Source of the DNA: Eubacteriales bacterium
GTDB lineage: Bacteria; Bacillota; Clostridia; Oscillospirales; QAKW01
Assembly: GCA_045539135.1 (NCBI GenBank)
Contig: JAZQET010000061.1
Location: 1,032-65,031 of the forward strand
Length of the DNA stretch: 64,000 bases
Direction: 5' to 3'
Shown: one piece after another, positions 1-64,000 of the stretch
Numbering within the stretch: the stretch's first letter is position 1
How the letters are laid out: every line of letters starts with the position of its first letter
The notes under the pieces: generated by a model
What the model was told of the DNA's origin: nothing
Seen by the model: the letters and a program-made list of their open reading frames with translations, nothing else
Database searches by the model: none
Made by a program: the position numbers and the translations under genes

Positions 1-677
1 CGGCCGATGATGCGACCCTTCATTTCATCACTGGGCAGAGCCACGACCGACACGGTGGATTCCACCACATGGTCTGCGGCGCATTTCTGAATGGCGAGAG
101 AAAGCAGATGCTTTGCACGCTCATCCAGATCTTCCTTGAACTTCCCTTCATGCTCGGTGATCCGAAGGGCATATTCATGCTCCAGCTCCGAATCCATCAT
201 ATGAAGCAGTTCTGCTTTTGCGGCCTCTGCGGAATAACCGCTGATCCGCTCCAACACAGCAATCTGGGCTTTTTTGACTTCCTCGACCTCTTGCTGCAGG
301 GTTTCCACCTTCTTTTGCTTTTCCGAAAGAAGTTCTTCCTTGCGGTCGATATTGTCGTACTTTTTGTCCAGCATTTCTTCCCGTTGCTGCAGCCGTTTTT
401 CCTGCCGTGTTACCTCCACACGACGCTCTTTTAAATCTTTTTCCTGCTCGGTGCGCTCTCTGAGCAATTCTTCTTTTGCTTCTAAAAGCGCCTCCTTCTT
501 TTTGGTGTTTGCAGTTTGGATAGCATCGTTGATAATGCGCTTTGCTTCTTCCTTGGCAGAGCCGATCTGCTTTTCACCGGTCTTTTTACGGTATAAAAAG
601 CCGGCAAGGAACATCCCAAAGCCCACGATAACAGCAGCAATCACAACGGCGGCAACAAGAGTCCAAATTCCTACCAT
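1..677 (-). CDS. rny: Ribonuclease Y, N-terminal part (rest of gene lies beyond the left edge)
   Basis: Not in the ORF track because it is truncated. My reverse-strand translation from ATG 677 (GGAGG about 8 nt upstream) reads [49 protein letters not shown], then a coiled coil, then [31 protein letters not shown]. This is a TM anchor, coiled coil and start of a KH domain, the RNase Y architecture. Confidence 0.85.
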
Positions 678-876
678 GGTTTGTTACCTCCGATTATGAA
701 ATTTTTGGCGGGTCCGTAGGGGGACCCTATAATATATTGTGAAAAATATACTAATTTACCACTACATATTATAGGTGTTTTACGACATTCTGTCAAGGGA
801 AAATTGGCAGTTGCAATAATTTATTAATAATGATATACTTTTATATGTATAAGTATCTCTAACGGAGGGCATATTC

Positions 877-1671
877 TTGTTTTCATTTTTATACAGTATG
901 TTCCTTGGCTTTTTTGAGGTTTTCCCTCTCTCTGCCCAAGGAGCGGATACGGTGCTGGGCGCCCTTTTGGGGAAAGCACTTCCGTCGGTGAGCGGCAGTT
1001 GGATCTTCGGTGCCCTTTTGGGCACCCTGCTTGCGTTCCCCAAAATCACAGGAGCCGCCGCCAAAGGCTTCGGTACCCTTACCGCTGGACTCTTTCGTGG
1101 CACCTTGAAGTGGCGGAAAGCCAAAAAAGAACAGATGGCAAGCGTTTATGCCCTTCTTTGCGCCCTGCCTTTAGCGGTGATGCTGTTGGTGCTGCAGGAA
1201 ACGACCATCGGCTCGGGGCTTGGGTTCATCGGTCTGATGTTCCTTGCCTCGGCGGCGCTGCTCTTCATCGGGGACCATACCCTTTCCCAAGAAACCTCTC
1301 TTTTAGAGATGAAGCCCACCCACGTGATCAAAGCCGCCCTCTTTCAGGCGGTGGCGCTCATCCCCGGCCTCTCCCGCACGGGGGTGACCTTGGGAATGAC
1401 CCTGAATATGGGCTTTCGCCGTGAAGATGCCTTTGATTTTGCGGTGGTACTGACCGTTCCCGCCCTTTTGGTGCTTGGACTTTGGAATGTGGGCACCTTT
1501 GCCGCTTTCGGCGCGCTCAATGCCCTTCTTTCCTTTGCAGGGGGCGCGGCAGGCGCCTTTTTGGGCGGAATGCTCTTGAAAGGGTTGTTCAAAAAAGATC
1601 TTCTTAATATCGCTGTTGCCTTGGGCGCCCTTGCAGGCGCGGCAACGGTCATTTTCAGTTTTGTGAGGTAA
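877..1671 (+). CDS. uppP: Undecaprenyl-diphosphatase (BacA/UppP family) polytopic membrane protein
   Basis: 264-aa ORF with a TTG start and GGAGGG upstream. It is multi-TM and carries EVFPLSAQGA and IPGLSRTGVTLG motifs resembling the two UppP signature motifs. Confidence 0.7.
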   Translation: MFSFLYSMFLGFFEVFPLSAQGADTVLGALLGKALPSVSGSWIFGALLGTLLAFPKITGAAAKGFGTLTAGLFRGTLKWRKAKKEQMASVYALLCALPLAVMLLVLQETTIGSGLGFIGLMFLASAALLFIGDHTLSQETSLLEMKPTHVIKAALFQAVALIPGLSRTGVTLGMTLNMGFRREDAFDFAVVLTVPALLVLGLWNVGTFAAFGALNALLSFAGGAAGAFLGGMLLKGLFKKDLLNIAVALGALAGAATVIFSFVR

Positions 1672-1675
1672 AAGA

Positions 1676-4030
1676 ATGCCGAGAAAAAGCAAAAAACAAC
1701 TGCTTGCCGAGCAGCAGGCAGAGAAAAAAGCCAAAAGGGAAGCCTCCCGCCGCAGTATTCAGGCGGTGGTGTTCTTTTCCTTCGCCCTGTTGATGGCTCT
1801 TTACATCTATACACCCATCAATGTGCCCTTAAAAACCTGGTTGATCGGGTTTTTAAGGGGAATGTTCGGTGCCGCCACCTTCCTGTTCCCCGCCTTCTTG
1901 GTGTGGCTGGGCGTGGACGCACTGGATAAGGATAAAAAATACAGCACCGCCGTGAAATGCTGGACAGGCCTGCTCCTTGCCGCGGTGGTCTCTGCCGCAA
2001 GCTTCATTATCTGGTACCCCGGTTCTTATTCCTTTGCGGAATTTTTCGGCAAGGGTCTTGCCGACTTCTGGAGCCAAGGGCAAGCCCTCCAAGGAGGCTT
2101 GGTGGGCGGATTTATCGCCTGCCCCTTAATTATGCTGATGTCCCGCTGGGGCTTTTCCATCCTGATCATCGCCCTGACCCTGATCGGCATCCTCTTCTTC
2201 TTTGACCTGACCCTCTATCAGATGGCCGCCCCCTTCCGTATGCTGGCGGCTTCGGTGAAGGAGCAACGGGAGAGACCTGTTTTGGTGGAGAATGTGGAAG
2301 AAGAAAAGCTTCGCCGCCATTTCGCCGATGTGAAGGCGGATGAAGAGAAAGAGGAAGAGCCTGTGTGGGTGCCTCCCGTGGATGTAACGCCTCCCGAAGA
2401 GATCACCGACATTATGCCGGTGTTTGTGTATGACGATGTGACCGCCGAAGGCAACATCGACCCTGCCGACATCGGCAGTTACGGCGAAAAGCCCAAGCGC
2501 ACCCGCAAGCCTGCGGTGCGCAAGCCTGCCGCTCCCGAAGCACCCTTGGAAGGGGAGCAACTTCATTTGTATAACTTCCCGCCCCTCTCCCTCTTGAAGG
2601 CAGGGCGGCAGTCGGCAGGCGCGGCGCAGGCAGAGCTGCGGGAAAAGGAAGAGATCCTTCTCCAGACCCTCTTGGATTTCGGCATCGAAGCCACTATGAC
2701 CGGCATCGCCGTGGGACCCAATGTTACCCGCTTTGAGCTGGCGCCCAAGGCAGGAATCCGTATCAGCCGTATTGCCGGCCTTTCGGATAACCTTGCCATG
2801 GCCCTTGCCGCCACCCAGATCCGTATCGAAGCCCCCATCCCCGGCAAAGCCGCGGTGGGGATTGAGATCCCCAATAAAACGGTGAGCACCGTCTTTATTC
2901 GGGAGGTTCTTTCTTCCGAAAACTTCCAAGACGGCAAAAGCCCCCTCACCGCCGCCTTGGGCAAGGATATTGCAGGCAACCTGATCACCTTCGATGTTGC
3001 CAAAATGCCCCACCTGCTGGTGGCAGGTACCACCGGCTCCGGTAAATCCGTTTGTATCAATACCATTTTGATGTCCATTCTTTATAAGGCCACCCCCGAG
3101 GAGGTGAAATTGATCCTCGTCGACCCCAAAGCGGTGGAGATGGATGTGTATAACGGCATCCCCCACCTGCTGATCCCCGTGGTCACCAATCCCAAAAAGG
3201 CGGCAGGCACCCTGCAATGGGCCTGCACCGAGATGGATCGCCGCTATGACCTGATGAAAAATACGCAGGTGCGGAATTTGGAGGCCTATAACGATTATTG
3301 CAAGACCCATTCCGATTATCAGCCCATGCCCCGCATTGTGGTGATCATCGACGAGCTGGCAGACCTGATGATGGTCTCCTCCAAGGAAGTGGAGGATTGC
3401 ATCTGCCGTCTGTGCGCCAAAGCGCGTGCCGCAGGGATCCACCTGATCGTTGCCACCCAGCGTCCTTCTGCGGATGTGGTCACCGGTCTGATCAAGGCAA
3501 ACATCCCCTCCCGTATCGCCTTTACCGTGGATAACGCCCTCAACTCCCGTATTATTCTGGATGAAAACGGCGCAGAAAAACTGCTGGGTCGCGGCGATAT
3601 GCTGTATAAACCCATCGGCGCCAATAAGCCCCTGCGGGTGCAGGGCTGCTTTGTGGCAGATGGGGAAGTGGAGGCGGTGGTCTCCTATGTGAAGAATAAT
3701 TCCATGGGCGCCCAATATGACCAATCCACCATCTCCACCATCGAAAACCTTTCCATGCAGGGCAATAAGAGCACCAATGCCTCCGAGGAAAGCGAAAACA
3801 CCGGCTATGATGAACTGCTGGTGCAGGCAGGCGAATGCGTCATCGAGATGGGGATGGCATCCACCTCCATGCTCCAGCGCCGCCTGAAGCTGGGCTACTC
3901 CCGCGCAGGGCGGATCGTGGATCAGCTCCATGAGCTGGGGATCATCGGACCCTTTGAGGGATCGAAACCCAGACAGGTATTGGTCACCATGGACGAGTTC
4001 AGAGAGATCTGCGTCCAACGCGACCTGTAA
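1676..4030 (+). CDS. ftsK: DNA translocase FtsK/SpoIIIE
   Basis: 784 aa with N-terminal TM helices and a Pro/Glu-rich linker. Walker A is LLVAGTTGSGKSV. IVVIIDELADLMM and HLIVATQRPS are present, and the C-terminal gamma winged-helix region reads MLQRRLKLGYSRAGRIVDQLHELGIIG. Confidence 0.95.
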   Translation: MPRKSKKQLLAEQQAEKKAKREASRRSIQAVVFFSFALLMALYIYTPINVPLKTWLIGFLRGMFGAATFLFPAFLVWLGVDALDKDKKYSTAVKCWTGLLLAAVVSAASFIIWYPGSYSFAEFFGKGLADFWSQGQALQGGLVGGFIACPLIMLMSRWGFSILIIALTLIGILFFFDLTLYQMAAPFRMLAASVKEQRERPVLVENVEEEKLRRHFADVKADEEKEEEPVWVPPVDVTPPEEITDIMPVFVYDDVTAEGNIDPADIGSYGEKPKRTRKPAVRKPAAPEAPLEGEQLHLYNFPPLSLLKAGRQSAGAAQAELREKEEILLQTLLDFGIEATMTGIAVGPNVTRFELAPKAGIRISRIAGLSDNLAMALAATQIRIEAPIPGKAAVGIEIPNKTVSTVFIREVLSSENFQDGKSPLTAALGKDIAGNLITFDVAKMPHLLVAGTTGSGKSVCINTILMSILYKATPEEVKLILVDPKAVEMDVYNGIPHLLIPVVTNPKKAAGTLQWACTEMDRRYDLMKNTQVRNLEAYNDYCKTHSDYQPMPRIVVIIDELADLMMVSSKEVEDCICRLCAKARAAGIHLIVATQRPSADVVTGLIKANIPSRIAFTVDNALNSRIILDENGAEKLLGRGDMLYKPIGANKPLRVQGCFVADGEVEAVVSYVKNNSMGAQYDQSTISTIENLSMQGNKSTNASEESENTGYDELLVQAGECVIEMGMASTSMLQRRLKLGYSRAGRIVDQLHELGIIGPFEGSKPRQVLVTMDEFREICVQRDL

Positions 4031-4134
4031 AAACCGCTAAAAAGAGCGCACATTCTGCCGATCCCGCCGCTCGGCGTATCACATACGCCTTCGGGCGTGC
4101 TCAACAAAATCTGCATCTCTTTTAAGCGGTTTTA
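4029..4134. repeat. TIR-bounded intergenic repeat, copy 1 (AAACCGCTNAAA...TTTNAGCGGTTT family)
   Basis: The ends AAAAACCGCTAAAAAG and CTTTTAAGCGGTTTTAG are inverted. The internal hairpin is GGCGTATCACATACGCC. About 75% identical (reverse orientation) to 4204-4315 and to copies at 55661-56013. Confidence 0.7.
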
Positions 4135-4151
4135 GAAAAGAGTATATAGAA

Positions 4152-4181
4152 GAACAGCCTCCCGATTTTGGGAGGCTGTTC
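4152..4181. terminator. Bidirectional rho-independent terminator between convergent ftsK and rsmG
   Basis: GAACAGCCTCCC-GATTTT-GGGAGGCTGTTC, a perfect 12-bp stem with A/T-rich flanks on both sides. Confidence 0.8.
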
Positions 4182-4203
4182 TTATTTCATCTATAAAGAG
4201 TTT

Positions 4204-4315
4204 GAACCCGCTCAAAACGGATGAAGATCGCTGTTTCTTCGTTCGAAGGCGTATGTGATACGCCGAGAAAAGAAAAACAGCGAAGCCTTGCGGTCTTCGC
4301 CGTTTTCAGCGGTTT
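4204..4315. repeat. TIR-bounded intergenic repeat, copy 2 (inverted relative to copy 1)
   Basis: Ends are GAACCCGCTCAAAACGG and CCGTTTTCAGCGGTTT. The internal hairpin GGCGTATGTGATACGCC is shared with copy 1. The right end overlaps the rsmG stop codon. Confidence 0.7.
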
Positions 4316-5033
4316 ACCCTATGGGCTTTTCTTTGATTTGTTTCGGACTTCTCGGATATGCTTTGGGTGTGTCCCCGATTTTCCGAATCACCAAAATCGC
4401 CCGCTTATCTTCCTCTTGGGGCAGGGTATAGTGGTAAACCTTTTCCACCTTGCCGCCCAAGATGCGGATGGCCTTTTGGGCGCGCTCCAATTCTTCGTCG
4501 GCGGTGGCGCCTTTATAGGCAATGAGGGCGCCGCCCACCTTCACCAAGGGCAGGCAATATTCGCAAAGCTTGGAAAGCTCCGCCACCGCGCGGGAAACAG
4601 CGATGTCGTATTGACGGCGCAGGGCAGGATCCCGCCCTGCGTCCTCGGCGCGGGCGTGGTGCGTCTTGATGGCGGAAAGGGACATAGCATCAATGCACCC
4701 GTCCAAAAAGGTCAGCCGCTTTTGAAGGGAATCCAAAAGGGTCATCTTCAGGTCGGGGCGGGCAAGCTTTAAGGGCATAGAGGGAAATCCGCCCCCGCAG
4801 CCCACATCCACCACCGTGGCATTTTCGGGGAAGATGCCCTTGGAAACAGGGTAAATGCTATCCCAATAATGCTTTTTCATCATCTCTTCGGGGTCGGTAA
4901 TGGCGGTAAGGTTCATCACCTGATTGGTTTCCAACAGGCGGAACTCAAAGGTAAGAAGCTGCTCTTCAAAGGCGGGAGGCATAGAAACTCCTTCCTGCTC
5001 CAAAAGGGCACGCAACCGTTTCATTCGTTCCAT
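4314..5033 (-). CDS. rsmG: 16S rRNA (guanine527-N7)-methyltransferase RsmG (GidB)
   Basis: 239 aa with SAM motif VVDVGCGGGFPSMPL, in the conserved position downstream of mnmG. Confidence 0.93.
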   Translation of the reverse strand: MERMKRLRALLEQEGVSMPPAFEEQLLTFEFRLLETNQVMNLTAITDPEEMMKKHYWDSIYPVSKGIFPENATVVDVGCGGGFPSMPLKLARPDLKMTLLDSLQKRLTFLDGCIDAMSLSAIKTHHARAEDAGRDPALRRQYDIAVSRAVAELSKLCEYCLPLVKVGGALIAYKGATADEELERAQKAIRILGGKVEKVYHYTLPQEEDKRAILVIRKIGDTPKAYPRSPKQIKEKPIG

Positions 5034-6922
5034 TATTTCCGCCTCCTTTGCTCCAGTTCCAGCATCAGCACGCTGATATCCGCAGGGCTGACCCCGCTGA
5101 TGCGGCTTGCCTGCCCGATGCTCACGGGACGCACTGCCGCCAATTTTTGCCGCGCCTCCAGCCGAAGTCCTTCCATTTCGGAATAGTTCAGGTCCTCCGG
5201 CAGACGGCGATTTTCCAATTTTTGAAATTCCCGCACCTTGGCAAGCTGTTTCTCAATGTATCCCTCATATTTGATGGAGATCTCCGCCTGCTTGGCTTCC
5301 CGACGGGTCAGGGCGGGGCGGTTGGGATCCACCGGCGCCAGATCGTCGTAGGTCACCTGCGGGCGGGCGATCAGATCGGCAAGGGATGCCCCTGCGGTAA
5401 GGGGTGCGGTGCCGCAAGCCACCAAAATGGCATTGGCGGTCTCATCGTTATGGGAAAGGTGGGTGGTGCGCAGCCGCTGAATTTCCTCTTCAATATGTTG
5501 CTTTTTCTCCAAAAACCGCTGATACCGCTCCTGGGAGATCAGCCCGATCTCATAGCCCATGGGGGTGAGGCGCAGGTCTGCGTTATCCTGCCGCAAAAGC
5601 AGGCGGTATTCACTGCGGCTGGTCATCATCCGATAGGGTTCGGGGGTGCCCTTGGTCACCAGATCGTCAATCAAGGTGCCGATGTAGGAGGAAGCCCGAT
5701 CCAGAATAAAGGGCTCTTTGCCCTGAATCTTGCGGGCGGCATTGATTCCTGCCACCAAGCCTTGGGCGGCGGCCTCCTCATAGCCGGAGGAGCCGTTGAA
5801 CTGCCCTGCACCGTAAAGACCCTTCAGGTTCTTAAATTCCAAGGTGGGCAGAAGGGCTTGGGGATCCACGCAATCGTATTGAATGGCATAGGCCACCCGC
5901 ATAATTTCGGCATTTTCCAACCCGCGGATGGAATGGATAAACTGCCGTTGCACGTGCTCGGGCAGGGAGGAGGAAAGACCCTGCAGATACATCTCCTCCG
6001 TATCCTTGCCGCAGGGCTCCACAAACAGTTGGTGGGCGGTCTTTTCCTTGAACCGCATAATTTTATCTTCAATGCTGGGGCAATAGCGGGGTCCGATGCC
6101 GTGGATCTGCCCGCTGTAGATGGGGGAGAGGTGAATATTCTCCCGAATGATCTCGTGGGTGGTTTCGTTGGTGGCGGTCAGGTAGCAAACCTCGGTGTTT
6201 TCCCCGATCTCCTCGTGTTCAAAAGAGAAGGGAATGATCTCCCGATCCCCCTCCTGCAGGCTCATTTTGGAAAAATCCAAGGAGCGGCGGTTGACCCGCG
6301 CAGGAGTTCCTGTTTTGAAGGTGCGCAAGGGCACACCCAATGCCTTCAGGCAGTCGCTTAACTGATTGGCGGGAAACATTCCGTCGGGTCCGCCGGGGAG
6401 CTGGCTCTTGCCGATGATGATCTCCCCTTTAAGATAGGTGCCGGTGGCAAGGATCACCGCCTTGGCACCGTAGCGGGCGCCCAAGTGGGTCACCACTGCG
6501 GTCACCTGACCCTCTTCCGCTTCGATCTCCACGATCTCTCCTTGGATCAACAGCAGATTTTCCTGCTTTTCCAAGGCGTGCTTCATATATTGGCTGTAGC
6601 CCCGACGGTCCGATTGCACCCGCAGGGAATGCACCGCAGGCCCCTTGCCCAAGTTCAGCATTCTGCTTTGCAGGAAGGTGGCGTCTGCCGCCTTGCCCAT
6701 CTCGCCGCCCAAGGCATCGATCTCGCAGACCAAATGCCCCTTGGCGGTGCCGCCGATGGAGGGGTTGCAGGGCATATTGCCCACCCCGTCCAGACAGATG
6801 GTAAAGACCCCTACCCGACATCCCAGTCGGGCAGCGGCAAGCCCCGCCTCAATGCCGGCATGTCCCGCGCCGATCACGGCAATATCTAAATTTTCAACCT
6901 GATATTTTTCCATTCTTACCAC
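5033..6922 (-). CDS. mnmG: tRNA uridine 5-carboxymethylaminomethyl modification enzyme MnmG (GidA)
   Basis: 629 aa with FAD motif DIAVIGAGHAGIEAG and the GidA signature GPRYCPSIEDKI. An alternative ATG start lies at 6913. Confidence 0.96.
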   Translation of the reverse strand: MVRMEKYQVENLDIAVIGAGHAGIEAGLAAARLGCRVGVFTICLDGVGNMPCNPSIGGTAKGHLVCEIDALGGEMGKAADATFLQSRMLNLGKGPAVHSLRVQSDRRGYSQYMKHALEKQENLLLIQGEIVEIEAEEGQVTAVVTHLGARYGAKAVILATGTYLKGEIIIGKSQLPGGPDGMFPANQLSDCLKALGVPLRTFKTGTPARVNRRSLDFSKMSLQEGDREIIPFSFEHEEIGENTEVCYLTATNETTHEIIRENIHLSPIYSGQIHGIGPRYCPSIEDKIMRFKEKTAHQLFVEPCGKDTEEMYLQGLSSSLPEHVQRQFIHSIRGLENAEIMRVAYAIQYDCVDPQALLPTLEFKNLKGLYGAGQFNGSSGYEEAAAQGLVAGINAARKIQGKEPFILDRASSYIGTLIDDLVTKGTPEPYRMMTSRSEYRLLLRQDNADLRLTPMGYEIGLISQERYQRFLEKKQHIEEEIQRLRTTHLSHNDETANAILVACGTAPLTAGASLADLIARPQVTYDDLAPVDPNRPALTRREAKQAEISIKYEGYIEKQLAKVREFQKLENRRLPEDLNYSEMEGLRLEARQKLAAVRPVSIGQASRISGVSPADISVLMLELEQRRRK

Positions 6923-7003
6923 ACAATCGTTTTGATTTTATACGCCTTAAAAAAGGCGGTTAAGTTGTTTTGTTAAAAGGGAAAAGACGCAAAAATCACC
7001 CGC

Positions 7004-8368
7004 TTACTTTCCTACACAGAACTTGGAAAATATATTATCTATCATTTTTTCCGTTACTGTGTTTCCCGTCACCTCTCCCACCGCGCTTGCGGCTTCGGTA
7101 ATATCCAAAGAGACCACATCGGGGGTAAAGCCCAGCTCCAGCCCTTCAATGGCTTTGGCGATATATTCTTTGCCTGCGGTCAGCCGCCCGATTTGAGAAA
7201 GGGAGGTGAGCACCCCTTCTGCGGCGGTGTCCTCCACCGAGAATTGCTCCCGCACCCATTGATCCAGTTGGGCGCACCCTGCCCCTGTTTGGGCAGAAAG
7301 TTCAACGCAATGTATAAATTTGCTCTTAATATACTCTATGTCTGCTATCATCGGCTGATCTGCCTTGTTAATGATGGCTAAATTCCGTTCGTTGCCGAAG
7401 GCATCAATGATGGCAAGGTCCTCCTCATCCAAGGGTCGGAACCCGTCAAACACCGCAAAGACCACTTGGGCTTCTTGGGCTTTTTTGCGGGCAATGTCAA
7501 TGCCCTGCCGCTCGATGGGGTCGGCGGTGGTGCGCATTCCTGCGGTGTCTGCCAAATGGCATTGAAGCCCGCCCAAGCGACAGCCTTCGGTGACCGTGTC
7601 GCGGGTGGTGCCGGCGATGTCCGAAACAATACTGCGGTCATATCCTAACAGTTGGTTCATCAAGGTACTCTTGCCCACATTGGGCGCGCCCACAATGGCG
7701 ATCTGCAACCCCTCTTTGATCAACTGCCCCTGATGGGCGCCTGCCAAAAGCGCCTCCAAGGCTTCTTGAATGGCTTTCAGCTCTGCCAGCGTGTCCTCTT
7801 CGGGAGCGTCCACCTCTTCGGGGAAATCCACATAGGCCAAAAGGGCGGTGTTCAGCTCCACCAATCGCTCATAAAGAGCGGTGATCTTTTTGGAAAGATG
7901 CCCCTCCATCTGGGAAAGGGCATTTTTTTGCTGGGCACGGGATTGGGCTTCGATCAGGTCGATCACCGCCTGCGCCTTTAAGAGGTCTAATTTTCCGTTC
8001 AAAAAGGCACGCTTGGAAAATTCCCCCGCCTCGGCAGGGCGGCATCCCCCCCGAAGCAACAGCTCCATTACGCTCTGCAACACAAATAACCCGCCGTGAC
8101 AGCAAAGCTCCGCCGTCTCTTCCCCCGTGTAGGAATGAGGGGCGGGGTAATAGGTCACAATCGCTTCATCGTAAACCTCTCCCTTTTCCGCAATGCGGCA
8201 AAGGGTTGCCTTGCGCGGGCATAAGGAAACCGCCTCTCCCTTTTGATTTTGCAAAAGAGGGGAGAGGATCTTTAAGGTTTCGGGACCGCTCACGCGGATG
8301 ATCCCCAGCGCCGCAGTGGCGGGGGCGGTGGCAATGGCACAGATGGTATCGCTCATATTCGACCTCAT
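7004..8368 (-). CDS. mnmE: tRNA modification GTPase MnmE (TrmE)
   Basis: 454 aa with G-domain motifs GAPNVGKSTL and DTAG and the C-terminal FCVGK tetrapeptide typical of MnmE. An alternative ATG start lies at 8353. Confidence 0.96.
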   Translation of the reverse strand: MRSNMSDTICAIATAPATAALGIIRVSGPETLKILSPLLQNQKGEAVSLCPRKATLCRIAEKGEVYDEAIVTYYPAPHSYTGEETAELCCHGGLFVLQSVMELLLRGGCRPAEAGEFSKRAFLNGKLDLLKAQAVIDLIEAQSRAQQKNALSQMEGHLSKKITALYERLVELNTALLAYVDFPEEVDAPEEDTLAELKAIQEALEALLAGAHQGQLIKEGLQIAIVGAPNVGKSTLMNQLLGYDRSIVSDIAGTTRDTVTEGCRLGGLQCHLADTAGMRTTADPIERQGIDIARKKAQEAQVVFAVFDGFRPLDEEDLAIIDAFGNERNLAIINKADQPMIADIEYIKSKFIHCVELSAQTGAGCAQLDQWVREQFSVEDTAAEGVLTSLSQIGRLTAGKEYIAKAIEGLELGFTPDVVSLDITEAASAVGEVTGNTVTEKMIDNIFSKFCVGK

Positions 8369-8437
8369 AAAAAAGAATATTCATTTTATTTTACAACATT
8401 ATCGTAAAACTTGCAAGAACCTTGCAGTAAATATTCT

Positions 8438-8819
8438 TTCACAACAAAATGTTGTGAACATTATTAAACCCACTGCTTTTCCTGTTCCATCTTTTTTCAC
8501 AACAAAATGTTGTGAAGCCTGTAAACCCCATCTACTTTTTAACTTCGGTGTTTGTTTTCACAACAAAATGTTGTGAAACCTGTAAAAGCTCTCCCTCATT
8601 CTCACGGTTGACTTCTTTTCACAACAAAATGTTGTGAACCTTATAAAACCGCCTACTTTTTTCTGCGACACTTGTTTTCACAACAAAATGTTGTGAAGCC
8701 TGTAAACCTCATCTACTTTTTAACTGCGGCATTTGTTTTCACAACAAAATGTTGTGAAGATTATAAACCTCATCTACTTTTTTACTGCGGTGTTTGTTTT
8801 CACAACATTTTGTTGTGAA
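8438..8819. repeat. Array A: 7 copies of the palindrome TTCACAACA-AAA-TGTTGTGAA in a 58-61 bp tandem unit
   Basis: 21-mers start at 8438, 8496, 8557, 8618, 8677, 8738 and 8799 (the last has a TTTT centre). Inter-palindrome segments are related to each other (GCCTGTAAACCYCATCTACTTTTTAACTKCGG..TTTGTT). No credible ORF. Confidence 0.9.
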
Positions 8820-9004
8820 GTGGGATCAAGCAAGAAGGCGCTTGCTCAGGTGTGACAAAAATGTCTGTAGAAAATTTCTTGCTGTTTTTGTGCAAGTTGG
8901 AGAAAAGAAACTTTCTTTCCGAAAACTGTTTACAAGAAGAATATTTCTTGTTATAGTGAAATTATGAAAGGTTGTTCGGTCTTTGGATCAGAAAGGAGAA
9001 AACG

Positions 9005-9697
9005 ATGAAAAAAATCATTCGCACCATGACGCTGACGCTGTGTTTGCTGTTCACCATACTTTCTTTTTCCGCCTGTCAAACAAAGGAACCGATGACAGAA
9101 GACCCCAAGGACACCGCTCCGCCCACTGTTTCTCAAGAACCCACCTTACCGGAGGATGAGGGCGCGCGGGATACAGAAGGGGACCCTCGACTGGAGCGAG
9201 CCTATGATGCCAGACTCTACAGTATTAACAGTTCGTTGCTTCAATACATTCAAGAAAACAACAAAGAGATCGACCTGAACGGTTGGTTGCAGGCAGAAAG
9301 CGAAAAAACCAAGCAATTAAAATACGGCATCTCCGCACCGGAGGAAGTGCCCTCTTTGCTTTCGGTGATCAAGGAATTTCGCATTCCGCGATCGGCCTTT
9401 GAAGCCATCAATGATGATATGATCGCCGGTTATGAAAAAAGAGAAGGCGGGGGACAAGCCCTAATCGCACAACACTGCTACACCAAAGAGGAGATCGATG
9501 CCCTTTATTCCGAGGATCCCTCCCGCATCACCGAGGCTTTTGCTGCGGAATATGCCGTTGTTGCCAACGGAAAAGCCTATGCCCCCAACTTTTATCTCTA
9601 CGCTACGGAAGAAGAATTGAACACCCACGGCATTTCCGCGGCGCAGATCAAGACCCAAAAAGACCGCTTGCTTTCGGATAAAGTTCTTTCCGAATAG
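9005..9697 (+). CDS. Hypothetical lipoprotein
   Basis: MKKIIRTMTLTLCLLFTILSFSAC is a signal peptide plus lipobox. GGAGAA RBS precedes ATG 9005 (the ORF track starts earlier, at 8972). I recognise no family. Confidence 0.7.
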   Translation: MKKIIRTMTLTLCLLFTILSFSACQTKEPMTEDPKDTAPPTVSQEPTLPEDEGARDTEGDPRLERAYDARLYSINSSLLQYIQENNKEIDLNGWLQAESEKTKQLKYGISAPEEVPSLLSVIKEFRIPRSAFEAINDDMIAGYEKREGGGQALIAQHCYTKEEIDALYSEDPSRITEAFAAEYAVVANGKAYAPNFYLYATEEELNTHGISAAQIKTQKDRLLSDKVLSE

Positions 9698-9874
9698 AGT
9701 GAGTTCATTCGAACCGAAACTGCCTTTTGGCAGGCCTCTTCGGCGATTTTCGGCGCGCTTTCAGGCGCCTTGCGCCATGCTCCTAAAGAACACAAAGCAA
9801 TGAATTGCCATGAGGCGTGAATTGGCTCACGCCATGATTTGCACCGTCGGTGCATGAATTGCCTGCAGCATTAT

Positions 9875-9915
9875 AAAAAGGACAGAGAATGTTTGACATT
9901 CTCTGTCCTTTTTTT
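9875..9915. terminator. Bidirectional terminator (lipoprotein gene / jag)
   Basis: AAAAAGGACAGAGAATG-TTTGA-CATTCTCTGTCCTTTTTTT, with an A-tract and a T-tract flanking a 12-bp stem. Confidence 0.8.
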
Positions 9916-9933
9916 GCAATCATATTGCGTTTT

Positions 9934-10737
9934 TTACTTCTTATAACTGACCACGACCCGTCTCTTGGGCTCGGAGCCAACAGAGAAGGTGGTGATATGG
10001 TTCTTGCCGGTGAGGGCGGCGTGGATGATGCGGCGCTCATAGGGGCTCATGGGCTCCATAGTGATGTTTCTCTTATACTTCAGCGCCTTTTCCGCATTGC
10101 GCTCTGCCAAGCTCTGCAGAGTGCGGATCCGCTTTGCGCGGTAGTTTTCGGTATCAATGGTCACCCGCAGCTTATCGCCGCTTTTGCCCTTATTGAGCAC
10201 CAAGCCGCAAAGATACTGAGCAGCGTCCAAGGTCTCGCCCCGTCTGCCGATCAGCACGCCCATTTTGGCACCGCTGACTTCCGCGTAATAATGACCGTCT
10301 TCGCCCAGCTCAACCTTCACTGCGCTGTCTTCCTCGGCACCGATGTGCACCAAAAGACCGCTGATGAATTCGATGATCTTTTTGGAGTTCTCATCATCCA
10401 CAGGGCTCTTCTGAACCTCTTCAAAAAGAGGTGCAGCGGGTTCTTTCTTCTCAACGGGTTCTTTCTTGGGAGATTCCTTTTTTGCCTTTTTAGAGAGTTT
10501 TTCAGGCTCCCAGGCAGGAATCTTCACTTCCTTCTTGGGGGCGGCAGGCTTCTCATCGGGCATTTCCACCTCCACACGGATCTTGGCGGGGGTAGCACCG
10601 ATGCCGAAGATGCCCTTAGAGGGGGTCTCTTCCACCGTATAGATCAAAAGATCTTTATCTTCGCCCAGCTCAGCTGCTGCAGTTTCCACAGCCGCTTCGA
10701 TGGTCTTTCCTTCAAAAAATAATTCTTTGATTGCCAT
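9934..10737 (-). CDS. jag: Jag/KhpB (SpoIIIJ-associated, KH + R3H RNA-binding protein)
   Basis: 267 aa. The Jag_N start is MAIKELFFEGKTIEAAVETAAAELG, followed by a Lys/Glu linker and C-terminal KH/R3H (MSPYERRIIHAAL). Conserved position after yidC. Confidence 0.9.
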   Translation of the reverse strand: MAIKELFFEGKTIEAAVETAAAELGEDKDLLIYTVEETPSKGIFGIGATPAKIRVEVEMPDEKPAAPKKEVKIPAWEPEKLSKKAKKESPKKEPVEKKEPAAPLFEEVQKSPVDDENSKKIIEFISGLLVHIGAEEDSAVKVELGEDGHYYAEVSGAKMGVLIGRRGETLDAAQYLCGLVLNKGKSGDKLRVTIDTENYRAKRIRTLQSLAERNAEKALKYKRNITMEPMSPYERRIIHAALTGKNHITTFSVGSEPKRRVVVSYKK

Positions 10738-10755
10738 AATTTATTTTATTTCCTC

Positions 10756-11718
10756 TTATTTCTTTTTCTTGGAAGCGGCAATGGCGGCTGCTTTTTTGGC
10801 GGCGGCTGCACTGCGCTTTTCTTTCTTGATTTCTTTTTCTCGCTCCATCTTTGCTTCCACTTCTGCCAAGACCTTTTTGGGGTCATACATCTTATGGAGG
10901 ATCAGGGTCTGGGCGATCCCCAAAATGTTACCGATGATCCAGTAGAAGCCCAAAGCACAGTTCAGGCTGTAGCAGAAGAACACGGTGATGATGGGCATCA
11001 TATAGGTCATCATCTTATTGGAGCCCTGCATGGAAGGATCCTGCTGCACCGCATTCAGCTTTTGGGAGATCCAAGAGAGCAGAATACCGGTGATACCCGC
11101 AAAAATGGGGATCAACAGCATCCAAGAGAAGAAATCCTGATTGGGAGTACCGTTCAGGTCGATAATACCCAGAAGATTATTGCCGGGAATGTTAAATTTA
11201 TCGCCTGCCGCCTGCATGATCTGCAATTCATAATTGCTGATGGTATTCACCGAAGCACCGGAAGCGATCTTGTCCATCACCTTTTGAAGGGCATCAGGTA
11301 GATTTTCCAAGGTCAGCGCGATATCATAGATCCGCTGAGCGGTGTTTTTGGTGAACAGTTCTCCGTAATAAACAAAGGTAATGGGATGGCGCACAATGGA
11401 ATACACAATATAGATCAAGGGCAACTGGATCAGCAAGGGCAGGCAGCTGCTCATGGGGTTATAGCCTTCCCGCTGATAGAGGTTTTGCAGTTCCATATTG
11501 TATTTTTCCCGATTATTGCCGTATTTTTTGGCAAGGGCTTCCTGATAGGGGCGCAGACGCACCATATTCAGGGTATTTTTTTGCTGTTTCATCGCCAGGG
11601 GGAAGACCACCAGTCTTGCCACCACTGCATACAGCATCAATGCCAGCGCATAATTGTTGAACAGCTTCATAAAAAACTGCATAATGGCGGCAAAGGGGAC
11701 AATGAGATAATCCCACAT
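10756..11718 (-). CDS. yidC: Membrane protein insertase YidC/SpoIIIJ
   Basis: 320 aa with a 60-kDa-IMP core (NPMSSCLPLLIQLPL) and a basic C-terminal tail. Confidence 0.93.
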   Translation of the reverse strand: MWDYLIVPFAAIMQFFMKLFNNYALALMLYAVVARLVVFPLAMKQQKNTLNMVRLRPYQEALAKKYGNNREKYNMELQNLYQREGYNPMSSCLPLLIQLPLIYIVYSIVRHPITFVYYGELFTKNTAQRIYDIALTLENLPDALQKVMDKIASGASVNTISNYELQIMQAAGDKFNIPGNNLLGIIDLNGTPNQDFFSWMLLIPIFAGITGILLSWISQKLNAVQQDPSMQGSNKMMTYMMPIITVFFCYSLNCALGFYWIIGNILGIAQTLILHKMYDPKKVLAEVEAKMEREKEIKKEKRSAAAAKKAAAIAASKKKK

Positions 11719-11720
11719 AG

Positions 11721-11978
11721 TTATTTTCTCCTTTTATATAATTGCTCCCGTTCCGGAACGGGGTCATACCCACCCTTCGACCAAGGATGACAGCGCAAAA
11801 TGCGCCATAAAGCCAATCCTCCGCCGATCAGGATCCCGAACCGCTCAATGGCGGTGCAGGCATAGGCGGAGCAGGTGGGGTAAAATTTGCATCGGGCAGG
11901 AAAGAGAGGGGAAATCCATTTTTGGTAAGCACGTATGGGCAAGATCCATACCGCCCGTAACCTTTTGCGGATGCTCAC
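11721..11978 (-). CDS. yidD: Membrane protein insertion efficiency factor YidD
   Basis: Contains [32 protein letters not shown], the YidD signature. I place the start at GTG 11978, overlapping the rnpA stop (GTGA). The longer track ORF (to 12080) overlaps rnpA and is unlikely. Confidence 0.8.
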
Positions 11979-12292
11979 GCCGAAAAGGTCTCCCGAAAAA
12001 TTCGTTCTATCTCGGTGCTTTTGCAATGAAGACACCGACTGCGGGCAACAACCACAATATCCATCCCCGCGGGCAGGCACTCAAAGGCTGCCGCCGCCCC
12101 CGCACGGATAATGCGGCGGATGCGGTTGCGGTCGGGGGAATTTCCGATCTTTTTACTGACGGTGATCCCAAGGCGGGTGACCCCCCTTTGGTTTTTGCGC
12201 CAATAAAGGACCATCTTATCGGTCACGCGGGACTTTCCCCTGTGGTAGGCTCTCCTGAAATTTACATTTTCCTTAACACTTTCGATTTTCAT
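11975..12292 (-). CDS. rnpA: Ribonuclease P protein component
   Basis: 105 aa, basic, with the RNR-like motif [17 protein letters not shown]. Conserved rpmH-rnpA-yidD-yidC order. Confidence 0.92.
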
Positions 12293-12357
12293 TCATCTAC
12301 CCGAAGCTCGCTCTTCAAACAAAAAGGGTCACAATATTTGCTTGTGACCCCTCGTTA

Positions 12358-12492
12358 TTAGTGCGATAATCTTTTTCTACCTTTTGCTCTTCTTCTTGCC
12401 AAAACTTTGCGTCCGTTGGCGGTCAGCATTCTTTTTCTGAAGCCGTGAACTTTGCTTCTCTGTCTCTTCTTAGGCTGATAAGTCCGAACCAT
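12358..12492 (-). CDS. rpmH: 50S ribosomal protein L34
   Basis: Too short for the ORF track. Reverse translation gives [44 protein letters not shown] (44 aa), the L34 consensus. Confidence 0.95.
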
Positions 12493-12572
12493 TTTCCGAT
12501 CCTCCTTTTTGATGAATTCCCTTATTGCAAACGGGAATATTTCTCGTAATTATAATTTTTGAGCAAAATACA

Positions 12573-12600
12573 TTATAGTAAAGTAAACATAATTTGTCAA
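12573..12600 (-). promoter_or_regulatory. Near-consensus sigma-A promoter of rpmH
   Basis: The minus strand reads TTGACA (12600-12595), a 16-nt spacer, then TATAAT (12578-12573), about 80 nt upstream of the rpmH ATG. Confidence 0.7.
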
Positions 12601-12611
12601 CAAAAACTTTA

Positions 12612-13994
12612 TTAAAATTCGAGGCTTTTGCGAATAAAGTCGTTCAGCTCCTCGATTTTGACCCGCTTTTGGTCCATGGTATCGCGGAAACGGATGGTTA
12701 CGCAACCGTCCTCTTCACTCTCAAAGTCATAGCAGATGGAGAAGGGAGTACCGATCTCATCCTGACGGCGATAGCGCTTACCGATGGAGCCTGCATCGTC
12801 GAATTCCACATTAAATTCCTTGCAAAGGGGAGCATAAACCTTTTCCATCGCCGCCTGAGACAGCTTTTTGGACAAGGGCAGGATGGCGGCCTTCACAGGT
12901 GCCAAAGCGGGGTGCAGTCTCAACACGGTGCGCACATCGTTCTTCTCTGCATCCAGCACTTCCTCATCATAAGCCTCGCAAAGGAATGCCAGCAACACAC
13001 GGTCGGCACCCAAGGAGGGCTCCACCACATAAGGAATATAGTGCTCATTGGTCTCGGGGTCAAAATACTCCAGACTCTTACCGCTGGCCTCCTGATGGCG
13101 GCCAAGGTCATAATTGGTACGGTCGGCAATGCCCCAAAGCTCGCCCCAACCGAAGGGGAACATAAATTCAATATCGGTGGTTGCTTTGGAATAGAAAGAA
13201 AGCTCTTCCTTCTCATGGTCGCGCATCCGGATGTTTTCTTCCTTCATCCCCAGATCCAAAAGGAACTTCTTGCAGTAATCTTTCCAATAATAGAACCAAT
13301 CCAGATCGGTATCGGGCTTGCAGAAGAATTCACACTCCATCTGCTCGAACTCTCTGGTACGGAACACAAAGTTACCGGGGGTAATTTCATTACGGAAGGA
13401 TTTACCGATCTGGCAAACACCGAAGGGAAGCTTTTTACGGGTGGTTCTTTGAATGTTGGCATAGTTCACGAAGATGCCCTGCGCCGTTTCGGGGCGGAGG
13501 TACACTTCGTTTTTGGCATCCTCGGTCACCCCGATGAAGGTCTTGAACATCAGGTTGAACTTGCGGATGTCGGTAAAGTTCTTACTGCCGCAATCGGGGC
13601 AGGCGATGTCATTCTCTTTGATGTATTCCTGCATCTGCTCGAAGGTCATCCCCTCGGCCTTGCCGCCCACATCCTCGATCAGCTTATCGGCACGGTGACG
13701 GGCGTGGCAATCCTTACAATCCATCAAAGGATCGGAAAAGCCGCCCACATGGCCGCTGGTTACCCAGGTTTCGGGGTTCATAATGATGGCGGAATCCAAC
13801 CCTACATTATAGGGAGACTCCTGCACAAATTTCTTCCACCAGGCTTTTTTTACATTGTTTTTAAACTCCACACCCAAAGGACCGTAATCCCAAGAGTTGG
13901 CAAGTCCGCCGTAGATCTCACTGCCCGCATAAACAAAGCCGCGGTTTTTGCAAAGATTTACGATCTGTTCCATGGTTTTTTCCGTATTTTTCAT
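12612..13994 (-). CDS. glyQS: Glycine--tRNA ligase (alpha2 homodimeric type)
   Basis: 460 aa. Starts [41 protein letters not shown] and contains [21 protein letters not shown], class II aaRS motifs of GlyQS. Confidence 0.96.
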
Positions 13995-14201
13995 AATTGA
14001 ACCCTCCGTTTTTTTCTAAAAATTTATTATATATCCATTCTCCTTTCTTGTCAACCTTAAAAATTATTCATAAATTTAAACTATATTTAAAGTATTACTT
14101 ATAATATATAAAATAATTATTGCATTTATCAACAGGTTATGGTATGATATCTGTGTATAATTTTACTTTTAAGGCAAAAAGAGAAAAGAAAGGGGAAAAT
14201 C
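13995..14201. promoter_or_regulatory. AT-rich dnaA upstream region: candidate oriC half with the dnaA promoter
   Basis: Very AT-rich 207 bp. TTGCAT (14120-14125), 17 nt, then TATGAT (14143-14148). One-mismatch DnaA boxes are TTATCAACA (14126-14134, inside the spacer) and TGTGTATAA (14152-14160). Confidence 0.55.
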
Positions 14202-15566
14202 ATGCAATCATTTAAGGATGTTTGGGATCGGGCGCTGGTCATTTTGCAAAATGAACTGAACAGTATCTCTTATGAGAGCTGGATCAAGCTGCTGATTCCG
14301 ATGAAGATGGAAAACGATGTTGCTTATTTCTGCGTCTCAACTTTATTTCAAAAAAGCATCATCGATAAAAAATATAAGCAGAATATCGAAAAAGCAATCT
14401 CCGACACCATGGGTTTTGATGTTGCCATTAAGGTGATGACCGAGGATGAGGTTCCTCCCCGTTTTCAGGAGATCACCCAAAAGAAAAACGAAGAGTTTAA
14501 CAGCACCATCTCCCTGATCGAAGAAGATCATGTGCGGGCATTCAATGCCAAAAGCAACCTGACCTTTGAAAACTTTGTGGTGGGCAAGGAAAATGAATTT
14601 GCCCATGCGGCAGCCCTTGCCATTGCCAATAATCCGGCCGATGCCTATAACCCGTTTTTCTTATACGGGCACAGCGGTTTGGGAAAAACCCACCTGATCA
14701 ACGCCATCGCCAATAAAATTAAAGAAAATAACCCCGATTGCGTGATCATGTATACCAAGGGCGATGAATTTACCAGCGAGCTGATCGATGCCATTCAGCA
14801 TCAAACCCAGCGGCAGTTTAAGAATAAGTACCGTCAGGCAGACATTCTTTTGATGGATGACGTGCAGTTCTTAAGCGGGAAGCCTTCGGTGCAAGAAGAG
14901 ATGTTCCATACCTTCGATGCCCTGCACGAAAATAATAAACAGATCATCTTGACCTCCGACCGTCCTCCCAAAGAGATGGCTACCTTGGAGGAACGGTTGG
15001 TCTCCCGCTTTTCCAGCGGCCTGATCGCCGATGTGCAGCCCCCCGAATATGAGACCCGCGTTGCCATCATCAAGCGGAAAGCCGCCCTTTATAACCTGAA
15101 GATCCCCGATGAAGTGGTGGAGCTGATCGCCAAAAACATCAAAACCAATGTGCGGGAGCTGGAGGGTACCATCAAAAAGCTCAAAGCTTATCATTCCCTT
15201 TGGGGACAAGCTCCTTCCTTGGCTCTTGCCAAAGATGCTATGGAAGCGGTGATCAAAGAAAACACCAGCACCACGGTTACCCCCGCCTCCATCATCGACC
15301 ATGTGGCAAGATACTTCAATATCTCGGTGGATCAACTTCTTTCCAATAAAAAGACCAATGAGATCGTGTTCCCCCGCCAGATGGCTATGTATATCATTCG
15401 GGAGACCACCAACCTCTCCCTGCCGGAGATCGGAAAGGAGATCGGCGGTAAAAATCATACCACCGTTCTTTATTCCATCCGCAAGCTGGAGGAGACCATG
15501 CGCAGTGATCCCAAGATCAAAAAGATCGCCGCAGAACTTATTGAAAACATCAAAAAATCTTATTAA
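14202..15566 (+). CDS. dnaA: Chromosomal replication initiator protein DnaA
   Basis: 454 aa with AAA+ Walker A GHSGLGKTHL, LLMDDVQF, and the domain IV helix-turn-helix near the C-terminus. Confidence 0.98.
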   Translation: MQSFKDVWDRALVILQNELNSISYESWIKLLIPMKMENDVAYFCVSTLFQKSIIDKKYKQNIEKAISDTMGFDVAIKVMTEDEVPPRFQEITQKKNEEFNSTISLIEEDHVRAFNAKSNLTFENFVVGKENEFAHAAALAIANNPADAYNPFFLYGHSGLGKTHLINAIANKIKENNPDCVIMYTKGDEFTSELIDAIQHQTQRQFKNKYRQADILLMDDVQFLSGKPSVQEEMFHTFDALHENNKQIILTSDRPPKEMATLEERLVSRFSSGLIADVQPPEYETRVAIIKRKAALYNLKIPDEVVELIAKNIKTNVRELEGTIKKLKAYHSLWGQAPSLALAKDAMEAVIKENTSTTVTPASIIDHVARYFNISVDQLLSNKKTNEIVFPRQMAMYIIRETTNLSLPEIGKEIGGKNHTTVLYSIRKLEETMRSDPKIKKIAAELIENIKKSY

Positions 15567-15784
15567 CAGATTTCTTGTTTATAAACAGCAAGTTTTCCAC
15601 AGAATCCACAGGTTTACCTGAGGTTCACATAATACTGTCTATGGTTTGTGTATTGTTTTTCGGAATTTCACATTCTTTGAAACAGGCGCAAAATAAGACC
15701 CTGCCTTGCTTTTCGGGGATCTGAACAGATTTCACAGACCAACAACAACTACTACAATAAAGATAGAACAGAAAGGAATTGCTT
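15567..15784. promoter_or_regulatory. dnaA-dnaN intergenic region: candidate oriC half (DnaA-box-like sites plus a trinucleotide tract)
   Basis: Adjacent TTTTCCACA (15593-15601) and GAATCCACA (15602-15610). ATTTCACA-type sites lie near 15665 and at 15728-15736. These are followed by GACC and AACAACAACTACTACAATAAAG (15741-15762). Confidence 0.5.
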
Positions 15785-16906
15785 ATGAAATTTTCCTGCG
15801 ACAGAACGATTTTAAATGAAATCAGTAACATTGTCCAAAAAGCAGCCAGTCCCAAATCCACCATTCCTGCTCTGGAAGGCATTTTGATCGAGGTTTGGGA
15901 AGGCGGAAAGATCGAGTTTACCGCTTATGACCTTTCTATCTCCATTTCTTATACCCTGCAAGAAGAGAATACCGAAAAGGGAAGAGTGATCCTTTCTTCC
16001 CGCCTGTTCGGCGAAATCATCCGTAAACTGCCTGCCGGTGAAGTAACGGTGGAGACCGATAATAAAACCTATCTCACCACCATTGATTCGGGCAATGCCC
16101 ACTTTACCATCACCGGTATGGACCCCGAAAACTTCCCCGAACTTCCCGATGTGCTGGGGCAAGACGGTGTGGTGCTTACCTATTCCGATTTCAAAACGAT
16201 GGTGCGCCAGACCATCTTTGCGGTCTCGGTCACCGATCTGAAGCCCATCCTGACCGGTGTTCTTTTTGAACTGAATCGGGAGGAGGGTACCGTCAGCGCC
16301 GTGGCGGTGGATAATTTCCGCCTTGCCATTCGGAAGGTTCCCTTTGTGCAGGTCAACGGCAACTTTAATAAAGTAGTCATTCCCTCCAGAGCCCTCAATG
16401 AGCTTTTGAAGATCTTGCCCGACAGTGAGACCGAGACCATTCAGATCTGCAACAGTAAAAACTTTGTTTCCTTCCGTTTCGGAGATGTGCAGATGGTCTC
16501 CCGCCTGCTGGAAGGTGAATTTTTGGATTATAAGGCGGCCTTGCCCAAGGCTTATAAATTCCGCGTGAAGGTCAATGTACGGGAATTTTCCAATGTGATC
16601 GAGCGGGCATCTTTGATGGCCAATGCTACCATTATCAGTCCCATTCGCTGTAACTTTGATTTTGACCGTATCGACATTACCACCGCTTCCAATCTGGGTA
16701 GCTTCGACGATTCCATCAATGTGGATCCCTTCTCCGATAAGATGGTGATCGGCTTCAATTATAAATATATGTTGGCGGCTCTGAACGCCTGCGACGATGA
16801 AGAGGTCTTTATCGAGCTGCAGTCCAATCTGGCACCCATCATTATTAAGCCTATGGAAAAAGAGGATTATCTCTTCTTGGTACTGCCTTTGCGGATGAAG
16901 GAATAA
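15785..16906 (+). CDS. dnaN: DNA polymerase III beta sliding clamp
   Basis: Starts MKFSCDRTILNEISNIVQKAAS, has three-domain length, and follows dnaA. ATG 15785 is preceded by AAAGGAA. Confidence 0.96.
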   Translation: MKFSCDRTILNEISNIVQKAASPKSTIPALEGILIEVWEGGKIEFTAYDLSISISYTLQEENTEKGRVILSSRLFGEIIRKLPAGEVTVETDNKTYLTTIDSGNAHFTITGMDPENFPELPDVLGQDGVVLTYSDFKTMVRQTIFAVSVTDLKPILTGVLFELNREEGTVSAVAVDNFRLAIRKVPFVQVNGNFNKVVIPSRALNELLKILPDSETETIQICNSKNFVSFRFGDVQMVSRLLEGEFLDYKAALPKAYKFRVKVNVREFSNVIERASLMANATIISPIRCNFDFDRIDITTASNLGSFDDSINVDPFSDKMVIGFNYKYMLAALNACDDEEVFIELQSNLAPIIIKPMEKEDYLFLVLPLRMKE

Positions 16907-16911
16907 AAAGA

Positions 16912-17121
16912 ATGAATAAGCTTGTTATTTACGATGAATATATCCGCCTTTGCGATGCCTTGAAATTTGCGGGCATCGCCGAAACGGGCGGTATTGCAAA
17001 GCTGATGATCTTGGACGGAGAAGTGACGGTCAACGGAGAGATTTGCCTGATGAAGGGCAAAAAGCTTTATCCCGAGGATGTGTTTGAGATCGACGGGCAG
17101 GCATTTAAGATCACCCGATGA
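16912..17121 (+). CDS. yaaA: S4-domain RNA-binding protein YaaA
   Basis: 69 aa. IRLCDALKFAGIAETGGIAKLMILDGEVTVNGE is an S4 fold. Conserved dnaN-yaaA-recF position. Confidence 0.85.
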   Translation: MNKLVIYDEYIRLCDALKFAGIAETGGIAKLMILDGEVTVNGEICLMKGKKLYPEDVFEIDGQAFKITR

Positions 17122-18260
17122 AGATCACCTGCCTGAAGCTTGAAAATTTCAGAAACTTTGAAGAAGAGACCTTCTCCTTTGTCGACGGCATTAATATCCT
17201 TGCGGGCAATAACGCGCAAGGAAAGACCAACTGCATCGAAGCCATCTATTTTTGCTCCTGCCTGAAAAGCTATCGCGTGTTAAAAGAGGAGCAGTTGATC
17301 CGCTTCGGGCAGTCGGAGGCTTCCATCACCTTGGATTTTCAGGTGGACGGCAGAGAAGAGCAGATGAAGGTGCTTTTTGCCAACGGTAAACCCAAGGAAT
17401 ACCGCTATAACGGTCTTGCCGTTTCTCGTCTAAGGGATCTTTTGGGGTGCTTTCATTCGGTGATCTTTACTCCCGATCACCTGAATCTGATCAAGGAAGG
17501 ACCCCATAAGCGAAGAACCTTTTTGGATATGGCTCTTTGCTCGCTGGATCTGAAATATACCGACCGCCTGCTGAACTATCAGAAGATCTTAAAAAACCGC
17601 AACGCATTGTTGCGGCAGTGCAAGGAAGATCCCCAAGCGGCGGAAATGCTGTTTGTGTGGGATGAAAAGCTGGCGGAGGAAGGGGCATATATTGCCAAAG
17701 CCCGCCAGCAGTATATTGCCGCCCTTTCGGAGATCGCCAAAGGCTTTTACGGGGAGATCGCCGCAAAGGAAGAAAAACTGAAGCTGATCTACTTAAATCA
17801 GTTTACCAAGGATGCGGTCAGCGAGGAAGAATACCGCCGCCTGATCCTTTCCCGCCTGCAAAAGATGCGGGAAACGGATATTGCCATGGGGCAAACGGTG
17901 AGCGGAGTGCATAAAGACGATATTTTGATTTTGCTTTCGGGCAAAAGTATGAAATATTTTGCTTCCCAAGGGCAGATCCGCTCGGCGGTGTTGGCGATGA
18001 AGCTGGCGGAGGCAGAATGCATCTTCCAAAAAACAGGGACCCAGCCGGTATTGCTTTTAGACGATATTCTTTCGGAACTGGATGCCAAGCGGCAAAAATT
18101 CATCTTCCGGCGGATGGAAGGCAGGCAGACAGTGCTCACCACCTGTGAGCTGGGAAAGATCCGTAAAAAAGGCGATAAAGTGTTCTTTATCAAAGAAGGA
18201 AAGGCGGTAAGGATCCGTGTACCTGCACTTAGGGCAAGAGGTGCTGATCAAGAAGGATGA
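17118..18260 (+). CDS. recF: DNA replication and repair protein RecF
   Basis: 380 aa with Walker A GNNAQGKTNCIEAI, the SMC-like signature SQGQIRSAVLAMKLAE and Walker B LLLDDILSELD. Confidence 0.95.
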   Translation: MKITCLKLENFRNFEEETFSFVDGINILAGNNAQGKTNCIEAIYFCSCLKSYRVLKEEQLIRFGQSEASITLDFQVDGREEQMKVLFANGKPKEYRYNGLAVSRLRDLLGCFHSVIFTPDHLNLIKEGPHKRRTFLDMALCSLDLKYTDRLLNYQKILKNRNALLRQCKEDPQAAEMLFVWDEKLAEEGAYIAKARQQYIAALSEIAKGFYGEIAAKEEKLKLIYLNQFTKDAVSEEEYRRLILSRLQKMRETDIAMGQTVSGVHKDDILILLSGKSMKYFASQGQIRSAVLAMKLAEAECIFQKTGTQPVLLLDDILSELDAKRQKFIFRRMEGRQTVLTTCELGKIRKKGDKVFFIKEGKAVRIRVPALRARGADQEG

Positions 18261-18486
18261 CATCATCGGCATCTTTGATATGGATAAAGCCACCGTCTCC
18301 AAGCGCACCCGAATGTTTCTGGCGCAAAAGGAGAAGGAGCAAAAAATCATTAATGTTGCAACCGATTTACCGAAATCTTTTATCCTTTGCGGAAAAGGAG
18401 AGGAAATTGTTGTATATATCTCGCAGATCTCGGCGCAAACGCTGCTGAAGCGCTGCAATTTCATTCAAAAACTATCTTATATTTAA
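18217..18486 (+). CDS. remB: DUF370 protein (RemB/YaaB-like)
   Basis: 89 aa with GQEVLIKKDDIIGIFDMDKATVSKRTRMFL. Typical small gene between recF and gyrB. Overlaps the recF 3' end by 44 nt. Confidence 0.8.
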   Translation: MYLHLGQEVLIKKDDIIGIFDMDKATVSKRTRMFLAQKEKEQKIINVATDLPKSFILCGKGEEIVVYISQISAQTLLKRCNFIQKLSYI

Positions 18487-18516
18487 GGATAAGTAGGATT
18501 TAGTAGGAGGAAAAAA

Positions 18517-20445
18517 ATGGCTCAGGAAAAAGTAATCAACCAATACGATGAATCTTCCATTCAGGTATTGGAAGGTCTGGAAGCGGTAAGAAAACGCCCC
18601 GGTATGTATATCGGCTCCACCTCTATTCGCGGACTCCACCATCTGGTTTATGAGATCGTGGATAACTCCATTGATGAGGCCTTGGCAGGTTATTGCGATA
18701 CCATCAAAGTTTCCATTTTGCCGAATAATATCATCGAAGTGTCGGATAACGGCCGCGGTATCCCCGTGGGTATCCATCCCAAAATGGGGATCCCCACCGT
18801 GGAGGTGGTGTTTACCATCCTGCACGCGGGCGGTAAATTCGGCGGCGGCGGATATAAGGTCTCCGGCGGTCTCCACGGTGTGGGTGCGTCGGTGGTAAAC
18901 GCGTTGTCCGAATGGCTGGAAGTGGAAGTCAAAGACGGTCGGCATATCTATACCCAACGCTACCAGAGAGGAAAGAGCGATTCCTCTTTGCAGATGGTGG
19001 GCGATACCACCGAAAAGGGCACCAAGGTGCGCTTTTTGGCAGACAGTGAGATCTTCGAGACGCTGGAATATGAATATGATGTACTCTTAAAGAGACTGCG
19101 GGAGCAGGCGTTCCTGAATGCAGGTCTTAAGATCATCTTTGAGGATCTGCGGGAAGAGAGCCCCAAGAGCAAAACCATGTGCTATGAGGGCGGTATTCGG
19201 GAGTTTGTGACCTACCTGAATAAAAATAAAGAGCCTCTCCACGAAGATGTGATCTATGTGAGCGGTATGAAGAACACCTCTATGGCGGAGGTGGCCATGC
19301 AGTATACCACCCGCTATGATGAGACCTTGATCTCCTTTGCCAACGATATCAATACCACCGAAGGCGGTACCCACGAATCGGGCTTTAAGAGCGCTTTGAC
19401 CCGCGTGATCAATAACTATGCGCGGAAATATAACTTCTTAAAGGAAAAGGATGCCAATCTCTCCAGCGAGGATGTGCGGGAAGGTCTTACCGTCATCATC
19501 AGTGTGAAGGTGGAGGAAGCCCAGTTTGAAGGGCAGACCAAAACCAAGCTGGGCAATTCCGAGGTGCAGGGTCTGGTCAGCTCCATCATCAGCGAAAAGC
19601 TGATGGAGTTCTTTGAGGAAAATCCCAAGATCGCAAAAACCATTATCGGGAAGGCGGTCTCCGCCTCCCAAGCAAGAGAGGCGGCAAGAAAGGCAAGAGA
19701 GCACGCCCGCAAGAGCGCCCTTTCTACCTCTATGAGCCTCCCCGGCAAGCTGGCAGACTGCCAGAGCAAGGATAATCAATATACCGAAATTTATATCGTC
19801 GAGGGTGATTCCGCAGGCGGTTCCGCCAAGGAAGGAAGAGACCGCCGTTTTCAGGCGATCCTCTCCCTTTGGGGCAAGACCCTGAATGTGGAAAAATCCC
19901 GTTTGGACCGTGTTTATAATAACGATAAGCTGCAGCCCATCATCGCATCCTTGGGCACCAATATCGGTGCGGATTTTGATATCACCAAGCTGCGCTACGG
20001 GAAAGTCATTATTATGGCGGATGCCGACGTGGACGGTGCCCATATCCGCACCCTCTTGCTCACCTTCTTCTTCCGCTTTATGCGTCCCTTGGTGGAGGGC
20101 GGCTATGTGTATACCGCCGTTCCCCCGCTTTATAAGTTGGTGAAGGGCAAAGAGACCCGCTATGCTTATTCCGATGCGGAGCGGGATCAGATCTCCGCCG
20201 AGATGCGCGGGGAAGACGGAAAGGGTAAAGTGGAGATCAGCCGCAATAAGGGTCTTGGTGAAATGGACCCCTCCGAGCTTTGGGCAACCACCATGGACCC
20301 CGAGACCCGTACCTTAAAGCAGTTTACGTTGGGCGATGCCATCGCCGCCGATGAGACCTTCTCCATCCTGATGGGCGAGAAGGTAGAACCCAGAAAGGCG
20401 TTTATTGAAGATAACGCTCAGTATGTAATGAATCTTGATGTATAA
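18517..20445 (+). CDS. gyrB: DNA gyrase subunit B
   Basis: 642 aa with a GHKL ATPase ([17 protein letters not shown]), a TOPRIM domain ([15 protein letters not shown]) and PLYK. Confidence 0.98.
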
Positions 20446-20459
20446 GGAGGTGCTTCAAA

Positions 20460-22949
20460 ATGGCTAAAAATGAAATTTTCGATACCACAAGCTATGAAAA
20501 TCAGGTCATCGTTCCCGTTGATCTGGAAAAAGAAATGAAGAACTCCTATCTGGACTATGCCATGTCCGTGATCGTGGGTCGTGCTCTGCCCGATGTCCGC
20601 GACGGTCTGAAGCCTGTCCACCGTCGGATTCTTTATGCCATGTATGAGGATAACCTGACCAGCGATAAGCCCTTCCGTAAGGCCGCCACCTGCGTGGGTG
20701 ATGTGCTGGGTCGGTACCATCCCCATGGCGACGCATCCGTTTATGATGCCTTGGTGCGCTTGGCGCAGAGCTTCTCTTTGCGCTATCCCTTGGTAGAGGG
20801 TCACGGGAACTTCGGTTCCATCGACGGGGACCCCGCCGCAGCATACAGATATACCGAGGCAAGAATGTCCAAGATCTCCAATGAGATGCTTCGGGACATT
20901 GAAAAGGATACCATTGATTGGGATCCCAACTTTGATGAGACCCGCAAGGAACCCCATGTGCTTCCTGCCCGCTATCCCAACCTGCTGGTGAACGGTTCTT
21001 CCGGTATCGCCGTTGGTATGGCCACCGATATTCCGCCCCATAACCTGCGGGAAGTGGTAGACGGTGCCATTGCGGTGCTGGAGAACCCCGATATCGAGAT
21101 CGATGAGCTTTGCGAGATCATCAAGGGACCCGATTTCCCCACCGGCGCCATTATTATGGGCAGAACCGGCATCCGTAACGCGTACCGTACCGGTCGCGGC
21201 AAGATCTATGTCCGCGCCCGCGCCGAGATTGAGGAGTGGAAAGACGATCGCTATAAGATCGTGGTGACCGAAATTCCCTATATGGTGCGGAAAGCCGCCC
21301 TGATCGAAAAGATCGCCGATGAGGTCAAGACCGATCGGATCTCCGGCATCTCCGATATCCGCGATGAATCGGATAAGGACGGTCTGCGGTTTGTGGTGGA
21401 ACTGAAAAAGGAAGCCAATCCGCAGGTGATCCTCAATCAGCTTTATAAATACACCGAAATGCAGGCCACCTGCTCGGTGATTATGCTGGCGTTGGTAGAC
21501 GGGGTACCCAAGGTGCTCAATTTGAAGCAGATGCTGGAAGAGTATCTTGCCCACCAAAAGAGCGTCATCCGCCGCCGCACCGCCTTTGAGATCAAAAAGG
21601 CAGAGGCCAGAGCCCATATTTTGGAGGGCTTGGTGAAGGCCATTGACCATATCGACGAAGTCATCAATATCATCCGCGCATCCAAGCATATCACCGACGC
21701 CAAGGAGCAGTTGATGAACCGCTTTGATCTGGATGAGATTCAGGCGCAGGCCATTGTGGAGATGCGCCTTGGTCAGCTGTCCGGTCTGGAGCGTGAAAAG
21801 GTGGAAAACGAGTATAAAGAGATCACCGCCAAGATCGCCGACCTGAAGGATATTCTTGCCAATGAGAGCCGTGTCAACGAGATCATTAAAGAAGATATGT
21901 CCGAGATCGCGCGGAAATACGGCGATGCCCGCAGAACCGAGATCGGTCACGGCGAGGTGGGTCTGGAGGATGAGGATCTGATCCCTGTGGAGGATTGCAT
22001 CTTCACCCTTACCGAGGCAGGCTATATCAAGCGCCAGCTCACCGAAGTGTATAAGGCACAGCACCGCGGCGGTCGCGGCATCACCGGTATGAAGACCAAG
22101 GAGACCGATGTGGTGAAGAGCCTGTTTGCCGCATCGACCCACGATACCATTCTGTTCTTTACCACCTTGGGTCGTGTCTATCGGATGAAGGGCTATGAAG
22201 TTCCCGAAAGCTCACGCGTGGCAAAGGGCACCAATGTGGTGAACCTGCTGCCCCTGCAGAGCGGAGAAAAAGTCAATGCCATGATTCGGGTGGAGGATTT
22301 CGATCAGGAGGGCTACCTTTTGATGGCCACCCGCAACGGTACCGTGAAAAAGACCGCCCTTCGGGATTATTCCAATATCCGCAAGACCGGCGTGATTGCC
22401 ATCCTGCTGGATGAGGGGGATGACCTGATCAGCGTTTGCCTTACCGACGGCGAGGACCATGTGATGATGGCCACCCATGAGGGTAAAGCCATCCGCTTTG
22501 ATGAAGCGGAGGTCCGCACCATGGGCAGAGTTACCCGCGGTGTGCGGGGTATTCGCTTGGCGGATACCGATTATGTGGTGGGTATGTGCTTGGAGCGGGA
22601 AGGCTCCGACCTGCTGACCATTACCGAAAAGGGCTACGGGAAGCGTACCGCACCGGAAGAGTATCGCCTGCAATCCCGCGGCGGTAAGGGTATTTCCAAT
22701 TATAATATTACCGAAAAAACCGGCAAGGTGGCGGCGATCCGTATGGCCGCTGAGGGCGAGGATGTTCTGCTGGTCACCAGCGGCGGCGTGATCATGCGCA
22801 CCAAGGTGGAGGAGATCTCCCGCCTGTCCCGCAGTACCCAAGGGGTGCGCGTGGTGCGGCTGGAGGATGGCATCACCGTCATTGATATGGCAGGCGCCGC
22901 CCGCGAGGAAGAAGTTGCCGTGGATGAAGAGGAGACTGCCGAAGAATGA
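20460..22949 (+). CDS. gyrA: DNA gyrase subunit A
   Basis: 829 aa. The [14 protein letters not shown] region has the active-site Tyr context [12 protein letters not shown]-terminal beta-pinwheel and an acidic tail are present. Confidence 0.98.
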
Positions 22950-24070
22950 AAAACCAACGGTTAAAGCTGTTTGCCCTTCTTTTGGCGGCGGTGCTGTTGA
23001 TCAGCGGCTGTGCCGCCCCGTCGGCAAAGCCGGAAACGCCGCCTACTCCTGTTACCGTGTATGGGGAGACCCCCAACAAATTGGAGGGGAAGGTCTTGCT
23101 GAACGGCGCTCCGCTCTCGGCTCTTTATGAGGCGGAAGGGGTGCTGTATCTGGAGGAGAGCGAGTTTCTGCTGGCAGTAGACGGAGAGACCAAGCCCTCC
23201 TTGGGAAGCGATAATCATACCATCACCGTTACGGTGGGGGAAACTGCGGTCACCTATGAGACCGCCCCCGCCGCAGGCGGTGCCCACGCGGTCTTCGACG
23301 GAAAGCGCTGGTACCTCCCTTGCGAAGATCTTTTGGGGAAGCTGGGCTACCATCTTTTTGAGGATGAAGCCGAAAACTGCCGCTATTTTACCGCCTATCC
23401 CACTGCGGAAACGGTGTATAAAGGGGTGGAGGTTCCTATTTTGATGTACCACGCCGTCAGTAATGAAATGTGGGGCGTGGAGGAACTGTTTGTTTCCCCC
23501 GAGCGGATGGAAGAGCAGCTCCAATACCTCACCGAAAACGGCTATACCCCCATCTGGTTTGAGGATCTGGCGCAGATCGAGACCATCCAAAAGCCGGTGA
23601 TCCTCACCTTCGACGATGGCTATGCCGATAATTGCACCAAGCTGCTGCCCCTGCTGAAGAAATATAATGTGAAGGCTACCGTCTTTCTCATCACCAAAAG
23701 CGTCGGCGCGGAGCATTACCTCACCGAGGCGCAGATGAAAAAGATGCTGGATAGCGGTCTGGTCTCGTTCCAGAGCCATACCGCCACCCATCCCGACCTC
23801 AGCGCCTGCGGCGAAGAAAAACTGCGGGAGGAGATGCTGGAATCCAAGCGGTATATTGCCAAAATGACCGGCAAGGAGCCCTTTGTGCTGTGCTATCCCA
23901 TGGGCAAATGGTCGGAAAAATCCTTGGAGATGACCGCAGAATATTATGAATACGGCATCTTTATGACCGGTAAGACCTTTGTGAGCGGTGAGACCGATCC
24001 TATGCGGGTCTATCGGAAATATGTGGCACGAAGCACCACCCTCAATCAATTCAAAAATATGATCGGATAA
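22946..24070 (+). CDS. Lipoprotein with a polysaccharide deacetylase (NodB) domain
   Basis: Lipobox LLISGC. NodB motifs are [11 protein letters not shown] and SHTATHPDL. The start overlaps the gyrA stop (ATGA). Confidence 0.85.
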
Positions 24071-24117
24071 AAAAGATACGGCGGAGTTCCATTAGGAGCG
24101 CCGCCGCCGTTTTTTTT
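24071..24117. terminator. Bidirectional terminator
   Basis: AAAAAGATACGGCGG...CCGCCGTTTTTTTT, a GC stem flanked by an A-tract and a T-tract between convergent genes. Confidence 0.7.
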
Positions 24118-25435
24118 ATAGATGTTTTTTTGCAAAGGAAACAATGTATTCCGGACGATATAGAGTCAAGTTCATAAATTCGGTTTCTTCCGGCCAAAAA
24201 ATCCCATCGGCGTATCGCTCAATATAAGGATCGATAAAGTCCGAATCATATGCTTGCAAATAGTCGTAAGCATATTCAAAGATCATCACATTGCCTTTAG
24301 AAATCGCCGTTTTACAAATCTGGATCAACAGATCGTCTTTAGGCTGTTCTTTGATTTCGGGGAAAAGGATAACCTTCGGAACATCGTCCTCTACATAGCA
24401 TAAAGCATAATTATAATATAATACGACCTCTAAATCTCCAACATAAAAGCCTCTGGAATTAAACGGACAGATTAAGTCGTCATAATTGAACTTTTTAATA
24501 TTATGTATATCTTCATAACCAATAGAGTATTTGATCTTTTGAGAAACCAATTCTTTTTCCGTATAACAAACACGACGAGTGATTTTTCTTTCATCGATTT
24601 TTTTGGAAAAACCGATACCAATGTATCCTGTAGAAAAAGTGCTGATATTTCCCGCCGAAGAAGCAGGGGCAATCAATAACTTGATAATAAAGAATGCCTG
24701 TAAACAAAGCCAAAGAGCCATTATACGGGCAACCAACGGCATCAGCCATTCTCTTTTGGGAAGTTTTGGAGATGGTTTGTCACCCTTATTATACATATCC
24801 ACCAAAAAGATTCCGCTTCCCAAGAGAACATCCAGCGCTAAATCCATGATTCTGCAATTATAAGTATAGTTTTTTAGGCGAATATCCAAAAATTCGATTT
24901 CAGGCAACAATTTTTTCGCCACGGATGCATATTGCGCATAATCCAAGCCCGCAAACACGGTATAAACCGCGGCACCAAGAATCAGCCAAAGAAGAATGAC
25001 TTTTATTTTTTTACCTTTGAAAAAGTTTTTGGTCAAAATTCCGTAAAACACAAACCAAGAAAGAGCAGTCAGCGCGCCGAACATCAAAGGCGTTGCAGGG
25101 TGGGAAATGGAATTTAATCCAAAACGAAGAAGATCAAAAAACAGTTGAACGATCATTAAAAGAGCAATTTCTTTCACATAAAACCGTTCGGCAAAGGAAA
25201 GACCCGAACCCAAAAAGGTGTTTTTGGTAAAAACGGTGTCTTTTTTTATAAAACAAACGCATAAAAAGAAAAAGTAGAGCAGGTGAAACAGAAGGCTCCA
25301 AACCATCGCCAAAATGGAGGAGACACCGCTCCATTCAAAAATCCGCTTGGGATAACAGTTTCCCAGCCAATATGTGAAGCATAGGAAAAACAGCGTTAGA
25401 ATATTCAGTATAATGATCTCTGTTTTTTTGCGCAC
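24116..25435 (-). CDS. Hypothetical polytopic membrane protein with a C-terminal soluble domain of about 170 aa (low-GC island)
   Basis: 439 aa with about 8 hydrophobic helices followed by a Tyr/Asp/Glu-rich soluble domain. Codon usage and GC are visibly lower than in flanking genes. I recognise no family. Confidence 0.65.
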   Translation of the reverse strand: MRKKTEIIILNILTLFFLCFTYWLGNCYPKRIFEWSGVSSILAMVWSLLFHLLYFFFLCVCFIKKDTVFTKNTFLGSGLSFAERFYVKEIALLMIVQLFFDLLRFGLNSISHPATPLMFGALTALSWFVFYGILTKNFFKGKKIKVILLWLILGAAVYTVFAGLDYAQYASVAKKLLPEIEFLDIRLKNYTYNCRIMDLALDVLLGSGIFLVDMYNKGDKPSPKLPKREWLMPLVARIMALWLCLQAFFIIKLLIAPASSAGNISTFSTGYIGIGFSKKIDERKITRRVCYTEKELVSQKIKYSIGYEDIHNIKKFNYDDLICPFNSRGFYVGDLEVVLYYNYALCYVEDDVPKVILFPEIKEQPKDDLLIQICKTAISKGNVMIFEYAYDYLQAYDSDFIDPYIERYADGIFWPEETEFMNLTLYRPEYIVSFAKKHL

Positions 25436-25479
25436 CTGTTCACCCTCTTTCTAAAAGCCTGCCTATTTTGTATTTTACG

Positions 25480-25692
25480 TTACTTTTGAATTTTCGGTTG
25501 GTTGCTGACTCCTAATAAATAGTCAACGGAAACATTGTAGTGCTTGGAAAGCATGATCAATACTTTGGTAGGGATGTCCCGCTTGCCCAGCTCGTAAGCG
25601 CTGTATGCCTGCTGAGTGCAGTTCAGATATTCGCAGATGTGATATTGGTTAAAGCCATTGCCTTCTCGTAATTCTTTCAATCTTTTATACAT
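25480..25692 (-). CDS. XRE/Cro-C1 family helix-turn-helix transcriptional regulator (70 aa)
   Basis: MYKRLKELREGNGFNQYHICEYLNCTQQAYSAYELGKRDIPTKVLIMLSKHYNVSVDYLLG is a canonical HTH_3. ATG 25692 has GAAGGGA about 10 nt upstream (the track ORF starts at GTG 25701). Confidence 0.88.
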   Translation of the reverse strand: MYKRLKELREGNGFNQYHICEYLNCTQQAYSAYELGKRDIPTKVLIMLSKHYNVSVDYLLGVSNQPKIQK

Positions 25693-25718
25693 GAAAAACA
25701 CATCCCTTCTACCAAAAA

Positions 25719-25747
25719 ATTATATCATCCCCGCCATTTCTTGTAAA
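25719..25747 (-). promoter_or_regulatory. Predicted sigma-A promoter of the XRE gene
   Basis: The minus strand reads TTTACA (25747-25742), 17 nt, then TATAAT (25724-25719). Confidence 0.6.
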
Positions 25748-25799
25748 GCAGAAACCATAGATTTCAACAACTTTTTCTTAAAAACAGAAACGATACGCC

Positions 25800-27008
25800 T
25801 TCACAACATTTTGTTGTGAAGGCGATGAGGATCGTTGTTTTTTGGGGTAGTTTTTGGTCTGCACAACATTTTGTTGTGAAGCTAAAATTACAGGTTTCTA
25901 CAATTTTTCCTTGTATAGCGGAAGCCATTGTTCCTCACAACATTTTGTTGTGAGGAACAATTAAATTGTGCGCCGCACACATCCGGCATACTCTTCAATG
26001 ACACAACAAAATGTTGTGTAGACCAAAATCATTCTGCACTGAACACCCCCACACACTTGCTTACACAACAAAATGTTGTGAAAACAGGAGACGAGGCGGG
26101 TTGTTATTCATTGGATCACAAGACCGCACAACAAAATGTTGTGATGAATAGAAGAGTTTCTTAAAAAAAGAGTAAAAACGGTTTCACAACAAAATGTTGT
26201 GCAAATCGAAAGAGTTCAGCGAAACGGAGGGAAACGGGTTTCACAACAAAATGTTGTGAAAGTGGAGAACGAAGAACTCTACTTCCTATTTTTAAGTTTG
26301 CACAACAAAATGTTGTGTAGCCAAACCGAGTGCTTCTCATAGAGTTTTCATACAAAAAAGAAAAGAAACATTTTCACAACAAAATGTTGTGAAAATGGTA
26401 GGCACAGCAGATTATATTGCATTGGATTATATAGCTCCACAACAAAATGTTGTGAGGATTAAATCGGCGCAGTCTGTAGGGAACACAGTTATTATTCTTC
26501 ACAACAAAATGTTGTGAAGAAAGAGGAAAAGCGTTCCGGTGACACTCTATTATTGTATTTCACAACAAATTGTTGTGAAGCCTTGAGGGTCGTTGTTTTA
26601 TGATGGGCATATGATTTGTCACAACATTTTGTTGTGAAACTTATTGGATATAAGGTTATTTTACGCACTTTGTAAAGTGGTTTTTGCTTCCACAACAAAT
26701 TGTTGTGAAGATCAAAGAAAACTTATTTTAGGAAAGGGTGTATGTGTCGCACAACATTTTGTTGTGGGGCTTATTGAGTGCGAGGTTTTTAGAGTGGTTT
26801 TAGGTTACACAACATTTTGTTGTGAAGATTATGAAACTTGTTCTTTTTTTGCATGGTGTATGTGTTGCACAACATTTTGTTGTGAAGTCATGATGCTCGT
26901 GCTCTTGTAACAAGGCTGATGGTTTTTCACAACATTTTGTTGTGATGGCTATGGAGAATGCCGATTATTCTTTATGGGTTTTGGGGTTTCACAACATTTT
27001 GTTGTGCT
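25800..27008. repeat. Array B: 20 copies of the palindrome CACAACA-WWW-TGTTGTG at 57-74 bp spacing with mostly unique spacers
   Basis: 21-mers start at 25800, 25860, 25934, 26000, 26062, 26125, 26183, 26240, 26299, 26373, 26436, 26498, 26559, 26618, 26689, 26748, 26806, 26866, 26926 and 26988. The 17-bp core is essentially invariant. The A/T centre changes polarity in blocks. Only short spurious ORFs cross it. Confidence 0.92.
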
Positions 27009-28382
27009 GCGGGTTTGGGAGCGGGAGCGGGCGGTGGAGTTGAAGGCGGCGGTTTCGCGGAAGATTTCTTCCGAAAGGGCCAAAATGCCGATCAGGTTGG
27101 GCACCGCCATCAGGGCGGAGAAGAGGTCTGCCAATGCCCAAACGGCGGCGGAGTTTAAAAAGGCGCCCAGCCACAAAAAGGAAAGAAAGGCGGCGCGGAA
27201 GATAGGGCGGCTTTTTTTGGAGCGGGGAAAGAGGTAGCAAAGGCTTTGCTCGCCGTAGTAGCTCCAGCCGATGATGGACGAGAAGCCGAAAAAGAGCAGG
27301 CAGAGCATATAAAGAAAAGAGATCAGCGGGTTGGGCAAGGGTAGGGTGAAAAGAGCGTGGAGGGTGATCTCCGCCCCGTCAAGAGCGGGGGCTTTCCAAA
27401 GATCTGTTACCACCACCCCATAGCCGGTGAGGGTACACATTACCACTGTATCGAGAAAAGGTCCCAGCATAGAGATCAAGCCCTGCCGCACAGGGCTGTC
27501 GGTACGGGCGGCGGCCGCCGCAATGGGATCGCTGCCCATTCCCGCCTCATTGGAAAAGATCCCTCTGCCCAAGCCGTAGCGGATGGCTTTTTGCACCGTG
27601 TAGCCTGCGGCACCCCCGAAGACCGCCTTGGGTGCCACTGCAGAGCGGAGAATTAAGAGGGTAGAGGCGGGAATTTTCTCCACATTCTGTAATATAACCC
27701 ATAAAATCAACAAAGTGTATAGTCCTCCCATCAAGGGAACCAGAAAGGTGGAGACGGAAGCGATCCGCTTGATGCCGCCGCTTAATACCAATCCCACCAA
27801 GAGGGTGATGACCCCGCCTGCAAAAAAAGCCACCCAAAAGGGGGCGGTATGCCGAGGGTCTACCACATCTCCCACCGCCGTTACCATCCCGTTGATCTGG
27901 GAGGTGGTGCCCATACTGATGATACAGCAAAGGACACAGGCGGCGGCAAAGATCTTTGCCAAAAGGGGGCGCTTGAGTCCCTTTTCCAGATAGAGAAAGG
28001 GACCGCCCAAAAAGCCGTTTTTGTCTTTACGGCGGTAGCGCACCGCAAGAAAGGCTTCCGCATATTTGATGGCCATTCCGAAAAAGGCGGAGACGCCCAT
28101 CCAAAAAAGTGCTCCCGGTCCCCCCGCCTGCAGGGCGGTGGCAACACCGATGATGTTGCCCGTGCCCAAGGTGGCGGCAAGAGAGGTGCAAAGAGCGCCC
28201 CAGCCGCTCACCTCCCCTTGGGCGCCTTCCGGCTCCTTGAGGGCGGCAGAAAAGGCGGCTTTTAATTTGGTGAGGGAGATCCATCGGGTGCCGACGGTGC
28301 AATAGACACCGGTGCCCAGCACCAGCGCCAGCATGGCAGGACCCCAAACCAGCCCTGCAAGGGATTCTAAAAACGCAGTCAT
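26949..28382 (-). CDS. Alanine/glycine:cation symporter (AGCS family)
   Basis: 477 aa with LCTSLAATLGTGNIIGVATALQAGGPGALFWM and AIKYAEAFLAVRYR, AGCS signatures. The last ~20 codons run into array B (the tail TTKCCE is the translated palindrome). Confidence 0.88.
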   Translation of the reverse strand: MTAFLESLAGLVWGPAMLALVLGTGVYCTVGTRWISLTKLKAAFSAALKEPEGAQGEVSGWGALCTSLAATLGTGNIIGVATALQAGGPGALFWMGVSAFFGMAIKYAEAFLAVRYRRKDKNGFLGGPFLYLEKGLKRPLLAKIFAAACVLCCIISMGTTSQINGMVTAVGDVVDPRHTAPFWVAFFAGGVITLLVGLVLSGGIKRIASVSTFLVPLMGGLYTLLILWVILQNVEKIPASTLLILRSAVAPKAVFGGAAGYTVQKAIRYGLGRGIFSNEAGMGSDPIAAAAARTDSPVRQGLISMLGPFLDTVVMCTLTGYGVVVTDLWKAPALDGAEITLHALFTLPLPNPLISFLYMLCLLFFGFSSIIGWSYYGEQSLCYLFPRSKKSRPIFRAAFLSFLWLGAFLNSAAVWALADLFSALMAVPNLIGILALSEEIFRETAAFNSTARSRSQTRSTTKCCETPKPIKNNRHSP

Positions 28383-28422
28383 AAAAAAAGAGGAAGTTCA
28401 AAAAAGACTTTTTGAACTTCCT
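28383..28422 (-). terminator. Rho-independent terminator after the SDR gene, abutting the AGCS start codon
   Basis: The minus strand reads AGGAAGTTCAAAAA-GTCT-TTTTTGAACTTCCT followed by CTTTTTTT and then directly the ATG of the AGCS gene. Confidence 0.65.
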
Positions 28423-28458
28423 GCAGCGTGGCAAAAAACACTTTGAACTTCCTAAAAA

Positions 28459-29181
28459 TTAAATGTATAATCCGCCGTTGGGGGAGAGCACCTGCCCTGT
28501 GTAGTGCTCCTGCTCTGCCAAAAAGAGGATAGTTTTGGCAATATCCAAGCCGTTGGCAAGGGTGCCCAAGGGCACCTGCTCTTTTAAGGCCTCCCGATCC
28601 AGATCCTTGAGCATCTTGCTTTCCACAATGCCGGGCGCCACGCAGTTGACGGTGATCTTAGAGGGTGCCAGCTCCTTGGCAAGGGCTTTGGTAAAGCCGA
28701 TCAGCCCTGCCTTTGCCGCCGAATAGGCCACTTCGCAGGAACCGCCGGTCTGCCCCCAGACCGAGGAGATATTGATGACAGACCCTTCCTTTTTGGCGAT
28801 CATGGAAGGGAGGATCAGGCGGGTCAGCGCCATATGGGAGAGCAGGTTGGTGGTGAGCACCTCGGCGATAGACTCGGTGGTCTCTTGGGTGAAGGGCTGA
28901 TAGTGCGCCACCCCGAAATTATTGACCAGCACCTGCGCGCCCCCTAATTTTTCTGCCTCTTGGGCAAGGCGGATGCGATCCTCCTCTTGGGTCAGATCCC
29001 CTTGAAACAGATGCAAGGTACCTTTAAAAGAGGCAAGGTCTTCCTTTAAGTTGCAAGCGGCTTGCTGATTTTGGCAATAGGCAAGAAGCACCTGCCAGCC
29101 TTCCCGCACCGCAAGATAGGCGGTCATACTGCCGATGGTACCGCTGCCGCCTGTGATAATCATGGTTTTCATTTTTTTCAC
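28459..29181 (-). CDS. SDR family oxidoreductase (FabG-like)
   Basis: 240 aa with ITGGSGTIGS (Rossmann fold), NISS and YSAAK (catalytic YxxxK). Confidence 0.88.
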   Translation of the reverse strand: MKKMKTMIITGGSGTIGSMTAYLAVREGWQVLLAYCQNQQAACNLKEDLASFKGTLHLFQGDLTQEEDRIRLAQEAEKLGGAQVLVNNFGVAHYQPFTQETTESIAEVLTTNLLSHMALTRLILPSMIAKKEGSVINISSVWGQTGGSCEVAYSAAKAGLIGFTKALAKELAPSKITVNCVAPGIVESKMLKDLDREALKEQVPLGTLANGLDIAKTILFLAEQEHYTGQVLSPNGGLYI

Positions 29182-29295
29182 ATCCTTATCTATATTCTAT
29201 ATGAAAACTTTTTAGAAGACAAGATTTAATTGCAAATTCTCTTAAAATCGTGTATATTAAGAGTAGACCGTACTTTTACGAAGGAGGTGGTGCGT

Positions 29296-31326
29296 GTGGG
29301 CACACCGATACGGGCATTGGCAGGAGTGGGCGACCGCCGTGCCGCCCTTTTGAAAAAAATCGGCATCTATGAAGCGGAGGATCTTTTGACCCTCTATCCC
29401 CGCCGCTATGAGGATCGCTCCAAGGTGATCCCCATTGATGAAGTGAATATGCATCGGGGAGAGGCGGTAAGCATTATCGCCACCGTGCTGGAGCCTGCGG
29501 AGCAACGGCGGATCTACGGCGGGCGCACCCTGACCCGCGTCACCGTGGGGGACGACAGCGGGGTGATGACCCTTACCTATTTTAATAACCCTTACATTAA
29601 AGAGAAGCTGAAAGAAGGGAAAACCTTTAATTTTTACGGGAAATTGGATCCCAAATCCCTTTTGAATATGATCGCGCCCCAAGCGGAAGAATTAAAAAGG
29701 GGGCAAACCCCTTCCATTCTGCCCATCTATCCTTTAACGGCGGGGCTGAACCAAGGGCAGATGCGCCGCTGGGTCAAGGAAGCCTTTTCGTTATTCAAAG
29801 GAAAAGGGGAGGATCCCCTGCCCCAAAAGCTGCGGGAAAAGTATCAGCTGGAGGAGCTGTGGGAGGCGCTGTTTTCGGTGCACTTCCCCGAAAGTATGGA
29901 GAGCGTTCTGCGGGGCAGACGGCGGCTGATCTTTGAAGAATTGCTTTATTTTCAGTTGGGATTGCGGCTGTATTCCCACCGCCAAAAGGATGAAAACCGC
30001 TATCCCATCGGTTCCTATCGGGCGGATTATGCCGCCCTGCATCCCTTTACCCCCACCGAAAGCCAGAAAAAAGCGGTGGCTGAGATCTTGGCGGATCTGA
30101 ACGGCAAGTATGCCATGAACCGCCTGCTGCAGGGGGATGTGGGCAGCGGGAAGACCTATGTGGCGGGAGAGGCGGCCTATGCGGTCCTTTCCGCCGGCTA
30201 TCAGGCGGCGGTGATGGCACCTACCGAGATCCTTGCCCGTCAGCATTACGCTTATTTTCAACCCCTGATGGAAAAACTGGGGTATCGCACCGCCCTTTTG
30301 GTGGGCTCTATGACCCAAAAAGAGAAAAAAGAGGTCTATGGGGGCTTGGAAGAGGGAACGGTCGATTTTGTGGTGGGTACCCACGCTCTTTTGCAGGGAA
30401 AAGTGCAATTTCAGCACCTTGGTCTGGTGATCGCCGATGAACAGCATCGGTTCGGTGTCCGCCAGCGGGCGACCCTTGCCCAAAAGGGCAAAAAGCCTCA
30501 TATTTTAGTGATGTCTGCCACCCCCATTCCCCGCACTATGGCATTGATGGTGTGGGGGGACTTGGATCTTTCGGTGCTGGAGGGAAGACCTGCAGGACGA
30601 AAGGAGATCCAAACCTTCTTGGTGGACAGCAGTTATTCCGAGCGGTTGCAGACCTTTATGGAGCAGCAGATCGCCGAGGGCGGTCAGGTCTATATGGTCT
30701 GCCCCTTGGTGGAGGAGAATGAAGAGCTGGATCTGCGGAGCGCCGAAGCCCAATTTGAGGCACTGCGGGAGCAATACGGCAAGCAGGCGGATATGATCCA
30801 CGGCAAGATGAAGCCTGCCTTAAAAGATGAGGCTATGGCGCGGTTTGCCGCGGGGGAGACGAAGATCTTGGTGTCCACCACCGTCATCGAAGTGGGCATC
30901 AATGTGCCTGCCGCCACCTTAATGATTTTGCAGAATGCCGAGCGGTTCGGGCTTTCCCAGCTCCATCAGCTGCGGGGGCGGGTAGGAAGAGGCGCCCGCC
31001 AATCCTATTGCATTCTCATCAGCGATCATAAGGGCGAGGCGACCTTGGAGCGGCTGAAGTATTTTTGCTCCACCACCGATGGCTTTGCCATCTCGGAAAA
31101 GGATCTGGAGCTGCGGGGACCCGGTGATTTCTTCGGCTCCATGCAGCACGGTCTGCCGAAAATGCAGATCGCCGATTGCGCCACCGACATCTCCTTGCTC
31201 ACCCTTTCCAATTCCTGCGCCAAGCGGATGCTGGACTTTGATCCCGCGTTGACGGCAGACCATAACCGCTTGATCCGCAAAAAGGTGGAAGAATTGTTCC
31301 AAAAAGAGGATACGGTTTTTAATTGA
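29296..31326 (+). CDS. recG: ATP-dependent DNA helicase RecG
   Basis: Wedge domain plus superfamily 2 helicase: GDVGSGKT, DEQHRFG, QLHQLRGRVGRG. I place the start at GTG 29296, 6 nt after AAGGAGG (the track ORF starts at 29230). Confidence 0.93.
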   Translation: MGTPIRALAGVGDRRAALLKKIGIYEAEDLLTLYPRRYEDRSKVIPIDEVNMHRGEAVSIIATVLEPAEQRRIYGGRTLTRVTVGDDSGVMTLTYFNNPYIKEKLKEGKTFNFYGKLDPKSLLNMIAPQAEELKRGQTPSILPIYPLTAGLNQGQMRRWVKEAFSLFKGKGEDPLPQKLREKYQLEELWEALFSVHFPESMESVLRGRRRLIFEELLYFQLGLRLYSHRQKDENRYPIGSYRADYAALHPFTPTESQKKAVAEILADLNGKYAMNRLLQGDVGSGKTYVAGEAAYAVLSAGYQAAVMAPTEILARQHYAYFQPLMEKLGYRTALLVGSMTQKEKKEVYGGLEEGTVDFVVGTHALLQGKVQFQHLGLVIADEQHRFGVRQRATLAQKGKKPHILVMSATPIPRTMALMVWGDLDLSVLEGRPAGRKEIQTFLVDSSYSERLQTFMEQQIAEGGQVYMVCPLVEENEELDLRSAEAQFEALREQYGKQADMIHGKMKPALKDEAMARFAAGETKILVSTTVIEVGINVPAATLMILQNAERFGLSQLHQLRGRVGRGARQSYCILISDHKGEATLERLKYFCSTTDGFAISEKDLELRGPGDFFGSMQHGLPKMQIADCATDISLLTLSNSCAKRMLDFDPALTADHNRLIRKKVEELFQKEDTVFN

Positions 31327-31399
31327 CAATATTTTCTTGAATTTTTTGTTTCATTTCGCCAAAAATAAAAGCGTAAACCTTAAAAGGAGGTGAAATGAA

Positions 31400-31582
31400 A
31401 TGGATAAGAATGTTAAGAGCAATGCGAAAGCAGGTCTTGATAAGATGAAGTTCGAAGTTGCCCGCGAGATCGGTGTGGATCTGAAGCAGGGTTACAACGG
31501 TGATTTGACTTCCGCTCAGGCAGGTCACATCGGCGGCCAGATGACCAAGAAGTTGGTTGAGAAGGCAGAGCAATCTCTGTAA
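31400..31582 (+). CDS. Small acid-soluble spore protein, alpha/beta type
   Basis: 60 aa. KFEVAREIGVDL and GGQMTKKLVEKAEQ match the alpha/beta SASP signatures. GGAGG lies 9 nt upstream. Confidence 0.9.
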   Translation: MDKNVKSNAKAGLDKMKFEVAREIGVDLKQGYNGDLTSAQAGHIGGQMTKKLVEKAEQSL

Positions 31583-31597
31583 GTCCATTTTGGATAT

Positions 31598-31626
31598 AAA
31601 AAAGGAGCCCATACGGGCTCCTTTTT
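31598..31626. terminator. Bidirectional terminator (SASP gene / pgsA)
   Basis: AAAAAGGAGCCC-ATAC-GGGCTCCTTTTT. Confidence 0.8.
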
Positions 31627-31629
31627 GCT

Positions 31630-32223
31630 TTATTTTCGATAGTCTAAATACTTCCAGTTCTTCACCAGATACTCGGTGCCGGAGATGAGGGTCAAAAGGG
31701 TGGCAAGGAGCATCAGCGCCGAGCCGAAAACGGCGGTGGTTTCGGGCGCGGCACCGCCGAGGAAGGGAACCGACCAAGCAAATTCTGCCTCGCCCAAAAG
31801 GGCAGGCTCCACCATCAAAAGGAGGGTGGCGATCATTTGGGTCACGGTCTTTGCCTTGCCCCACCAGCCTGCGGCGATCACTTTGCCGCCGCTTGCCGCC
31901 ACCAAGCGGATGGAGGTGACCATCAGCTCTCGCGCAATAATGATCACGGTAATGAGGGGGTGGATCAAGCCTTGATACTGAAGAAGCACCAAGGCGGTAA
32001 TGACCAGCATTTTATCCGCCAAGGGGTCCAAAAATTTGCCGAAGTCGGTCACTTGATTGTTTTTTCGTGCCAGATGCCCGTCGATGGCATCGGTGGCAGA
32101 GGCGATGGCGTAAATCGCCGCCGCGATCAGGGGACCCCAAGGGGCATCCACCAGCAAAAAGACCGCCATAAACACAGGGATCATCAGCACCCGCAGAAGG
32201 GTCAGCTTATTGGGTGTATTCAT
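31630..32223 (-). CDS. pgsA: CDP-diacylglycerol--glycerol-3-phosphate 3-phosphatidyltransferase
   Basis: 197 aa with the CDP-alcohol phosphatidyltransferase motif DAIDGHLARKNNQVTDFGKFLDPLADK. Confidence 0.92.
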   Translation of the reverse strand: MNTPNKLTLLRVLMIPVFMAVFLLVDAPWGPLIAAAIYAIASATDAIDGHLARKNNQVTDFGKFLDPLADKMLVITALVLLQYQGLIHPLITVIIIARELMVTSIRLVAASGGKVIAAGWWGKAKTVTQMIATLLLMVEPALLGEAEFAWSVPFLGGAAPETTAVFGSALMLLATLLTLISGTEYLVKNWKYLDYRK

Positions 32224-33545
32224 TCCACCATTCCTCCGATCAGATCATAGTCCATTATTTCTTCGATCTCCACCTGCACCAGATCGCCGGGGGCGACACT
32301 GCTTGCGGCGGTAAAGAAGATCTTGCCGTCGATGTCCGGTGCTTCCCGCACGCTTCTGCCGTACCAGCATTCGCCGAAGCGGTCATAGCCTTCCACCAAA
32401 ACGGTTAAGGTCTTGCCCGGCATGGCGGCTTGCTTTTCTTCCACCACGTCGGTCTGCACCGTTTCGATGATCTCCCGCCGTTTTTCTTTGACCTCATCCT
32501 CGATCTGGTCGGGCATCTCATAGGCGGGGGTGCCTTCCTCTTTGGAATAGCAGAACACCCCTAATTTATCAAATTTCGCTTTGCGTACAAAGCGGCAAAG
32601 GGCATCGAATTCCTCCTCGGTCTCGCCGGGGAAGCCCACGATCAGGGTGGTGCGCAGGGTCACATCGGGTACCCGCGCCCGCAGGTTCTCCAAAAGGGAG
32701 AGCAGCTGCTCTTCGTCGCCCTTGCGGTTCATTCGTTTTAATACACTGCCCACACTGTGCTGAATGGGCATTTCAATATAAGGGATCAGTTTTTCCTCGG
32801 TGGCGAAAAGATCGATCAGTTCTTCGTCGATCTTATCGGGATAGAGATAAAGCAAGCGCAACCAGCAAAGCCCCTCGATCTTGGTCAGTTCCTTGATCAG
32901 GGCGGGGAGGCTGGGCTTGCCGTAAAGATCCGCGCCGTAGTTGGTGGTATCTTGGGCGATGAGGATCAGCTCCTTGGCGCCCTCTGCCACGCAAGCGCGG
33001 GCTTCTTCCAAAATGGTTTCCATCGGCCGACTGCGAAAAGGTCCTCGAATGGCGGGGATACAGCAGTAGGTGCACCGATTGTTGCACCCGTCGGCAATTT
33101 TGATATAGGCGGTATAGGCGGGGGTGGTGCGGAGACGCTCCCCTTCTAATTGGAGGTTTTCGTTGCTGTCGAACCAAGCCACCTTATTGCCGCGGAGCAC
33201 TTCCTCCACCGCATCGGTGATCCGCTGAAAGCTGCCCACGCCCAAAAAGCCGTCCACTTCGGGCAATTCCTCGGCGATCTCCTTTTGGTACCGCTCCGAA
33301 AGGCATCCGGCAACGATGATCTTCTCCACCTTGCCCTCTGCCTTCAGCTGCGCCACCTCAAAGATGGTCTCCAAGGCCTCTGCTTTGGCGCTTTCAATAA
33401 AGCCGCAGGTGTTGATCACCGCCACTTGCGTGTCCTCCAGATCGGAGACCAGCGTGTAGCCTGCATTGCGGCAGGAAGCCATCATTTTTTCTGTATTGAC
33501 GGTGTTTTTCTCACACCCTAAACCGATAAAGCCGATTTTAATCAT
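32220..33545 (-). CDS. rimO: Ribosomal protein S12 methylthiotransferase RimO
   Basis: Starts [14 protein letters not shown] (UPF0004 domain). Radical SAM CNNRCTYCCIP and a C-terminal TRAM domain are present. ATG 33545 overlaps the recX stop. Confidence 0.9.
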   Translation of the reverse strand: MIKIGFIGLGCEKNTVNTEKMMASCRNAGYTLVSDLEDTQVAVINTCGFIESAKAEALETIFEVAQLKAEGKVEKIIVAGCLSERYQKEIAEELPEVDGFLGVGSFQRITDAVEEVLRGNKVAWFDSNENLQLEGERLRTTPAYTAYIKIADGCNNRCTYCCIPAIRGPFRSRPMETILEEARACVAEGAKELILIAQDTTNYGADLYGKPSLPALIKELTKIEGLCWLRLLYLYPDKIDEELIDLFATEEKLIPYIEMPIQHSVGSVLKRMNRKGDEEQLLSLLENLRARVPDVTLRTTLIVGFPGETEEEFDALCRFVRKAKFDKLGVFCYSKEEGTPAYEMPDQIEDEVKEKRREIIETVQTDVVEEKQAAMPGKTLTVLVEGYDRFGECWYGRSVREAPDIDGKIFFTAASSVAPGDLVQVEIEEIMDYDLIGGMVE

Positions 33546-34165
33546 CAAAATCCTCCGCTGCGCGATGCAGACCGTTGCGAATGGTTTCATAGTCAAAGCC
33601 AAGGCGCAAAAGACCTTGGATCACCTTTTGCACCTCTTTGGGATCGGAAAGGTTCCGATTGCGGTATTTGCCCGCAAGGTGGGCAAACACCGATTCTTCA
33701 AAGTCCGTTTCCAGCGCCTCCGTCGCTTCTTGGGCAAGGGGGGCGGGAATGCCCTTTTGGATCATCTCCGTCAGGATCCGCCGCGGACCCCAAAGCTTGC
33801 TTTGGGCATACCGCGCCGCAAGGCGGCGGGCAAGGCGGTCATCGTCGATAAACCCTTGCTCCTCCATTTTGTCGCAGGCCGCATCCGCTACCTGCGGCTC
33901 AATGCCGAAGCGGGTAAGCTTTTCATACAGCCGCTTGCGGGAAAGATCCCCGTAGGCAAGGTACTGATAGGCCTTTTCCTTGGCGGGCACCAACTGCGCC
34001 GCCAAAAGCAGCGCCTCTGCCTCCTCTTCGCCGAAGGGCGCGCCCACATAGAGGTCCTGTTGGGCGGTAAGCTCCAGCGGCAGGGTGGCATAAAATTCCC
34101 CGTCCACAAAAAGGTCCCGATGGTCGGGCTTTTGGGGATTGACCGCAAGGGCGGTAATGAGGGGT

Positions 34166-34191
<26 letters not shown>
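33538..34191 (-). CDS. recX: Recombination regulator RecX
   Basis: About 213 aa of helical repeats, immediately downstream of and overlapping recA. The start is either 34191 or 34179. Confidence 0.85.
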
Positions 34192-35272
<1,081 letters not shown>

Positions 35273-35431
35273 ATCAAACATCCTCCTCTATATAGAGTTC
35301 TTTATATATTTATACAGATTAATTATATAATAGAGATAAAAATAAATCAAGGGGAAGAGAAAACTTTTAGCGCTTCGCGCCCACATTTTGTGCGTCTTGT
35401 GCGTTGCCCCTTACCCTCATTCTATGACCGA

Positions 35432-35712
35432 CCGCACAAATGAATTGTGCGGGAGAAGATAACGTAGCAGAGCACACAAATAGATTGTTCGGCAACAAAT
35501 TCCACAGAGGGAAGCGCACAAATAGATTGTGCGGGAGAAGATTCTGTAGAGGGTGCGCACAAATGAATTGTGCGGGAGACAGAGAAGTGTGGGAGGGCGC
35601 ACAAATAGATTGTGCGGCAGAGGGTATCACGGAAAGGATGCACAGCAGAACGCACAAATGAATTGTGCGGTAGAGGACTTCATAGAGGGGAACGCACAAA
35701 TGAATTGTGCGG
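35432..35712. repeat. Array C: 7 direct copies of the palindrome CCGCACAA-ATRRA-TTGTGCGG in a ~42 bp tandem unit
   Basis: 21-mers start at 35432, 35472, 35514, 35555, 35597, 35650 and 35692 (spacings 40, 42, 41, 42, 53, 42), all in the same orientation. Purine-rich spacers are related to each other (GAGAAGAT..GTAGAGGG). Confidence 0.9.
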
Positions 35713-35778
35713 ATGGGGAGAAAAAGGGTTGTTTTTTGCAGAGAGGTGCGGTAAAATTAGGATAGAGAAAAGGGGGAG

Positions 35779-36087
35779 ATGAAGATGGAGCGTGTTTTCA
35801 GCAAGCGGTTGCGGCAATTAAGGATTGAGAAGGGCGTTTCGGCGAAGCATATGAGCCGAGAGCTTGGGATGACGGAAAACTACATTTACAACATCGAGGC
35901 GGGTTATGCTTATCCCTCTATGACACAGTTCTTTTCCATCTGCACATATCTTGACATTGCGCCGGCGAAGTTTTTAGTATTTGAGCCGGAGACGTCCGCC
36001 AAAGAGGATGAGTTGTTGGAAGCCGTTGACGGTTTTGACAACGAAAGGATACAACAAATAATTGAATATGCCAAAGGCATCCGATAA
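35779..36087 (+). CDS. XRE family helix-turn-helix transcriptional regulator (102 aa)
   Basis: FSKRLRQLRIEKGVSAKHMSRELGMTENYIYNIEAGYAYPSMTQFFSICTYLDIAPAKFL is an HTH_3. Preceded by GGGGGAG, with a possible TTGTTT-17-TAAAAT promoter. Confidence 0.85.
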   Translation: MKMERVFSKRLRQLRIEKGVSAKHMSRELGMTENYIYNIEAGYAYPSMTQFFSICTYLDIAPAKFLVFEPETSAKEDELLEAVDGFDNERIQQIIEYAKGIR

Positions 36088-36112
36088 AAGATCCGCAATG
36101 CGGATCTTTTTT
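36086..36112 (+). terminator. Rho-independent terminator
   Basis: AAAAGATCCGC-AAT-GCGGATCTTTTTT. Confidence 0.8.
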
Positions 36113-36179
36113 CTATTGCAAAAGAGGCGGCGGGGTGTTACAATACGAGGGTCACCTTAAGAAATAACGAGGAAAGAAA

Positions 36180-37568
36180 ATGATGATACGGAAATTGGTA
36201 GGGGATCGCGCCTTTTACAGACGGCTTTTTGCCTTGGCGCTGCCCATTATGGTTCAAAACGGCATAACCAACTTTGTGAATATGCTGGACAATATTATGA
36301 TCGGTCGGGTGGGCACCGTGGAGATGAACGGAGTGGCGGTAGCCAACCAGTTGTTCTTTGTGTTCAATCTGTGCATTTTCGGTGCGGTGTCCGGCGCGGG
36401 GATCTTCAGCGCGCAGTTTTACGGCAAAGGCGATGCCAAGGGCGTGCGGGACACCTTCCGCTTCAAGCTGATCTTTTGCGGTCTGCTGGTGCTTGGCGGC
36501 ATCGGGCTGTTTTTGGGGGCTGGCGAGAGTCTGATCTCCCTGTATCTGCGGGGCGAAGGCAGTGCGGCGGATGCGGCGGCATCCCTTGGCTTCGGCAGAG
36601 GGTATATGAACATTATGCTGATCGGTCTTGTGCCCTACACGCTGGTGCAATGCTACTCCGGCACCCTGCGGGAGTGCGGGCGCCCCATGGTGCCCATGAC
36701 GGCGGGGATCGTGGCGGTTTCAGTGAATTTGGTGTTCAACTACATCCTGATCTTCGGCAAATTCGGCGCCCCCGCCTTGGGGGTCAACGGCGCCGCCGTT
36801 GCCACCGTGCTTTCCCGCTTTGCGGAACTGCTGGTGGTGGCGTTCTGGACCCATTTCCACAAAGAGAAAAATCCCTTCATCATCGGGGCCTATCGCAGTC
36901 TGCGGGTACCCAAAAAGCTGGTGGGTCAGATCCTGGTGAAGGGCTTGCCCCTGATGCTCAACGAAGCCCTTTGGGCGGCGGGGATCGCCACCGTCAATCA
37001 ATGCTATTCGGTGCGGGGTCTGAATGTGGTGGGTGCCCAAAACATTTCCCAAACCTTCTGGAATGTCTTTTCCATCGCGTTTATGGCGGTGGGGGTTGCC
37101 AACGGCATTATTTTGGGGCAGATGCTGGGCGCCAAGGATCAAAAGGGCGCCAAGGATGCCGCCAATAAGCTGATCGCTTTTTCGGTGTTTGTGAGCATTC
37201 TGGTGGGGGCGGTCTACGCCCTTGCCGCAGAGTGGATCCCCCTTGCCTATAACACCACCGACGAAATCCGCCTGCTTGCCACCCGCCTGATGCAGATCAG
37301 CGCCTTGGCAATGCCGCTGGATGCCTTTTCCCATGCCGCCTATTTTACTCTGCGCAGCGGCGGCAAGACCTTTATCACCTTCTTATTCGACAGCGGATTT
37401 GTTTGGGCGGTACATGTGCCCCTTGCCTTCTTTGTGAGCCGCTATACCGCCATGCCCATCCTGTTGCTCTTTGGGTTGGTGCAGTTGACCATCAGTCTGA
37501 AGGTGGTGCTGGGTTGGTACTTTGTGAAAAAGGGAATATGGATTAAAAATATAGTAGAAGAAACTTAA
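36180..37568 (+). CDS. MATE family efflux transporter
   Basis: 462 aa with 12 TM helices. The N-terminal ALPIMVQNGITNFVNMLDNIMIGRVG is typical of MatE. Confidence 0.9.
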   Translation: MMIRKLVGDRAFYRRLFALALPIMVQNGITNFVNMLDNIMIGRVGTVEMNGVAVANQLFFVFNLCIFGAVSGAGIFSAQFYGKGDAKGVRDTFRFKLIFCGLLVLGGIGLFLGAGESLISLYLRGEGSAADAAASLGFGRGYMNIMLIGLVPYTLVQCYSGTLRECGRPMVPMTAGIVAVSVNLVFNYILIFGKFGAPALGVNGAAVATVLSRFAELLVVAFWTHFHKEKNPFIIGAYRSLRVPKKLVGQILVKGLPLMLNEALWAAGIATVNQCYSVRGLNVVGAQNISQTFWNVFSIAFMAVGVANGIILGQMLGAKDQKGAKDAANKLIAFSVFVSILVGAVYALAAEWIPLAYNTTDEIRLLATRLMQISALAMPLDAFSHAAYFTLRSGGKTFITFLFDSGFVWAVHVPLAFFVSRYTAMPILLLFGLVQLTISLKVVLGWYFVKKGIWIKNIVEET

Positions 37569-37571
37569 ATT

Positions 37572-37601
37572 GAAGCACCCTCCTTTCGGAGGGTGCTTTT
37601 G
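37572..37601 (+). terminator. Rho-independent terminator
   Basis: AGCACCCTCC-TTTC-GGAGGGTGCTTTT. Confidence 0.85.
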
Positions 37602-37687
37602 CGATATTCGTGTAAAACACCAGCGAGATAACGTTCGTTGCGCTATGCGAAGACCGCGCGATATACGGCTTCGCCGTGCAAACGGGT

Positions 37688-37716
37688 TTGACAAATCTTT
37701 GAGCCCGTGATAGAAT
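37688..37716 (+). promoter_or_regulatory. Sigma-A promoter driving the cobalamin riboswitch leader
   Basis: TTGACA (37688-37693), 17 nt, then TAGAAT (37711-37716). Confidence 0.7.
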
Positions 37717-37730
37717 ACGGAGCAGAAACA

Positions 37731-38160
37731 CGCTGTCAAACAAGGAAGAGGGGTGTGAATCCCCCGCGATCCCGTCGCCGTGATGGACGATGGAGCAAGG
37801 CGTTTGACCACTGCACCGAGAACGGGTGCGGGAAGGTGCCTTAAGGTAACAAGAGCAATCCGAACCTGCCTCAAAGCGGGATATTTCGGCGCTTTTTACC
37901 CAATTTATTCTTGCAAGGCGTCAAGCCTTGCTGCACCTAAATTGAGCAAAAATCCCTCGAAATCTCCTCGCTTTGAGGTCGAAGATTTTGAAAAGTGCGC
38001 ATTTTTGATCAATCAAGGCGCAAAACGGAGCCAATACTGCCGTATTGGCGAGTATTTTAACGAAGAGTGAACGAAAATCCGCCTTTTCAAAACAGATTCA
38101 GATTGCTCTTGTTACCTTACGCTCCGCTTGAGTCCTCAGCCGAAAGACTTCTTGACAGCG
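37731..38160 (+). promoter_or_regulatory. Cobalamin (B12) riboswitch aptamer, interrupted by a 274-bp MITE
   Basis: The P1 strands are CGCTGTCAA (37731-37739) and TTGACAGCG (38152-38160). Core elements match the btuB-type consensus as I recall it: AGGAAGAGGGGTGTGAATCCCC, GACCACTGCACC..GGGTGCGGGAAGGTGCC, and a B12-box-like AGCCGAAAGACTT (38138-38150). A hairpin plus T-tract follows (about 38160-38215). Downstream genes are a DUF4430 protein and an ECF S component. Confidence 0.75.
37844..38117 (+). mobile_element. MITE copy A (274 bp, ~25-bp imperfect terminal inverted repeats, TA target-site duplication)
   Basis: Ends are AGGTAACAAGAGCAATCCGAAC and the imperfectly inverted GATTCAGATTGCTCTTGTTACCT, flanked by TA (37842-43) and TA (38118-19). 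About 80% identical to the reverse complement of 47990-48263. Confidence 0.85.
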
Positions 38161-38287
38161 GATCGGAAAGACGGTCACGATGAATGACACCGCTCGCTTT
38201 GATCCTTTTCAGGCAGAAAAAGGAAAGAAGGGGCGGCAAAAAAGTTTTTTCAGATCAGTTTCGAATAAAATATAAGGAGAAAAAAGA

Positions 38288-38683
38288 ATGCAAAAAAAGC
38301 AAAAATGGCTCATTGGCATTGGCGCGGCGGTCTTGGTGGTCGTTGCAGCGGTTGCCTTGCTTCTTTGGAAGGGTTTTTCTGCCGACCCCAATGAAGGTAG
38401 CAAAGCAATTACATTTGAGGTGGTGTTAAAGGACGGCTCGTCCACCGAGTTTGACCTTTCCACCGATAAAGAATATTTGGCGGATGCCTTGGTGGAAGAG
38501 GGCTTGGTGGAGTACGCCGCCGACGGGTTTTATACCACCATCAACGGTGTGACCGCCGACTGGAGTGTGGATCAGGGCTGGTGGTGTATTACCAAGGACG
38601 GAGAGATGACTGCGGTGGGAATGAACCAACTGGTCATTGCCGACGGTGATCACTATGAAGCGACCTACACCATCGGTTCTTAA
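38288..38683 (+). CDS. DUF4430 (transcobalamin-like) membrane-anchored protein
   Basis: 131 aa with an N-terminal TM anchor. The domain reads ITFEVVLKDGSSTEFDLSTDKEYLADALVEEGLV...GWWCITKDGEM, as in DUF4430 proteins commonly found behind B12 riboswitches. Confidence 0.75.
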   Translation: MQKKQKWLIGIGAAVLVVVAAVALLLWKGFSADPNEGSKAITFEVVLKDGSSTEFDLSTDKEYLADALVEEGLVEYAADGFYTTINGVTADWSVDQGWWCITKDGEMTAVGMNQLVIADGDHYEATYTIGS

Positions 38684-39182
38684 CCTGCGGGAGCTGGTTG
38701 CCTTGGCGGTGTTTGCCGCCTTGATGGTTGCCTTTCAGGTGGCAATGGCGCCCTTGACCAACATCGAAGTGGTGACCCTCTTGATCATTCTGGCAACGGT
38801 ACGGCTTGGATGGAAGTCCATGCTTTCCGTGGCGGTGTTTGTGGTTTTGGAGGGGTTGATCTACGGGTTTCATATCTGGTGGATCAACTATTGCTATGTC
38901 TGGCCGCTTTTGGTGGTGATGGTGATGGCCTTGCGCCGCTGGAGCCACCCCCTTTTATGGACGGTGGTGGGCGGTCTTTACGGCCTCTTCTTCGGCACCC
39001 TTTGCTCCCTGCCGTATTTTTTGACCGGCGGATGGGGCGCAGGCTTTGGCTATATTATCAGCGGCATCCCTTATGATCTGGCTCATATGATCGGGAATGT
39101 GGTTTTGATCTTCCTGCTCTATCGGCCTTTGGAAAAGGTCCTGCTGCGGGTGTTGCCGGCGCCAACCGCGCCAACGAAATAA
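38655..39182 (+). CDS. ECF transporter substrate-specific (S) component, probable cobalamin type (CbrT-like)
   Basis: About 175 aa with 5-6 TM helices. ATG 38655 overlaps the upstream gene. Function is inferred from riboswitch context only. Confidence 0.65.
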   Translation: MKRPTPSVLNLRELVALAVFAALMVAFQVAMAPLTNIEVVTLLIILATVRLGWKSMLSVAVFVVLEGLIYGFHIWWINYCYVWPLLVVMVMALRRWSHPLLWTVVGGLYGLFFGTLCSLPYFLTGGWGAGFGYIISGIPYDLAHMIGNVVLIFLLYRPLEKVLLRVLPAPTAPTK

Positions 39183-39203
39183 ATTCCTTGGGGGATTTAT
39201 TTC

Positions 39204-39285
39204 ATTTCACATTCTGCCGCAGGCAGAATATTTCACAAGGCGCAAAGCGCCTTATTTCACATTTTGCGTCAGCAAAATATTTCAC
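39204..39285. repeat. Four ATTTCAC heptamers alternating with three unrelated short hairpins (24-26 bp period)
   Basis: ATTTCAC occurs at 39204, 39230, 39254 and 39279. The hairpins are ATTCTGCC-GCA-GGCAGAAT, AAGGCGC-AAA-GCGCCTT and ATTTTGC-GTCA-GCAAAAT. Confidence 0.8.
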
Positions 39286-39324
39286 TAAAAAAGAGGGATC
39301 AGCCGAAAGGCTGATCCCTCTTTT
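39286..39324. terminator. Bidirectional terminator (ECF S component / MFS gene)
   Basis: AAAAAAGAGGGATCAGCC-GAAA-GGCTGATCCCTCTTTT. The MFS stop codon lies inside the stem. Confidence 0.8.
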
Positions 39325-40408
39325 CATTTTGAAGAGAAGTAAATGCAAGGAGCAAAAGCCCCCCGCCGAGGATGCAAAGGGCGGCGGGGAGTCCCAAGGA
39401 GCGGGAAACAAAGCTCCAAAAAAGGGCACCCACGGGCATCGCCCCCACGGTGACCACCGTATAGAGCCCCATCACCGCGGTGACCTCTTCCTTTTGGGCG
39501 GCTTTGGAGAGGGAGAAGACCGCCAGCGCAAAATACCAAAAATCCAAAATGCCGTAGAGCAGGATGCAAGCCCCTTGCAACCAAAGGTTGGGGAGCAAGG
39601 CAAGGGCGATGTTGAGAGCACCCATTCCCCCCACCAAAAGGGCGGCGGGCGGCGATTTTTTGCATTTGGATTTTAGGAAAAAGCCCAAAAGAGCGCCCGC
39701 GCCCAAAAGACCCATGGCAAGACCGTAGGAGCCGCTGCCCAGCCCCGCCTCCTTCACCAGCGCCACAAAGGTCACATTATAATTGGTGGCAAAAAAGGCG
39801 GTGAGAAAGATGCCCGAAAGGGCGGGAAGCCATCGGCGGAGGATCGGCTTTTTCTGCGCCCCCGCAGAGGGGATCTTCAAAAAGCAAAGAAGAGCAATGG
39901 AGGGGAGAAAGGAACAAAAATTCACCAAAAAGGGCACCGTCGCCCCGAATTTGGCATAGAGGAGTCCTCCCAAAATAGGGCCCGCTCCGCGGGCGGTATA
40001 GGTGACCACCGTTAAGAGGGCGGTGCCCTTGGAAAGGTCGCGGCTCAAGCGGCGAGGCAGGCTTTGATAGATGGGGGTCTGAAAGGCACGCACCACCCCC
40101 CAAAAGGCGCCGAAGAGCAGTAAAAAGGGGAAGGTGATCCATCCCTTCAGGGAAGAAAACCAAAGCACCCCCGAAAGGGCGGCAAGGAGCCCTTCGCTTG
40201 CGATCAGCCACCCTTTTTGGGGGCGGCGATCCAGCCACCGCCCGAAGGGATAGGAAAGGACTGCCACCGGCAGGTAGCAGGCGATCATATAAAAAGCGAG
40301 GCTGTAAAGCCCGCCCGCCTCTTCCGCGGTGACCCAAGAGAGCACCAAGGTCTGCACATAGCCGCCGGTCAGGGAGCAGGCTTGGGCGATCAATAAAAGA
40401 ATAAACAA
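39299..40408 (-). CDS. MFS transporter
   Basis: 369 aa, multi-TM, with a motif-A-like FGRWLDRRPQKG. TTG start with no room for a promoter or RBS (it abuts the trmL terminator), so the start or expression is uncertain. Confidence 0.7.
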   Translation of the reverse strand: MFILLLIAQACSLTGGYVQTLVLSWVTAEEAGGLYSLAFYMIACYLPVAVLSYPFGRWLDRRPQKGWLIASEGLLAALSGVLWFSSLKGWITFPFLLLFGAFWGVVRAFQTPIYQSLPRRLSRDLSKGTALLTVVTYTARGAGPILGGLLYAKFGATVPFLVNFCSFLPSIALLCFLKIPSAGAQKKPILRRWLPALSGIFLTAFFATNYNVTFVALVKEAGLGSGSYGLAMGLLGAGALLGFFLKSKCKKSPPAALLVGGMGALNIALALLPNLWLQGACILLYGILDFWYFALAVFSLSKAAQKEEVTAVMGLYTVVTVGAMPVGALFWSFVSRSLGLPAALCILGGGLLLLAFTSLQNEKRDQPFG

Positions 40409-40456
40409 AATGTCACACTACTTTCGGAAAAATCGATTTGGTAGTAGTGTGACATT
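40409..40456 (-). terminator. Long inverted repeat / terminator after trmL
   Basis: AATGTCACACTACT (40409-40422) and AGTAGTGTGACATT (40443-40456) form 14-bp perfect arms. A T-tract follows on the minus strand. Confidence 0.6.
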
Positions 40457-40475
40457 CTTTGGGTTAATCTATGCG

Positions 40476-40976
40476 TTAATCTATGCGTCCCGTCAGTTCT
40501 CCTTCAAATTTTAAGGAGGGGAAATCCTGCTGGCGCAACGCCTCATAGGCGATGATCGCCACCGAATTGGAAAGGTTTAGGCTGCGGGCATCGGGGATCA
40601 TGGGAATGCGGATGCATTCTTCGGGATGCTGCTTCAAGATCCGCTCGGGCAGACCGCGGGTCTCTCTGCCGAAGATGAAGAAAATCTCCTCCTCGGCGGG
40701 GTAGGAAAGATCACTGTAGGTATGCTTGGCCTTGGTGGTGCAAAAATATTTTTTGCCCACCCCTGCGGTGGCCTTTTCAAAGTCCTCATAGGATTTATGC
40801 ACGGTGAGGTTTAAGTATTTCCAATAATCAAGACCCGCTCTTCGCACCGCTTTTTCATCAATGGAGAAGCCCAAGGGCTCCACCAAGTGTAAAGCACATC
40901 CGGTGGCGGCGCAGGTGCGGGAAATATTGCCGGTGTTTTGAGGGATCTCCGGCTCCACAAGCACAATATGGATCAT
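40476..40976 (-). CDS. trmL: tRNA (cytidine/uridine-2'-O)-methyltransferase TrmL (SpoU family)
   Basis: 166 aa. Starts MIHIVLVEPEIPQNTGNISRTCAATG and contains IPMIPDARSLNLSNSVAI, the SpoU/TrmL motifs. Confidence 0.9.
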   Translation of the reverse strand: MIHIVLVEPEIPQNTGNISRTCAATGCALHLVEPLGFSIDEKAVRRAGLDYWKYLNLTVHKSYEDFEKATAGVGKKYFCTTKAKHTYSDLSYPAEEEIFFIFGRETRGLPERILKQHPEECIRIPMIPDARSLNLSNSVAIIAYEALRQQDFPSLKFEGELTGRID

Positions 40977-41090
40977 ATTCTCAGTCCTTTCATTTTCAAC
41001 ATATTACCATAATAGCAAAATTTTTTCAATCATATAATGAAAAGACGGAAAGCCGTCCATAATAGAAGCAGTACTCGCAGGAGGGTTGAT

Positions 41091-43454
41091 ATGATGGAAC
41101 GATTTTCAAAATTGGCCGCCCACGCGCTGGAGCGGAGTCTTTCGGTGGCGGAGGAGCTGGGGCATACCTATTTGGGCAGTGAACATCTGCTTTTGGGGCT
41201 GATCAAGGAAAGCGACGGGGTGGCGGCGCGAATGCTCATCGGAAAAGGCATCACCGCCGATAAGGTGGAAAAGAGTATCCGCAAGCGGATGGGCACGGGA
41301 AGCCCCACCCTGCTTTCCATTCACGATATGACCCCCCGCTTGGAGAGCGTGATCACCAAAGGGGGGAGCATTGCCCATCGCTTCGGGTTTTCGGTGGTGG
41401 GCACCGATCATCTTTTGATGGCCCTTTGCGAGACCCCCGAAGCGGCAGGTTATAAAATTCTTGCCGAAACAGGCTGTGAGCCCCGCAAGCTGGCAAGCAC
41501 CCTGCAGGAGCGGATGGGTCTTTGCGACCTGCCGCTACAAAATGAAAAAACCAAATCCCGCGGGGGAAAGGCACTTTCCAAATATGCGGTGAACCTGACC
41601 AAAGAAGGGCTTTTCGGCACCGCCCACCCGCTGATCGGGCGGGAGCAGGAGTTGGCACAGCTGATGAGCGTTTTGGTGCGGCGGAATAAAAATAACCCCT
41701 GCCTCATCGGTGAGCCGGGGGTAGGGAAGACGGTGATCGTGGAGGGTCTTGCCCGCAATATTATGCTGGGCGAGGTGCCCGCCGCCCTGCGGGACTTTCA
41801 AATTTATATGCTGGATCTCACCGCCCTGATCGCAGGCACCAAATATCGGGGAGAATTTGAGGAACGGTTAAAAGCCTTGCTGGAGGAGGCGGAAAAAGAC
41901 CCCAATCTGGTGCTGTTTATAGATGAAATGCACATTTTGGTGGGGGCAGGCGCCGCCGAGGGTGCCATTGATGCCGCCAATATTTTGAAGCCTGCCTTGG
42001 CACGGGGAAAGATCAAGGTGATCGGCGCCACCACCTTGGAGGAATACCGCCGCTATATTGAAAAGGACGGCGCCTTGGAGCGGCGGTTTGCCCCCATTCA
42101 GGTGGAGGAGCCCTCCGAGGAGCAGACCCTTGCTATTTTGAAGGGCATTCGGGCGGGGCTGGAGGAGCACCATCGGGTGCGCTACCCCGATGAGACCCTT
42201 TCCGCCGCCATTCGCCTATCCTCCCGCTATATGGGGGATCGGTTTTTGCCCGATAAGGCCATCGACCTGCTGGATGAGGCAGGGGCAAAGGCGCAGTTGC
42301 GCGCCTTTGAAGAGGGGGGAAAGTCCAAGCGAAGCCGTATTTTACAGATGCAGGGGGAGCTGGATCGGCTGATGCGCTCCCGCCAATTCACCGCCGCCTT
42401 GGAGATGAAGGAGGAACTGGATCAGCTGCAGACTTTGAGTGAGCGGGAGGAACCCGCCTCTTCGGGAACGGTGACCCCCGCCGCCATCACCGCCTTGGTG
42501 GCGGAAAAAACAGGGATCCCCTTGGGAGAGGGGGAGGAGGCTATGTACCTGAACCTGCCTGCCCGCCTTTCGAGGCAGTTGATCGGGCAGGAGGAGAGCG
42601 TGCAGACCCTATGCTCCGCCCTTTTGCGCAGCCGCACGGGGGTGGCAGACCCCAACCGCCCCGCCTGCTCCTTTTTGTTCTGCGGACCCACAGGGGTGGG
42701 TAAGACCCGTCTTGCAAGGCTTCTTGCCAAAGAGCTGTTCGGCAAGGAGGAGGCGTTGATCAAATATGATATGGGAGAGTATATGGAGCCCCATTCCGTT
42801 TCCCGCCTGATCGGCTCCCCGCCGGGGTATGTGGGCTTTGAGGAGGGGGGAGGTCTGGTGCGCCGTATGCGGAGCCATCCCTATTCCATTGTGGTGTTTG
42901 ATGAGATCGAAAAGGCTCATAAGGATGTAATGCACATCCTCTTGGGGATTCTGGACGAAGGGCGGTTGACCGACGGGCAAGGGCGCACTGCCGATTTTCG
43001 CAATGCGATTATTATTCTCACCTCCAATTTGGGCAGCGGCAGCTTGGGGGAAAGTCCGTTGGGCTTCGGAGAGTCTTCCGCCGACCTGCAAAAGCAGGTG
43101 AAAAAGGCGGTGGAAAAGGCCTTTTTGCCTGAATTCATCAACCGTTTGGATGAAACGGTGGTCTTTCGCCCCTTAGAGCAGGAGGATCTTACCCGCATTG
43201 CAAAGTTAGAGCTTGAGGAGCTGACCCGCCGCTTGGAAGAAAAGGGAATTTCCGTGACCTTCGCCGAAGAAGTGGCGGCAGTGGCGGCGGAGCGGGGCTT
43301 CGATCGGCGCTACGGTGCCCGCGCGGTGCGCCGCTTGGTGGAAAAGGAGATCGGCGGCACCCTTGCGGCGCGGCTGGCGGAAGGGGCTTTGCCCCAAGGG
43401 GAATGGACAGCGGAAATGCTGTTCCCCGATTGTAAAGTTTTCCAAAAGCGTTGA
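41091..43454 (+). CDS. clpC: Clp/Hsp100 AAA+ ATPase, ClpC-like
   Basis: Clp_N repeats (LGHTYLGSEHLLLGL, VVGTDHLLMAL). NBD1 has GEPGVGKT and NBD2 has GPTGVGKT. ATG 41091 follows GGAGGG. Confidence 0.88.
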   Translation: MMERFSKLAAHALERSLSVAEELGHTYLGSEHLLLGLIKESDGVAARMLIGKGITADKVEKSIRKRMGTGSPTLLSIHDMTPRLESVITKGGSIAHRFGFSVVGTDHLLMALCETPEAAGYKILAETGCEPRKLASTLQERMGLCDLPLQNEKTKSRGGKALSKYAVNLTKEGLFGTAHPLIGREQELAQLMSVLVRRNKNNPCLIGEPGVGKTVIVEGLARNIMLGEVPAALRDFQIYMLDLTALIAGTKYRGEFEERLKALLEEAEKDPNLVLFIDEMHILVGAGAAEGAIDAANILKPALARGKIKVIGATTLEEYRRYIEKDGALERRFAPIQVEEPSEEQTLAILKGIRAGLEEHHRVRYPDETLSAAIRLSSRYMGDRFLPDKAIDLLDEAGAKAQLRAFEEGGKSKRSRILQMQGELDRLMRSRQFTAALEMKEELDQLQTLSEREEPASSGTVTPAAITALVAEKTGIPLGEGEEAMYLNLPARLSRQLIGQEESVQTLCSALLRSRTGVADPNRPACSFLFCGPTGVGKTRLARLLAKELFGKEEALIKYDMGEYMEPHSVSRLIGSPPGYVGFEEGGGLVRRMRSHPYSIVVFDEIEKAHKDVMHILLGILDEGRLTDGQGRTADFRNAIIILTSNLGSGSLGESPLGFGESSADLQKQVKKAVEKAFLPEFINRLDETVVFRPLEQEDLTRIAKLELEELTRRLEEKGISVTFAEEVAAVAAERGFDRRYGARAVRRLVEKEIGGTLAARLAEGALPQGEWTAEMLFPDCKVFQKR

Positions 43455-43479
43455 CTTCCTACCCAAAAATAGGTACAAT
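43451..43479 (+). promoter_or_regulatory. Sigma-A promoter for the MFS/GDPD operon
   Basis: TTGACT (43451-43456), 17 nt, then TACAAT (43474-43479). Confidence 0.6.
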
Positions 43480-43513
43480 GAGACCGTGAGTTTACAATAA
43501 AGGAGCTTATAAA

Positions 43514-44776
43514 ATGAAACTGAATTATAAAAGAACCTTTTTGATCGGCCTTGCGTTTATGGCCATCAGCGCCTTTTGGCAGCTTTACGATAACGCGGTG
43601 CCTTTGATGCTGGAAAAGACCTTCCATGTGGGTGCGGATATCAGCGGCTATATTATGGCCGCCGATAATGTGCTGGCGGTGTTCTTACTGCCCATCTTCG
43701 GTGCCTTTTCCGATCGGGTCAATACCCGCTTCGGCAAGCGGAAGCCTTTCATTATCATCGGCTCCTGCTTGGCGGCGCTGATCATGCTTTTGGTGCCGGT
43801 GGCCAATGCCGCAGGCAATCTGGTGTTTTTTGTGGTGGTGTTGGGTCTGTTGCTGATCGTGATGGGTACCTACCGTTCCCCCGCCGTGGCGCTGATGCCC
43901 GATGTGACCCCCAAGCCCCTGCGCAGTAAGGGCAATGCGGTCATCAATCTGATGGGCTCCTTGGGCGGCATTATGACCTACCTGATCGTCTTTATTTTGA
44001 TCAAGGATAAATCCTTGACCAATTATCCTTATGTTTTTGCCATCATTTCCGGCTTTATGGTGACCTGCGCCGTGGTGCTGGGGCTTACCGTGAACGAGAA
44101 AAAACTGGTGGCGGAGATGCCCCCCGAGCCGGACGAGGTGACCGAGGATGGGGAAGAGAAGCCCATGCCCCGCCCTGTGAAGAAGAGCTTGATCTTCTTA
44201 TTGCTCTCCGTTTCTTTGTGGTTTATGGCTTATAATGCGGTGAGCACCGCCTATTCCCGCTATGTGGACCATGTGTGGGATAAAAACCAAGGGGCAGGCG
44301 CTTTTATGATGATCATTGCCATGCTGGTGGCAACCGCCAGCTTCCTGCCTGTGGGTCAGCTTTCCTCCCGCTTGGGGCGCAAAAAGGTGATCTTGGGCGG
44401 GGTGACCCTCCTTGCCGTTGCCTTTGCGCTGGGCTTTGCCTTCCCCCAATACGGGCTTCACGCCTATCTCATTATGGCCATCATCGGCATCGGCTGGGCG
44501 GCCATCAATGTAAACTCCTATCCCATGGTGGTGGAGATGAGCAAGGGAAGCGATGTGGGGAAATACACAGGACTTTATTATACCTTCTCCATGTCTGCCC
44601 AGATCCTCACACCCATTCTGTCGGGCTATCTCTTTAAGTCCTTCGGCTATGAGGCCATGTTCCCCTATGCTCTGGTCTTTTCGGTGCTGGCATTTATCAC
44701 CATGCTGTTTGTGAAGCACGGCGACAATCGCCCCCAAGCAAGAGGCGGCTTGGAAGCCTTTGATGTTGAGGATTGA
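43514..44776 (+). CDS. MFS transporter (GPH/SLC45-like)
   Basis: 420 aa with 12 TM helices and the motif FGAFSDRVNTRFGKRKPF. Confidence 0.85.
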   Translation: MKLNYKRTFLIGLAFMAISAFWQLYDNAVPLMLEKTFHVGADISGYIMAADNVLAVFLLPIFGAFSDRVNTRFGKRKPFIIIGSCLAALIMLLVPVANAAGNLVFFVVVLGLLLIVMGTYRSPAVALMPDVTPKPLRSKGNAVINLMGSLGGIMTYLIVFILIKDKSLTNYPYVFAIISGFMVTCAVVLGLTVNEKKLVAEMPPEPDEVTEDGEEKPMPRPVKKSLIFLLLSVSLWFMAYNAVSTAYSRYVDHVWDKNQGAGAFMMIIAMLVATASFLPVGQLSSRLGRKKVILGGVTLLAVAFALGFAFPQYGLHAYLIMAIIGIGWAAINVNSYPMVVEMSKGSDVGKYTGLYYTFSMSAQILTPILSGYLFKSFGYEAMFPYALVFSVLAFITMLFVKHGDNRPQARGGLEAFDVED

Positions 44777-44778
44777 GT

Positions 44779-45618
44779 ATGACGGTCATTTGGATTTTTT
44801 TGATACTTGCGGCGGCGGTTTTTGCCCTTTGGGTGTTTATGATCGCCCCGCGCCCCTGTAAAAACCCCTTGATCAAGACCCTGCAAAAGGCGCGGTATGC
44901 CCATCGGGGCTTGCACCATATTAAAGCGGGCGTGCCCGAAAACTCCATGCTTGCCTTCGGGCTTGCGGTGAAGGAGGGTTTGGGGATCGAATTGGATGTC
45001 CACCTGTCCAAGGACGGAAAGCTGGTGGTGGAGCACGATGATACCCTCAACCGTACCGCAGGGGATCCCCGCACCATCGAAAGCAGTAATTGGAGCGACC
45101 TGAAGGGCTTGCGTCTGGAGGGTACCCAAGAGACCCTGCCCCTTTTGGAGGATGTGTTCCGCTTGGTGGAGGGCAAGGTGCCCCTGCTCATCGAGATGAA
45201 AACGGTGGGCGGCAACCAAAAGATCTTGGCGGAAGCGGTGGCAAAGGCCCTTGAGACCTATCAAGGTCCCTATTGCGTGGAAAGCTTCGATCCGCGGGTG
45301 CTGTATTTCTTCGGCAAATGCGCCCCCAAGGTCATTCGGGGGCAGTTGGCGGGGAATGTCTGCAAAGAGGCCTCCAATGTGTCGCCCCTCATTAATTTCT
45401 TGCTGAAAAATTTATTGGTGAATGTGATCTCCCGACCGGACTTTGTGGCGTATAACTATCAGGATCGGGAGAACAGATCCTTCCGCCTGTGCCGCTTTTT
45501 GTTCCGCCCGCCTTTGTTTTTTTGGACGGTGAAATCGGTGGAGGGGGAGAACATCTCCGCCGAAGCCAAGGCGGCACCTATTTTTGAAAGGTTGGACGGT
45601 TGGAATGATACGGTTTAA
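44779..45618 (+). CDS. Membrane-anchored glycerophosphodiester phosphodiesterase family protein
   Basis: N-terminal TM helix. HRGLHH..PENSMLAF..GIELDVHLSKDGKLVVEHDDTLNR are GDPD catalytic motifs. ATG 44779 lies 6 nt after GAGGA. Confidence 0.85.
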   Translation: MTVIWIFLILAAAVFALWVFMIAPRPCKNPLIKTLQKARYAHRGLHHIKAGVPENSMLAFGLAVKEGLGIELDVHLSKDGKLVVEHDDTLNRTAGDPRTIESSNWSDLKGLRLEGTQETLPLLEDVFRLVEGKVPLLIEMKTVGGNQKILAEAVAKALETYQGPYCVESFDPRVLYFFGKCAPKVIRGQLAGNVCKEASNVSPLINFLLKNLLVNVISRPDFVAYNYQDRENRSFRLCRFLFRPPLFFWTVKSVEGENISAEAKAAPIFERLDGWNDTV

Positions 45619-46636
45619 TAACGATTATAATCGGGGTGCTCACCCCGCCATCTTAAAGGCGCTGGAAGCCACCAACAGCGAAAGCTACGGCGGCTACGGC
45701 AAGGATATTTGGTGCGAAAAGGCGGCCGCCGCCATCCAAAAGCACCTGAATGCGCCCCATGCGCAGGTTCATTTCTTGGTGGGCGGTACCCAAGCCAACT
45801 TCACCGTGATCGCAGGGGCGCTGAAGCCCTACCAAAGTGTGATCGCCGCCGAGAGCGGGCACATCCATGTCCATGAGACCGGCGCGGTGGAGCATATCGG
45901 GCATAAAATTCAGGCACTTCCCCAAAAGGACGGAAAGATCACCGCCCTGCAGGTGAAAGAGCAGGCAGAGGCCTACCGCCAAAGCGGGATCCAAGAGCAT
46001 ATTACCCAACCGAAGATGGTGTATCTCTCCTATCCCACCGAGTTGGGCACCCTCTATTCCAAAGAGGAGCTGGAGGCCATCTCCGCCGTTTGCAGGGAAT
46101 ATGGGCTGTACTTATTCATCGACGGCGCCCGCTTGGGCTACGGTCTTGGCGCCGATCCCCAAATGACCCTTGCAGATCTTGCCCGCCTTGCGGATGCCTT
46201 TTATATCGGCGGCACCAAGTGCGGATGCCTGTTTGGAGAAGCGGTGGTGCTGTTGAACCTTGCATTGCAGGAGGATTTTCGCAGTAATATCAAGCAAAAC
46301 GGCGGAATGCTGGCAAAGGGCTGGTTGTTGGGTCTGCAGTTTTATACCCTCTTTCGGGACGGGCTGTATTTCGAGATGACCCGCAAAGCGGTGGAGCAGG
46401 CAACGCGGATCCGCACCGCCTTTTTGGCGCAGGGGATCCCTCTTTATGTGGACAGCCCCACCAATCAGCAGTTTGTGATCCTGACCCAAGCCCAGCAGGA
46501 AGCCTTGGCAGAGCGGTTCACCTTTGAATTTGAGGAGGCTCTGCCCGACGGTCGGGCGGCGGTGCGCTTCTGCACCGCGTGGAGCACCGAAGAGGAAGAA
46601 GTGGATGCCCTTCTTGCCGCCATCAAGACCCTTTGA
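45605..46636 (+). CDS. Threonine aldolase / beta-eliminating lyase family PLP enzyme
   Basis: Starts MIRFNNDYNRGAHPAILKALEATN and contains GGTQANFTVI and FYIGGTKCG (PLP lysine context). Confidence 0.75.
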   Translation: MIRFNNDYNRGAHPAILKALEATNSESYGGYGKDIWCEKAAAAIQKHLNAPHAQVHFLVGGTQANFTVIAGALKPYQSVIAAESGHIHVHETGAVEHIGHKIQALPQKDGKITALQVKEQAEAYRQSGIQEHITQPKMVYLSYPTELGTLYSKEELEAISAVCREYGLYLFIDGARLGYGLGADPQMTLADLARLADAFYIGGTKCGCLFGEAVVLLNLALQEDFRSNIKQNGGMLAKGWLLGLQFYTLFRDGLYFEMTRKAVEQATRIRTAFLAQGIPLYVDSPTNQQFVILTQAQQEALAERFTFEFEEALPDGRAAVRFCTAWSTEEEEVDALLAAIKTL

Positions 46637-46651
46637 AAGGAAGTGTGACCC

Positions 46652-47179
46652 TTGAAAAAGATCGAATATACCATGCTGCCTTGGTGGGATGTGTTAAGCG
46701 CGGGGCGGATCGTGCCCGTGCTGGGATTTCTCTTGGTGGCGTGGTGGCTTTTTGCAAGCCTGTTCAGAAAATATAATTCCTCGGTGCGCCGCGGCACCTT
46801 CTCGGTGATCGATCATACCGTGTGGCCGCTGCTGCTGAATACCGTGGTGTATACCGTGCTGTTTTGGTATTGGGCGGCGCCCATCGCCGCAGGGCTTTCT
46901 TATGTCTTTGAAGCCATCATCCGCAATGAGCAAAAGCGTGCCTTCGAAGAGGAGCGGCTGGGTCGCTTCGGGATGAATCGGGAGATCAAGGATCTGCGGG
47001 GCGAGGCTTTTAATGACCTGCCCATCGAGGAGCAGCTTGCCTATCGGGATCAGGTGCAGCCCTACCGCTTCACTTGGTGGAAGCATATGCTCCTTTGCGT
47101 CATCCTGCCGTTTCTTGTTGTTTTATTGTTGGAACGGTTGGGATTCGGTAACTATTTATTTAAGGTGTATTCCTATTAA
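46652..47179 (+). CDS. Hypothetical membrane protein
   Basis: 175 aa with 3-4 TM helices. I recognise no family. TTG start; an alternative ATG lies at 46673. Confidence 0.55.
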   Translation: MKKIEYTMLPWWDVLSAGRIVPVLGFLLVAWWLFASLFRKYNSSVRRGTFSVIDHTVWPLLLNTVVYTVLFWYWAAPIAAGLSYVFEAIIRNEQKRAFEEERLGRFGMNREIKDLRGEAFNDLPIEEQLAYRDQVQPYRFTWWKHMLLCVILPFLVVLLLERLGFGNYLFKVYSY

Positions 47180-47237
47180 ACAACCGAACGAAAAAAGAGG
47201 CATAGATTTCTGTGCCTCTTTATATTTGAAAAAATGG

Positions 47238-47262
47238 GTTTCACAACATTTTGTTGTGAAAC
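47238..47262. repeat. Solo copy of the array A/B palindrome
   Basis: GTTTCACAACATTTTGTTGTGAAAC is a 25-bp palindrome (11-bp arms) in the intergenic space just before a bidirectional terminator. Confidence 0.9.
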
Positions 47263-47276
47263 AAAAGAACCAAAAA

Positions 47277-47311
47277 GAAAAAAGAGATTGCAAAATTGCA
47301 ATCTCTTTTTT
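47277..47311. terminator. Bidirectional terminator
   Basis: AAAAAAGAGATTGCAA-AA-TTGCAATCTCTTTTTT. Confidence 0.8.
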
Positions 47312-47322
47312 ATTCTGTCGTT

Positions 47323-47964
47323 TTAGAATTTGAACGCGTCTTCGAAGGAGTCGATATAATGCTTTCCGGTCTTTTTCAACTCTTCCCAAAGCTCCGGCTT
47401 ATGGTTATCGTAAACGGAAACGGTATCGTAGCCTGCCTTGGTGGCATTGGTCACGGCGGTCAGGTTATCGTCGTAATAGGTGATCTCCTCCACCTTTACT
47501 CCCAGCACATCTGCCACATGGAGGAACAGATCGGGGGAGGATTTGCTCATCTTAAAGTCTTCCACCGACCAAACCTCATCAAACAGGTCATAGACCCCGT
47601 TGTTTTTCAAGCAGGGATCGGTGGCGGGGTGGGGGCTTGCGGTCAGCACAAAGAGCTTGGCGCCGCCTGCCTTCAGGTGCTCCAGATATTCCTTCACAAA
47701 GGGCTTCAGCCGAATTTCGGTGGCATAAACGGGGAAGAGGTTATCCTCCATCTCCTTGACCAAGCCCTCTACCGTGCCTTGGATGCCCAGCTCGTCGATG
47801 TAATACTCGGCGCTTTTGGTGTAACCCAAGGGGGTGAGGATCTCGATCATCTCGGGACCGTAAGAATATCCCCGATCGTCCAGCAATTTCAAAATACCCT
47901 TGGAATAATAGGGCATGGAATTGACCAAGGTGCCGTCCAAATCAAAACCGTAAACTTTGTTCAT
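47323..47964 (-). CDS. HAD-superfamily hydrolase
   Basis: Starts MNKVYGFDLDGTLVNS (DxDGT motif I). The C-terminal region has VYDDN. I place the start at ATG 47964. The longer track ORF (to 48063) runs into the MITE. Confidence 0.85.
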   Translation of the reverse strand: MNKVYGFDLDGTLVNSMPYYSKGILKLLDDRGYSYGPEMIEILTPLGYTKSAEYYIDELGIQGTVEGLVKEMEDNLFPVYATEIRLKPFVKEYLEHLKAGGAKLFVLTASPHPATDPCLKNNGVYDLFDEVWSVEDFKMSKSSPDLFLHVADVLGVKVEEITYYDDNLTAVTNATKAGYDTVSVYDNHKPELWEELKKTGKHYIDSFEDAFKF

Positions 47965-47989
47965 TCTTCTCTTTTCTCCTGTTTTTTTA

Positions 47990-48263
47990 AGGTGACAAAA
48001 GTAATCCGAACCCTGTTCTAAAAAGGCGGATTTCTGCTCACCCTTCGTTAAAATACTCGCCAATGCGGCAGCATTGGCTGCGGTTTATGCCTTGGTTGAA
48101 CAAAAATCCGCTCTTTTTAGAATCTTCGACCCCAAAGCAAGGAGATTTCGAGGGATTTTTGCTCTATCTTTTATGCAGATCGGCTGCCGCCGATCAAATA
48201 AAAATAAGTGAAAAGCACCGAAATGTCCTGCTTTGAGGCAGGTTCGGATTACTCTTGTCACCT
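47990..48263 (-). mobile_element. MITE copy B (274 bp, TA target-site duplication), inverted relative to copy A
   Basis: Ends are AGGTGACAAAAGTAATCCGAAC and GTTCGGATTACTCTTGTCACCT, flanked by TA (47988-89) and TA (48264-65). The right end abuts and overlaps the TAA stop of the Dabb gene. Confidence 0.85.
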
Positions 48264-48559
48264 TATACTTCGTAATCAAAAGAGGCACGGCTTGCCACAT
48301 TGGGGAGCACCAATCCGTTGGCGATGGCCTGATGGGCGGGGTGGGTCTGGTAAGCCTCCAGCGCCTCTTTACTCTCAAAGGCGGAATCCATCATCAGGTC
48401 CCCTGCGGAGCAAGGGAAGCCCTCGGTGAGGATGTGCATCTCCAAAAGACCGTCGATGGTGCCTAAAAGACCCTCCAGCTTTTCTTTGATCTGCGCCTTC
48501 ACTGCGTCTTTTTCGGCAAGGTCCTCTTTTAAGGACCAGATAATCATATGTTTAACCAT
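48263..48559 (-). CDS. Dabb (stress-responsive alpha/beta barrel) domain protein
   Basis: 98 aa. Starts MVKHMIIWSLKEDLAEKDAVKAQIKEKLEGL and contains HPAHQAI, the Dabb family pattern. Confidence 0.8.
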   Translation of the reverse strand: MVKHMIIWSLKEDLAEKDAVKAQIKEKLEGLLGTIDGLLEMHILTEGFPCSAGDLMMDSAFESKEALEAYQTHPAHQAIANGLVLPNVASRASFDYEV

Positions 48560-49166
48560 CTTTTTTTCTCCTGAACATTAGTTTTTGCAACTCTTTTTCG
48601 CTATGCGCGGGCAACAGACCCATTTTGGAAAAGGGCGGAATGACCAGCGCGAAAAAGACCGCCATAATCACCACTTCGATGGGCAAAAGCAGGGTGTTTT
48701 TCACCAAGCTGCCCCCCAGCACAAAGAGATAGCCTTTTCCGTAAAGAATGGAGCTCCAAAGGGCATTCAGCCCCACGTGGCAGAGATAATTGGTACAGAT
48801 CTTTGCCAAGGTCAGCCGCATAAGGGTGATCTTTTGGCGGTAGAAAAACAGACCGTAGATCAAAGAGACCAGCGCCTCTGTCAGCAGATAGCCGGGGAAA
48901 TAGGCATAGCCGGTGTTGGCAATAAAAAAGCATAAGGTATCCACCACCGCGGCGATCAGCACCCCTGTAACGGGACCGTAGACCGCACAACCGAATGCGA
49001 TGATGAAAAAGGTCAGCTTGATCTCCAATCCCATATAGACGGGGATCCGTGCAATGCCGTCCAGCCCCACGGTGATGGCGCAGATCAGCGCGGCAAACAC
49101 CAAGTGGCGGATGTCTTTCAGTTCCATGGCGGAAAGACGCCAATATTCTTTTGAAAAGATCTTCAT
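48552..49166 (-). CDS. folT: Folate-family ECF transporter S component
   Basis: About 204 aa with 5-6 TM helices. The start is MKIFSKEYWRLSAMELKDIRHLVFAALICAI. Preceded by a THF riboswitch. The track ORF N-terminal extension (to 49244) covers the riboswitch. Confidence 0.8.
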   Translation of the reverse strand: MKIFSKEYWRLSAMELKDIRHLVFAALICAITVGLDGIARIPVYMGLEIKLTFFIIAFGCAVYGPVTGVLIAAVVDTLCFFIANTGYAYFPGYLLTEALVSLIYGLFFYRQKITLMRLTLAKICTNYLCHVGLNALWSSILYGKGYLFVLGGSLVKNTLLLPIEVVIMAVFFALVIPPFSKMGLLPAHSEKELQKLMFRRKKDG

Positions 49167-49171
49167 AAAAA

Positions 49172-49272
49172 CCTCCAGCGGGATGCGAGATCTGCACGGC
49201 GGGAACCCCTTCGTTCCAAAGACAACTCCCCGTTCTTCGGACACGTGACCCGCAGGTCTCTACTCCAGAGTA
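49172..49272 (-). promoter_or_regulatory. THF (tetrahydrofolate) riboswitch
   Basis: The minus-strand RNA reads GGAGUAGAGACCUGCGGGUCACGUGUCCGAAGAACGGGGAGUUGUCUUUGGAACGAAGGGGUUCCCGCCGUGCAGAUCUCGCAUCCCGCUGGAGG. It aligns block by block with the E. siraeum THF aptamer as I recall it (GGAGAGUAG..GCG..GGGAUGUCGUC..ACGAAG..CGCGGUG..GCAUCCGCU). The SD GGAGG lies at the 3' end. Confidence 0.75.
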
Positions 49273-49302
49273 ATAGACTTGATTATCTTATCACAGATTT
49301 TG

Positions 49303-49989
49303 TTATTTTTCAAGGATAAATGCGCGCAAAATGTCGATGCTTTGAGCGGCGGCCTTGGCGGCGAAGGTGGGATAGTCCATTTTGGCATCTCCGCCCGCAC
49401 CGTCGGAAAGGGTGCGCAGGACCCCGAAGGGCACGCGGTTGATATAGCAGACCTGCCCGATGGAAGCCCCTTCCATCTCACAGCAATCGGCGGCGAAGGT
49501 CTTGCGGATGGCTTCCTTTTTCTCATCGTCCGCAATGAATTGATCGCCGGAGGCGATCCGCCCCACCCGCACGGGAAGTGCCAATTTTTCGGCGGCGGTC
49601 TTCAGCGCGGCGGTGAGTTTTTCGTCGGCGGGCAGATAAATCTTATTGATCCCCGAAAGAAGACCCTTGGGGTCGCCGATGGGGGAGGTATCCATATCGT
49701 GCTGCACCACATCCTGCGCCAGCACCACATCCAGCACGCGATCCTCAGGGTTCAGTCCCCCTGCCACACCGCAGTTGATAATGCAATCGGGCTTATAATT
49801 TAAGATCATGGTCTGGGCGCAAAGGGCGGCAAAGACCTTGCCGATGCCGCAGGTGGCAACCACCACCGCCTTGCCCTGCCAAAGACCTTGGGTGAAGAGG
49901 ATGCCGCTGACGGTCTCCTCTGTTTTTTCTGTCATTTCCTGCCGAATGGCGGCGGTCTCCGCCTCCATGGCGCCGATCAATCCGATCAT
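49303..49989 (-). CDS. mtnN: 5'-methylthioadenosine/S-adenosylhomocysteine nucleosidase
   Basis: 228 aa. Starts MIGLIGAMEAETAAI and contains CGIGKV, GVAGGL and EMEGASI. Confidence 0.92.
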   Translation of the reverse strand: MIGLIGAMEAETAAIRQEMTEKTEETVSGILFTQGLWQGKAVVVATCGIGKVFAALCAQTMILNYKPDCIINCGVAGGLNPEDRVLDVVLAQDVVQHDMDTSPIGDPKGLLSGINKIYLPADEKLTAALKTAAEKLALPVRVGRIASGDQFIADDEKKEAIRKTFAADCCEMEGASIGQVCYINRVPFGVLRTLSDGAGGDAKMDYPTFAAKAAAQSIDILRAFILEK

Positions 49990-50756
49990 AAGCGATCCTC
50001 CAATGTTTCCAAAATGGGAATGTGATATTTTTGGGCAATGGCAGAGAGTGCCTCCACCTCCTGCGGGTCATAGGTGACCCAAGGGGAATGGGCATCGGTG
50101 CCGATCACACCGAGGTTCCCTTCCTCTGCCGCCAGCTCCCAAAAGAGAGGGCGGGGGTAGATGCGCTTGGTACGCAAGCCTTGACCGTTCAGTTCCAAGG
50201 GGATGTCCATCCGCTTTGTCTCTTGGCAAAGGCGGCGCATCTGCTTGCGATAAACCGACTCGTCGCCCGTAAAATGCACAATATCGGGATGGCAAAGATA
50301 AAGGAATTTCCCTGTGGAAAGCCCCTCCAGCACCTGATCCACATAGCTTGCCAGCCGTTGCTCTTCGCCGAACGGAAGGGTGCAATCGGTATAGGAGCCG
50401 TCCTCATTGATAATAAAATGCTGACCCAAAAGAAGATAGTCCACCCCGCCCGCTTCGTCCATCAGCTCCAACTGTTTGGGAAAGCGCTTGGGATGGTATT
50501 CTGCCTCCAGCCCGCAATGGATGGTTATCTGCTCCTTGAATTGCTCCTTGAGCTGGCGGACGGTTTTGATATATTCCGGCAGTTGGCGGCACCGCATCCG
50601 CACCCCCAAATGATCAAACCGCTCAAAGGGGTTGGGGATATGGTCGGAAAAGCCTAAGATCTTCAATCCGCCTTCCGCCGCGTTTTGCACATATTGCCAT
50701 TCAAAGCCGCGGGCGTGATGACAACGGTAGGTATGGGTATGGTAATTGGCGATCAT
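49986..50756 (-). CDS. PHP-family phosphoesterase (histidinol-phosphatase-like)
   Basis: Starts MIANYHTHTYRCHHA, with later GFSDH and GTDAH. I place the start at ATG 50756. The track ORF extension to 51122 overlaps bioY and is rejected. Confidence 0.85.
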   Translation of the reverse strand: MIANYHTHTYRCHHARGFEWQYVQNAAEGGLKILGFSDHIPNPFERFDHLGVRMRCRQLPEYIKTVRQLKEQFKEQITIHCGLEAEYHPKRFPKQLELMDEAGGVDYLLLGQHFIINEDGSYTDCTLPFGEEQRLASYVDQVLEGLSTGKFLYLCHPDIVHFTGDESVYRKQMRRLCQETKRMDIPLELNGQGLRTKRIYPRPLFWELAAEEGNLGVIGTDAHSPWVTYDPQEVEALSAIAQKYHIPILETLEDRL

Positions 50757-51232
50757 CGAATTCCTTTCAGCCTCTTTCCGAGGCGCGCCCCCAAGGGCGC
50801 CAACAACAGGTCTTTTGCCAAGTAGGGCAAGGAGCCCAAAAGGAAGCTTTGCCAAAGGGTGTTTTGGGAAACAAGGGAAAACTGAACCGTTCCCAAAAGG
50901 TGGCAGACCGCCACCCCCAAAAAGCACCAAGGCAAGGAGCATCCGCAAAGGAATGCCAAGGGCAAAAAGCTCCATAAAAAGCCGCCGGTATAGCCCAGCA
51001 GGTGGGCAAGCCCGCCCTGAAAGCCGAAAAAGACCGGCGCACCCGCCGCGCCCAGCAGCAGCCAAACTCCCACCGCAAGGGGTGCATCCTTTTTGCCCAG
51101 ATACCCGCCCAAAAGCGCGCATCCCCCCACCTGCAAGGTCAGGGGCACACCCCCAAGCGGCAGAGCAAGCTGGGAAAGGAGCGCCATCAGGGCGGCACCC
51201 AAGGCAATGCGGGTCAAGCGTTTTGCGTTCAT
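50753..51232 (-). CDS. bioY: Biotin transporter BioY (ECF S component)
   Basis: 159 aa with 5-6 TM helices and GGVPLTLQ...GGFLWSF, BioY motifs. Adjacent to birA. Confidence 0.88.
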   Translation of the reverse strand: MNAKRLTRIALGAALMALLSQLALPLGGVPLTLQVGGCALLGGYLGKKDAPLAVGVWLLLGAAGAPVFFGFQGGLAHLLGYTGGFLWSFLPLAFLCGCSLPWCFLGVAVCHLLGTVQFSLVSQNTLWQSFLLGSLPYLAKDLLLAPLGARLGKRLKGIR

Positions 51233-52017
51233 CGGTAATCCTCCAAGGTCACTTCCCCCGAGGAAAAGGCGCGCAAAATGCCGTCTCTCTCCAGCAGAAG
51301 AGCCCCTGTTTCATCGATTCCTTCTACCTTCCCGCGGAACTGCTCGTTGCCCCGCACCACCGTTACGGTCTTGCCCGTAAGATAGGCGCGGCGGCGATAT
51401 TCCGCCAAGCAGGCGGGAAAAGAATCTTGGTGATAGCGTTCAAAAAACCGATCCAAAACGGCGGCACCCAAGCGGGGCAAAAGCGCCTTTTCCTGCGGAG
51501 CGTTCAGCGCATCCGCAATGGGAGCAAGGGCACCGAACCCTTGGGCAGGGGCGTAAACATTCAGCCCGATCCCCAAAATGCAATAGGCAAGCCCGCCGTT
51601 GGGGTCGGTGACCCCTTGGGCAAGGATGCCCGCCACTTTTTTATCGCCTTTATAAAGGTCATTGACCCATTTTATTTGCAAAGAAATGCCGGTGCATTGC
51701 TCCACCGCCTCCGCCACCGCCACTGCGGCGGTGAGGGTGATCTCGGCGGCATCGCACCCTTTGGGCGGGCGCAGCAGTACCGAAAAATAAAGCCCTGTTC
51801 CCTTGGGAGAGAAAAAGGGTCTGCCGAAGCGGCCGTAGCCCCCTGTTTGCCCGTGGGCAAACACCGCAGTCCCCTCCCTGGCGCCGCTTTCCGCAAGGGT
51901 GCGAAGCACCTGATTGGTGGAGGCGGTCTCCGAAAGAACGGTAACGGCATAATCCCCCGCGGCAAAGCCGCGAAGTTCTTCGGCGGTATACAATTTATCC
52001 TGCTCTTGTATATTCAT
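51229..52017 (-). CDS. birA: Biotin--[acetyl-CoA-carboxylase] ligase (class I, no HTH)
   Basis: 262 aa with QTGGYGRFGRPFFSPKG (GRGRxGR-type motif) and KWVNDLY. Confidence 0.9.
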   Translation of the reverse strand: MNIQEQDKLYTAEELRGFAAGDYAVTVLSETASTNQVLRTLAESGAREGTAVFAHGQTGGYGRFGRPFFSPKGTGLYFSVLLRPPKGCDAAEITLTAAVAVAEAVEQCTGISLQIKWVNDLYKGDKKVAGILAQGVTDPNGGLAYCILGIGLNVYAPAQGFGALAPIADALNAPQEKALLPRLGAAVLDRFFERYHQDSFPACLAEYRRRAYLTGKTVTVVRGNEQFRGKVEGIDETGALLLERDGILRAFSSGEVTLEDYR

Positions 52018-52050
52018 AGCTCTTATTATAGGGGAAAAGGGTGTGGATTG

Positions 52051-53358
52051 TCAAGAAAGGGGCAAAAGCATAAGCCCCAAAAGGGCGAAAAGCAGGGTGG
52101 GCAGTGCCACCGCGGCACCGTATTTGGTAAACTGCCCGAAGGAAAGGCGGATTCCTTGGGCTTTCAGCAGTTGCATCCACATCATCCCCGCTAAAGCACC
52201 CATGGGGGTGAAAAAGGCACCCAGATTGGAGCCGATCACCGCGCTGTAAAGCGCGGGAGTGGCCGAGGCATCGGTGATCCCTGCGGTGATCTCCGCAAAA
52301 AGCACGCTCATGGGGATGTTGTTCATCAGATTGGCACTGAAAAAAGAGGCAATGCCGTAGGCAGGGATGGCAGGCAAGGGGGCAAGGAGCTCCGTCAGCG
52401 TGGCGGTCACGCCCGTTTCCTTTAATGCCAACACCACCACAAACATAGAAAGCACAAAGGGTGCCATCTCAAAGGGTCCCCGCTTCAAGGTATCGGTCAA
52501 AAGGGAAAGGTTGCGGCGGCGGAAGGCAAGCCACAGCCCCGCCCAGAAAAAGAGACTGCAAAAGGCGCCGAAGGAGATCAGCCACATGGGCAGATCCAGC
52601 GCCGAAGAGAGCACCATCAGCAAAATGCAGGCGCCAAGATGCGCCACCCCCAAAAGCACCATGGGTCGATCCAAACGGGCGGTGGGGATAAAGTCGCGGG
52701 AGAGGGGAGCCTCCAGCTTCCTGCGAAAGAGCAGCCAAAGGGCAAAAAGGGAAGCGAACCCTGCCAAAAGGGTGGGGAGCGCCATGGCTTTCAGGTAGGC
52801 GAAAAAGCCGATCCCCCCGCCGGTGGCAAGGTAGATGTTGGTGGGGTTGCCGATGATCAGGATCATACTCCAAGTGTTGGCGGCCACAAACTCGCAAAAG
52901 AGATAGGGAAGGGGATCCACCCCGGCCCGACGGGTGAAATAGCAAATAAAGGGGGTAAAGGTCAAAATGATAATATCATTGGAGGTAAAGACCGTCAGCA
53001 CCGAGACGGTGGCATAGAGAATAAAAAACAGCGCCTTTTGGGAGCCGCCCGCCTTGCAGAGCAGGGTCTCTGCCAGATAGCGGAAAAAGCCCGCCCGATC
53101 CAAAAAGACCGAAAGAAGGGTCATGGAAAAAAAGAGCACCAAGATCTTCAAAGGATTAACGGCGGTGGGCGCGGTCAGCCCTTGCCATACCTGCTCCAAA
53201 GAAAGAGCACCGCCCGCCACCAGCAGAACGGCACCGAACAGGGGCGGCAGCCAATAGATACTGATCTGCTCCCCGCGGAGATTGATGGAAGGCTTTAAAA
53301 AGACCAGCGCGATCAAAGCGGCGCAGGTCAGGATACTGATGAGTATGGAATAGATCAT
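52051..53358 (-). CDS. ArsB/NhaD-superfamily (CitMHS-like) anion permease
   Basis: 435 aa with about 11-12 TM helices. The N-terminal and C-terminal repeat organisation is typical of the ArsB/NhaD permease fold. Confidence 0.7.
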   Translation of the reverse strand: MIYSILISILTCAALIALVFLKPSINLRGEQISIYWLPPLFGAVLLVAGGALSLEQVWQGLTAPTAVNPLKILVLFFSMTLLSVFLDRAGFFRYLAETLLCKAGGSQKALFFILYATVSVLTVFTSNDIIILTFTPFICYFTRRAGVDPLPYLFCEFVAANTWSMILIIGNPTNIYLATGGGIGFFAYLKAMALPTLLAGFASLFALWLLFRRKLEAPLSRDFIPTARLDRPMVLLGVAHLGACILLMVLSSALDLPMWLISFGAFCSLFFWAGLWLAFRRRNLSLLTDTLKRGPFEMAPFVLSMFVVVLALKETGVTATLTELLAPLPAIPAYGIASFFSANLMNNIPMSVLFAEITAGITDASATPALYSAVIGSNLGAFFTPMGALAGMMWMQLLKAQGIRLSFGQFTKYGAAVALPTLLFALLGLMLLPLS

Positions 53359-53434
53359 TTGAATTCCCCCGTTTCGCGGGATATTTTAACATATTCTATT
53401 GCCATATTCAACCGAAAGTGCTAAAATATTTTCC

Positions 53435-53932
53435 ATGAAAATCATCAGAAGTAATCGAAAAACCATCAGCCTGCGCATCAACCGCCAAGGGGAGGCGGAG
53501 GTGCGGGCGCCTTACCTTTGCCCCCGCGGGGTCATCGACCGTTTTTTGGAGGATCATCGGGAGTGGCTGGAGCGGCAGCTGGCAGATTGGCAACCGCCCA
53601 AGGAGCATTCCGCCCAAGAGCTGGCGGAGCTGCGGCAGCAGGCAAAGGAATACTTCCCTGCGCGGGTGGCGTATTATGCCCAAATCATGGGGGTGCACCC
53701 TGCGGGGGTGAAGATCACCTCCGCCAAGACCCGCTACGGAAGCTGTTCCCCCAAAGGGGGCATCTGCTTCTCCCTTTACTTAATGGAAAAAAGCCCGCGG
53801 GCGCGGGATTATGTGGTGGTCCATGAGCTTGCCCACCTGCGGCGGCGGGATCATTCCAAGGAGTTTTATAAGATCGTGGCGGCAGTGATGCCCGATTATA
53901 AAGAACGGATAAAGGAACTGAAAAAGCAATGA
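53435..53932 (+). CDS. YgjP-like (DUF45/M48-related) metal-dependent hydrolase
   Basis: Starts MKIIRSNRKTISLRINRQGE and contains YVVVHELAHLRRRDHSKEF (HExxH). ATG 53435. Confidence 0.8.
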   Translation: MKIIRSNRKTISLRINRQGEAEVRAPYLCPRGVIDRFLEDHREWLERQLADWQPPKEHSAQELAELRQQAKEYFPARVAYYAQIMGVHPAGVKITSAKTRYGSCSPKGGICFSLYLMEKSPRARDYVVVHELAHLRRRDHSKEFYKIVAAVMPDYKERIKELKKQ

Positions 53933-55653
53933 TCAAAAAGTTCATTCAATACTATAAGCCCCACCAAAAACTCTTTTGGTGGGATATGGTCTTTGCGGTG
54001 CTGGGGGCGGGGATCACCCTGATCCTGCCGCTGATGGTGCGAAAGATCACCGGCGATTTTATTTACCGCCCTGCCGATGAAGCCCTGCGGCTGATCCTGC
54101 TCTATGCGGCGGGGATGCTGGCGCTCATCGCCTTTGAGGCCTATTGCACCTATTTCACCGCCTATTACGGGCACATTATGGGCGCCCGTATGGAATATGA
54201 TATGCGGGACGAGCTGTTTCACCATTATCAGCGGCTCTCCTTTAGTTTCTATGACAACCAAAAGGTGGGCGCCCTGATGAGCCGCATCGGGAACGATCTT
54301 TTCGACATTGCCGAGCTGGCGCACCACGGACCCGAGGATCTTTTTATCTCCGCTATCAAGCTGATCGGCTCCCTTGCCATTATGATGAGCGTCAGCTGGA
54401 AGCTGGGACTGGTGGCCTTGTTCATCCTGCCCTTTATGATCCTTTATGCAGGCTCCTGCAACCTCAAGATGAAAAGCGCCTTCAAGCAAAACCGCATCCG
54501 CACCGCCGAATTCAATGCGGGGGTGGAGGATAACCTTTCCGGCATTCGGGTGGTGAAATCCTTCGCCAATGAAGAGGTGGAGGGCAAAAAGTTCCGCGCA
54601 GTCAACGACGGTCTTTTGGCAAGTAAGAAAAATGCCTATAAAGCCATGGGCACCTTCCATTCGGGGCTGGGGGCATTCACCACCTTTATCACCGTGGCGG
54701 TGCTGGTGGCAGGCGCCATCCTCATCTCCAAAGGGATGCTCACCGTCACCGACCTGATCACCTTTATGCTCTATATCAATAACTTCACCGAGCCGGTGCG
54801 CAAGCTGATCAATTTCACCGAGCAGTTCCAAAACGGTGCCACCGCCTTCGGCCGCTTTCGGGAGATGGTGGAGGTGGAGGTGGAGATCCAAGATCTGCCC
54901 GATGCCCAAGAGGCACCCCGCTTCAAGGGTGCGGTGGAGTTTCAAGAGGTCTCCTTCCACTACCCCGAGCACGAAAAAACCGTCCTCTCCCAAGTCAGCC
55001 TCTCGGTGCAGGCGGGAGAATATGTGGCCTTGGTGGGCGAGTCCGGCGCGGGAAAATCCACCCTTTGCAGCCTGATCCCCCGTTTTTATGAGGTCAGCCG
55101 CGGCGCCATCCTTGTGGACGGCAAAGACATCCGCCGTTATACCCTCAAAAGTCTGCGGGATCAGATCGGCGTGGTGCAGCAGGACGTCTATCTCTTTGCA
55201 GGCACCGTGATGGAAAACATTCGTTACGGTCGCCCCGATGCCACCGACGAAGAGGTGATCGCCGCCGCCAAGCAGGCCAATGCCCATGAGTTCATCCTCT
55301 CCCTGCCCAACGGCTATGAAAGCGACATCGGTCAGCGGGGCATTAAGCTTTCCGGCGGGCAAAAGCAGCGCCTTTCCATCGCCCGCGTTTTCCTGAAAAA
55401 TCCCCCCATCCTCATCTTCGATGAAGCCACCAGCGCACTGGACAACGAAAGTGAGCGGGTGGTGCAAGAAAGCCTTGAAAAGCTTGCCGAAAACCGCACC
55501 ACCTTCGTGATCGCTCACCGCCTTTCCACCATCCGCAACGCAGGCCGCATCTTGGTGCTCACCGAAGATGGGATTGCCGAGCAGGGAACTCATGAAGAGC
55601 TGCTGCAAAAGAACGGAATATACAGTGACCTTTATAACATGCAATTTCGGTGA
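53929..55653 (+). CDS. ABC transporter, fused permease/ATPase (MsbA/multidrug exporter type)
   Basis: 574 aa with 6 TM helices plus an NBD: GESGAGKST, LSGGQKQRLSIAR, ILIFDEATSALD. Confidence 0.93.
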   Translation: MIKKFIQYYKPHQKLFWWDMVFAVLGAGITLILPLMVRKITGDFIYRPADEALRLILLYAAGMLALIAFEAYCTYFTAYYGHIMGARMEYDMRDELFHHYQRLSFSFYDNQKVGALMSRIGNDLFDIAELAHHGPEDLFISAIKLIGSLAIMMSVSWKLGLVALFILPFMILYAGSCNLKMKSAFKQNRIRTAEFNAGVEDNLSGIRVVKSFANEEVEGKKFRAVNDGLLASKKNAYKAMGTFHSGLGAFTTFITVAVLVAGAILISKGMLTVTDLITFMLYINNFTEPVRKLINFTEQFQNGATAFGRFREMVEVEVEIQDLPDAQEAPRFKGAVEFQEVSFHYPEHEKTVLSQVSLSVQAGEYVALVGESGAGKSTLCSLIPRFYEVSRGAILVDGKDIRRYTLKSLRDQIGVVQQDVYLFAGTVMENIRYGRPDATDEEVIAAAKQANAHEFILSLPNGYESDIGQRGIKLSGGQKQRLSIARVFLKNPPILIFDEATSALDNESERVVQESLEKLAENRTTFVIAHRLSTIRNAGRILVLTEDGIAEQGTHEELLQKNGIYSDLYNMQFR

Positions 55654-55660
55654 AACCGGT

Positions 55661-55813
55661 GAAACCGCTGAAATCGGCGCAGACCGACAAGAATAAGGAA
55701 AGCCTCCCTGAAAAGGGGAGGCTTTTTTATGTCTTCGCCGTTTTTTAGTCTCGATGTATCGGCATACATCTTCGCCTAAAGAAACGGCGATCTGCATCCG
55801 ATTTGAGCGGTTT
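55661..55813. repeat. TIR-bounded intergenic repeat, copy 3 (carries a terminator hairpin)
   Basis: The ends GAAACCGCTGAAATCGG and CCGATTTGAGCGGTTT are inverted. The internal terminator is AGCCTCCC-TGAAAA-GGGAGGCTTTTTT (55699-55728). The right half is about 75% identical to the reverse complement of 4204-4315. Confidence 0.75.
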
Positions 55814-55845
55814 GGGGAAGGATGGCGCAGACTGCCAAAGGCAAA

Positions 55846-56013
55846 TCTGATCCGATTTGAGCGGTTTTAGGAAGTATGGCGTAGACCGACAAGAATAAGG
55901 AAAGCCTCCCTGAAAAGGGGAGGCTTTTTTATGTCTTCGCCGTTTTTTAGTCTTGATGTATCGGCATACATCTTCGCCTAAAGAAACGGCGATCTGCATC
56001 CGATTTGAGCGGT
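55846..56013. repeat. Partial tandem re-iterations of copy 3 (202-bp period), including a second identical terminator
   Basis: 55883-56013 repeats 55681-55811 almost base for base. An extra right-end fragment GATCCGATTTGAGCGGTTTT lies at about 55849-55868. Confidence 0.8.
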
Positions 56014-56185
56014 TTTAGTAAAAATTACTAAATTTTCGTTAAAAACAAAACAGAGCGGTCTGCTTTTGGTGGTTTTGACAATGGAATGTTACAGTTGTGT
56101 TACATTTCAACGATTTTATGGACACAAAGGGGCTCTTTATGTTACCATAAAGATGAAGAAATCTTGATGGAAAGGAGCGTTACAA

Positions 56186-57169
56186 ATGAAACGATATCAA
56201 TGGATCGCAGGGCTGGTTTTGTTGCTGTTCTGCCTGACCGCATGCAAAGCGCCCGATGACGGCAATCGGATGGATGCGGCGGGCTTTTCGGATGCCGCCG
56301 CGGGAGATACGGAAGGCGCATTCCTGCCGGAGACGGAGGAGACCGAGGAGATCGAGGAGGACTCTGCACCCATCGAGGAAACGACTCCCGAAGAAGATGT
56401 TTCCTCTTCGGAAGAACCTGTTGCCATAGACGGTGTGGTGCGAATTCGCACATTGCGGAACTATCAAGACCGCTATTTTGAGATTGAAAATGCGTCCGAC
56501 GGTCTTTCTGCCGCGGTACGGGCACAAGCGGTGAACGCTTCCTCTTTAGATCATCCGTCAACGGAATATCTTCCGTTGCTGCGCTTTAACACAGCGGATG
56601 CTTTGGTGCGGTTCATAAATGGGAAAAGCCAAGAGGATATGGTTTCTTTTGAAAAAGAGACCGCCGAGTATGACGAGGCTTTTTTCGAGGAAAACGCATT
56701 GTTTGCCGTCTATTTGTCCTTGCCGGAGAAGTGCGGCCCGCTTCAAGTGCATTATATCAGTGCGACCGTGCCGAACTTTACCATACACATCGGAATTGCC
56801 GAACCCAAAACTTCGGATAACGAAGGGGCAAAAAAGGAGGCTTTTGTGTTGGTGGAGATCCCCAAAACAGCATTAGAGGGATATAACACATTCACGGCAC
56901 TTCGCGACGATCGGGCATTTTCCATGGCAGAGTGGCCGACGCTTTATCGGTTGGGTGTTTCCCGCATCAGCCGCATTGAGGATAAGGTGATCTACATTGT
57001 TCCTCTGACAGACGAAGCTCAAACCGAGCATGGCTTTGAAGCTTTGGATGCTTTTGATTTTCAGGTAGGAGACACCGTTCAGTTGGTTCATACCGGAGCG
57101 GATGAAAGCGGGGATATTCCCAAAGGATACGGCCTTGGGATGAAACGGGCGGAAACGCCGAATACATAA
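56186..57169 (+). CDS. Hypothetical lipoprotein
   Basis: Signal peptide plus lipobox (LLLFCLTAC), then an acidic linker. I recognise no family. Confidence 0.65.
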   Translation: MKRYQWIAGLVLLLFCLTACKAPDDGNRMDAAGFSDAAAGDTEGAFLPETEETEEIEEDSAPIEETTPEEDVSSSEEPVAIDGVVRIRTLRNYQDRYFEIENASDGLSAAVRAQAVNASSLDHPSTEYLPLLRFNTADALVRFINGKSQEDMVSFEKETAEYDEAFFEENALFAVYLSLPEKCGPLQVHYISATVPNFTIHIGIAEPKTSDNEGAKKEAFVLVEIPKTALEGYNTFTALRDDRAFSMAEWPTLYRLGVSRISRIEDKVIYIVPLTDEAQTEHGFEALDAFDFQVGDTVQLVHTGADESGDIPKGYGLGMKRAETPNT

Positions 57170-57173
57170 AAAT

Positions 57174-57202
57174 AAAAAAGCACCCCGATGGGGTGCTTTT
57201 TG
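57174..57202. terminator. Bidirectional terminator
   Basis: AAAAAAGCACCCC-GATG-GGGTGCTTTTT. Confidence 0.85.
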
Positions 57203-57203
57203 T

Positions 57204-57515
57204 TTATTTATCGTTTAACCGTTCGGCGGTGCTGATCAAAATATTTAGGTCTGCCTCGGACATATTGCGGGTCAGGTTATATAATTTTTGTACTAATTGA
57301 GGATTTTCCATCTCATCGTCAAAAAATGCTTTTGGTGTTACATTGAGATATTCACAAATGTAGAGAAACTCACTTAAAGAGGGTGCCGCTCTGCCGGAAG
57401 AAATGCTTTGCATATAACTTTTGCTGTGACCTAAATCCAGACTCATTTTATATTCAGAAACATTCTTTTTTGTCCGAAGAACAGAAATACGATCCCTTAT
57501 AAACTGCAAATCCAT
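57204..57515 (-). CDS. XRE family helix-turn-helix transcriptional regulator (103 aa)
   Basis: IRDRISVLRTKKNVSEYKMSLDLGHSKSYMQSISSGRAAPSLSEFLYICEYLNVTPKAFF is an HTH_3. ATG 57515 lies 6 nt after GAGGTG (the track ORF starts at 57536). Confidence 0.85.
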   Translation of the reverse strand: MDLQFIRDRISVLRTKKNVSEYKMSLDLGHSKSYMQSISSGRAAPSLSEFLYICEYLNVTPKAFFDDEMENPQLVQKLYNLTRNMSEADLNILISTAERLNDK

Positions 57516-57590
57516 CGAATACACCTCACTTTGCATTATTGTATAATAATTTAAGCGGTAATATTCACGATAAAACTACCGATTACAGTT

Positions 57591-57617
57591 GAATTATACC
57601 GCTTATAGCGGTATAAT
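57591..57617. promoter_or_regulatory. 27-bp perfect palindrome, probable operator in a divergent promoter region
   Basis: AATTATACCGCT-TAT-AGCGGTATAATT. Each arm contains a TATAAT-like hexamer. Related half-sites TAAGCGGTAA and ACTACCGATTA lie upstream (57551-57583). Confidence 0.6.
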
Positions 57618-57666
57618 TATGTGAAGGTGCAAAATTTGATTAGTATTTATTGGAGAAGGTGGAACA

Positions 57667-58086
57667 ATGAAAAAACGATGGTTTATTTTCCTTGCGGTGT
57701 TTCTTCATTTCTTGATCACAGGCTGTAGGGAACAGGCGGACGGGGAACTGCTAAAACCGTCTATGGTAACTTGTTGTATTGAGTATGAGTTTACAATGCA
57801 GTCCAACGATCAGGTGGGAGATGAATGGGATACGGCGGTCGTTTGTAACGGAGAAGAAATTCAAAGCGGAGAGACCGTTCGTGCTTATTCCAATAAGACA
57901 GTTATGGTGACGGGAATCGTGACAGAAGAAGATACTGTGCCGGATGGAGGTTCAGGGGTAGTGGTGCTTGCAACGGAAAGCGGAGCGAACGGATCCACGG
58001 AGATCATTGTTCGAGAAAATCGCGGGCGGTATTCCGGCAATGAAGCGGTATGGGTTTTTAAGTGTCGGGTACTGTCGGTGAAATAA
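57667..58086 (+). CDS. Hypothetical small lipoprotein
   Basis: 139 aa with lipobox FLITGC. I recognise no family. Confidence 0.6.
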   Translation: MKKRWFIFLAVFLHFLITGCREQADGELLKPSMVTCCIEYEFTMQSNDQVGDEWDTAVVCNGEEIQSGETVRAYSNKTVMVTGIVTEEDTVPDGGSGVVVLATESGANGSTEIIVRENRGRYSGNEAVWVFKCRVLSVK

Positions 58087-58119
58087 GAACCGCCCTCCAT
58101 CGGAAGGCGGTTCGTTTTG
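58087..58119. terminator. Terminator
   Basis: GAACCGCC-CTCCATCGGAA-GGCGGTTC followed by GTTTT. Confidence 0.65.
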
Positions 58120-58130
58120 TATAAAAGATT

Positions 58131-58961
58131 TTATAATTTCTTCCGATACTCCGAGGGCGAAACCCCTGTTTTTTGGTGGAAGCAGCGGGAGAAATAGAGG
58201 GGGTTTTCAAAGCCCACCGCCGCCGCCACCGCTTTAACGGGCAGTTGCTTCTCCTCCCGCAGCAGTCGCTTTGCCTGACGGATCCGCAGGTTCAGCAGGT
58301 ACTCTTTGGGGGAGACCCCGAACTCCTTTTTAAATAGGGTATACATATAGCCGGTGGACAGGTAAAACAGGTCTGCCACCTGTCGCAGTTGGATGGGTTG
58401 ATCTAAGTTTTCCTCAAAAAAGCGGGCAATACGGTGTGCGTGGTTGCGGGCTGGGGGGATCTCCTCTGCAGAGTGCTCCAGATGCACGGCCATCAGTTGA
58501 AAGAGCGTTGCCTGCAGGAGGCAATTTTCTGCATAGACGTTTGCCGTCTCCTCTGCCGAAATGCAGGCGCGGATCAGGTCCACGCACTGCGCGGTGCCTT
58601 CAAAGGAAAAGACTGCGTTACGGTCGGGAAGCCCGCAGGCCTTCAGCCAATCCGCCGCCTGCTCCCCTCGAAAAGCGATCCAATAGACCTCCGAAATCTC
58701 GGCATCATCAAAGGAGATGCTGGCCGTCTGCAAGGGGGTGACCAAATACCCGCAGCCTGCAGAAAAAGGGCGACCCATATAGGTGCCGGAGCCTTTTGCC
58801 ACATACTGAATGGAATAGGAGGGGCGGGCATAGACAAAGGGCTCTGTCCGCGGCGGATTGCGCTCCATCCCTGCCGCCACCGCATAGATCCCGTTGGGAA
58901 GGGGCAGGGAAGCGATGCGGCGGTATTTGGGGTAGTGAGGGACGGATGAATCGATCAGCAT
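58131..58961 (-). CDS. AraC family transcriptional regulator
   Basis: N-terminal cupin-like sensor plus C-terminal HTH_18 (IQLRQVADLFYLSTGYMYTLFKKEFGVSPKEYLLNLRIRQAKRLL). ATG 58961 lies 9 nt after AGGAG. Confidence 0.9.
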   Translation of the reverse strand: MLIDSSVPHYPKYRRIASLPLPNGIYAVAAGMERNPPRTEPFVYARPSYSIQYVAKGSGTYMGRPFSAGCGYLVTPLQTASISFDDAEISEVYWIAFRGEQAADWLKACGLPDRNAVFSFEGTAQCVDLIRACISAEETANVYAENCLLQATLFQLMAVHLEHSAEEIPPARNHAHRIARFFEENLDQPIQLRQVADLFYLSTGYMYTLFKKEFGVSPKEYLLNLRIRQAKRLLREEKQLPVKAVAAAVGFENPLYFSRCFHQKTGVSPSEYRKKL

Positions 58962-59089
58962 AAAAAGCACCTCCTAATTATTCTGCCTTTATTTTAAGAG
59001 AATTATGGGAAAAAGTCAATTCAAAAAGAGCGATTTATGCATATATTCCATTTTTTTGTGTATGGAATGGCGCTATTAATATTAGTATA

Positions 59090-60274
59090 ATGGACTTAGA
59101 TCAAACAATGGAGGAGGAATGGGGGAAACCGATGGATTGTCCGTTGAAAGGAAAAAATGCCCGCGAGCAAGCCTTATTGGCGCGTGCCTACAGCACCCTG
59201 ATGGGCAACCTTTACCCGAAAGACGGGTATCCTTGGAGCCCCAACCGCTTGTTTTCGCCGGGGCGGCCCCGCTTCCTCGGTGTGTGGAATTGGGACACCG
59301 CCTTTCATTCGGTGGGGGTCTCCCGCTGGGATCTTCCGCTGGCGCGGGAAGGTATTTTAGGGTTCTTGAAGTTTCAGGGGGAGAACGGCATCCTGCCCGA
59401 TGTGATCTTTGAAGACGGCAGGGTGGTGGACACCTATTCCAAGCCGCCGGTCTTTGGCTGGGCGGCGGAGGTGATCTATAAAAAAGAGCCGGATCGGGGC
59501 TTTTTGGAGGAGATCTACCCCAAGCTTGTGAAAAACGAGCGGTGGTGGCGGGAAAATCGGTGGGAGAACGGTCTGTTTTTCTATGATGCCGCCGATCGGA
59601 ACGAGCCCCTTTATGAGCGGCACATTCGCTATGAATCGGGTTGGGATAATTCGGTGCGGTGGGATGCTTCCGTTCGGGATCAATGGCCCATCGACCTGAA
59701 TTGCTTTATGATCCTTTTTTACCGCGCCTTGGGCTTTTTTGCCAAAGAGTTGGGGTTGCCCGCCGTAGAATGGGCGGCGCGGGAGCGGGAGGTGACCGAC
59801 TTGGTCAATGCCCGTTTGTGGAACGGTGCCTATTATGCCGATGCCCGTCGCTCCGACGGTGCGGTTTCCTCGGTGCTGACCCCTGCATCCTTTATGCCCC
59901 TTTTTGCAGGGATCGCCTCCCGCGCGCAGGCGGAAAAGATGGCGGCCCTTGCCGCCGATCCCCAAAAGTTCAACGGGCATATGCCCACGGTGACTTACGA
60001 CGATCCCGCCTATGAGTTGGAGTATTGGCGGGGACCTGTGTGGCTGAATGTGGCATACTTTGCCGCCAAGGGGTTGAAAAACTACGGTTTTTCCGTGGCC
60101 GATACCATCCGTGAGAATATTCTGACAATGGTGGAGGCGGAAAAGCGGGGCATTTTTGAAAACTATGATTCCCGCACCAACCGCGGGTTGGATAAAAAGA
60201 ATCGCATTCAATGTAACAATTTCAGTTGGTCAAGCGTATTTGTTATAGAGTTTATAGTGGGGTGGAATGAATGA
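59090..60274 (+). CDS. (alpha/alpha)6-barrel glycoside hydrolase, GH63/GH37 (trehalase / mannosylglycerate-hydrolase-like)
   Basis: 394 aa with WNWDTAFH, ESGWDNSVRWD and YWRGPVWLNVAYF, motifs typical of clan GH-G enzymes. The start is ambiguous (59090, 59108 or 59132). Confidence 0.65.
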   Translation: MDLDQTMEEEWGKPMDCPLKGKNAREQALLARAYSTLMGNLYPKDGYPWSPNRLFSPGRPRFLGVWNWDTAFHSVGVSRWDLPLAREGILGFLKFQGENGILPDVIFEDGRVVDTYSKPPVFGWAAEVIYKKEPDRGFLEEIYPKLVKNERWWRENRWENGLFFYDAADRNEPLYERHIRYESGWDNSVRWDASVRDQWPIDLNCFMILFYRALGFFAKELGLPAVEWAAREREVTDLVNARLWNGAYYADARRSDGAVSSVLTPASFMPLFAGIASRAQAEKMAALAADPQKFNGHMPTVTYDDPAYELEYWRGPVWLNVAYFAAKGLKNYGFSVADTIRENILTMVEAEKRGIFENYDSRTNRGLDKKNRIQCNNFSWSSVFVIEFIVGWNE

Positions 60275-61656
60275 AAAAGAAACAATGGATCACAGTTTTT
60301 ATGGTGTTGGTGCTTTGCCTGACCATGTTCAGCGGCTGTAAGACCAATCCTCAAGAGGAAGAGTTCGGGGTGGTGGAGACTCCGGTGAACGGTGCAGAGG
60401 GCACGGATAAGGACGAGGAGCCCAAGGACGAGACCGACAAAAAGCCCGCTCAAACCCCCGACGAGGAGGAAAAAGAGCCCGTGAAGGATGAGGAACCTTC
60501 CGCAGGCAACGAACCCGTGAAGGACGAACCTGCCCAAAAGCCCGACGAGGGCACCAAGGATCCTGCAGACAATAACACCAAGGAGCCCGTGGAAGAGACG
60601 CCCGGGGAGGAGTTATTGCCCCCCATCACCAAAGAGGAGAGCGGCACCCCCATTACCTTTTTGATGCAGAACCTGCGGACTGCAGGCAATCAGACGGGGC
60701 TTACCAAAGAGGAGCGGAGCGGCGGAGATCTGAATCTTTATCGCCGCAAATACCGTTTCAAGCAGTTGGTGTTGGAGCACGATCCCGATGTGATTTTGGC
60801 ACAGGAATGTACCAAAGGCTGGCTGGATTTCTTTCAGACCGATGCGTACTTTTCCAAAACCTATTCGGTTTTATGGGTCTGGCGCTCTAAAGACGGCTCG
60901 GTGATGCAAGCAACCCCCATCCTTTATAAAACCAAGAAATATACGTTGGTGGAATCGGGGCATTTTTGGTTTTCCGAAACCCCCAAGACCCCCTCGCCCA
61001 GCTACGGGTATACTATGGCAGACGGAGAGGGACATTTCCGTCCCTGTACCTGGGCCAAATTGAAAGATAAAAGCACCGGCGCGGTGTTTAATGCTTACTC
61101 GATTCATATGGACGCGGGCAATGATATTTGCGGTACCAAGTCTATGAACCAGCTGTTTGAGATCTTTGAGAAGCTGGGGAAAGATGCCTATGCCTTTATC
61201 GGCGGCGACTTTAACTTCGGCTTCCGCGATAAGTATTATGATTTGGCGGTGGATACGGAGTATCAGGTAGACCTTCAGAATATGGCCGCCAATATGAAGG
61301 AAGACGGTCTTTGTGAAATGGGTGGCATTAACGGCTCGCTGCACACCGACTTTGCGGCAGAAGATGATCCCAATACACCCACGGTGGATGAAAGTTATTT
61401 TCACGGAACCTTTCCCGATCCCAATCCCGGCAGAAAGCGGCAGTTGGATCATATTATGGCCAAGCTCCATCCCAATATGGCGGTAGATTATTGGGGCTTT
61501 GATTATACCGATTATGAAGATCCTGCAAACGGAGTGGAGAAAGGATATATCTCCGACCACTACGGCCTTGTTTGCAAGGTGCGGATCAATACCGAGGTGG
61601 ATTATTCCCGCTATCATTATGAGCACAAAGGGGAGCTTGCGGCCGCAGAGCGGTAA
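60271..61656 (+). CDS. Lipoprotein with an endonuclease/exonuclease/phosphatase (EEP) domain, paralog 1
   Basis: Lipobox MFSGC, a ~100-aa Glu/Pro/Lys/Asp-rich linker, then EEP motifs QNLR, DPDVILAQE, SIHMD, GGDFNF, LDHIM and SDHYGLV. Start overlaps the GH stop (ATGA). Confidence 0.85.
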   Translation: MKKKQWITVFMVLVLCLTMFSGCKTNPQEEEFGVVETPVNGAEGTDKDEEPKDETDKKPAQTPDEEEKEPVKDEEPSAGNEPVKDEPAQKPDEGTKDPADNNTKEPVEETPGEELLPPITKEESGTPITFLMQNLRTAGNQTGLTKEERSGGDLNLYRRKYRFKQLVLEHDPDVILAQECTKGWLDFFQTDAYFSKTYSVLWVWRSKDGSVMQATPILYKTKKYTLVESGHFWFSETPKTPSPSYGYTMADGEGHFRPCTWAKLKDKSTGAVFNAYSIHMDAGNDICGTKSMNQLFEIFEKLGKDAYAFIGGDFNFGFRDKYYDLAVDTEYQVDLQNMAANMKEDGLCEMGGINGSLHTDFAAEDDPNTPTVDESYFHGTFPDPNPGRKRQLDHIMAKLHPNMAVDYWGFDYTDYEDPANGVEKGYISDHYGLVCKVRINTEVDYSRYHYEHKGELAAAER

Positions 61657-61746
61657 AAGGACCCTCCGCTAAAAAAAGATTGATTTTAATTAGAGTATTT
61701 GTTATGATAAAAATACCAATAATTTGAATGTCGGAGGGCAAAAACC

Positions 61747-63117
61747 ATGAAATTGAAAAACTGGATCGGTCTTTTGTTGATCCTGATGCTGACGGTGACC
61801 CTGCTGGGCGGCTGTGGAAAAGCACCCGCGGAGGAGGATGCCGTGGCGGATAATTGGATCGGTGTGGAAGAAGACGACAAGAACACCGAGGACGATCAAA
61901 AAGAAGAAAGCAATAAAGAAGACGAGAAAAAGCCCGAAGAGGACAAGAAACCCCAAGAGGGCAACAAAAACGAAGAGGGCACCAACAAAGAGGACGAGAA
62001 AAAGCCCGAAGAAGACAAGAAACCCCAAGAGGGCACCAATAAGGAAGAAAACAAAGAGCCCGAGAAGGAAGAGCAAGGCGGGAGCAATCCCCCCGAAGAA
62101 GGCGGCGATGACGAGGAAAACAACACTCCGGCAGGTCCTTCGGTGATCGGGGATACCAGCGGTGTGCCCATTACCATCTTGGTGCAAAACCTGAAGCACT
62201 CCGGCACCAGCCTCGGTTCCAAGAACGACGGTACCGGTAATAACATCTATAACCGCATCCGCCGCTTCAAGGCCATGGTGGATAAGCATGATCCCGATGT
62301 GATTTTGGGTCAGGAAGCCCGTATCGGCTGGACCGAAGCCTTTAAGAGCGATCTGTTCTGCCAGACCTATGAGATGCTTTTCCGTGAGCGGGGTCCTGCC
62401 GGTGTTCCCGGCGGGGATGAGGGTACTACCCTGCAGTATAAAAAGAGCAAGTTTAAGCTTCTGGACAGCGGCTTTTTCTGGTTGAGCGAGACCCCCAAGG
62501 TTCCCTCGCGCTTCTTTGATGATGAAGGAGACTACGGTCGGATCGTTGCATGGGCAAAGCTGAAGGATAAGACCAGCGGTGTGGAGTTTTATTGCTATTC
62601 CAACCATTTCGGTTTCGGTAAGGAAGGTCCCCTGAAGGCGCAGGAGCAGTTGAATAAAACCTTCGCCGACCTGCCCGAGGGCTCTTATGCCTTTATTGGC
62701 GGCGACTGGAACGTGAAATACCGCGATGACGATTATATGATGATGATGGATTGGGACCGCCTCATCGACTTAAGAGATATGTGTATGAATCTGAAGGCAG
62801 ACGGCTATGCCATTACCTTCGGCGGGATGAACGGAAGCGGTACCGGCGGAAAGTTTGAGCAAAACCTGCCGGATCAGACTCCCGGCAACGAGCACCAGAT
62901 CGACTATCTGATGGCAAAGCCCAACCCCCATATGGCGGTGGACTATTACGGCTTCGATTATACCGCCTATACCTATCCTGCCGATGATATCAAGGAAGGC
63001 TATATCGCCGACCACTACGGTTTGGTGGTGAAGCTGCGGCTGGATACCGATGCGGATTATTCCTCCTATCAATGCGAGCACACCTATGAGGTGAGCGGAG
63101 AGTATTATTGGAGATGA
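61747..63117 (+). CDS. Lipoprotein with an EEP domain, paralog 2
   Basis: Lipobox LLGGC. The linker contains a duplicated NKEDEKKPEEDKKPQEG unit. EEP motifs are QNLK, DPDVILGQE, GGDWNV, IDYLM and ADHYGLV. Confidence 0.85.
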   Translation: MKLKNWIGLLLILMLTVTLLGGCGKAPAEEDAVADNWIGVEEDDKNTEDDQKEESNKEDEKKPEEDKKPQEGNKNEEGTNKEDEKKPEEDKKPQEGTNKEENKEPEKEEQGGSNPPEEGGDDEENNTPAGPSVIGDTSGVPITILVQNLKHSGTSLGSKNDGTGNNIYNRIRRFKAMVDKHDPDVILGQEARIGWTEAFKSDLFCQTYEMLFRERGPAGVPGGDEGTTLQYKKSKFKLLDSGFFWLSETPKVPSRFFDDEGDYGRIVAWAKLKDKTSGVEFYCYSNHFGFGKEGPLKAQEQLNKTFADLPEGSYAFIGGDWNVKYRDDDYMMMMDWDRLIDLRDMCMNLKADGYAITFGGMNGSGTGGKFEQNLPDQTPGNEHQIDYLMAKPNPHMAVDYYGFDYTAYTYPADDIKEGYIADHYGLVVKLRLDTDADYSSYQCEHTYEVSGEYYWR

Positions 63118-63122
63118 CCGCT

Positions 63123-64000
63123 ATGAAACGATGGATCAGCCTCTTACTGATCGGACCGCTGACTTTCGCTTTGCTGGGCGGGTGCGCGAAAGCCCCTGCC
63201 GAAGAGGATGCGGTGTCCGATAGCTGGATCGGTGTGGAAGACAACGATAACCAACCCGATAAAAAGCCGGATGCCGGCAAGACTGAGGAAGATCCCGACA
63301 AGGGCGGCAAACCTGATGTTGCGCCCGATGATGCCGGCAAGACCGAGGAAGACCCCGACACCGGCAAGCCCGATAAAACCCCCGATACCGGAAAACCCGA
63401 TGAAACCCCCGACACCGGAAAGCCGGACGAAGAGCCCGACACCGGCAAGACCGAGGAGGGAACCGACGAACCCACGCCCATCACCAAGGAAGAAAGCGGC
63501 GTTCCGCTTACCATTATGGTGCAGAATCTGCGAACGGCAGGTACTCAAAATGCCAATACCCAAGGGCAGCGCACCGATACACTGGGCAGAACCGGTCAGG
63601 CCAATGAGTTATACAGCCGTGCGCGGCGCTTTCGCGAGAATGTGAAGCGGGTAGATCCCGATGTGATCTTGGGTTGTGAGGGAACCATCGGCTGGATCCA
63701 ATGGTTTCAGAGCAACGATTATTTCAAAAAGAATTACGATCTGGTCTATCACTGGGCAGACGGCGGAAAGGCGCCGGTAGGAAACGACGGAAGTAAACCG
63801 ATCCTTTATAAAAAGGCGCGGTTTACCTTGCTGGATCAAGGTGTTTTTTGGTATTCCGAAACACCGACGCACCCTTCATTTTTCACGTCCGGAGAGGCTA
63901 TGAAAAATTGCACTTGGGCAAAATTGAAGGAGAAAGAGAGCGGCGAGGTGTTTTATGCCTATGCCATCCATATCCGTAATGATGCACATCTGGAGGATAG
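63123..64000 (+). CDS. Lipoprotein with an EEP domain, paralog 3 (3' end beyond the right edge)
   Basis: Not in the ORF track because it is truncated. ATG 63123 gives MKRWISLLLIGPLTFALLGGCAKAPAEEDAVSDSWIGVED, then TPDTGKPDE repeats, then TIMVQNLRTAG and DPDVILGCE. Confidence 0.8.
   Translation, partial: MKRWISLLLIGPLTFALLGGCAKAPAEEDAVSDSWIGVEDNDNQPDKKPDAGKTEEDPDKGGKPDVAPDDAGKTEEDPDTGKPDKTPDTGKPDETPDTGKPDEEPDTGKTEEGTDEPTPITKEESGVPLTIMVQNLRTAGTQNANTQGQRTDTLGRTGQANELYSRARRFRENVKRVDPDVILGCEGTIGWIQWFQSNDYFKKNYDLVYHWADGGKAPVGNDGSKPILYKKARFTLLDQGVFWYSETPTHPSFFTSGEAMKNCTWAKLKEKESGEVFYAYAIHIRNDAHLED

What the first reader, a model, noticed from the sequence alone, without database searches (positions are those of the whole stretch)
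8438..8819. Second array of the same palindrome (7 copies, 58-61 bp period) on the opposite side of oriC, between mnmE and a lipoprotein gene
TTCACAACAAAATGTTGTGAA occurs at 8438, 8496, 8557, 8618, 8677 and 8738, with a TTTT-centred copy at 8799. Unlike array B, the whole ~60-bp unit is conserved here (GCCTGTAAACCYCATCTACTTTTTAACTKCGGYRTTTGTT). That looks like a recently amplified tandem repeat. Array B looks like an older or diversified version of the same architecture. Array A begins about 70 bp upstream of the mnmE start and lies about 5.4 kb left of dnaA. Array B lies about 11.6 kb to the right of dnaA. So the origin is bracketed by the same binding-site-like palindrome.
Basis: partly seen in the sequence, partly recalled or inferred. 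Interest (0 to 1): 0.7.

Follow-up and report, generated by a model that had tools for sequence, protein, structure and literature searches.

The report
Tandem repressor-operator array, not an origin element
The seven-copy palindrome array next to mnmE is real, but it looks like a fast-changing tandem array of binding sites for a small Cro/CI-type repressor encoded 17 kb away, and it is missing from the same origin region in the closest related species.

Summary
TTCACAACAAAATGTTGTGAA occurs at all seven stated positions, against 0 expected by chance. The origin-related interpretation is not supported.

- **Lineage-specific.** Array A lies in a 1.57-kb insert (8360-9931) between jag and mnmE that also carries a lipoprotein gene. 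The two closest species have the same origin synteny but an 81-110 bp jag-mnmE gap and no palindrome.
- **Linked to a repressor gene.** Array B directly abuts a 70-aa XRE (Cro/CI-type) HTH gene. In a related species that gene sits elsewhere, and the same 17-mer forms arrays on both sides of it. One copy there overlaps the gene's own promoter.
- **Operator class.** More distant homologues carry two palindromes of the same class in their promoters. A change in the recognition helix tracks a change in the half-site.
- **Selection and turnover.** Palindrome cores change 3-5 times more slowly than the spacers between them. Unit content differs between strains.
- **Recurring design.** A second, different palindrome array precedes a second XRE gene in the same window.

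My best reading is a hypervariable operator array for that repressor. What many sites achieve (sink, roadblock or multi-site repression) is inferred, not shown. I file it as a new variant of a known kind, of moderate interest.

The parts
8438..8819 (.). Array A. Seven copies of the palindrome TTCACAACA-AAA-TGTTGTGAA at 8438, 8496, 8557, 8618, 8677, 8738 and 8799 (the last has a TTT centre), separated by related 37-40 bp spacers.
   Evidence: Searches give the positions, with 0 expected by chance. One search shows the spacers are homologous. Searches show that unit content differs between strains.
8360..9931 (.). Lineage-specific 1.57-kb segment between jag and mnmE. It holds the present mnmE promoter region, array A, the lipoprotein gene and its terminator.
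   Evidence: similarity to L163 and L158 ends at 8359 and resumes at 9932-9934. Those relatives have only 81-110 bp between jag and mnmE.
8388..8458 (-). Two promoter-like sites for the mnmE-mnmG-rsmG operon. One is TTGCAA-17-TAAAAT (8416 to 8388). The other is TTCACA-17-AATATT (8458 to 8430), whose -35 hexamer is the arm of the first palindrome.
   Evidence: consensus scan only. The ancestral promoter seen in relatives (TATAAT after a terminator) is not present here.
7004..8368 (-). mnmE (tRNA modification GTPase), first gene of the mnmE-mnmG-rsmG operon, to the left of array A.
   Evidence: Pfam TrmE_N, MnmE_helical, MMR_HSR1. One search gives homologues of 450 aa.
8996..9697 (+). Lipoprotein gene with no Pfam family and a lipobox (LSFSAC). 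Its promoter-like site TTTACA-17-TATAGT lies at 8929-8957, about 110 bp right of the last palindrome. It is absent from the closest species.
25800..27008 (.). Array B. Twenty copies of the core CACAACA-WWW-TGTTGTG at 57-74 bp spacing. Centres run in blocks of TTT, then AAA, then TTT. Spacers are mostly unrelated to one another. The last copy lies inside the 3' end of the Na:Ala symporter gene.
   Evidence: Sibling strains have 15-20 copies.
25480..25692 (-). Gene for a 70-aa XRE (Cro/CI-type, HTH_3) protein. It is the proposed binder of the palindrome and is transcribed away from array B.
   Evidence: Pfam HTH_3, E=1.2e-10. (best solved structure is ImmR of ICEBs1). (the same protein sits next to the array in 7 sibling contigs). 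(the array moves with the gene in a related species). (homologues' operators and covariation).
25719..25747 (-). Near-consensus promoter of the HTH gene, TTTACA-17-TG-TATAAT. Compared with the related species, its operator is degenerate here.
   Evidence: 11 of 12 matches. Searches compare the window (TACAAGAAATGGCGGGG) with L148 (TACAACAAAATGTTGTG).
24116..25435 (-). Gene for a 439-aa multi-pass membrane protein with no family hit, downstream of the HTH gene in a low-GC stretch. It is present in some strains and absent in others.
47240..47260 (.). Single copy of the same 21-mer, lying between the terminators of two convergent genes.

Best explanation
Array A is a tandem array of operator sites for the 70-aa Cro/CI-type (XRE) helix-turn-helix protein encoded at 25480-25692. 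It is not part of the replication origin.

The functional unit is the 17-21 bp palindrome: ACAAC half-sites around an AT-rich 3-bp centre. A dimer of the HTH protein probably binds it.

The arrays grow and shrink by whole-unit duplication and deletion between the palindromes. Unit length is inherited from the founder, about 60 bp in this species and about 45 bp in a related one. Each palindrome is kept intact by selection while the spacers drift.

Array B stays beside the HTH gene. Array A is a satellite copy of the same unit type. It arrived next to mnmE inside a 1.57-kb lineage-specific segment that also carries a lipoprotein gene.

What is shown:
- the sequence facts;
- the linkage of the array to the HTH gene in two species;
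- the operator class of the homologues;
- the slower change of the palindrome cores;
- the absence of the array from related origin regions.

What is inferred:
- that this HTH protein binds the palindrome;
- that the many bound sites form a high-occupancy repressor platform, which places the flanking promoters (the lipoprotein gene and the replaced mnmE promoter) under that repressor;
- that the platform may also act as a repressor sink or as a roadblock to read-through transcription.
For: 1. Adjacency. The identical 70-aa HTH lies directly beside array B in 7 independent sibling contigs, whether or not the downstream membrane-protein gene is present.

2. Co-movement. In a related species the HTH is 90% identical while neighbouring genes are 59-94% identical, most of them 65-80%. 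There the HTH gene sits between an Exo_endo_phos gene and RecG. The same 17-mer forms arrays on both sides of it: 7-16 copies upstream at 44-47 bp and 7 copies downstream. The gyrA-deacetylase-symporter junction has none. The last upstream copy abuts the TATAAT of the HTH promoter, the layout expected for autoregulation.

3. Operator class. HTH homologues at 58-66% identity each carry two palindromes 25 bp apart in their own promoters. These read ATACAACAAAACATTGTAT or ATAAAACAATTTGTTTTAT.

4. Covariation. Helix-3 sequence CTQQAYS goes with (C/T)ACAACA half-sites in three proteins. C(T/S)QVCYS goes with AAAACA half-sites in two.

5. Independent association. Of the exact 17-mer hits found at chance level in public genomes and viral contigs, ten lie within about 100-400 bp of XRE repressor genes 36-42% identical to this one. 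These are Bacillales prophage immunity regions with 4-6 such sites.

6. Selection. In units matched between strains, palindrome cores differ at 0/289 positions against 28/770 in spacers (p=1.5e-4), and at 0/204 against 21/563 (p=0.002). In the middle of array B the spacers are not alignable, yet the cores are perfect.

7. Recurrence. A different palindrome, CGCACAAAT(G/A)AATTGTGCG, forms a 6-copy array directly upstream of a second XRE gene at 35785-36087.

8. Not origin-specific.
Against: - Binding has not been shown. No ChIP, EMSA or expression data exist for this uncultured organism, and no RNA run holds the region.
- In the window species the operator overlapping the HTH promoter is degenerate, so autoregulation here is uncertain.
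- Array A is 17 kb from the HTH gene, and its last copy is about 110 bp from the lipoprotein promoter. A regulatory effect there is conjecture.
- The covariation rests on only two recognition-helix types.
- The strain comparisons are not independent of one another.
- The array A variants come from short-read contigs (k=31), which could mis-join repeats.
- Every array seen lies within about 20 kb of dnaA in both species. Only origin-proximal contigs were available, so origin-proximal enrichment cannot be excluded.
Confidence: 0.55

Rival explanations
1. One reading: the arrays are an origin-associated chromosome element, such as a centromere-like or origin-organising binding platform that brackets oriC.
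For: In this window the arrays lie 5.4 kb left and 11.6 kb right of dnaA. In the related species the arrays are also within about 20 kb of dnaA. No parAB genes and no parS site occur in the 64 kb, so another origin-marking system is conceivable. The layout of tandem repeats, each holding a palindrome, resembles plasmid centromeres such as sopC (own knowledge).
Against: Array A and its host segment are absent from the closest species, which have the same origin synteny. A further relative has none either. Array B's counterpart moved with the HTH gene rather than staying at a fixed origin position. Period and copy number differ between species and strains. The window has no partition NTPase and no ParB, and the arrays hold no DnaA boxes. 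A similar array with a different palindrome sits beside recA and a second XRE gene.
Confidence: 0.07
2. Selfish or neutral repeat DNA. A palindrome-containing satellite (REP/BIME-, MITE- or STAR-like) expands by slippage or a transposase and has no protein-binding role. Its closeness to the HTH gene is coincidental.
For: The arrays are hypervariable between strains, lineage-specific and absent from 185,579 species-representative genomes as an array. A lone copy sits between convergent gene ends, as REPs do. The centre flips between AAA and TTT independently of spacer orientation. That pattern fits hairpin-templated replication errors (own knowledge of quasipalindrome template switching).
Against: Cores are conserved 3-5 times better than matched spacers within the species, and are identical between species whose spacers cannot be aligned. 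The 17-bp identity tracts are probably too short for gene conversion to explain this (inference). The window has no Y1/RAYT or other transposase. The array is linked to the HTH gene in two genomic contexts, and the palindrome belongs to the HTH family's operator class.
Confidence: 0.15
3. The palindrome is a protein-binding site, but the binder is some other, unidentified protein, for example a nucleoid-associated protein or a recombinase, and not the neighbouring XRE HTH.
For: Binding has not been tested. Array A and the 47240 site are far from the HTH gene. The promoter-proximal operator of the HTH gene is degenerate in this species.
Against: The same palindrome overlaps the HTH promoter in the related species. 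The homologues' promoters, and the covariation, point to this family. The 3-bp centre is too short for the 6-8 bp crossover region of tyrosine recombinases and has the wrong parity for serine recombinases (own knowledge). The window has no recombinase gene.
Confidence: 0.1
4. An RNA-level element: the arrays are transcribed and the hairpins act as terminators, processing sites or small RNAs, including an orphan CRISPR-like array.
For: Each palindrome can form a 9-10 bp hairpin (-7.7 kcal/mol as DNA, z=-4.0). Two units of array B have stems extended to 13 bp and followed by T-rich tails on the minus strand. The regular repeat-spacer layout, with unique spacers in the middle of array B, looks CRISPR-like.
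Against: Array A units have no U-tract after the hairpin on either strand. The centre changes orientation within one array. The conserved repeat is only 17-21 nt. The 64 kb has no cas genes. The spacers match no phage or plasmid. There are no Rfam hits other than sub-threshold eukaryotic miRNA noise. Strains differ by internal unit loss, not by additions at one end.
Confidence: 0.06

Closest known systems
Cro/CI-type (XRE family) repressor-operator systems of temperate phages and ICEs, such as phage 434 OR1-3 and ImmR of ICEBs1
   Same: A small HTH_3 protein is encoded beside its sites. The operator is a 15-21 bp palindrome with ACAA/TTGT-type half-sites and an AT-rich centre that is not conserved. 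In the related species an operator overlaps the gene's own promoter. The best solved-structure match is ImmR. The TQQ start of helix 3 resembles 434 repressor and Cro, which read ACAA (own knowledge).
   Different: There are 7-20 sites in a regular tandem array at 45-60 bp spacing, instead of 2-6 sites at about 20-25 bp. Satellite arrays lie at unlinked loci. There is no phage or ICE context. Copy number is hypervariable.
Tandem-repeat plasmid centromeres: F sopC (12 x 43 bp, each with a SopB-binding inverted repeat), and parC/parH upstream of their own operons
   Same: These are head-to-tail repeats, each carrying one palindromic binding site. They lie beside the gene for the binding protein and also serve as its operator (own knowledge; parH in PMC3130281).
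   Different: No ParA, ParM or TubZ NTPase accompanies the HTH. The HTH is not ParB or an RHH protein. The array is chromosomal and absent from sister species.
Mycobacteriophage L5/Bxb1 'stoperators'
   Same: Many (more than 20) copies of one repressor's site lie outside promoters, often at gene ends, where the bound repressor can block elongation (own knowledge).
   Different: Stoperators are asymmetric 13-mers dispersed through a phage genome and oriented with transcription. They are not tandem palindromes on a bacterial chromosome.
False-CRISPR elements: tandem repeats and STAR-like elements (Zhang & Ye 2017, PMC5294841)
   Same: Short conserved repeats alternate with about 40-bp spacers, no cas genes are present, copy number varies between strains, and repeat finders would probably call them CRISPRs.
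   Different: The STAR signature T[GAT]TGTTG[GT]GGCCC[CA] is absent. Here the repeat is a perfect AT-rich palindrome linked to a specific HTH gene.
Decoy transcription-factor site repeats (synthetic yeast study, PMC3322331)
   Same: Tandem repeats of a factor's binding site can sequester that factor and sharpen its dose response.
   Different: That work is synthetic and eukaryotic. No natural bacterial example of this layout is known to me.

Membership tests
CRISPR array | Near-identical direct repeats of about 23-47 nt, in one orientation | tested here: not met
   The conserved core is 17 nt (21 nt in array A). Flanking bases vary in array B, and the asymmetric centre flips between AAA and TTT within one array.
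CRISPR array | cas genes nearby | tested here: not met
   No Cas family was found among the Pfam-scanned ORFs of the 64-kb window.
CRISPR array | Unique spacers derived from mobile elements, with new spacers added at a leader end | tested here: not met
   Array A spacers are homologous to each other. Array B has no phage match and array A has no plasmid match. Strains differ by internal unit loss or swap.
ParABS chromosomal centromere | A parS site of the type TGTTNCACGTGAAACA | tested here: not met
   The window has 0 matches with up to 3 mismatches. The palindrome here is unrelated.
ParABS chromosomal centromere | parA and parB genes encoded nearby | tested here: not met
   rsmG is followed by FtsK and BacA. 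No ParA or ParB family was found in the scanned ORFs. The rest of the genome was not seen.
Plasmid-type tandem-repeat centromere (sopC, parC, parH) | Tandem repeats, each holding one binding site, beside the gene for the binding protein | tested here: met
   This holds for array B with the HTH gene and for the arrays of the related species. Array A itself is 17 kb from the HTH gene.
Plasmid-type tandem-repeat centromere (sopC, parC, parH) | A partition NTPase (ParA, ParM or TubZ) in the same operon | tested here: not met
   The genes downstream of the HTH encode a 439-aa membrane protein or a 175-aa signal-anchored protein, or nothing. None has an NTPase family.
oriC / DnaA-box cluster | DnaA boxes (TTATCCACA) in the repeat units | tested here: not met
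   No box with up to 1 mismatch lies inside 8438-8819 or 25800-27008.
oriC / DnaA-box cluster | Conserved in the origin region of close relatives | tested here: not met
   L163, L158 and L160 have no palindrome copy (up to 3 mismatches), and L158 and L160 also have no tandem repeat with a period above 15.
Cro/CI (XRE) repressor-operator system | An HTH_3 protein encoded next to palindromic sites | tested here: met
   Pfam HTH_3 E=1.2e-10. The first palindrome lies about 100 bp upstream of the gene.
Cro/CI (XRE) repressor-operator system | An operator overlapping the regulator's own promoter | tested here: inconclusive
   This is met in the related species, where the palindrome abuts TATAAT, and in the homologues. 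In the window the equivalent site has decayed to TACAAGAAATGGCGGGG.
Cro/CI (XRE) repressor-operator system | The protein binds the site | not testable with these tools
   This needs EMSA, DAP-seq or ChIP. The indirect support is covariation and co-movement.
REP/BIME with RAYT transposase | An associated Y1 (RAYT) transposase, and many dispersed copies at gene 3' ends | tested here: inconclusive
   The window has no transposase family and only one dispersed copy, at 47240. The rest of the genome was not available.
STAR-like element | The signature T[GAT]TGTTG[GT]GGCCC[CA] | tested here: not met
   The repeat is AT-rich and palindromic and has no GGCCC. The signature is taken from PMC5294841.

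The most novel reading that the evidence does not exclude
Small XRE repressor genes together with tandem arrays of their own operators form a previously undescribed kind of semi-mobile chromosomal module in uncultured gut Clostridia. The module relocates as a unit. It seeds satellite operator arrays at new loci, here replacing the mnmE promoter region and bringing in a lipoprotein gene. The many bound sites would act as a protein-DNA barrier or sink. That could mean insulation from read-through transcription, a sharp repression threshold for envelope-protein genes, or titration of the repressors of incoming phages that use the same operator class.
Probability: 0.15. Interest if true: 0.75.

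Novelty: new variant of a known kind. Interest (0 to 1): 0.45.

Why it matters
If the reading is right, this is a natural bacterial example of a large homotypic operator array: 7-20 intact sites, kept by selection, that turn over quickly in copy number.

- It would be a ready-made system for asking what many extra binding sites do for a simple Cro-like repressor. Candidates are titration, roadblocking and cooperative silencing.
- It would show how a repressor's regulon can grow by copying whole operator units to new loci, including in front of a core housekeeping operon (mnmE-mnmG-rsmG).
- It is a practical warning. Repeat finders will call such arrays CRISPRs, and their position here invites a false link with oriC.

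Tried and rejected
- **Exact 17-mer scans.** The scan of 185,579 species-representative genomes gave 101 stretches with only 1-2 hits each, close to my rough estimate of what chance would give, and no arrays. The source species is apparently not in that collection. Viral contigs gave 29 single hits and none for the two-copy pattern.
- **Two-copy pattern in JGI metagenomes.** This gave one unrelated hit, L131, whose terminal inverted repeats suggest a transposon.
- **Exact-protein look-ups.** Look-ups for mnmE with two start codons and for the second HTH found nothing.
- **CRISPR reading.** Rejected; see the membership test.
- **Recombinase-site reading.** Rejected, because the 3-bp centre is too short and there is no recombinase gene.
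- **Terminator reading for array A.** Rejected, because no T-tract follows the hairpin.
- **Rfam.** Nothing at gathering score. At E up to 1 there was only eukaryotic miRNA noise.
- **Phage and plasmid BLAST of the arrays.** No match.
- **RNA-seq runs.** None is available.
- **Family searches for the cargo proteins.** The 439-aa, 406-aa and 175-aa cargo proteins had no PHROG or PADLOC hit, and no Pfam hit for the 439-aa and 175-aa proteins. The lipoprotein had only a marginal PHROG hit (Rz-like spanin, E=0.006).
- **Promoter-copy test.** I asked whether array units are copies of the HTH promoter-leader. Only marginal similarity appeared (best z about 3.3 among about 50 comparisons), so this stays a suggestion.
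- **Helical phasing.** Not consistent in array B (R=0.37), which argues against a rigid wrapped structure.

Full report
**1.

The 21-mer TTCACAACAAAATGTTGTGAA is present at 8438, 8496, 8557, 8618, 8677 and 8738. Its centre-inverted form is at 8799. None is expected by chance: 0.00 in 100 shuffles, against 41 strand-matches in the window with up to 3 mismatches. Tandem Repeats Finder reports a period of 61 with 5.4 copies, and a period-181 higher-order repeat.

The surrounding genes are those of an origin region:
- BacA, FtsK, rsmG(-), mnmG(-), mnmE(-);
- array A, then a lipoprotein gene(+);
- jag(-), yidC(-), yidD(-), a class II aminoacyl-tRNA synthetase(-);
- dnaA(+), dnaN, recF, gyrB, gyrA.

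The GC skew changes sign near dnaA. The quoted spacer consensus fits only units 2, 5 and 6. Units 1, 3 and 4 are related but diverged.

**2. The other copies in the window**

Array B (25800-27008) has 20 copies of the core CACAACA-WWW-TGTTGTG, 57-74 bp apart. The asymmetric centre runs in blocks of TTT, then AAA, then TTT. One lone copy sits at 47240, between the terminators of two convergent genes.

Directly beside array B, and transcribed away from it, is a 70-aa HTH_3 (XRE, Cro/CI-type) gene at 25480-25692. It has a near-consensus promoter. A 439-aa membrane-protein gene follows it, in a low-GC stretch. The best solved-structure relative of the HTH is ImmR, the ICEBs1 repressor.

**3. The array goes with the HTH gene, not with the origin**

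The identical HTH protein is found on seven sibling contigs. It is always next to array B, which has 15-20 units there. The membrane-protein gene is present in some contigs and absent in others.

A 69-aa protein from the same 90%-identity cluster belongs to a related species. Its RecA is 94% identical, gyrA 89%, RecG 78% and the symporter 66%. In that species the HTH gene lies elsewhere, between an Exo_endo_phos gene and a 175-aa gene, SASP and RecG. The very same 17-mer forms arrays on both sides of it: 7-16 copies upstream at 44-47 bp (some at 83-89 bp) and 7 copies downstream at 43-61 bp. The gyrA-deacetylase-symporter junction carries none. The last upstream copy runs straight into the TATAAT of the HTH promoter.

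**4. The palindrome belongs to this HTH family's operator class**

Homologues at 58-66% identity have two palindromes 25 bp apart across their own promoters. These read ATACAACAAAACATTGTAT, or ATAAAACAATTTGTTTTAT.

Proteins with helix 3 beginning CTQQAYS go with (C/T)ACAACA half-sites. Those with C(T/S)QVCYS go with AAAACA half-sites.

Independently, ten of the chance-level exact 17-mer hits in public data lie beside XRE repressors that are 36-42% identical to this one. They are in Bacillales prophage immunity regions with 4-6 such sites.

From established knowledge, phage 434 repressor and Cro read ACAA half-sites with a QQ pair at the start of helix 3, and they tolerate AT-rich operator centres. 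That matches what is seen here, including the tolerated AAT and ATT centres.

**5. The cores are under selection and the arrays turn over**

In units matched between strains, cores differ at 0/289 positions against 28/770 in spacers (Fisher p=1.5e-4). A second pair gives 0/204 against 21/563 (p=0.002). Pooled, the figures are 18/2584 against 207/6984. These pairs are not independent. In the middle of array B the spacers are no longer alignable, yet the cores are perfect.

Deletions run exactly from palindrome to palindrome. Array A differs in every metagenome examined:
- four runs lack exactly units 2, 5 and 6;
- other runs skip 61, 180 or 259 bp, or carry a different spacer.

These are k=31 contigs, so long reads should confirm them. 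Some array B variants come from k=141 assemblies.

Spacing has no consistent helical phase in array B, and the period differs between species. The roughly 60-bp period is therefore most simply inherited from the duplicated unit, not imposed by a rigid structure.

**6. Array A is a lineage-specific insertion**

L163 (mnmE 82% identical) has the same gene order from glyS through rsmG, FtsK and BacA, and L158 (81%) has gyrB through dnaA to mnmE. In both, jag and mnmE are separated by only 81-110 bp, consisting of a terminator and a TATAAT promoter. They have no lipoprotein gene and no copy of the palindrome. A 76% relative, L160, has none either.

Similarity to the window stops at 8359 and resumes at 9932. 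So 8360-9931 is new in this lineage. It comprises the mnmE promoter region, array A, the lipoprotein gene and its terminator. Spacer A8740 aligns with spacer B26808, so array A descends from the same unit type as array B.

The units hold no DnaA boxes, and the window has no parS, ParA/ParB, cas or transposase genes.

**7. The architecture recurs**

At 35433-35711, six copies of a different palindrome, CGCACAAAT(G/A)AATTGTGCG, lie 41-82 bp apart (mostly 41-53). They sit directly upstream of a second XRE gene at 35785-36087. The related species has no such module next to recA.

**8. Mechanism**

Shown: the sequence anatomy, the linkage, the selection on the cores and the absence from related origin regions.

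Inferred: a dimer of the 70-aa protein binds each palindrome. The arrays expand and contract by recombination or slippage between the palindromes. The AAA/TTT centre flips independently of spacer orientation. That fits hairpin-templated switching, which is my own knowledge of quasipalindrome mutagenesis.

Also inferred is the role of the many sites: a high-occupancy platform that represses or insulates neighbouring promoters. Three observations bear on this.
- Each arm reads TTCACA, which matches the -35 consensus at 5 of 6 positions.
- Several array A units carry TATAAA 18 bp downstream of that arm, so the units may be decayed copies of a promoter-operator segment. The statistical support for this is marginal.
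- Arrays often sit at gene 3' ends, and two units of array B look like terminators. This leaves a roadblock or insulator role open.

The genes next to the arrays all encode envelope proteins: a lipoprotein, a 439-aa membrane protein and a 175-aa signal-anchored protein.

**9. Comparison and verdict**

The element works most like a Cro/CI operator set. In layout it resembles tandem-repeat plasmid centromeres and false-CRISPR tandem repeats. It fails the defining tests for CRISPR, parS, plasmid centromeres, DnaA-box clusters and STAR elements.

I found no description of such arrays in three literature searches. I file it as a new variant of a known kind, of moderate interest. The origin-bracketing idea should be dropped unless a complete genome shows origin-specific enrichment.

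Noticed in passing
window 35433-35711 and 35785-36087: A second module with the same design. Six copies of a different palindrome, CGCACAAAT(G/A)AATTGTGCG, lie 41-82 bp apart (mostly 41-53) directly upstream of a 100-aa XRE HTH gene, between recA and a MATE transporter gene. It is absent from the equivalent place in the related species (L148).
   Followed up: partly
window 24116-25435; loci L133-L138: The 439-aa membrane-protein gene downstream of the HTH lies in a low-GC stretch (0.385). It is present in some sibling strains, absent in others (L134, L137), and has a divergent N-terminus in L136. In the related species a 175-aa signal-anchored protein takes its place.
   Followed up: partly
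loci L001, L007, L017, L019, L024, L029, L060, L078, L124, L129: Bacillales prophage immunity regions use the same palindrome class, (A/C)CAACA-WWW-TGTTG(G/T), as 4-6 operators around divergent XRE repressor genes. One perfect copy lies inside the 3' end of a repressor gene.
   Followed up: partly
window 1-8400: rsmG is followed by FtsK and BacA instead of the noc/parA/parB genes that usually sit there in Firmicutes. No parS-like site occurs anywhere in the 64 kb.
   Followed up: partly
window 47283-47312; L163 about 4110-4180; L158 about 9920-9960: A terminator hairpin of the form AAGAGATTGCAA...TTGCAATCTCTT lies beside the lone palindrome at 47240. The same hairpin is the jag-mnmE terminator in the related species, so it may be a reused terminator or repeat family.
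   Followed up: no
window 49174-49269(-), 37696-37887(+), 39199-39287(-): Three Rfam hits lie above the gathering score. A THF riboswitch sits upstream of an ECF S-component gene (48552-49244). There is also a cobalamin riboswitch and a Gut-1 RNA.
   Followed up: no
window 61911-62048 and 63270-63457: In-frame tandem repeats (periods 18/72 and 27/54) encode K/E/P/D-rich low-complexity stretches. They lie in and just downstream of a pair of paralogous Exo_endo_phos genes (60271-61656 and 61747-63117).
   Followed up: no
L140 6217-6830: GC-rich palindromes, GGGCGCGC-N3-GCGCGCCC, recur at irregular 100-200 bp intervals downstream of an HTH homologue. They look REP-like and are unrelated to the array studied here.
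   Followed up: no

Follow-up and report, generated by a model that had tools for sequence, protein, structure and literature searches.

A twenty-copy array of perfect palindromes beside a Cro/434-type XRE gene in an Oscillospirales bacterium: probably a tandem set of operators near the replication origin

How is a run of twenty perfect palindromes, lying beside a small regulator gene and close to the replication origin of a bacterium of the order Oscillospirales, to be explained? Few bacterial regulators are more common than small XRE repressors, and the usual picture is one of two or three operators in a promoter. The window considered here, meaning the whole stretch of 64,000 nucleotides that was analysed, holds far more sites than that. 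Its initial annotation, made from the sequence without database searches, left four readings of the array: operators or decoys for the adjacent XRE protein, centromere-like or chromosome-organizing sites, a transcribed multi-hairpin sponge RNA, and a REP/BIME-like element. Sequence comparison with homologues, strains and sister species favors the first, and the 20-copy array (array B) probably consists of operators of the adjacent 70-aa XRE protein. The features discussed are collected in Table 1.

Table 1. Coordinates of the arrays, genes and signals within the window.
Feature	Position	Strand	Basis and remarks
Array A, 7 exact copies, spacing 58-61 bp	8440..8817	.	Spacers still similar, mean 69% identity
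Gene for 439-aa multi-pass membrane protein, 45 bp downstream of XRE gene	24116..25435	-	No known family; optional cargo, strain-variable
Low-GC island, GC 0.36-0.39 vs 0.52-0.59 in flanks	24071..26950	.	Between polysaccharide deacetylase and AGCS genes
70-aa XRE/HTH_3 gene, Cro/434 type, recognition helix T26-Q27-Q28-A29; proposed binder	25480..25692	-	Pfam HTH_3 1.1e-10
Predicted sigma-A promoter of XRE operon, TTTACA-17-TATAAT, TG-extended	25719..25747	-	11/12 consensus matches; consensus match only
Array B, 20 exact copies CACAACA-WWW-TGTTGTG	25800..27008	.	Exact search; 23 bp with flanks YTT...AAR; diverged spacers 40-57 bp
Array B core starts, copies 1-10	25802, 25862, 25936, 26002, 26064, 26127, 26185, 26242, 26301, 26375	.	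Exact search
Array B core starts, copies 11-20	26438, 26500, 26561, 26620, 26691, 26750, 26808, 26868, 26928, 26990	.	Exact search
Copy 1 with 13-bp stem, then T-rich tail; intrinsic-terminator-like, just upstream of XRE promoter	25796..25824	-	RNA fold -21.4 kcal/mol, z = -6.3
Copy 3, 35-bp perfect palindrome	25927..25961	.	9-bp extension each side
Copy 10 with 13-bp stem, then TTTCTTTTCT; terminator-like	26369..26397	-	Palindrome extension
Alanine/glycine:cation symporter (AGCS) gene	26949..28382	-	Transcribed towards array; last ~19 codons from array's distal end
Solitary exact copy	47242..47258	.	Between two convergent genes and their terminators

The 17-bp core CACAACAWWWTGTTGTG (CACAACA-WWW-TGTTGTG) has 28 exact matches in the window, 20 of them at 25802-27006, seven at 8440-8817 (array A) and one at 47242; dinucleotide-preserving shuffles give a chance expectation of 0.03. 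A tolerance of one, two or three mismatches adds a single chance-level site, and there are no copies with one or two mismatches; therefore, all 28 copies are perfect. Each core consists of 7-bp arms around a 3-bp centre, with ACAA and TTGT 11 bp apart from centre to centre. The centres found are AAA, TTT, AAT and ATT only, always A/T and never with a TpA step, and these variants are equivalent for a dyad-symmetric DNA site. The exact search reproduces the 20 copies reported initially, with core starts two positions after the 21-mer starts, as well as the spacing range of 57-74 bp from centre to centre (mean 62.5 bp), the blockwise polarity of the centres and the perfect palindrome at copy 3. 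Other parts of that description need amending. The invariant unit had been put at 17 bp, and the core is indeed exact in all copies, but conservation reaches a 23-bp palindrome, YTT-core-AAR, and in several copies the complementarity runs further into the flanks (6, 6 and 9 bp). The array had been considered free of any credible open reading frame, but the AGCS frame ends at 26949, so that copy 20 and the spacer before copy 19 fall within its last ~19 codons and the distal end is coding. The spacers, described as mostly unique and rich in G and purines, do favor G over C on the + strand (GC skew +0.25) but show no marked purine excess, and some of them are related: they group into paralogous families. 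The overall similarity of array B spacers (0.48 vs 0.46 for shuffled sequences) is at the random level. Units of arrays A and B also share ancestry, the best pair having 70% identity. Two regularities were tried for array B and rejected: helical phasing, since the mean of 62.5 bp is about six turns but single spacings scatter by half a turn, and a promoter in each unit with the operator as its spacer, since weak promoter-like hexamers (consensus matches only) occur in just three or four units.

The gene beside array B encodes a protein whose PDB matches include the N-terminal domain of ImmR (7t8i, 1.7e-9) and the 434 repressor (1per, 0.005), and it has no evident domain for higher-order assembly. 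Copy 1 lies ~110 bp from this gene, a link held in all seven strain contigs. No palindrome copy falls within the predicted XRE promoter (25747-25719); the nearest lies 53 bp upstream of the -35 hexamer, a distance that agrees with the one given initially, from the -35 hexamer of the best promoter-like site to the first 21-mer. The autoregulatory layout of all examined homologues is therefore missing here. The membrane-protein gene downstream is absent in two of the six strain contigs that reach its position (L076 and L079). Searches of PADLOC, PHROGs, NCBIfam and Pfam gave no family for its 439-aa product or for a 230-aa lipoprotein-like protein encoded next to array A, and the 439-aa protein has no homology to the 443-aa neighbor of homologue P0028. 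Among the 56 reading frames scanned across the 64 kb, no ParA, ParB, ParM, TubZ, cas or RAYT/transposase gene was found.

The second array noted initially on the other side of oriC corresponds to array A, which sits between the mnmE promoter and the gene for the 230-aa lipoprotein-like protein. Array A lies ~7 kb to the left and array B ~10 kb to the right of the GC-skew minimum and dnaA-dnaN region, ~17 kb from each other. Neither array A nor the solitary site adjoins a regulator gene, and outside the 23-bp motif the solitary copy is flanked by sequence unrelated to that of the array units. The window contains another XRE gene (35779-36087) with its own 7-copy, helically phased array (35434-35710), which suggests that the phenomenon may recur in the lineage.

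The own promoters of homologues of the XRE protein (40-66% identical, 12 loci) carry 17-bp palindromes with the same 7+3+7 layout and a W-rich centre, two per promoter (three within 3 mismatches in L088 and L090) and, in 11 loci, at a distance of 25 bp. Helix and half-site co-vary among these loci: helices TQVCYS, SQVCYS and TQVSYS accompany the half-site TA[A/T]AACA (7 loci), SQTGYS accompanies TAACCTG (4 loci), and TQQAYS accompanies YACAACA in a class of two loci only, the window and L082, with the TQQA homologues P0013, P0014 and P0029 left out. The homologue loci are phylogenetically related, and the co-variation is therefore not made of independent events. No TQQA-class homologue was found in viral contigs. 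In alignment, the T-Q-Q-A of the XRE helix is in register with T27-Q28-Q29-S30 of the 434 repressor, the operator half-site of which is reportedly ACAA. The central bases of the 434 operator are read indirectly (PMC1636474).

Copy number in array B ranges from 16 to 20 among strains, the changes being losses and rearrangements of whole units; the AGCS-proximal end varies, and the XRE-proximal end is conserved. Polymorphism affects 4 of 340 core columns vs 40 of 865 spacer columns (Fisher p = 0.003), so the cores are about four times less polymorphic. Together with the exactness of 28 of 28 copies, this lower variability indicates that selection is maintaining the cores. The deacetylase and AGCS genes are adjacent or nearly so in three sister species whose GyrB is 86-92% identical, and neither the XRE gene nor array B nor any copy of the motif is present there over 22 kb. 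Array A is likewise absent from the mnmE-jag junction of L093, the only sister species whose locus reaches mnmE. The comparison with relatives that had been proposed for this locus thus gives a link between gene and array that is kept in seven strain contigs with 16-20 copies, and a joint absence from three sister species.

These observations lead to a mechanism in which array B would be a tandem set of 20 cognate operators for a Cro/434-like XRE protein, with seven more at a distance of 17 kb and one standing by itself. Gene and array may have arrived together as a low-GC island; the array would then have grown by tandem duplication of a ~60-bp unit bearing one operator, after which the spacers would have drifted and selection would have held every 17-bp operator perfect. 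An XRE dimer would set its two TQQA recognition helices on both ACAAC half-sites and, as with the 434 operator, recognize the A/T-only centre through DNA shape. The XRE promoter is strong by its consensus and, unlike that of every examined homologue, has no operator inside; therefore, the protein is probably made constitutively and keeps the arrays occupied, at as many as ~28 dimers for each origin region. Repressor relatives have only two such sites, so the array looks like a natural, very large protein-loading array near the replication origin. Binding and constitutive expression are inferred, and still more conjectural is the physiological role: a loaded array might be a high-capacity sink for free repressor, keeping its level buffered, and also a nucleoprotein block separating the AGCS gene from the XRE operon, and either specific role is a tentative proposal with the balance of likelihood against it. 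Several points count against the operator assignment itself: a promoter lacking an operator, a TQQA class of two loci only, the relatedness of the homologue loci, an N7 separation where 434 has N6, and a 70-aa protein without an evident assembly domain. The initial proposal of a multi-operator array for the XRE protein is nonetheless the one that the operator layout of the homologues, the helix/half-site co-variation and the joint absence from sister species favor.

The operators of 434 repressor and Cro (OR1-3 and OL1-3), along with those of other small XRE proteins, share several features with the sites described here. Both have dyad ACAA...TTGT half-sites about one helical turn apart; the A/T-rich centre of the 434 operators is not contacted, and the helix that starts T-Q-Q is in register. 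A protein of ~70 aa is encoded beside its sites in these systems, and the XRE homologues have two such sites in their promoters. The differences concern number and arrangement. There are 20 + 7 + 1 sites here vs two or three per control region, spaced at ~60 bp vs adjacent or 25 bp apart, and no site overlaps the predicted promoter of the regulator; furthermore, the half-sites are one base pair further apart than in 434 (ACAA-N7-TTGT vs N6).

Similar arrays were sought in genome, metagenome, viral, plasmid and phage collections, and none was found. A one-pass scan of IMG/VR with the core gave 68 single chance sites and no array. In a one-pass scan of 185,579 species genomes, a collection without the source species, two copies of CACAAC-N5-GTTGTG 35-65 bp apart occurred at six unrelated loci, which belong to Chloroflexi, Streptomyces and Bacteroidetes. 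A one-pass scan of JGI metagenomes with the 21-mer including flanks gave five single sites and no array, and the array had no blastn match among the plasmids of PLSDB or the phages of INPHARED.

Whether the arrays serve the origin is the first of the alternatives to be weighed. Arrays loaded with the XRE protein or with another protein could form an origin-proximal landmark, that is, a centromere-like, tethering, domain-forming or fork-pausing device working in place of or alongside ParB-parS. Several observations are in keeping with this: the arrays flank the GC-skew minimum and dnaA-dnaN region, a membrane protein is also encoded in the XRE operon, and rsmG is followed directly by ftsK/spoIIIE with no parA, parB or noc, as the initial annotation had stated. 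Moreover, replication forks are blocked in vitro by as few as three repressor-operator complexes (PMC1636447). The whole module, however, is absent from the sister species, so a landmark would not be a core function of the lineage; the window lacks a partition NTPase, and the membrane-protein gene is missing in two of six strain contigs. Fork polarity is lacking, since the core is symmetric and its flanks point the same way left and right of oriC, and with 65.7 kb of the genome known, closeness to the origin may just reflect the stretch that was sampled. A landmark of this general kind is accordingly rated as quite improbable, and the centromere or organizer proposed initially fares poorly against sister species that lack the module and a window that lacks a ParA/ParB/ParM-type gene; an accessory role at the origin is conceivable. 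A narrower version combines the landmark with the XRE protein: a Cro-like repressor gained by horizontal transfer would, with its amplified operators, be a two-part device flanking oriC, with permanently loaded arrays (7 left, 20 right) as a ParB-independent landmark or barrier that pauses forks or transcription, or that delimits or tethers an origin domain. This is a speculative extension and unlikely.

The F-plasmid centromere sopC, with 12 direct repeats of 43 bp that each contain a 16-bp inverted repeat bound by SopB (PMC3177203), lends the landmark its formal precedent and may be regarded as the closest formal analogue of the array. In both, palindromes that serve, or would serve, as sites for a dimeric protein stand in tandem at regular intervals, the binder (putative here) is encoded next to them, and units have been duplicated; a single site probably suffices for binding, and a large nucleoprotein complex forms where there are many. 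However, there is no gene for a ParA/SopA NTPase here, the putative binder is a 70-aa HTH_3 protein and not ParB/SopB, the spacers of array B have diverged where sopC units are near-identical, and the array is chromosomal, in a species-specific island. Judged by the features of plasmid-type centromeres (sopC, parC, tubC), the array beside a gene for a small DNA-binding protein is a match in form only, and the NTPase is absent. The motif also differs from the TGTTNCACGTGAAACA-type site of chromosomal parS, and no ParB gene lies in the window.

A different protein, encoded outside the window, could bind the palindromes and leave the XRE gene a bystander on the island. The XRE promoter without an internal operator and the lack of a regulator gene beside array A or the solitary site would suit such a binder, but the 7+3+7 layout, the W-rich centre and the correspondence of QQ to ACAA fit the XRE family specifically, and gene and arrays have been gained or lost together. 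A binder of this sort is therefore judged improbable, to much the same degree as the general landmark or a shade more.

A REP/BIME-like family of selfish or structural palindromic repeats, propagated by a transposase or by replication template switching and with a coincidental or secondary resemblance to XRE operators, stands a little lower in likelihood. The solitary copy between convergent genes, beside terminators, occupies a typical REP position; the centre flips and the palindrome-perfecting AAT and ATT could be read as template switches in a hairpin, and the longer complementary flanks of several copies point the same way. REP families consist of imperfect, degenerate palindromes, whereas all copies here are perfect. 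Neither Y1/RAYT nor any other transposase appears among the scanned frames, 27 of the 28 copies are confined to the two arrays, and the solitary copy shares only 23 bp with the array units. Sister species do not have the motif, and the genome, metagenome and IMG/VR scans yielded unrelated or single chance-level sites. For the REP-like element of the initial annotation, the window offers a single solitary copy, no RAYT gene and no imperfect copy.

Transcription of the array into a multi-hairpin RNA, as a long 3' UTR of AGCS or a separate molecule whose 20 stem-loops act as a protein or RNA sponge or as a stabilizer, is very unlikely. Transcription from AGCS enters the array without first meeting a canonical terminator, terminator-like features occur on that strand at copies 10 and 1, and each unit folds with -8.6 kcal/mol. 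Against this, no Rfam family reached the gathering score and hits at E up to 10 were noise only, and the 28 stems are strictly Watson-Crick, without G-U pairs or compensatory change. On one and the same strand the loop switches between AAA and UUU from block to block, a flip without consequence for a DNA dimer site, unlike for an RNA. Array A, in addition, lies in a divergent promoter region into which no upstream gene reads. The sponge RNA suggested at the outset gained no positive support.

Two further readings are scarcely credible. One is a cluster of DnaA boxes forming a datA-like titration locus, since the T-rich left flank followed by CACA resembles a relaxed box, TTWTNCACA: the units read TTTTTCACA or GTTTTCACA, with 0-2 mismatches, the dnaA-dnaN spacer of the organism has ATTTCACA and TTTTCCACA boxes, and the arrays are near the origin. 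DnaA does not need the invariant dyad ACA-WWW-TGT, however, and the flank that would complete the box is the variable part and is T-rich on only one half per palindrome; strict TTATNCACA is no commoner than chance, with two occurrences in 64 kb and neither of them in an array, and the sister species lack the arrays. The other, equally remote, is a CRISPR-like or otherwise actively built array, with machinery that duplicates the repeat and inserts new ~40-bp spacers. Perfect repeats, array B spacers of fairly uniform length and near-random similarity, and a strain-variable AGCS-proximal end opposite a conserved XRE-proximal end would fit. CRISPR direct repeats measure 23-50 bp and keep a single orientation; the core repeat of 17-23 bp is at or below that range, is palindromic and flips its centre. 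The early rejection of CRISPR is upheld by these flips, by the absence of cas genes from the 64 kb and by spacers in paralogous families, and strain differences are internal deletions or rearrangements, not additions at one end. With both REP/BIME and CRISPR the arrays have in common short palindromic repeats at regular intervals in intergenic DNA, but they differ from both in having a motif restricted to a single species and, there, almost entirely to two arrays. Integron attC and dif/Xer sites were ruled out by the motif and the lack of an integrase in the window.

With the palindromes read as probable operators of the XRE protein, the nearest functional parallels are engineered. Synthetic lacO/tetO (FROS) and decoy arrays titrate their factor, sharpen dose-response, and impede replication forks and RNA polymerase (PMC1636447, PMC3322331, PMC8599769). 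They share with the present array tens of tandem repressor sites, of high affinity in the synthetic arrays and putative here; the difference is that those arrays are engineered, whereas this one is natural, apparently kept by selection and encoded with its presumed binder.

The significance of the locus lies in one XRE repressor linked to 28 perfect sites that selection appears to keep, in two arrays astride the replication origin, its own promoter being free of them. Confirmed binding would make the locus a naturally occurring case of decoy or titration arrays, nucleoprotein roadblocks and operator-array landmarks, which have so far been studied mostly in synthetic form, and would show the amplification of a regulatory site into a structural element. 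The homologue loci, for their part, offer a natural test set for a 434-like helix code, with QQ matched to ACAAC, QV to AAAAC and QT to AACCT. Should the unlikely landmark device prove true, it would be a natural counterpart of the engineered lacO/tetO arrays and would mark a route from transcription factor to chromosome-architecture protein.

An exact pattern search recovered the core CACAACA-WWW-TGTTGTG 20 times in array B, seven times in array A and once as a solitary copy, against a chance expectation of 0.03 matches in shuffled sequence. The 20 sites are those reported in the initial annotation, whose 21-mers begin 2 bp before the core. All 28 copies are perfect; no degenerate copies surround the arrays, and allowing up to three mismatches adds only one chance-level site in the window. 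Flank statistics show that conservation goes beyond the core, giving a 23-bp palindromic unit, YTT-core-AAR. Spacing averages 62.5 bp (range 57-74 bp) in array B and is 58-61 bp in array A. The central triplets are limited to AAA, TTT, AAT and ATT, never contain a TpA step, and switch polarity blockwise as the annotation had described; the 35-bp perfect palindrome it read at copy 3 was also recovered. Copies 1 and 10 of array B carry 13-bp extended stems followed by T-rich tails and are terminator-like on the strand transcribed from the AGCS (alanine/glycine:cation symporter) gene.

Coordinates of the features discussed (window positions unless a locus is named)
Feature	Locus	Position	Strand	Remark
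ftsK/spoIIIE	window	1676-4030	+	neighbour of rsmG, opposite strand
rsmG	window	4314-5033	-	
Array A	window	8440-8817		7 exact cores
Lipoprotein-like gene	window	8972-9697	+	adjoins array A; no known family; probable true start ATG at 9005
439-aa multi-pass membrane protein gene	window	24116-25435	-	downstream of XRE; no known family
XRE gene (70 aa)	window	25480-25692	-	adjoins array B
Array B	window	25802-27006		20 exact cores
Spacer just 3' of copy 3	window	25955-25971		GAACAATTAAATTGTGC; array C motif with 2 mismatches, maybe by chance
AGCS gene	window	26949-28382	-	transcribed towards array B
AGCS C-terminal tail	window	26949-27008	-	STTKCCETPKPIKNNRHSP
Array C	window	35434-35710		6 exact copies, 1 degenerate
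XRE2 (second XRE gene)	window	35779-36087	+	
Cobalamin riboswitch	window	37696-37887	+	Rfam gathering score
Gut-1 RNA	window	39199-39287	-	Rfam gathering score
Solitary core	window	47242		1 exact core
THF riboswitch	window	49174-49269	-	Rfam gathering score
REP-like palindromes	L082	5216-6035		819 bp, non-coding, GC-rich
GCACAAC-N5-GTTGTGC cluster	L069	2828-2905		Chloroflexi
GCACAAC-N5-GTTGTGC cluster	L073	7429-7600		Chloroflexi; 4 copies, ~51 bp apart
GCACAAC-N5-GTTGTGC cluster	L074	4489-4960		Chloroflexi; at least 8 copies, including 3 x 62-bp tandem

The window covers the replication-origin region of a MAG from an uncultured member of the Clostridia (source contig 65,695 bp), whose GyrB shares 70% identity with its Feifania hominis counterpart and 83-93% with those of many relatives. 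Genes run from ftsK, rsmG, mnmG and mnmE through array A, the lipoprotein-like gene, jag, yidC, rnpA and a glyS-like gene to dnaA, dnaN, recF, gyrB, gyrA and a polysaccharide deacetylase, followed by the membrane protein gene, XRE, array B, AGCS, SDR and recG. The cumulative GC skew minimum lies at ~15.6-16.2 kb, in the dnaA-dnaN region. GC content falls to 36-39% over 24.0-27.0 kb, compared with 52-59% in the flanks, and this island separates two genes that adjoin in relatives. AGCS transcription now runs into array B. The initial view that the array holds no credible ORF requires correction at the distal end, where the last ~19 AGCS codons take in copy 20 as well as the spacer preceding copy 19. 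The resulting tail is lineage-specific and array-encoded; sister-species AGCS proteins end ~20 residues sooner with an unrelated terminal sequence.

The XRE protein consists of an HTH_3 domain alone. Among solved structures, its nearest relatives are the N-terminal domain of ImmR (1.7e-9) and the 434 repressor (0.005), whose residues T27-Q28-Q29-S30 fall in register with T26-Q27-Q28-A29 of the XRE recognition helix. In the 434 co-crystals of Anderson et al. in 1987 and Aggarwal et al. in 1988, the opening base pairs of the ACAA half-site are reportedly recognised by Gln28 and Gln29. Set against the 434 operator, the array motif reads c-ACAA-CAWWWTG-TTGT-g. In that operator, uncontacted central bases set affinity through DNA shape (PMC1636474).

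Among 12 loci encoding homologues 40-66% identical to XRE, every own promoter region carries 17-bp palindromes of 7+3+7 layout with a W-rich centre. Two copies are present in 10 of these loci, and in 11 of them the starts are separated by exactly 25 bp; L088 and L090 have a third match within three mismatches, which in L090 is an overlapping one. Half-site sequence varies with helix class: TQVCYS, SQVCYS or TQVSYS accompanies TA[A/T]AACA (seven loci), SQTGYS accompanies TAACCTG (four loci), and TQQAYS accompanies TACAACA (L082). The window protein has a TQQAYS-class helix, and the array half-site is CACAACA. Where V replaces Q at the Gln29 equivalent, A or T replaces C at the position read by Gln29 in 434, a co-variation that fits the established recognition scheme, with the TQQA class represented by two members and the loci related by descent. 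Because half-site tracks helix in line with the 434 scheme, the palindromes are probably operators recognised by the neighbouring XRE protein, and it is this operator identity, within the multi-operator array proposed initially, that homologue layout and co-variation back. Downstream of P0002, the closest TQQA-helix homologue (L082), lie REP-like palindromes (GGGCGCGC...GCGCGCCC) unrelated to the P0002 operators.

The array has all the sequence properties of an operator that could be assessed except promoter overlap: the predicted XRE promoter, TTTACA-17-TGnTATAAT with 11/12 consensus matches, contains no palindrome. The family norm is two promoter-embedded putative operators, whereas this locus has 20 + 7 + 1 at ~60-bp spacing and so resembles a 434/Cro-type operator multiplied many-fold. 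In form, its closest counterparts are the F sopC centromere and engineered lacO/tetO arrays; no natural array of this kind was described in the literature searched. Further arrays of the core motif were absent from GTDB species genomes, JGI metagenomes, IMG/VR, PLSDB plasmids and INPHARED phages. Chloroflexi MAGs, from a distant phylum, contain intergenic clusters with a similar half-site and layout. Within the window, array C comprises copies of GCACAAAT(GA/AG)ATTGTGC in a single orientation, spaced 40, 42, 41, 42, 53 and 42 bp (4 or 5 helical turns). It occupies the divergent recA/XRE2 intergenic region just upstream of the predicted XRE2 promoter, ending ~17 bp short of the -35 hexamer. An XRE gene with an upstream putative operator array therefore occurs twice in 64 kb.

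Seven same-species metagenome contigs encode an identical XRE protein, adjoined by the array in 7/7, and the full AGCS-array-XRE order is kept in all five that reach AGCS. Six span array B entirely (L081 holds part of it), with 16-20 units per contig at up to three mismatches and 14-18 exact copies. Unit maps show internal whole-unit deletions and a rearranged AGCS-proximal part, while XRE-proximal units are near-identical; spacers form paralogous families (18/19/6, 2/4 and 3/20, for example). These dynamics fit a tandem repeat undergoing unequal recombination, not unit addition at one end. The membrane protein gene is strain-variable, and in L076 and L079, which do not have it, XRE abuts the deacetylase.

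Across four colinear strains, 4/340 core columns are polymorphic versus 40/865 spacer columns (Fisher p = 0.003). Low core polymorphism, diverged spacers and 28 perfect cores together suggest that the palindrome itself is under purifying selection. Inter-spacer similarity is 0.48 in array B (0.46 when shuffled) and 0.69 in array A, which is the younger; units of the two arrays share ancestry (best pair 70% identity). The ~60-bp spacing may derive from the ancestral unit, modified by minor neutral indels, and have no phasing function, and the centre flips and AAT/ATT variants may be hairpin template-switch products to which a symmetric dimer would be indifferent.

Three sister species (GyrB 92, 89 and 86% identical) share the gene order of the window, with AGCS directly abutted by the deacetylase or a neighbouring gene; the XRE gene, any array and even a relaxed motif are absent from the 22 kb covered. 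In sister species L093, mnmE directly abuts jag, so that array A and its lipoprotein-like neighbour are both missing at that junction; array A, too, therefore occupies a variable island. The XRE gene and the two arrays thus share one presence-absence pattern.

It is unlikely that the arrays are an origin landmark, centromere or fork barrier. Their placement around oriC, the missing parAB (noc, parA and parB are absent after rsmG in the window), the resemblance to sopC (PMC3177203) and the ability of a few repressor-operator complexes to stop forks (PMC1636447) favour such a role; sister species, however, lack the module, the window has no NTPase gene, the sites have no polarity, and the known genome amounts to 65.7 kb only. 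Binding of the palindromes by a different protein is quite unlikely. A REP/BIME-like element is very unlikely: the solitary copy does lie between convergent genes, but the copies are perfect, and the window shows neither dispersal of them nor a RAYT or other transposase gene. A multi-hairpin RNA is most improbable, with zero Rfam matches, no G-U or compensatory variation and flipping loop identity. A DnaA-box cluster, whose resemblance is relaxed and one-sided and leaves the invariant dyad unaccounted for, and a CRISPR-like array, with no cas genes in the window, have negligible likelihood; the array also lacks the defining properties of parS, a plasmid partition cassette or an Rfam family.

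If the palindromes are XRE operators, XRE would be produced constitutively, its promoter having lost the operator, and XRE dimers would fill every site. An origin-flanking nucleoprotein device built from this Cro-like protein is rather doubtful. As a tentative role, the loaded array B may serve as a high-capacity sink for XRE protein and as a nucleoprotein block that would separate AGCS from the XRE operon.

Follow-up and report, generated by a model that had tools for sequence, protein, structure and literature searches.

Seven tandem copies of the palindrome CGCACAA-N5-TTGTGCG at positions 35432-35712 of the window (the whole stretch of DNA analyzed here, 64,000 nucleotides long) are probably DNA operators of the XRE-family regulator encoded downstream, tandemly amplified in front of its gene, and the array, the predicted promoter, the XRE gene, and the predicted terminator would together form a self-contained module. 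A sequence-only reading had already linked these operator-like copies to the 102-aa XRE protein, and that link has been strengthened by the pairing of gene and palindromes in about 25 loci with unrelated neighbors, by the clade-specific arms of the palindromes, and by their conserved promoter-proximal position.

Rescanning of the window returned the same seven starts and spacings as reported earlier (Table 1), with start-to-start distances of 40, 42, 41, 42, 53, and 42 bp and a Tandem Repeats Finder period of 42. When the 64-kb window was scanned with the pattern CGCACAANNNNNTTGTGCG at up to two mismatches, seven matches fell inside the array and a single unrelated match was located at 25954, against an expectation of 0.26 from shuffled sequence, and none of 100 shuffles reached eight matches. 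The arms are exact in six copies, the exception being the second. The centers read, in order, ATGAA, ATAGA, ATAGA, ATGAA, ATAGA, ATGAA, and ATGAA; the two variants described earlier are thus present, but the strict alternation ascribed to them is not. Purines make up 76% of the spacers, with G at 0.40 and C at 0.12. Identity among the units is 91% in the palindromes and 57% in the spacers, with 16 of 21 invariant columns in the palindrome part of the unit alignment and none in the spacer part; together with the perfect copies of a sister array in the same window, these values show that the palindromes are under selection. The earlier suggestion that all sites lie on one face of the helix fits the 40-42 bp spacing found here. 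However, the array periods of relatives are 29, 38-41, 44-47, and 50-53 bp, and helical phasing is therefore not conserved. The same range of periods (29-53 bp) argues against a fixed higher-order nucleoprotein geometry.

Table 1. Features of the array and its flanking genes (positions are those of the window; a point marks features given without strand).
Feature	Position	Strand	Description	Basis
RecA gene	34166-35281	minus		
Predicted recA promoter	35350..35322	minus	TTGATT-17-TATAAT	Consensus scan
Possible relic copies (uncertain)	35378..35403	.	Distal array edge; CACATTTTGTGCG plus a single TTGTGCG arm	Sequence reading; inverted-repeat pairs I16 and I17
Array, seven units	35432..35712	.	19-21 bp palindrome (CGCACAA-ATGAA/ATAGA-TTGTGCG), then 19-32 bp G/A-rich spacer; period 40-42 bp, one 53-bp unit	
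Palindrome 1	35432..35452	.	CCGCACAAATGAATTGTGCGG; most distant from the XRE promoter	Pattern scan
Palindrome 2	35472..35492	.	GCACACAAATAGATTGTTCGG; sole degenerate copy, two arm mismatches	Pattern scan; unit alignment
Palindrome 3	35514..35534	.	Center ATAGA	
Palindrome 4	35555..35575	.	Center ATGAA	
Palindrome 5	35597..35617	.	Center ATAGA; followed by the only long spacer (32 nt)	
Palindrome 6	35650..35670	.	Center ATGAA	
Palindrome 7	35692..35712	.	Promoter-proximal; center 35702, about -62 from the predicted transcription start	
Predicted XRE promoter	35729..35757	+	Sigma-70-type; TTGTTT (35729-35734), 17 nt, TAAAAT (35752-35757)	Sequence reading; scripted scan
XRE gene (102 aa)	35779..36087	+	Cro/C1-type HTH protein	Pfam HTH_3, E=5e-9; AlphaFold model
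Predicted XRE terminator	36086..36110	+	Terminator-like hairpin and T-run closing the XRE transcript	Intrinsic-terminator prediction

The association of gene and array extends well beyond the window. XRE relatives with 54-68% identity are encoded at about 25 loci in MAGs of uncultured ruminant and other gut Clostridia, and all close homologues examined at these loci have CAA-N5-TTG palindromes directly upstream of the XRE gene. We estimate the chance of one site of this type within 130 nt at about 0.01. The genes beside the homologous modules vary (Exo_endo_phos, CitXG, rhamnosidase/RraA, QueH/cca, Band_7, MFS, and others), and the number of palindromes per locus ranges from one or two, an ordinary operator arrangement seen in L012, L013, and L017, up to about 25. 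The CAA..TTG core is invariant across loci, as is the predicted recognition helix Y35-E40 (YIYNIE). The outer arms take many forms (GCGCA, AATA, GTAC, GTGCC, ACTCC, GGTC, TGTAC, GAGTA, CCGGC, GTACC), being common to loci with near-identical proteins and different between protein clades. An exact-pattern scan of public metagenome contigs for the palindrome of the window returned 29 isolated single copies on scattered, unrelated environmental contigs and no arrays, a result that carries no information on the window organism.

The XRE protein itself is, as judged from its domain matches and its AlphaFold model, a plain Cro/C1-type HTH protein with a SinR-like two-helix tail, and its nearest solved folds are autoregulatory C proteins. 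Pfam HTH_3 is matched with E=5.2e-9 (36.4 bits vs a cut-off of 23), the domain search having returned only HTH families and no peptidase or cleavage domain; searches of NCBIfam and PHROGs gave only generic, sub-threshold regulator matches. In the model (pLDDT 88.7), the helices of the HTH domain span residues 2-65 and the two C-terminal helices residues 74-82 and 88-101. The closest solved folds are C.BclI (E=5.8e-4, TM 0.81 on target), C.AhdI, ClgR, and SinR, and the weaker fold matches include XRE-family DdrO proteins. The top PDB profile match is the phi106 repressor (9sf2, E=9e-8), with the C proteins second-best and an RstR-family match below threshold.

The predicted promoter of the XRE gene is situated between the array and the gene, and it matches the consensus at 8 of 12 positions; it is therefore missing from the output of a stricter scan with a minimum of 9 of 12. 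The proximal palindrome ends 16 nt before the predicted -35 element and 66 nt before the XRE ATG. Most homologous loci have equivalent TTGxxx-16/18-TAtAAT promoters at the same place, again as consensus predictions, and relative to these predicted promoters the center of the proximal palindrome falls between -49 and -53 in 12 of 21 loci; in most loci no copy lies over the core promoter. With the predicted terminator, the XRE gene would be monocistronic. Its neighbors here are recA and a MATE transporter. None of the RNA runs searched contains the XRE gene, and the one metatranscriptome found via recA covers conserved recA pieces only.

These features suggest a mechanism in which an XRE dimer would bind each 19-21 bp palindrome as double-stranded DNA, the half-site consisting of four or five clade-specific bases followed by CAAWT, and in which the CAA/TTG core, itself invariant, would be recognized by the invariant helix YIYNIE. 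The proximal copy, just upstream of the -35 element, has its center around -51 in the majority of relatives and a helical turn farther out in the window, and from there it would set transcription of the XRE gene itself. As for the sign of this autoregulation, we infer that C-protein-like or class-I-like activation is likelier than steric repression, because the proximal copy never overlaps the core promoter. The upstream copies would bind XRE protein cooperatively and in large amounts, as a platform or sink, which would determine the amount of XRE protein required before free protein appears and whose capacity would vary with copy number. An HTH domain, a palindrome of about two helical turns beside the protein's own promoter, and co-inheritance of site and protein, as in an autoregulated Cro/C1 regulator, were all found. 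In a more far-reaching version, to which we give limited credence, the module may be a natural selected device of gut Clostridia, either a threshold or bistable switch made of a self-activating XRE protein (site at about -51 or -62) and a sink of 5-25 operators, or a set of protein-coated arrays serving as replication-oriented nucleoprotein landmarks around the origin; in the switch version, slippage may retune the set-point between strains, and composite arrays may wire paralogous modules together.

Some observations sit uneasily with the operator reading. Three arrays (L002, L014, and L016) are composite, their distal block bearing the arms of another clade, so that one protein may not bind every copy. 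When the table of arms was compared with the proteins by inspection, no simple residue-to-base code was seen. The promoters, moreover, are consensus predictions.

Several known systems resemble the module in part. C proteins (C.AhdI, C.BclI, C.Esp1396I, and C.PvuII), the best structural matches of the XRE protein, are likewise small Cro/C1-type HTH proteins; they are dimers whose palindromic binding sites immediately precede the gene for the protein itself, a site upstream of the -35 element being an activating one, and the proximal site here is in a position comparable to that of the activating C-box. However, in a C system the dimer sites form a pair (OL and OR) and the -35 element is covered by OR, whereas seven copies are present here (up to about 25 in relatives) and none lies over the core promoter; C systems adjoin a restriction endonuclease gene, whereas no R-M genes are adjacent here, R-M domains being absent beside the XRE gene and in the other loci examined; and C proteins are without the extra two-helix C-terminal tail. 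SinR of Bacillus subtilis likewise combines HTH_3 with a C-terminal two-helix oligomerization hook, and it binds several reiterated short sites, tandem or inverted, at target promoters. Its sites are, however, 7-bp motifs present in few copies at target operons, unlike the long, regular array found here at the regulator's own promoter, and no SinI- or SlrR-like partner gene adjoins the module.

Phage Cro/CI repressors (434, phi105, RstR of CTXphi, and the phi106 repressor) belong to the same protein superfamily, and the ACAA..TTGT-type half-sites recall 434 operators, but phage operators number two to six copies and overlap promoters. A phage origin of the module was rejected: no relative of the XRE protein was found in IMG/VR viral contigs (the palindrome of the sister array is likewise absent there), no phage genes surround this or any other module, and arrays are lacking at the distant homologues (36-48% identity) from Monoglobus records and faecal 'phage' contigs. 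Synthetic lacO/tetO and decoy arrays, in which many tandem identical operators soak up repressor and shift response thresholds, are the nearest functional analogue of the role proposed for the distal copies, but they are artificial. A full-text literature search returned no description of a natural array of operators that is conserved, clade-specific, and joined to the gene of its own regulator, and we know of none.

In an alternative reading, which we consider unlikely, only the proximal copy, or the last two, would be a working operator, and the rest would be a neutral VNTR, tolerated but not used, that arises when a repeat prone to hairpins slips or recombines unequally. Copy number does vary among samples with identical proteins (about 22 in L003 vs about 25 in L005, 15 in L059 vs 19 in L060, and 5 in L055 vs 3 in L056), and some array units are skipped or replaced in strains close to the window organism. 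The possibility raised earlier of a strain-specific VNTR absent from relatives is therefore correct as regards copy number, but not as regards absence, the array being found throughout the family. Period and spacer are unconstrained, and one or two copies suffice for some homologues. However, the distal palindromes are near-perfect although the spacers between them retain only 54-81% identity or can no longer be aligned; neutral copies would be expected to decay at the rate of the spacers, and recombination would homogenize the spacers too.

The parallel drawn earlier between this array and the sister array of the window holds, as both XRE genes are preceded by their own palindrome in multiplied form. 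The second, unrelated XRE gene (73 aa, 25480-25701) has an array upstream at 25802-27006, in which 20 of 20 palindromes are perfect and the spacers are so diverse that Tandem Repeats Finder aligns them only locally. In homologues of the 73-aa protein, the operator AAC-ATTTT-GTT occurs twice (-80 and -55 from the ATG); here this motif is amplified 20-fold. Two unrelated amplified XRE operators in one genome could, on the neutral account, reflect a lineage-specific mutational tendency.

A further alternative, very unlikely in our view, is that the XRE-bound array is structural, acting as a landmark close to the origin (centromere-like or anchoring), as a polar barrier or insulator for replication or transcription, or as a decoy for foreign repressors. 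The architecture recalls sopC of the F plasmid, which comprises 12 tandem 43 bp units, each with an inverted repeat bound by a dimeric protein encoded nearby, and plasmid centromere arrays (sopC/SopB, parC/ParR, tubC/TubR) are often autoregulatory operators as well. In the window, three arrays, the only ones placed relative to the origin, are found within 6-21 kb of dnaA. The G-rich strand of each is the leading strand, and the sign of the spacer skew tracks the flanking GC skew in 12 of 14 loci, a correlation drawn from few independent lineages and short flanks. This G-rich, C-poor bias of the spacers is extreme and confined to one strand, and the symmetric-dimer model leaves it unexplained. 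However, plasmid centromeres have a partition NTPase partner, whereas no ParA-, ParM-, or TubZ-type gene lies beside the module in the window or at related loci; the XRE protein belongs to none of the ParB, ParR, and TubR types; and the module is chromosomal and lies between housekeeping genes. A gene switch, not a landmark, predicts that placement with respect to the XRE promoter is conserved, as is seen here.

It is also highly improbable that the array acts as RNA, as a string of hairpins with G/A-rich linkers that would serve as a protein sponge or a type III antitoxin repeat, with the XRE protein as partner or regulator. The layout resembles ToxI-ToxN in that tandem repeats of 29-53 nt directly precede a small gene (repeats in ToxIN, CptIN, and TenpIN are about 36-45 nt); every unit is able to form a hairpin of 7-8 bp; and the spacer bias is a strand-specific property. 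The site, however, behaves as symmetric double-stranded DNA. The orientation of the units relative to the gene is not fixed, being flipped in L007, L008, L010, L018, L054, and L055, and the center (ATGAA, TTCAT, TTCAA, ATGGT, ACCAT) flips between and even within arrays. Arm mismatches comprise 31 G:T and 32 A:C, so that the bias expected from RNA wobble pairing is absent. Type III toxin-antitoxin loci have a promoter ahead of co-oriented repeats and a terminator between repeats and gene, whereas here the predicted promoter follows the repeats and no terminator is predicted between array and gene. Their protein is an endoribonuclease (ToxN/AbiQ-type), whereas the protein here is an HTH_3 DNA binder whose fold matches are all Cro/C1 regulators. 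Rfam 15 gave no match to the array at the gathering threshold and otherwise a spurious one (E=0.44) to a vertebrate lncRNA model.

The link to recA that was earlier offered as a speculation has not been sustained, and recA is merely the neighbor of the module in this lineage. The flanking genes are as previously described, with RecA on the minus strand and XRE on the plus strand, and GAAC-N4-GTTC is indeed missing upstream of recA (none with up to one mismatch at 35282-35431). It might be supposed that the array regulates its divergent neighbor, for example in a LexA-independent, DdrO-like damage response with the XRE protein repressing recA from the array; the DdrO proteins among the weaker fold matches and the retention of the recA-array-XRE order in close strains (X6) would be compatible with this. 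We regard such regulation as extremely improbable. None of the roughly 25 homologous modules adjoins recA. The recA start codon (35281) is 150 nt away from the start of the first palindrome, which lies 82 bp from the strong predicted recA promoter, beyond its -35 element. A comparison of recA upstream regions in relatives revealed at least one close strain with a different sequence just past the recA promoter: its recA is about 98% identical, and its sequence is unrelated from 35351 onward. In addition, the XRE protein has no peptidase or cleavage domain of its own, and no IrrE-like gene is adjacent to it. An SOS/recA element was thus rejected, there being no LexA box, a separate recA promoter, and no XRE relative beside recA, and adjacency to recA should not be taken as the sign of an SOS-type element.

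Other classes of repeat were also compared. CRISPR arrays have repeats of about 23-47 bp and unique spacers of similar length; here the repeat is 21 bp, the spacers are 19-32 bp and mutually related, and cas genes are absent from the immediate neighbors (recA, XRE, MATE) and from the called genes of related loci. A coding repeat was rejected because most periods (29, 41, 43, 46, 53) are not multiples of three. REP/BIME palindromes are dispersed over many intergenic sites of a genome, with a RAYT transposase present; within the 64-kb window, the palindrome is confined to the array.

A bacterial regulator ordinarily works with one operator or a few. If the operator reading is true, 5-25 near-perfect tandem operators with clade-specific arms and a copy number that varies between strains would let the titration of transcription factors and the setting of thresholds be studied in a natural case, and a conserved family of amplified operators would be a test case both for the co-divergence of operator specificity with paralogous regulators and for the tuning of bacterial regulation by tandem repeats. 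Should the switch or landmark version prove true, these arrays would be a natural counterpart of synthetic lacO/tetO arrays. Furthermore, orthogonal protein-operator pairs could serve as parts for synthetic biology. In practical terms, the arrays may be mistaken for CRISPR-like arrays, and they break metagenome assemblies; metagenome contigs often end inside them.

The array between recA and the gene for the 102-aa XRE regulator is real and non-random, and our prediction, which we hold to be probably correct, is that it is an amplified operator array of this adjacent regulator. The seven copies of CGCACAA-N5-TTGTGCG that the sequence-only reading had reported at 35432-35712 are present at those coordinates, and their spacings of 40, 42, 41, 42, 53 and 42 bp were reproduced. 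With up to two mismatches allowed, the pattern has seven matches in the array and one elsewhere in the 64 kb, compared with a chance expectation of 0.26 from dinucleotide-preserving shuffles. The centre is ATGAA in copies 1, 4, 6 and 7 and ATAGA in copies 2, 3 and 5, and only copy 2 has a degenerate palindrome. Alignment of the seven units yields 16 invariant columns among the 21 of the palindrome and none in the spacer, with pairwise identities of 0.91 and 0.57, respectively; the spacers are 76% purine (G 0.40, C 0.12).

The flanking genes are also as that reading described them. Array, promoter, XRE gene and terminator, in that order, form a self-contained unit, because the predicted promoter lies directly before the XRE gene, a terminator-like hairpin follows it, and the MATE transporter gene has a promoter of its own (see the table of features). 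The XRE promoter agrees with the consensus at 8 of 12 positions and is hence unlisted by a stricter consensus scan.

Features of the window that bear on the palindrome arrays and their XRE genes
Feature	Position	Strand	Remarks
Array of 73-aa XRE palindrome, 7 copies	8437-8820		same CACAACA-WWW-TGTTGTG palindrome; between mnmE (minus) and lipoprotein gene (plus)
dnaA	14202-15566	plus	then dnaN, recF, gyrB, gyrA, all plus
73-aa XRE gene	25480-25701	minus	
Array of 73-aa XRE, 20 copies	25802-27006		perfect CACAACA-WWW-TGTTGTG, period ~60 bp; upstream of gene
recA	34166-35281	minus	
recA promoter (predicted)	35350..35322	minus	strong, sigma-70-like; TTGATT-17 nt-TATAAT
XRE promoter (predicted)	35729-35734, 35752-35757		TTGTTT, 17 nt, TAAAAT; between last palindrome and XRE start codon
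XRE ribosome-binding site			GGGGGAG; with the predicted promoter, between last palindrome and XRE start codon
102-aa HTH_3 protein (XRE) gene	35779-36087	plus	
Terminator-like hairpin and T-run	36086-36110		after XRE gene
MATE transporter gene			after XRE gene; own promoter
Single CACAACA-WWW-TGTTGTG copy	47242-47258		a terminator-like hairpin on each side, near 47.2 kb
Third XRE paralogue, 110 aa	57204-57536	minus	41% identical to 102-aa protein over HTH; same C-terminal helices

A protein search with the 102-aa regulator returned about 35 clusters at 54-68% identity, from uncultured Clostridia throughout, among which the recognition helix Y35 I36 Y37 N38 I39 E40 is invariant. About 25 homologue loci were compared, with MAGs from goat, roe deer and other gut samples, and every one has an unusually long non-coding stretch 5' of the XRE gene containing arms-CAA-N5-TTG-arms palindromes. 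The genes next to XRE are unrelated across clades (Exo_endo_phos; citrate lyase accessory; rhamnosidase with RraA/UxuA; QueH with cca; Band_7; MFS with Fe-ADH). The CAA/TTG core is invariant across these loci, and the outer arms differ by clade, being GCGCA in the window and AATA, GTAC, GTGCC, ACTCC, GGTC, TGTAC, GAGTA, CCGGC or GTACC in others; loci with near-identical proteins share identical arms. Arrays are absent at distant homologues of 36-48% identity (Monoglobus records and faecal 'phage' contigs), and IMG/VR viral contigs contain no relative of the regulator.

Alternatives in which the array acts as RNA, or as a structural DNA element of a landmark or centromere-like kind, are judged unlikely and are kept mainly because of the strand skew of the spacers, one strand of which is very rich in G and very poor in C. 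The highest GC skew of any 281-bp stretch in the 64 kb (0.54, starting at 35521) lies inside the array. The G-rich strand tracks neither XRE gene direction nor palindrome centre; the sign of spacer skew equals that of flanking GC skew in 12 of 14 loci (the window array and L002, L007-L011, L014, L016, L018, L019, L054, L055 and L059), and in the window the G-rich strand coincides with the leading strand on either side of dnaA. The bias presumably tracks the leading strand rather than XRE gene direction. It could have arisen through mutation acting unequally on the two strands of unconstrained spacers, through selection for purine-rich words skewed to the leading strand, or through a strand-specific function. 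The stretch 7004-24070 is the chromosomal origin region, with mnmE, jag, yidC and a class II tRNA synthetase gene on the minus strand ahead of dnaA; the cumulative GC skew is lowest near 15 kb, and all three palindrome arrays lie ~6-21 kb from dnaA.

As judged from sequence, a symmetric double-stranded DNA site is favoured over an RNA hairpin, because the centre is variable, arm mismatches have no wobble bias (31 G:T vs 32 A:C), most loci have a good predicted promoter between array and gene rather than ahead of the array, and the array matches no Rfam family. Centres across loci comprise ATGAA, ATAGA, ATAAA, TTCAT, TCTAT, TTCAA, TCCAA, TTTAA, ATGGT and ACCAT; several give perfect odd palindromes, such as ATCCAATT-C-AATTGGAT, and centre orientation flips between arrays and also inside them (L057, L059). 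No terminator separates array from XRE gene in most loci. Elsewhere in the window, Rfam matches above gathering score are a cobalamin riboswitch (37696-37887, plus), a Gut-1 RNA (39199-39287, minus) and a THF riboswitch (49174-49269, minus).

A further alternative, that the distal copies are neutral junk or are kept alike by simple homogenisation, is disfavoured, since distal palindromes stay near-perfect despite turnover while the spacers drift, which argues for selection on copies predicted to be binding-competent. Copy number ranges from 1-2 (L012, L013, L017) to ~22-25 and differs between loci with the same protein, as in L003 and L005 (~22 vs ~25), L059 and L060 (15 vs 19) and L055 and L056 (5 vs 3), these values being lower bounds where contigs with an XRE homologue end inside the repeat. 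Short-read assemblies break within arrays (L007, L008, L009, L012, L057, L058, and on 35432-35712 the Logan contigs X1-X7). In gut-metagenome contigs of close strains, 83 bp are skipped, 62 bp are replaced by 21 bp, or other spacers are found, with the recA-array-XRE order unchanged. The weakest alternative, a recA element, is unsupported, as recA is the neighbour in none of the ~25 homologous loci.

The first palindrome lies 82 bp from the recA promoter, and the earlier observation that recA lacks an upstream LexA box stands, there being no GAAC-N4-GTTC with up to one mismatch. In run X15, whose strain has almost the same recA as the window, the contig leaves the window sequence at 35351, just past the recA promoter. 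The 516 bases that follow are unrelated, which suggests that this strain lacks the array-XRE module here or has it replaced.

In its model (pLDDT 88.7) the 102-aa protein consists of an ordinary Cro/C1 HTH domain to which two C-terminal helices are added. Among solved structures, the closest to it are two autoregulatory C proteins, C.BclI and C.AhdI; ClgR, SinR and the phi106 repressor come next. The half-site ACAA..TTGT is reminiscent of 434-type operators. The system most like this module is an autoregulated Cro/C1 regulator with its own operators; what is unusual here is the many-fold, selected, copy-number-variable reiteration together with clade-specific arms. Membership among C-protein, LexA, CRISPR, type III TA or plasmid-centromere systems fails on the defining features examined.

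A scripted scan covered 21 loci; in 12 the last palindrome is centred between -49 and -53 relative to the predicted start, and in the window at -62, one helical turn off that group. The palindrome abuts the -35 hexamer without covering it. On the model of class-I activators and of the distal operator in C-protein systems, we infer from these predicted promoters that the proximal site may allow stereospecific contact with RNA polymerase, and hence positive or biphasic autoregulation of the XRE gene. The distal copies would, on the best reading, serve as a cooperative platform or a sink for the XRE protein, copy number setting sink capacity and thereby the circuit threshold. These activation and titration details are held with less confidence than the operator array itself. 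The proposal that copies four helical turns apart lie on one face does not reflect a conserved constraint, because the period varies among clades (29, 38-41, 41-43, 44-47 or 50-53 bp).

Operator amplification recurs in this lineage but not at every XRE gene, as the second XRE has a 20-copy array and the third has none, its promoter region holding an ordinary single palindrome, TATACCGCTATAAGCGGTATA, near 57594-57618. The suggested parallel between the two regulators with reiterated palindromes holds, with 20 copies at the 73-aa XRE vs just two AAC-ATTTT-GTT operators, -80 and -55 from ATG, at its homologues in other Clostridia (L061, L062). Spacers of the 20-copy array are diverse, and Tandem Repeats Finder aligns just short stretches. 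Downstream of the 73-aa XRE gene comes a gene for a 439-aa membrane protein that matches nothing in Pfam. The 73-aa regulator may also target the seven-copy array of the same palindrome, which has no XRE gene beside it, and the single copy.

Composite arrays occur in L002, L014 and L016, in which the distal block has another clade's arms (GTGCC, those of the other paralogue) and the proximal block its own (ACTCC or GTAC). In addition, two XRE-array modules occur per genome in L011 and L016 (one contig, 6 kb apart) and in L009 and L014 (one MAG). Both features suggest paralogue cross-regulation or leftovers of module duplication. Along the array of the 73-aa XRE, blocks of palindromes centred on TTTT give way to blocks centred on AAAA and back; within this array, a CAA-N5-TTG site of the 102-aa type, GGAACAATTAAATTGTGCG, lies at 25954-25972 and may represent cross-talk or chance.
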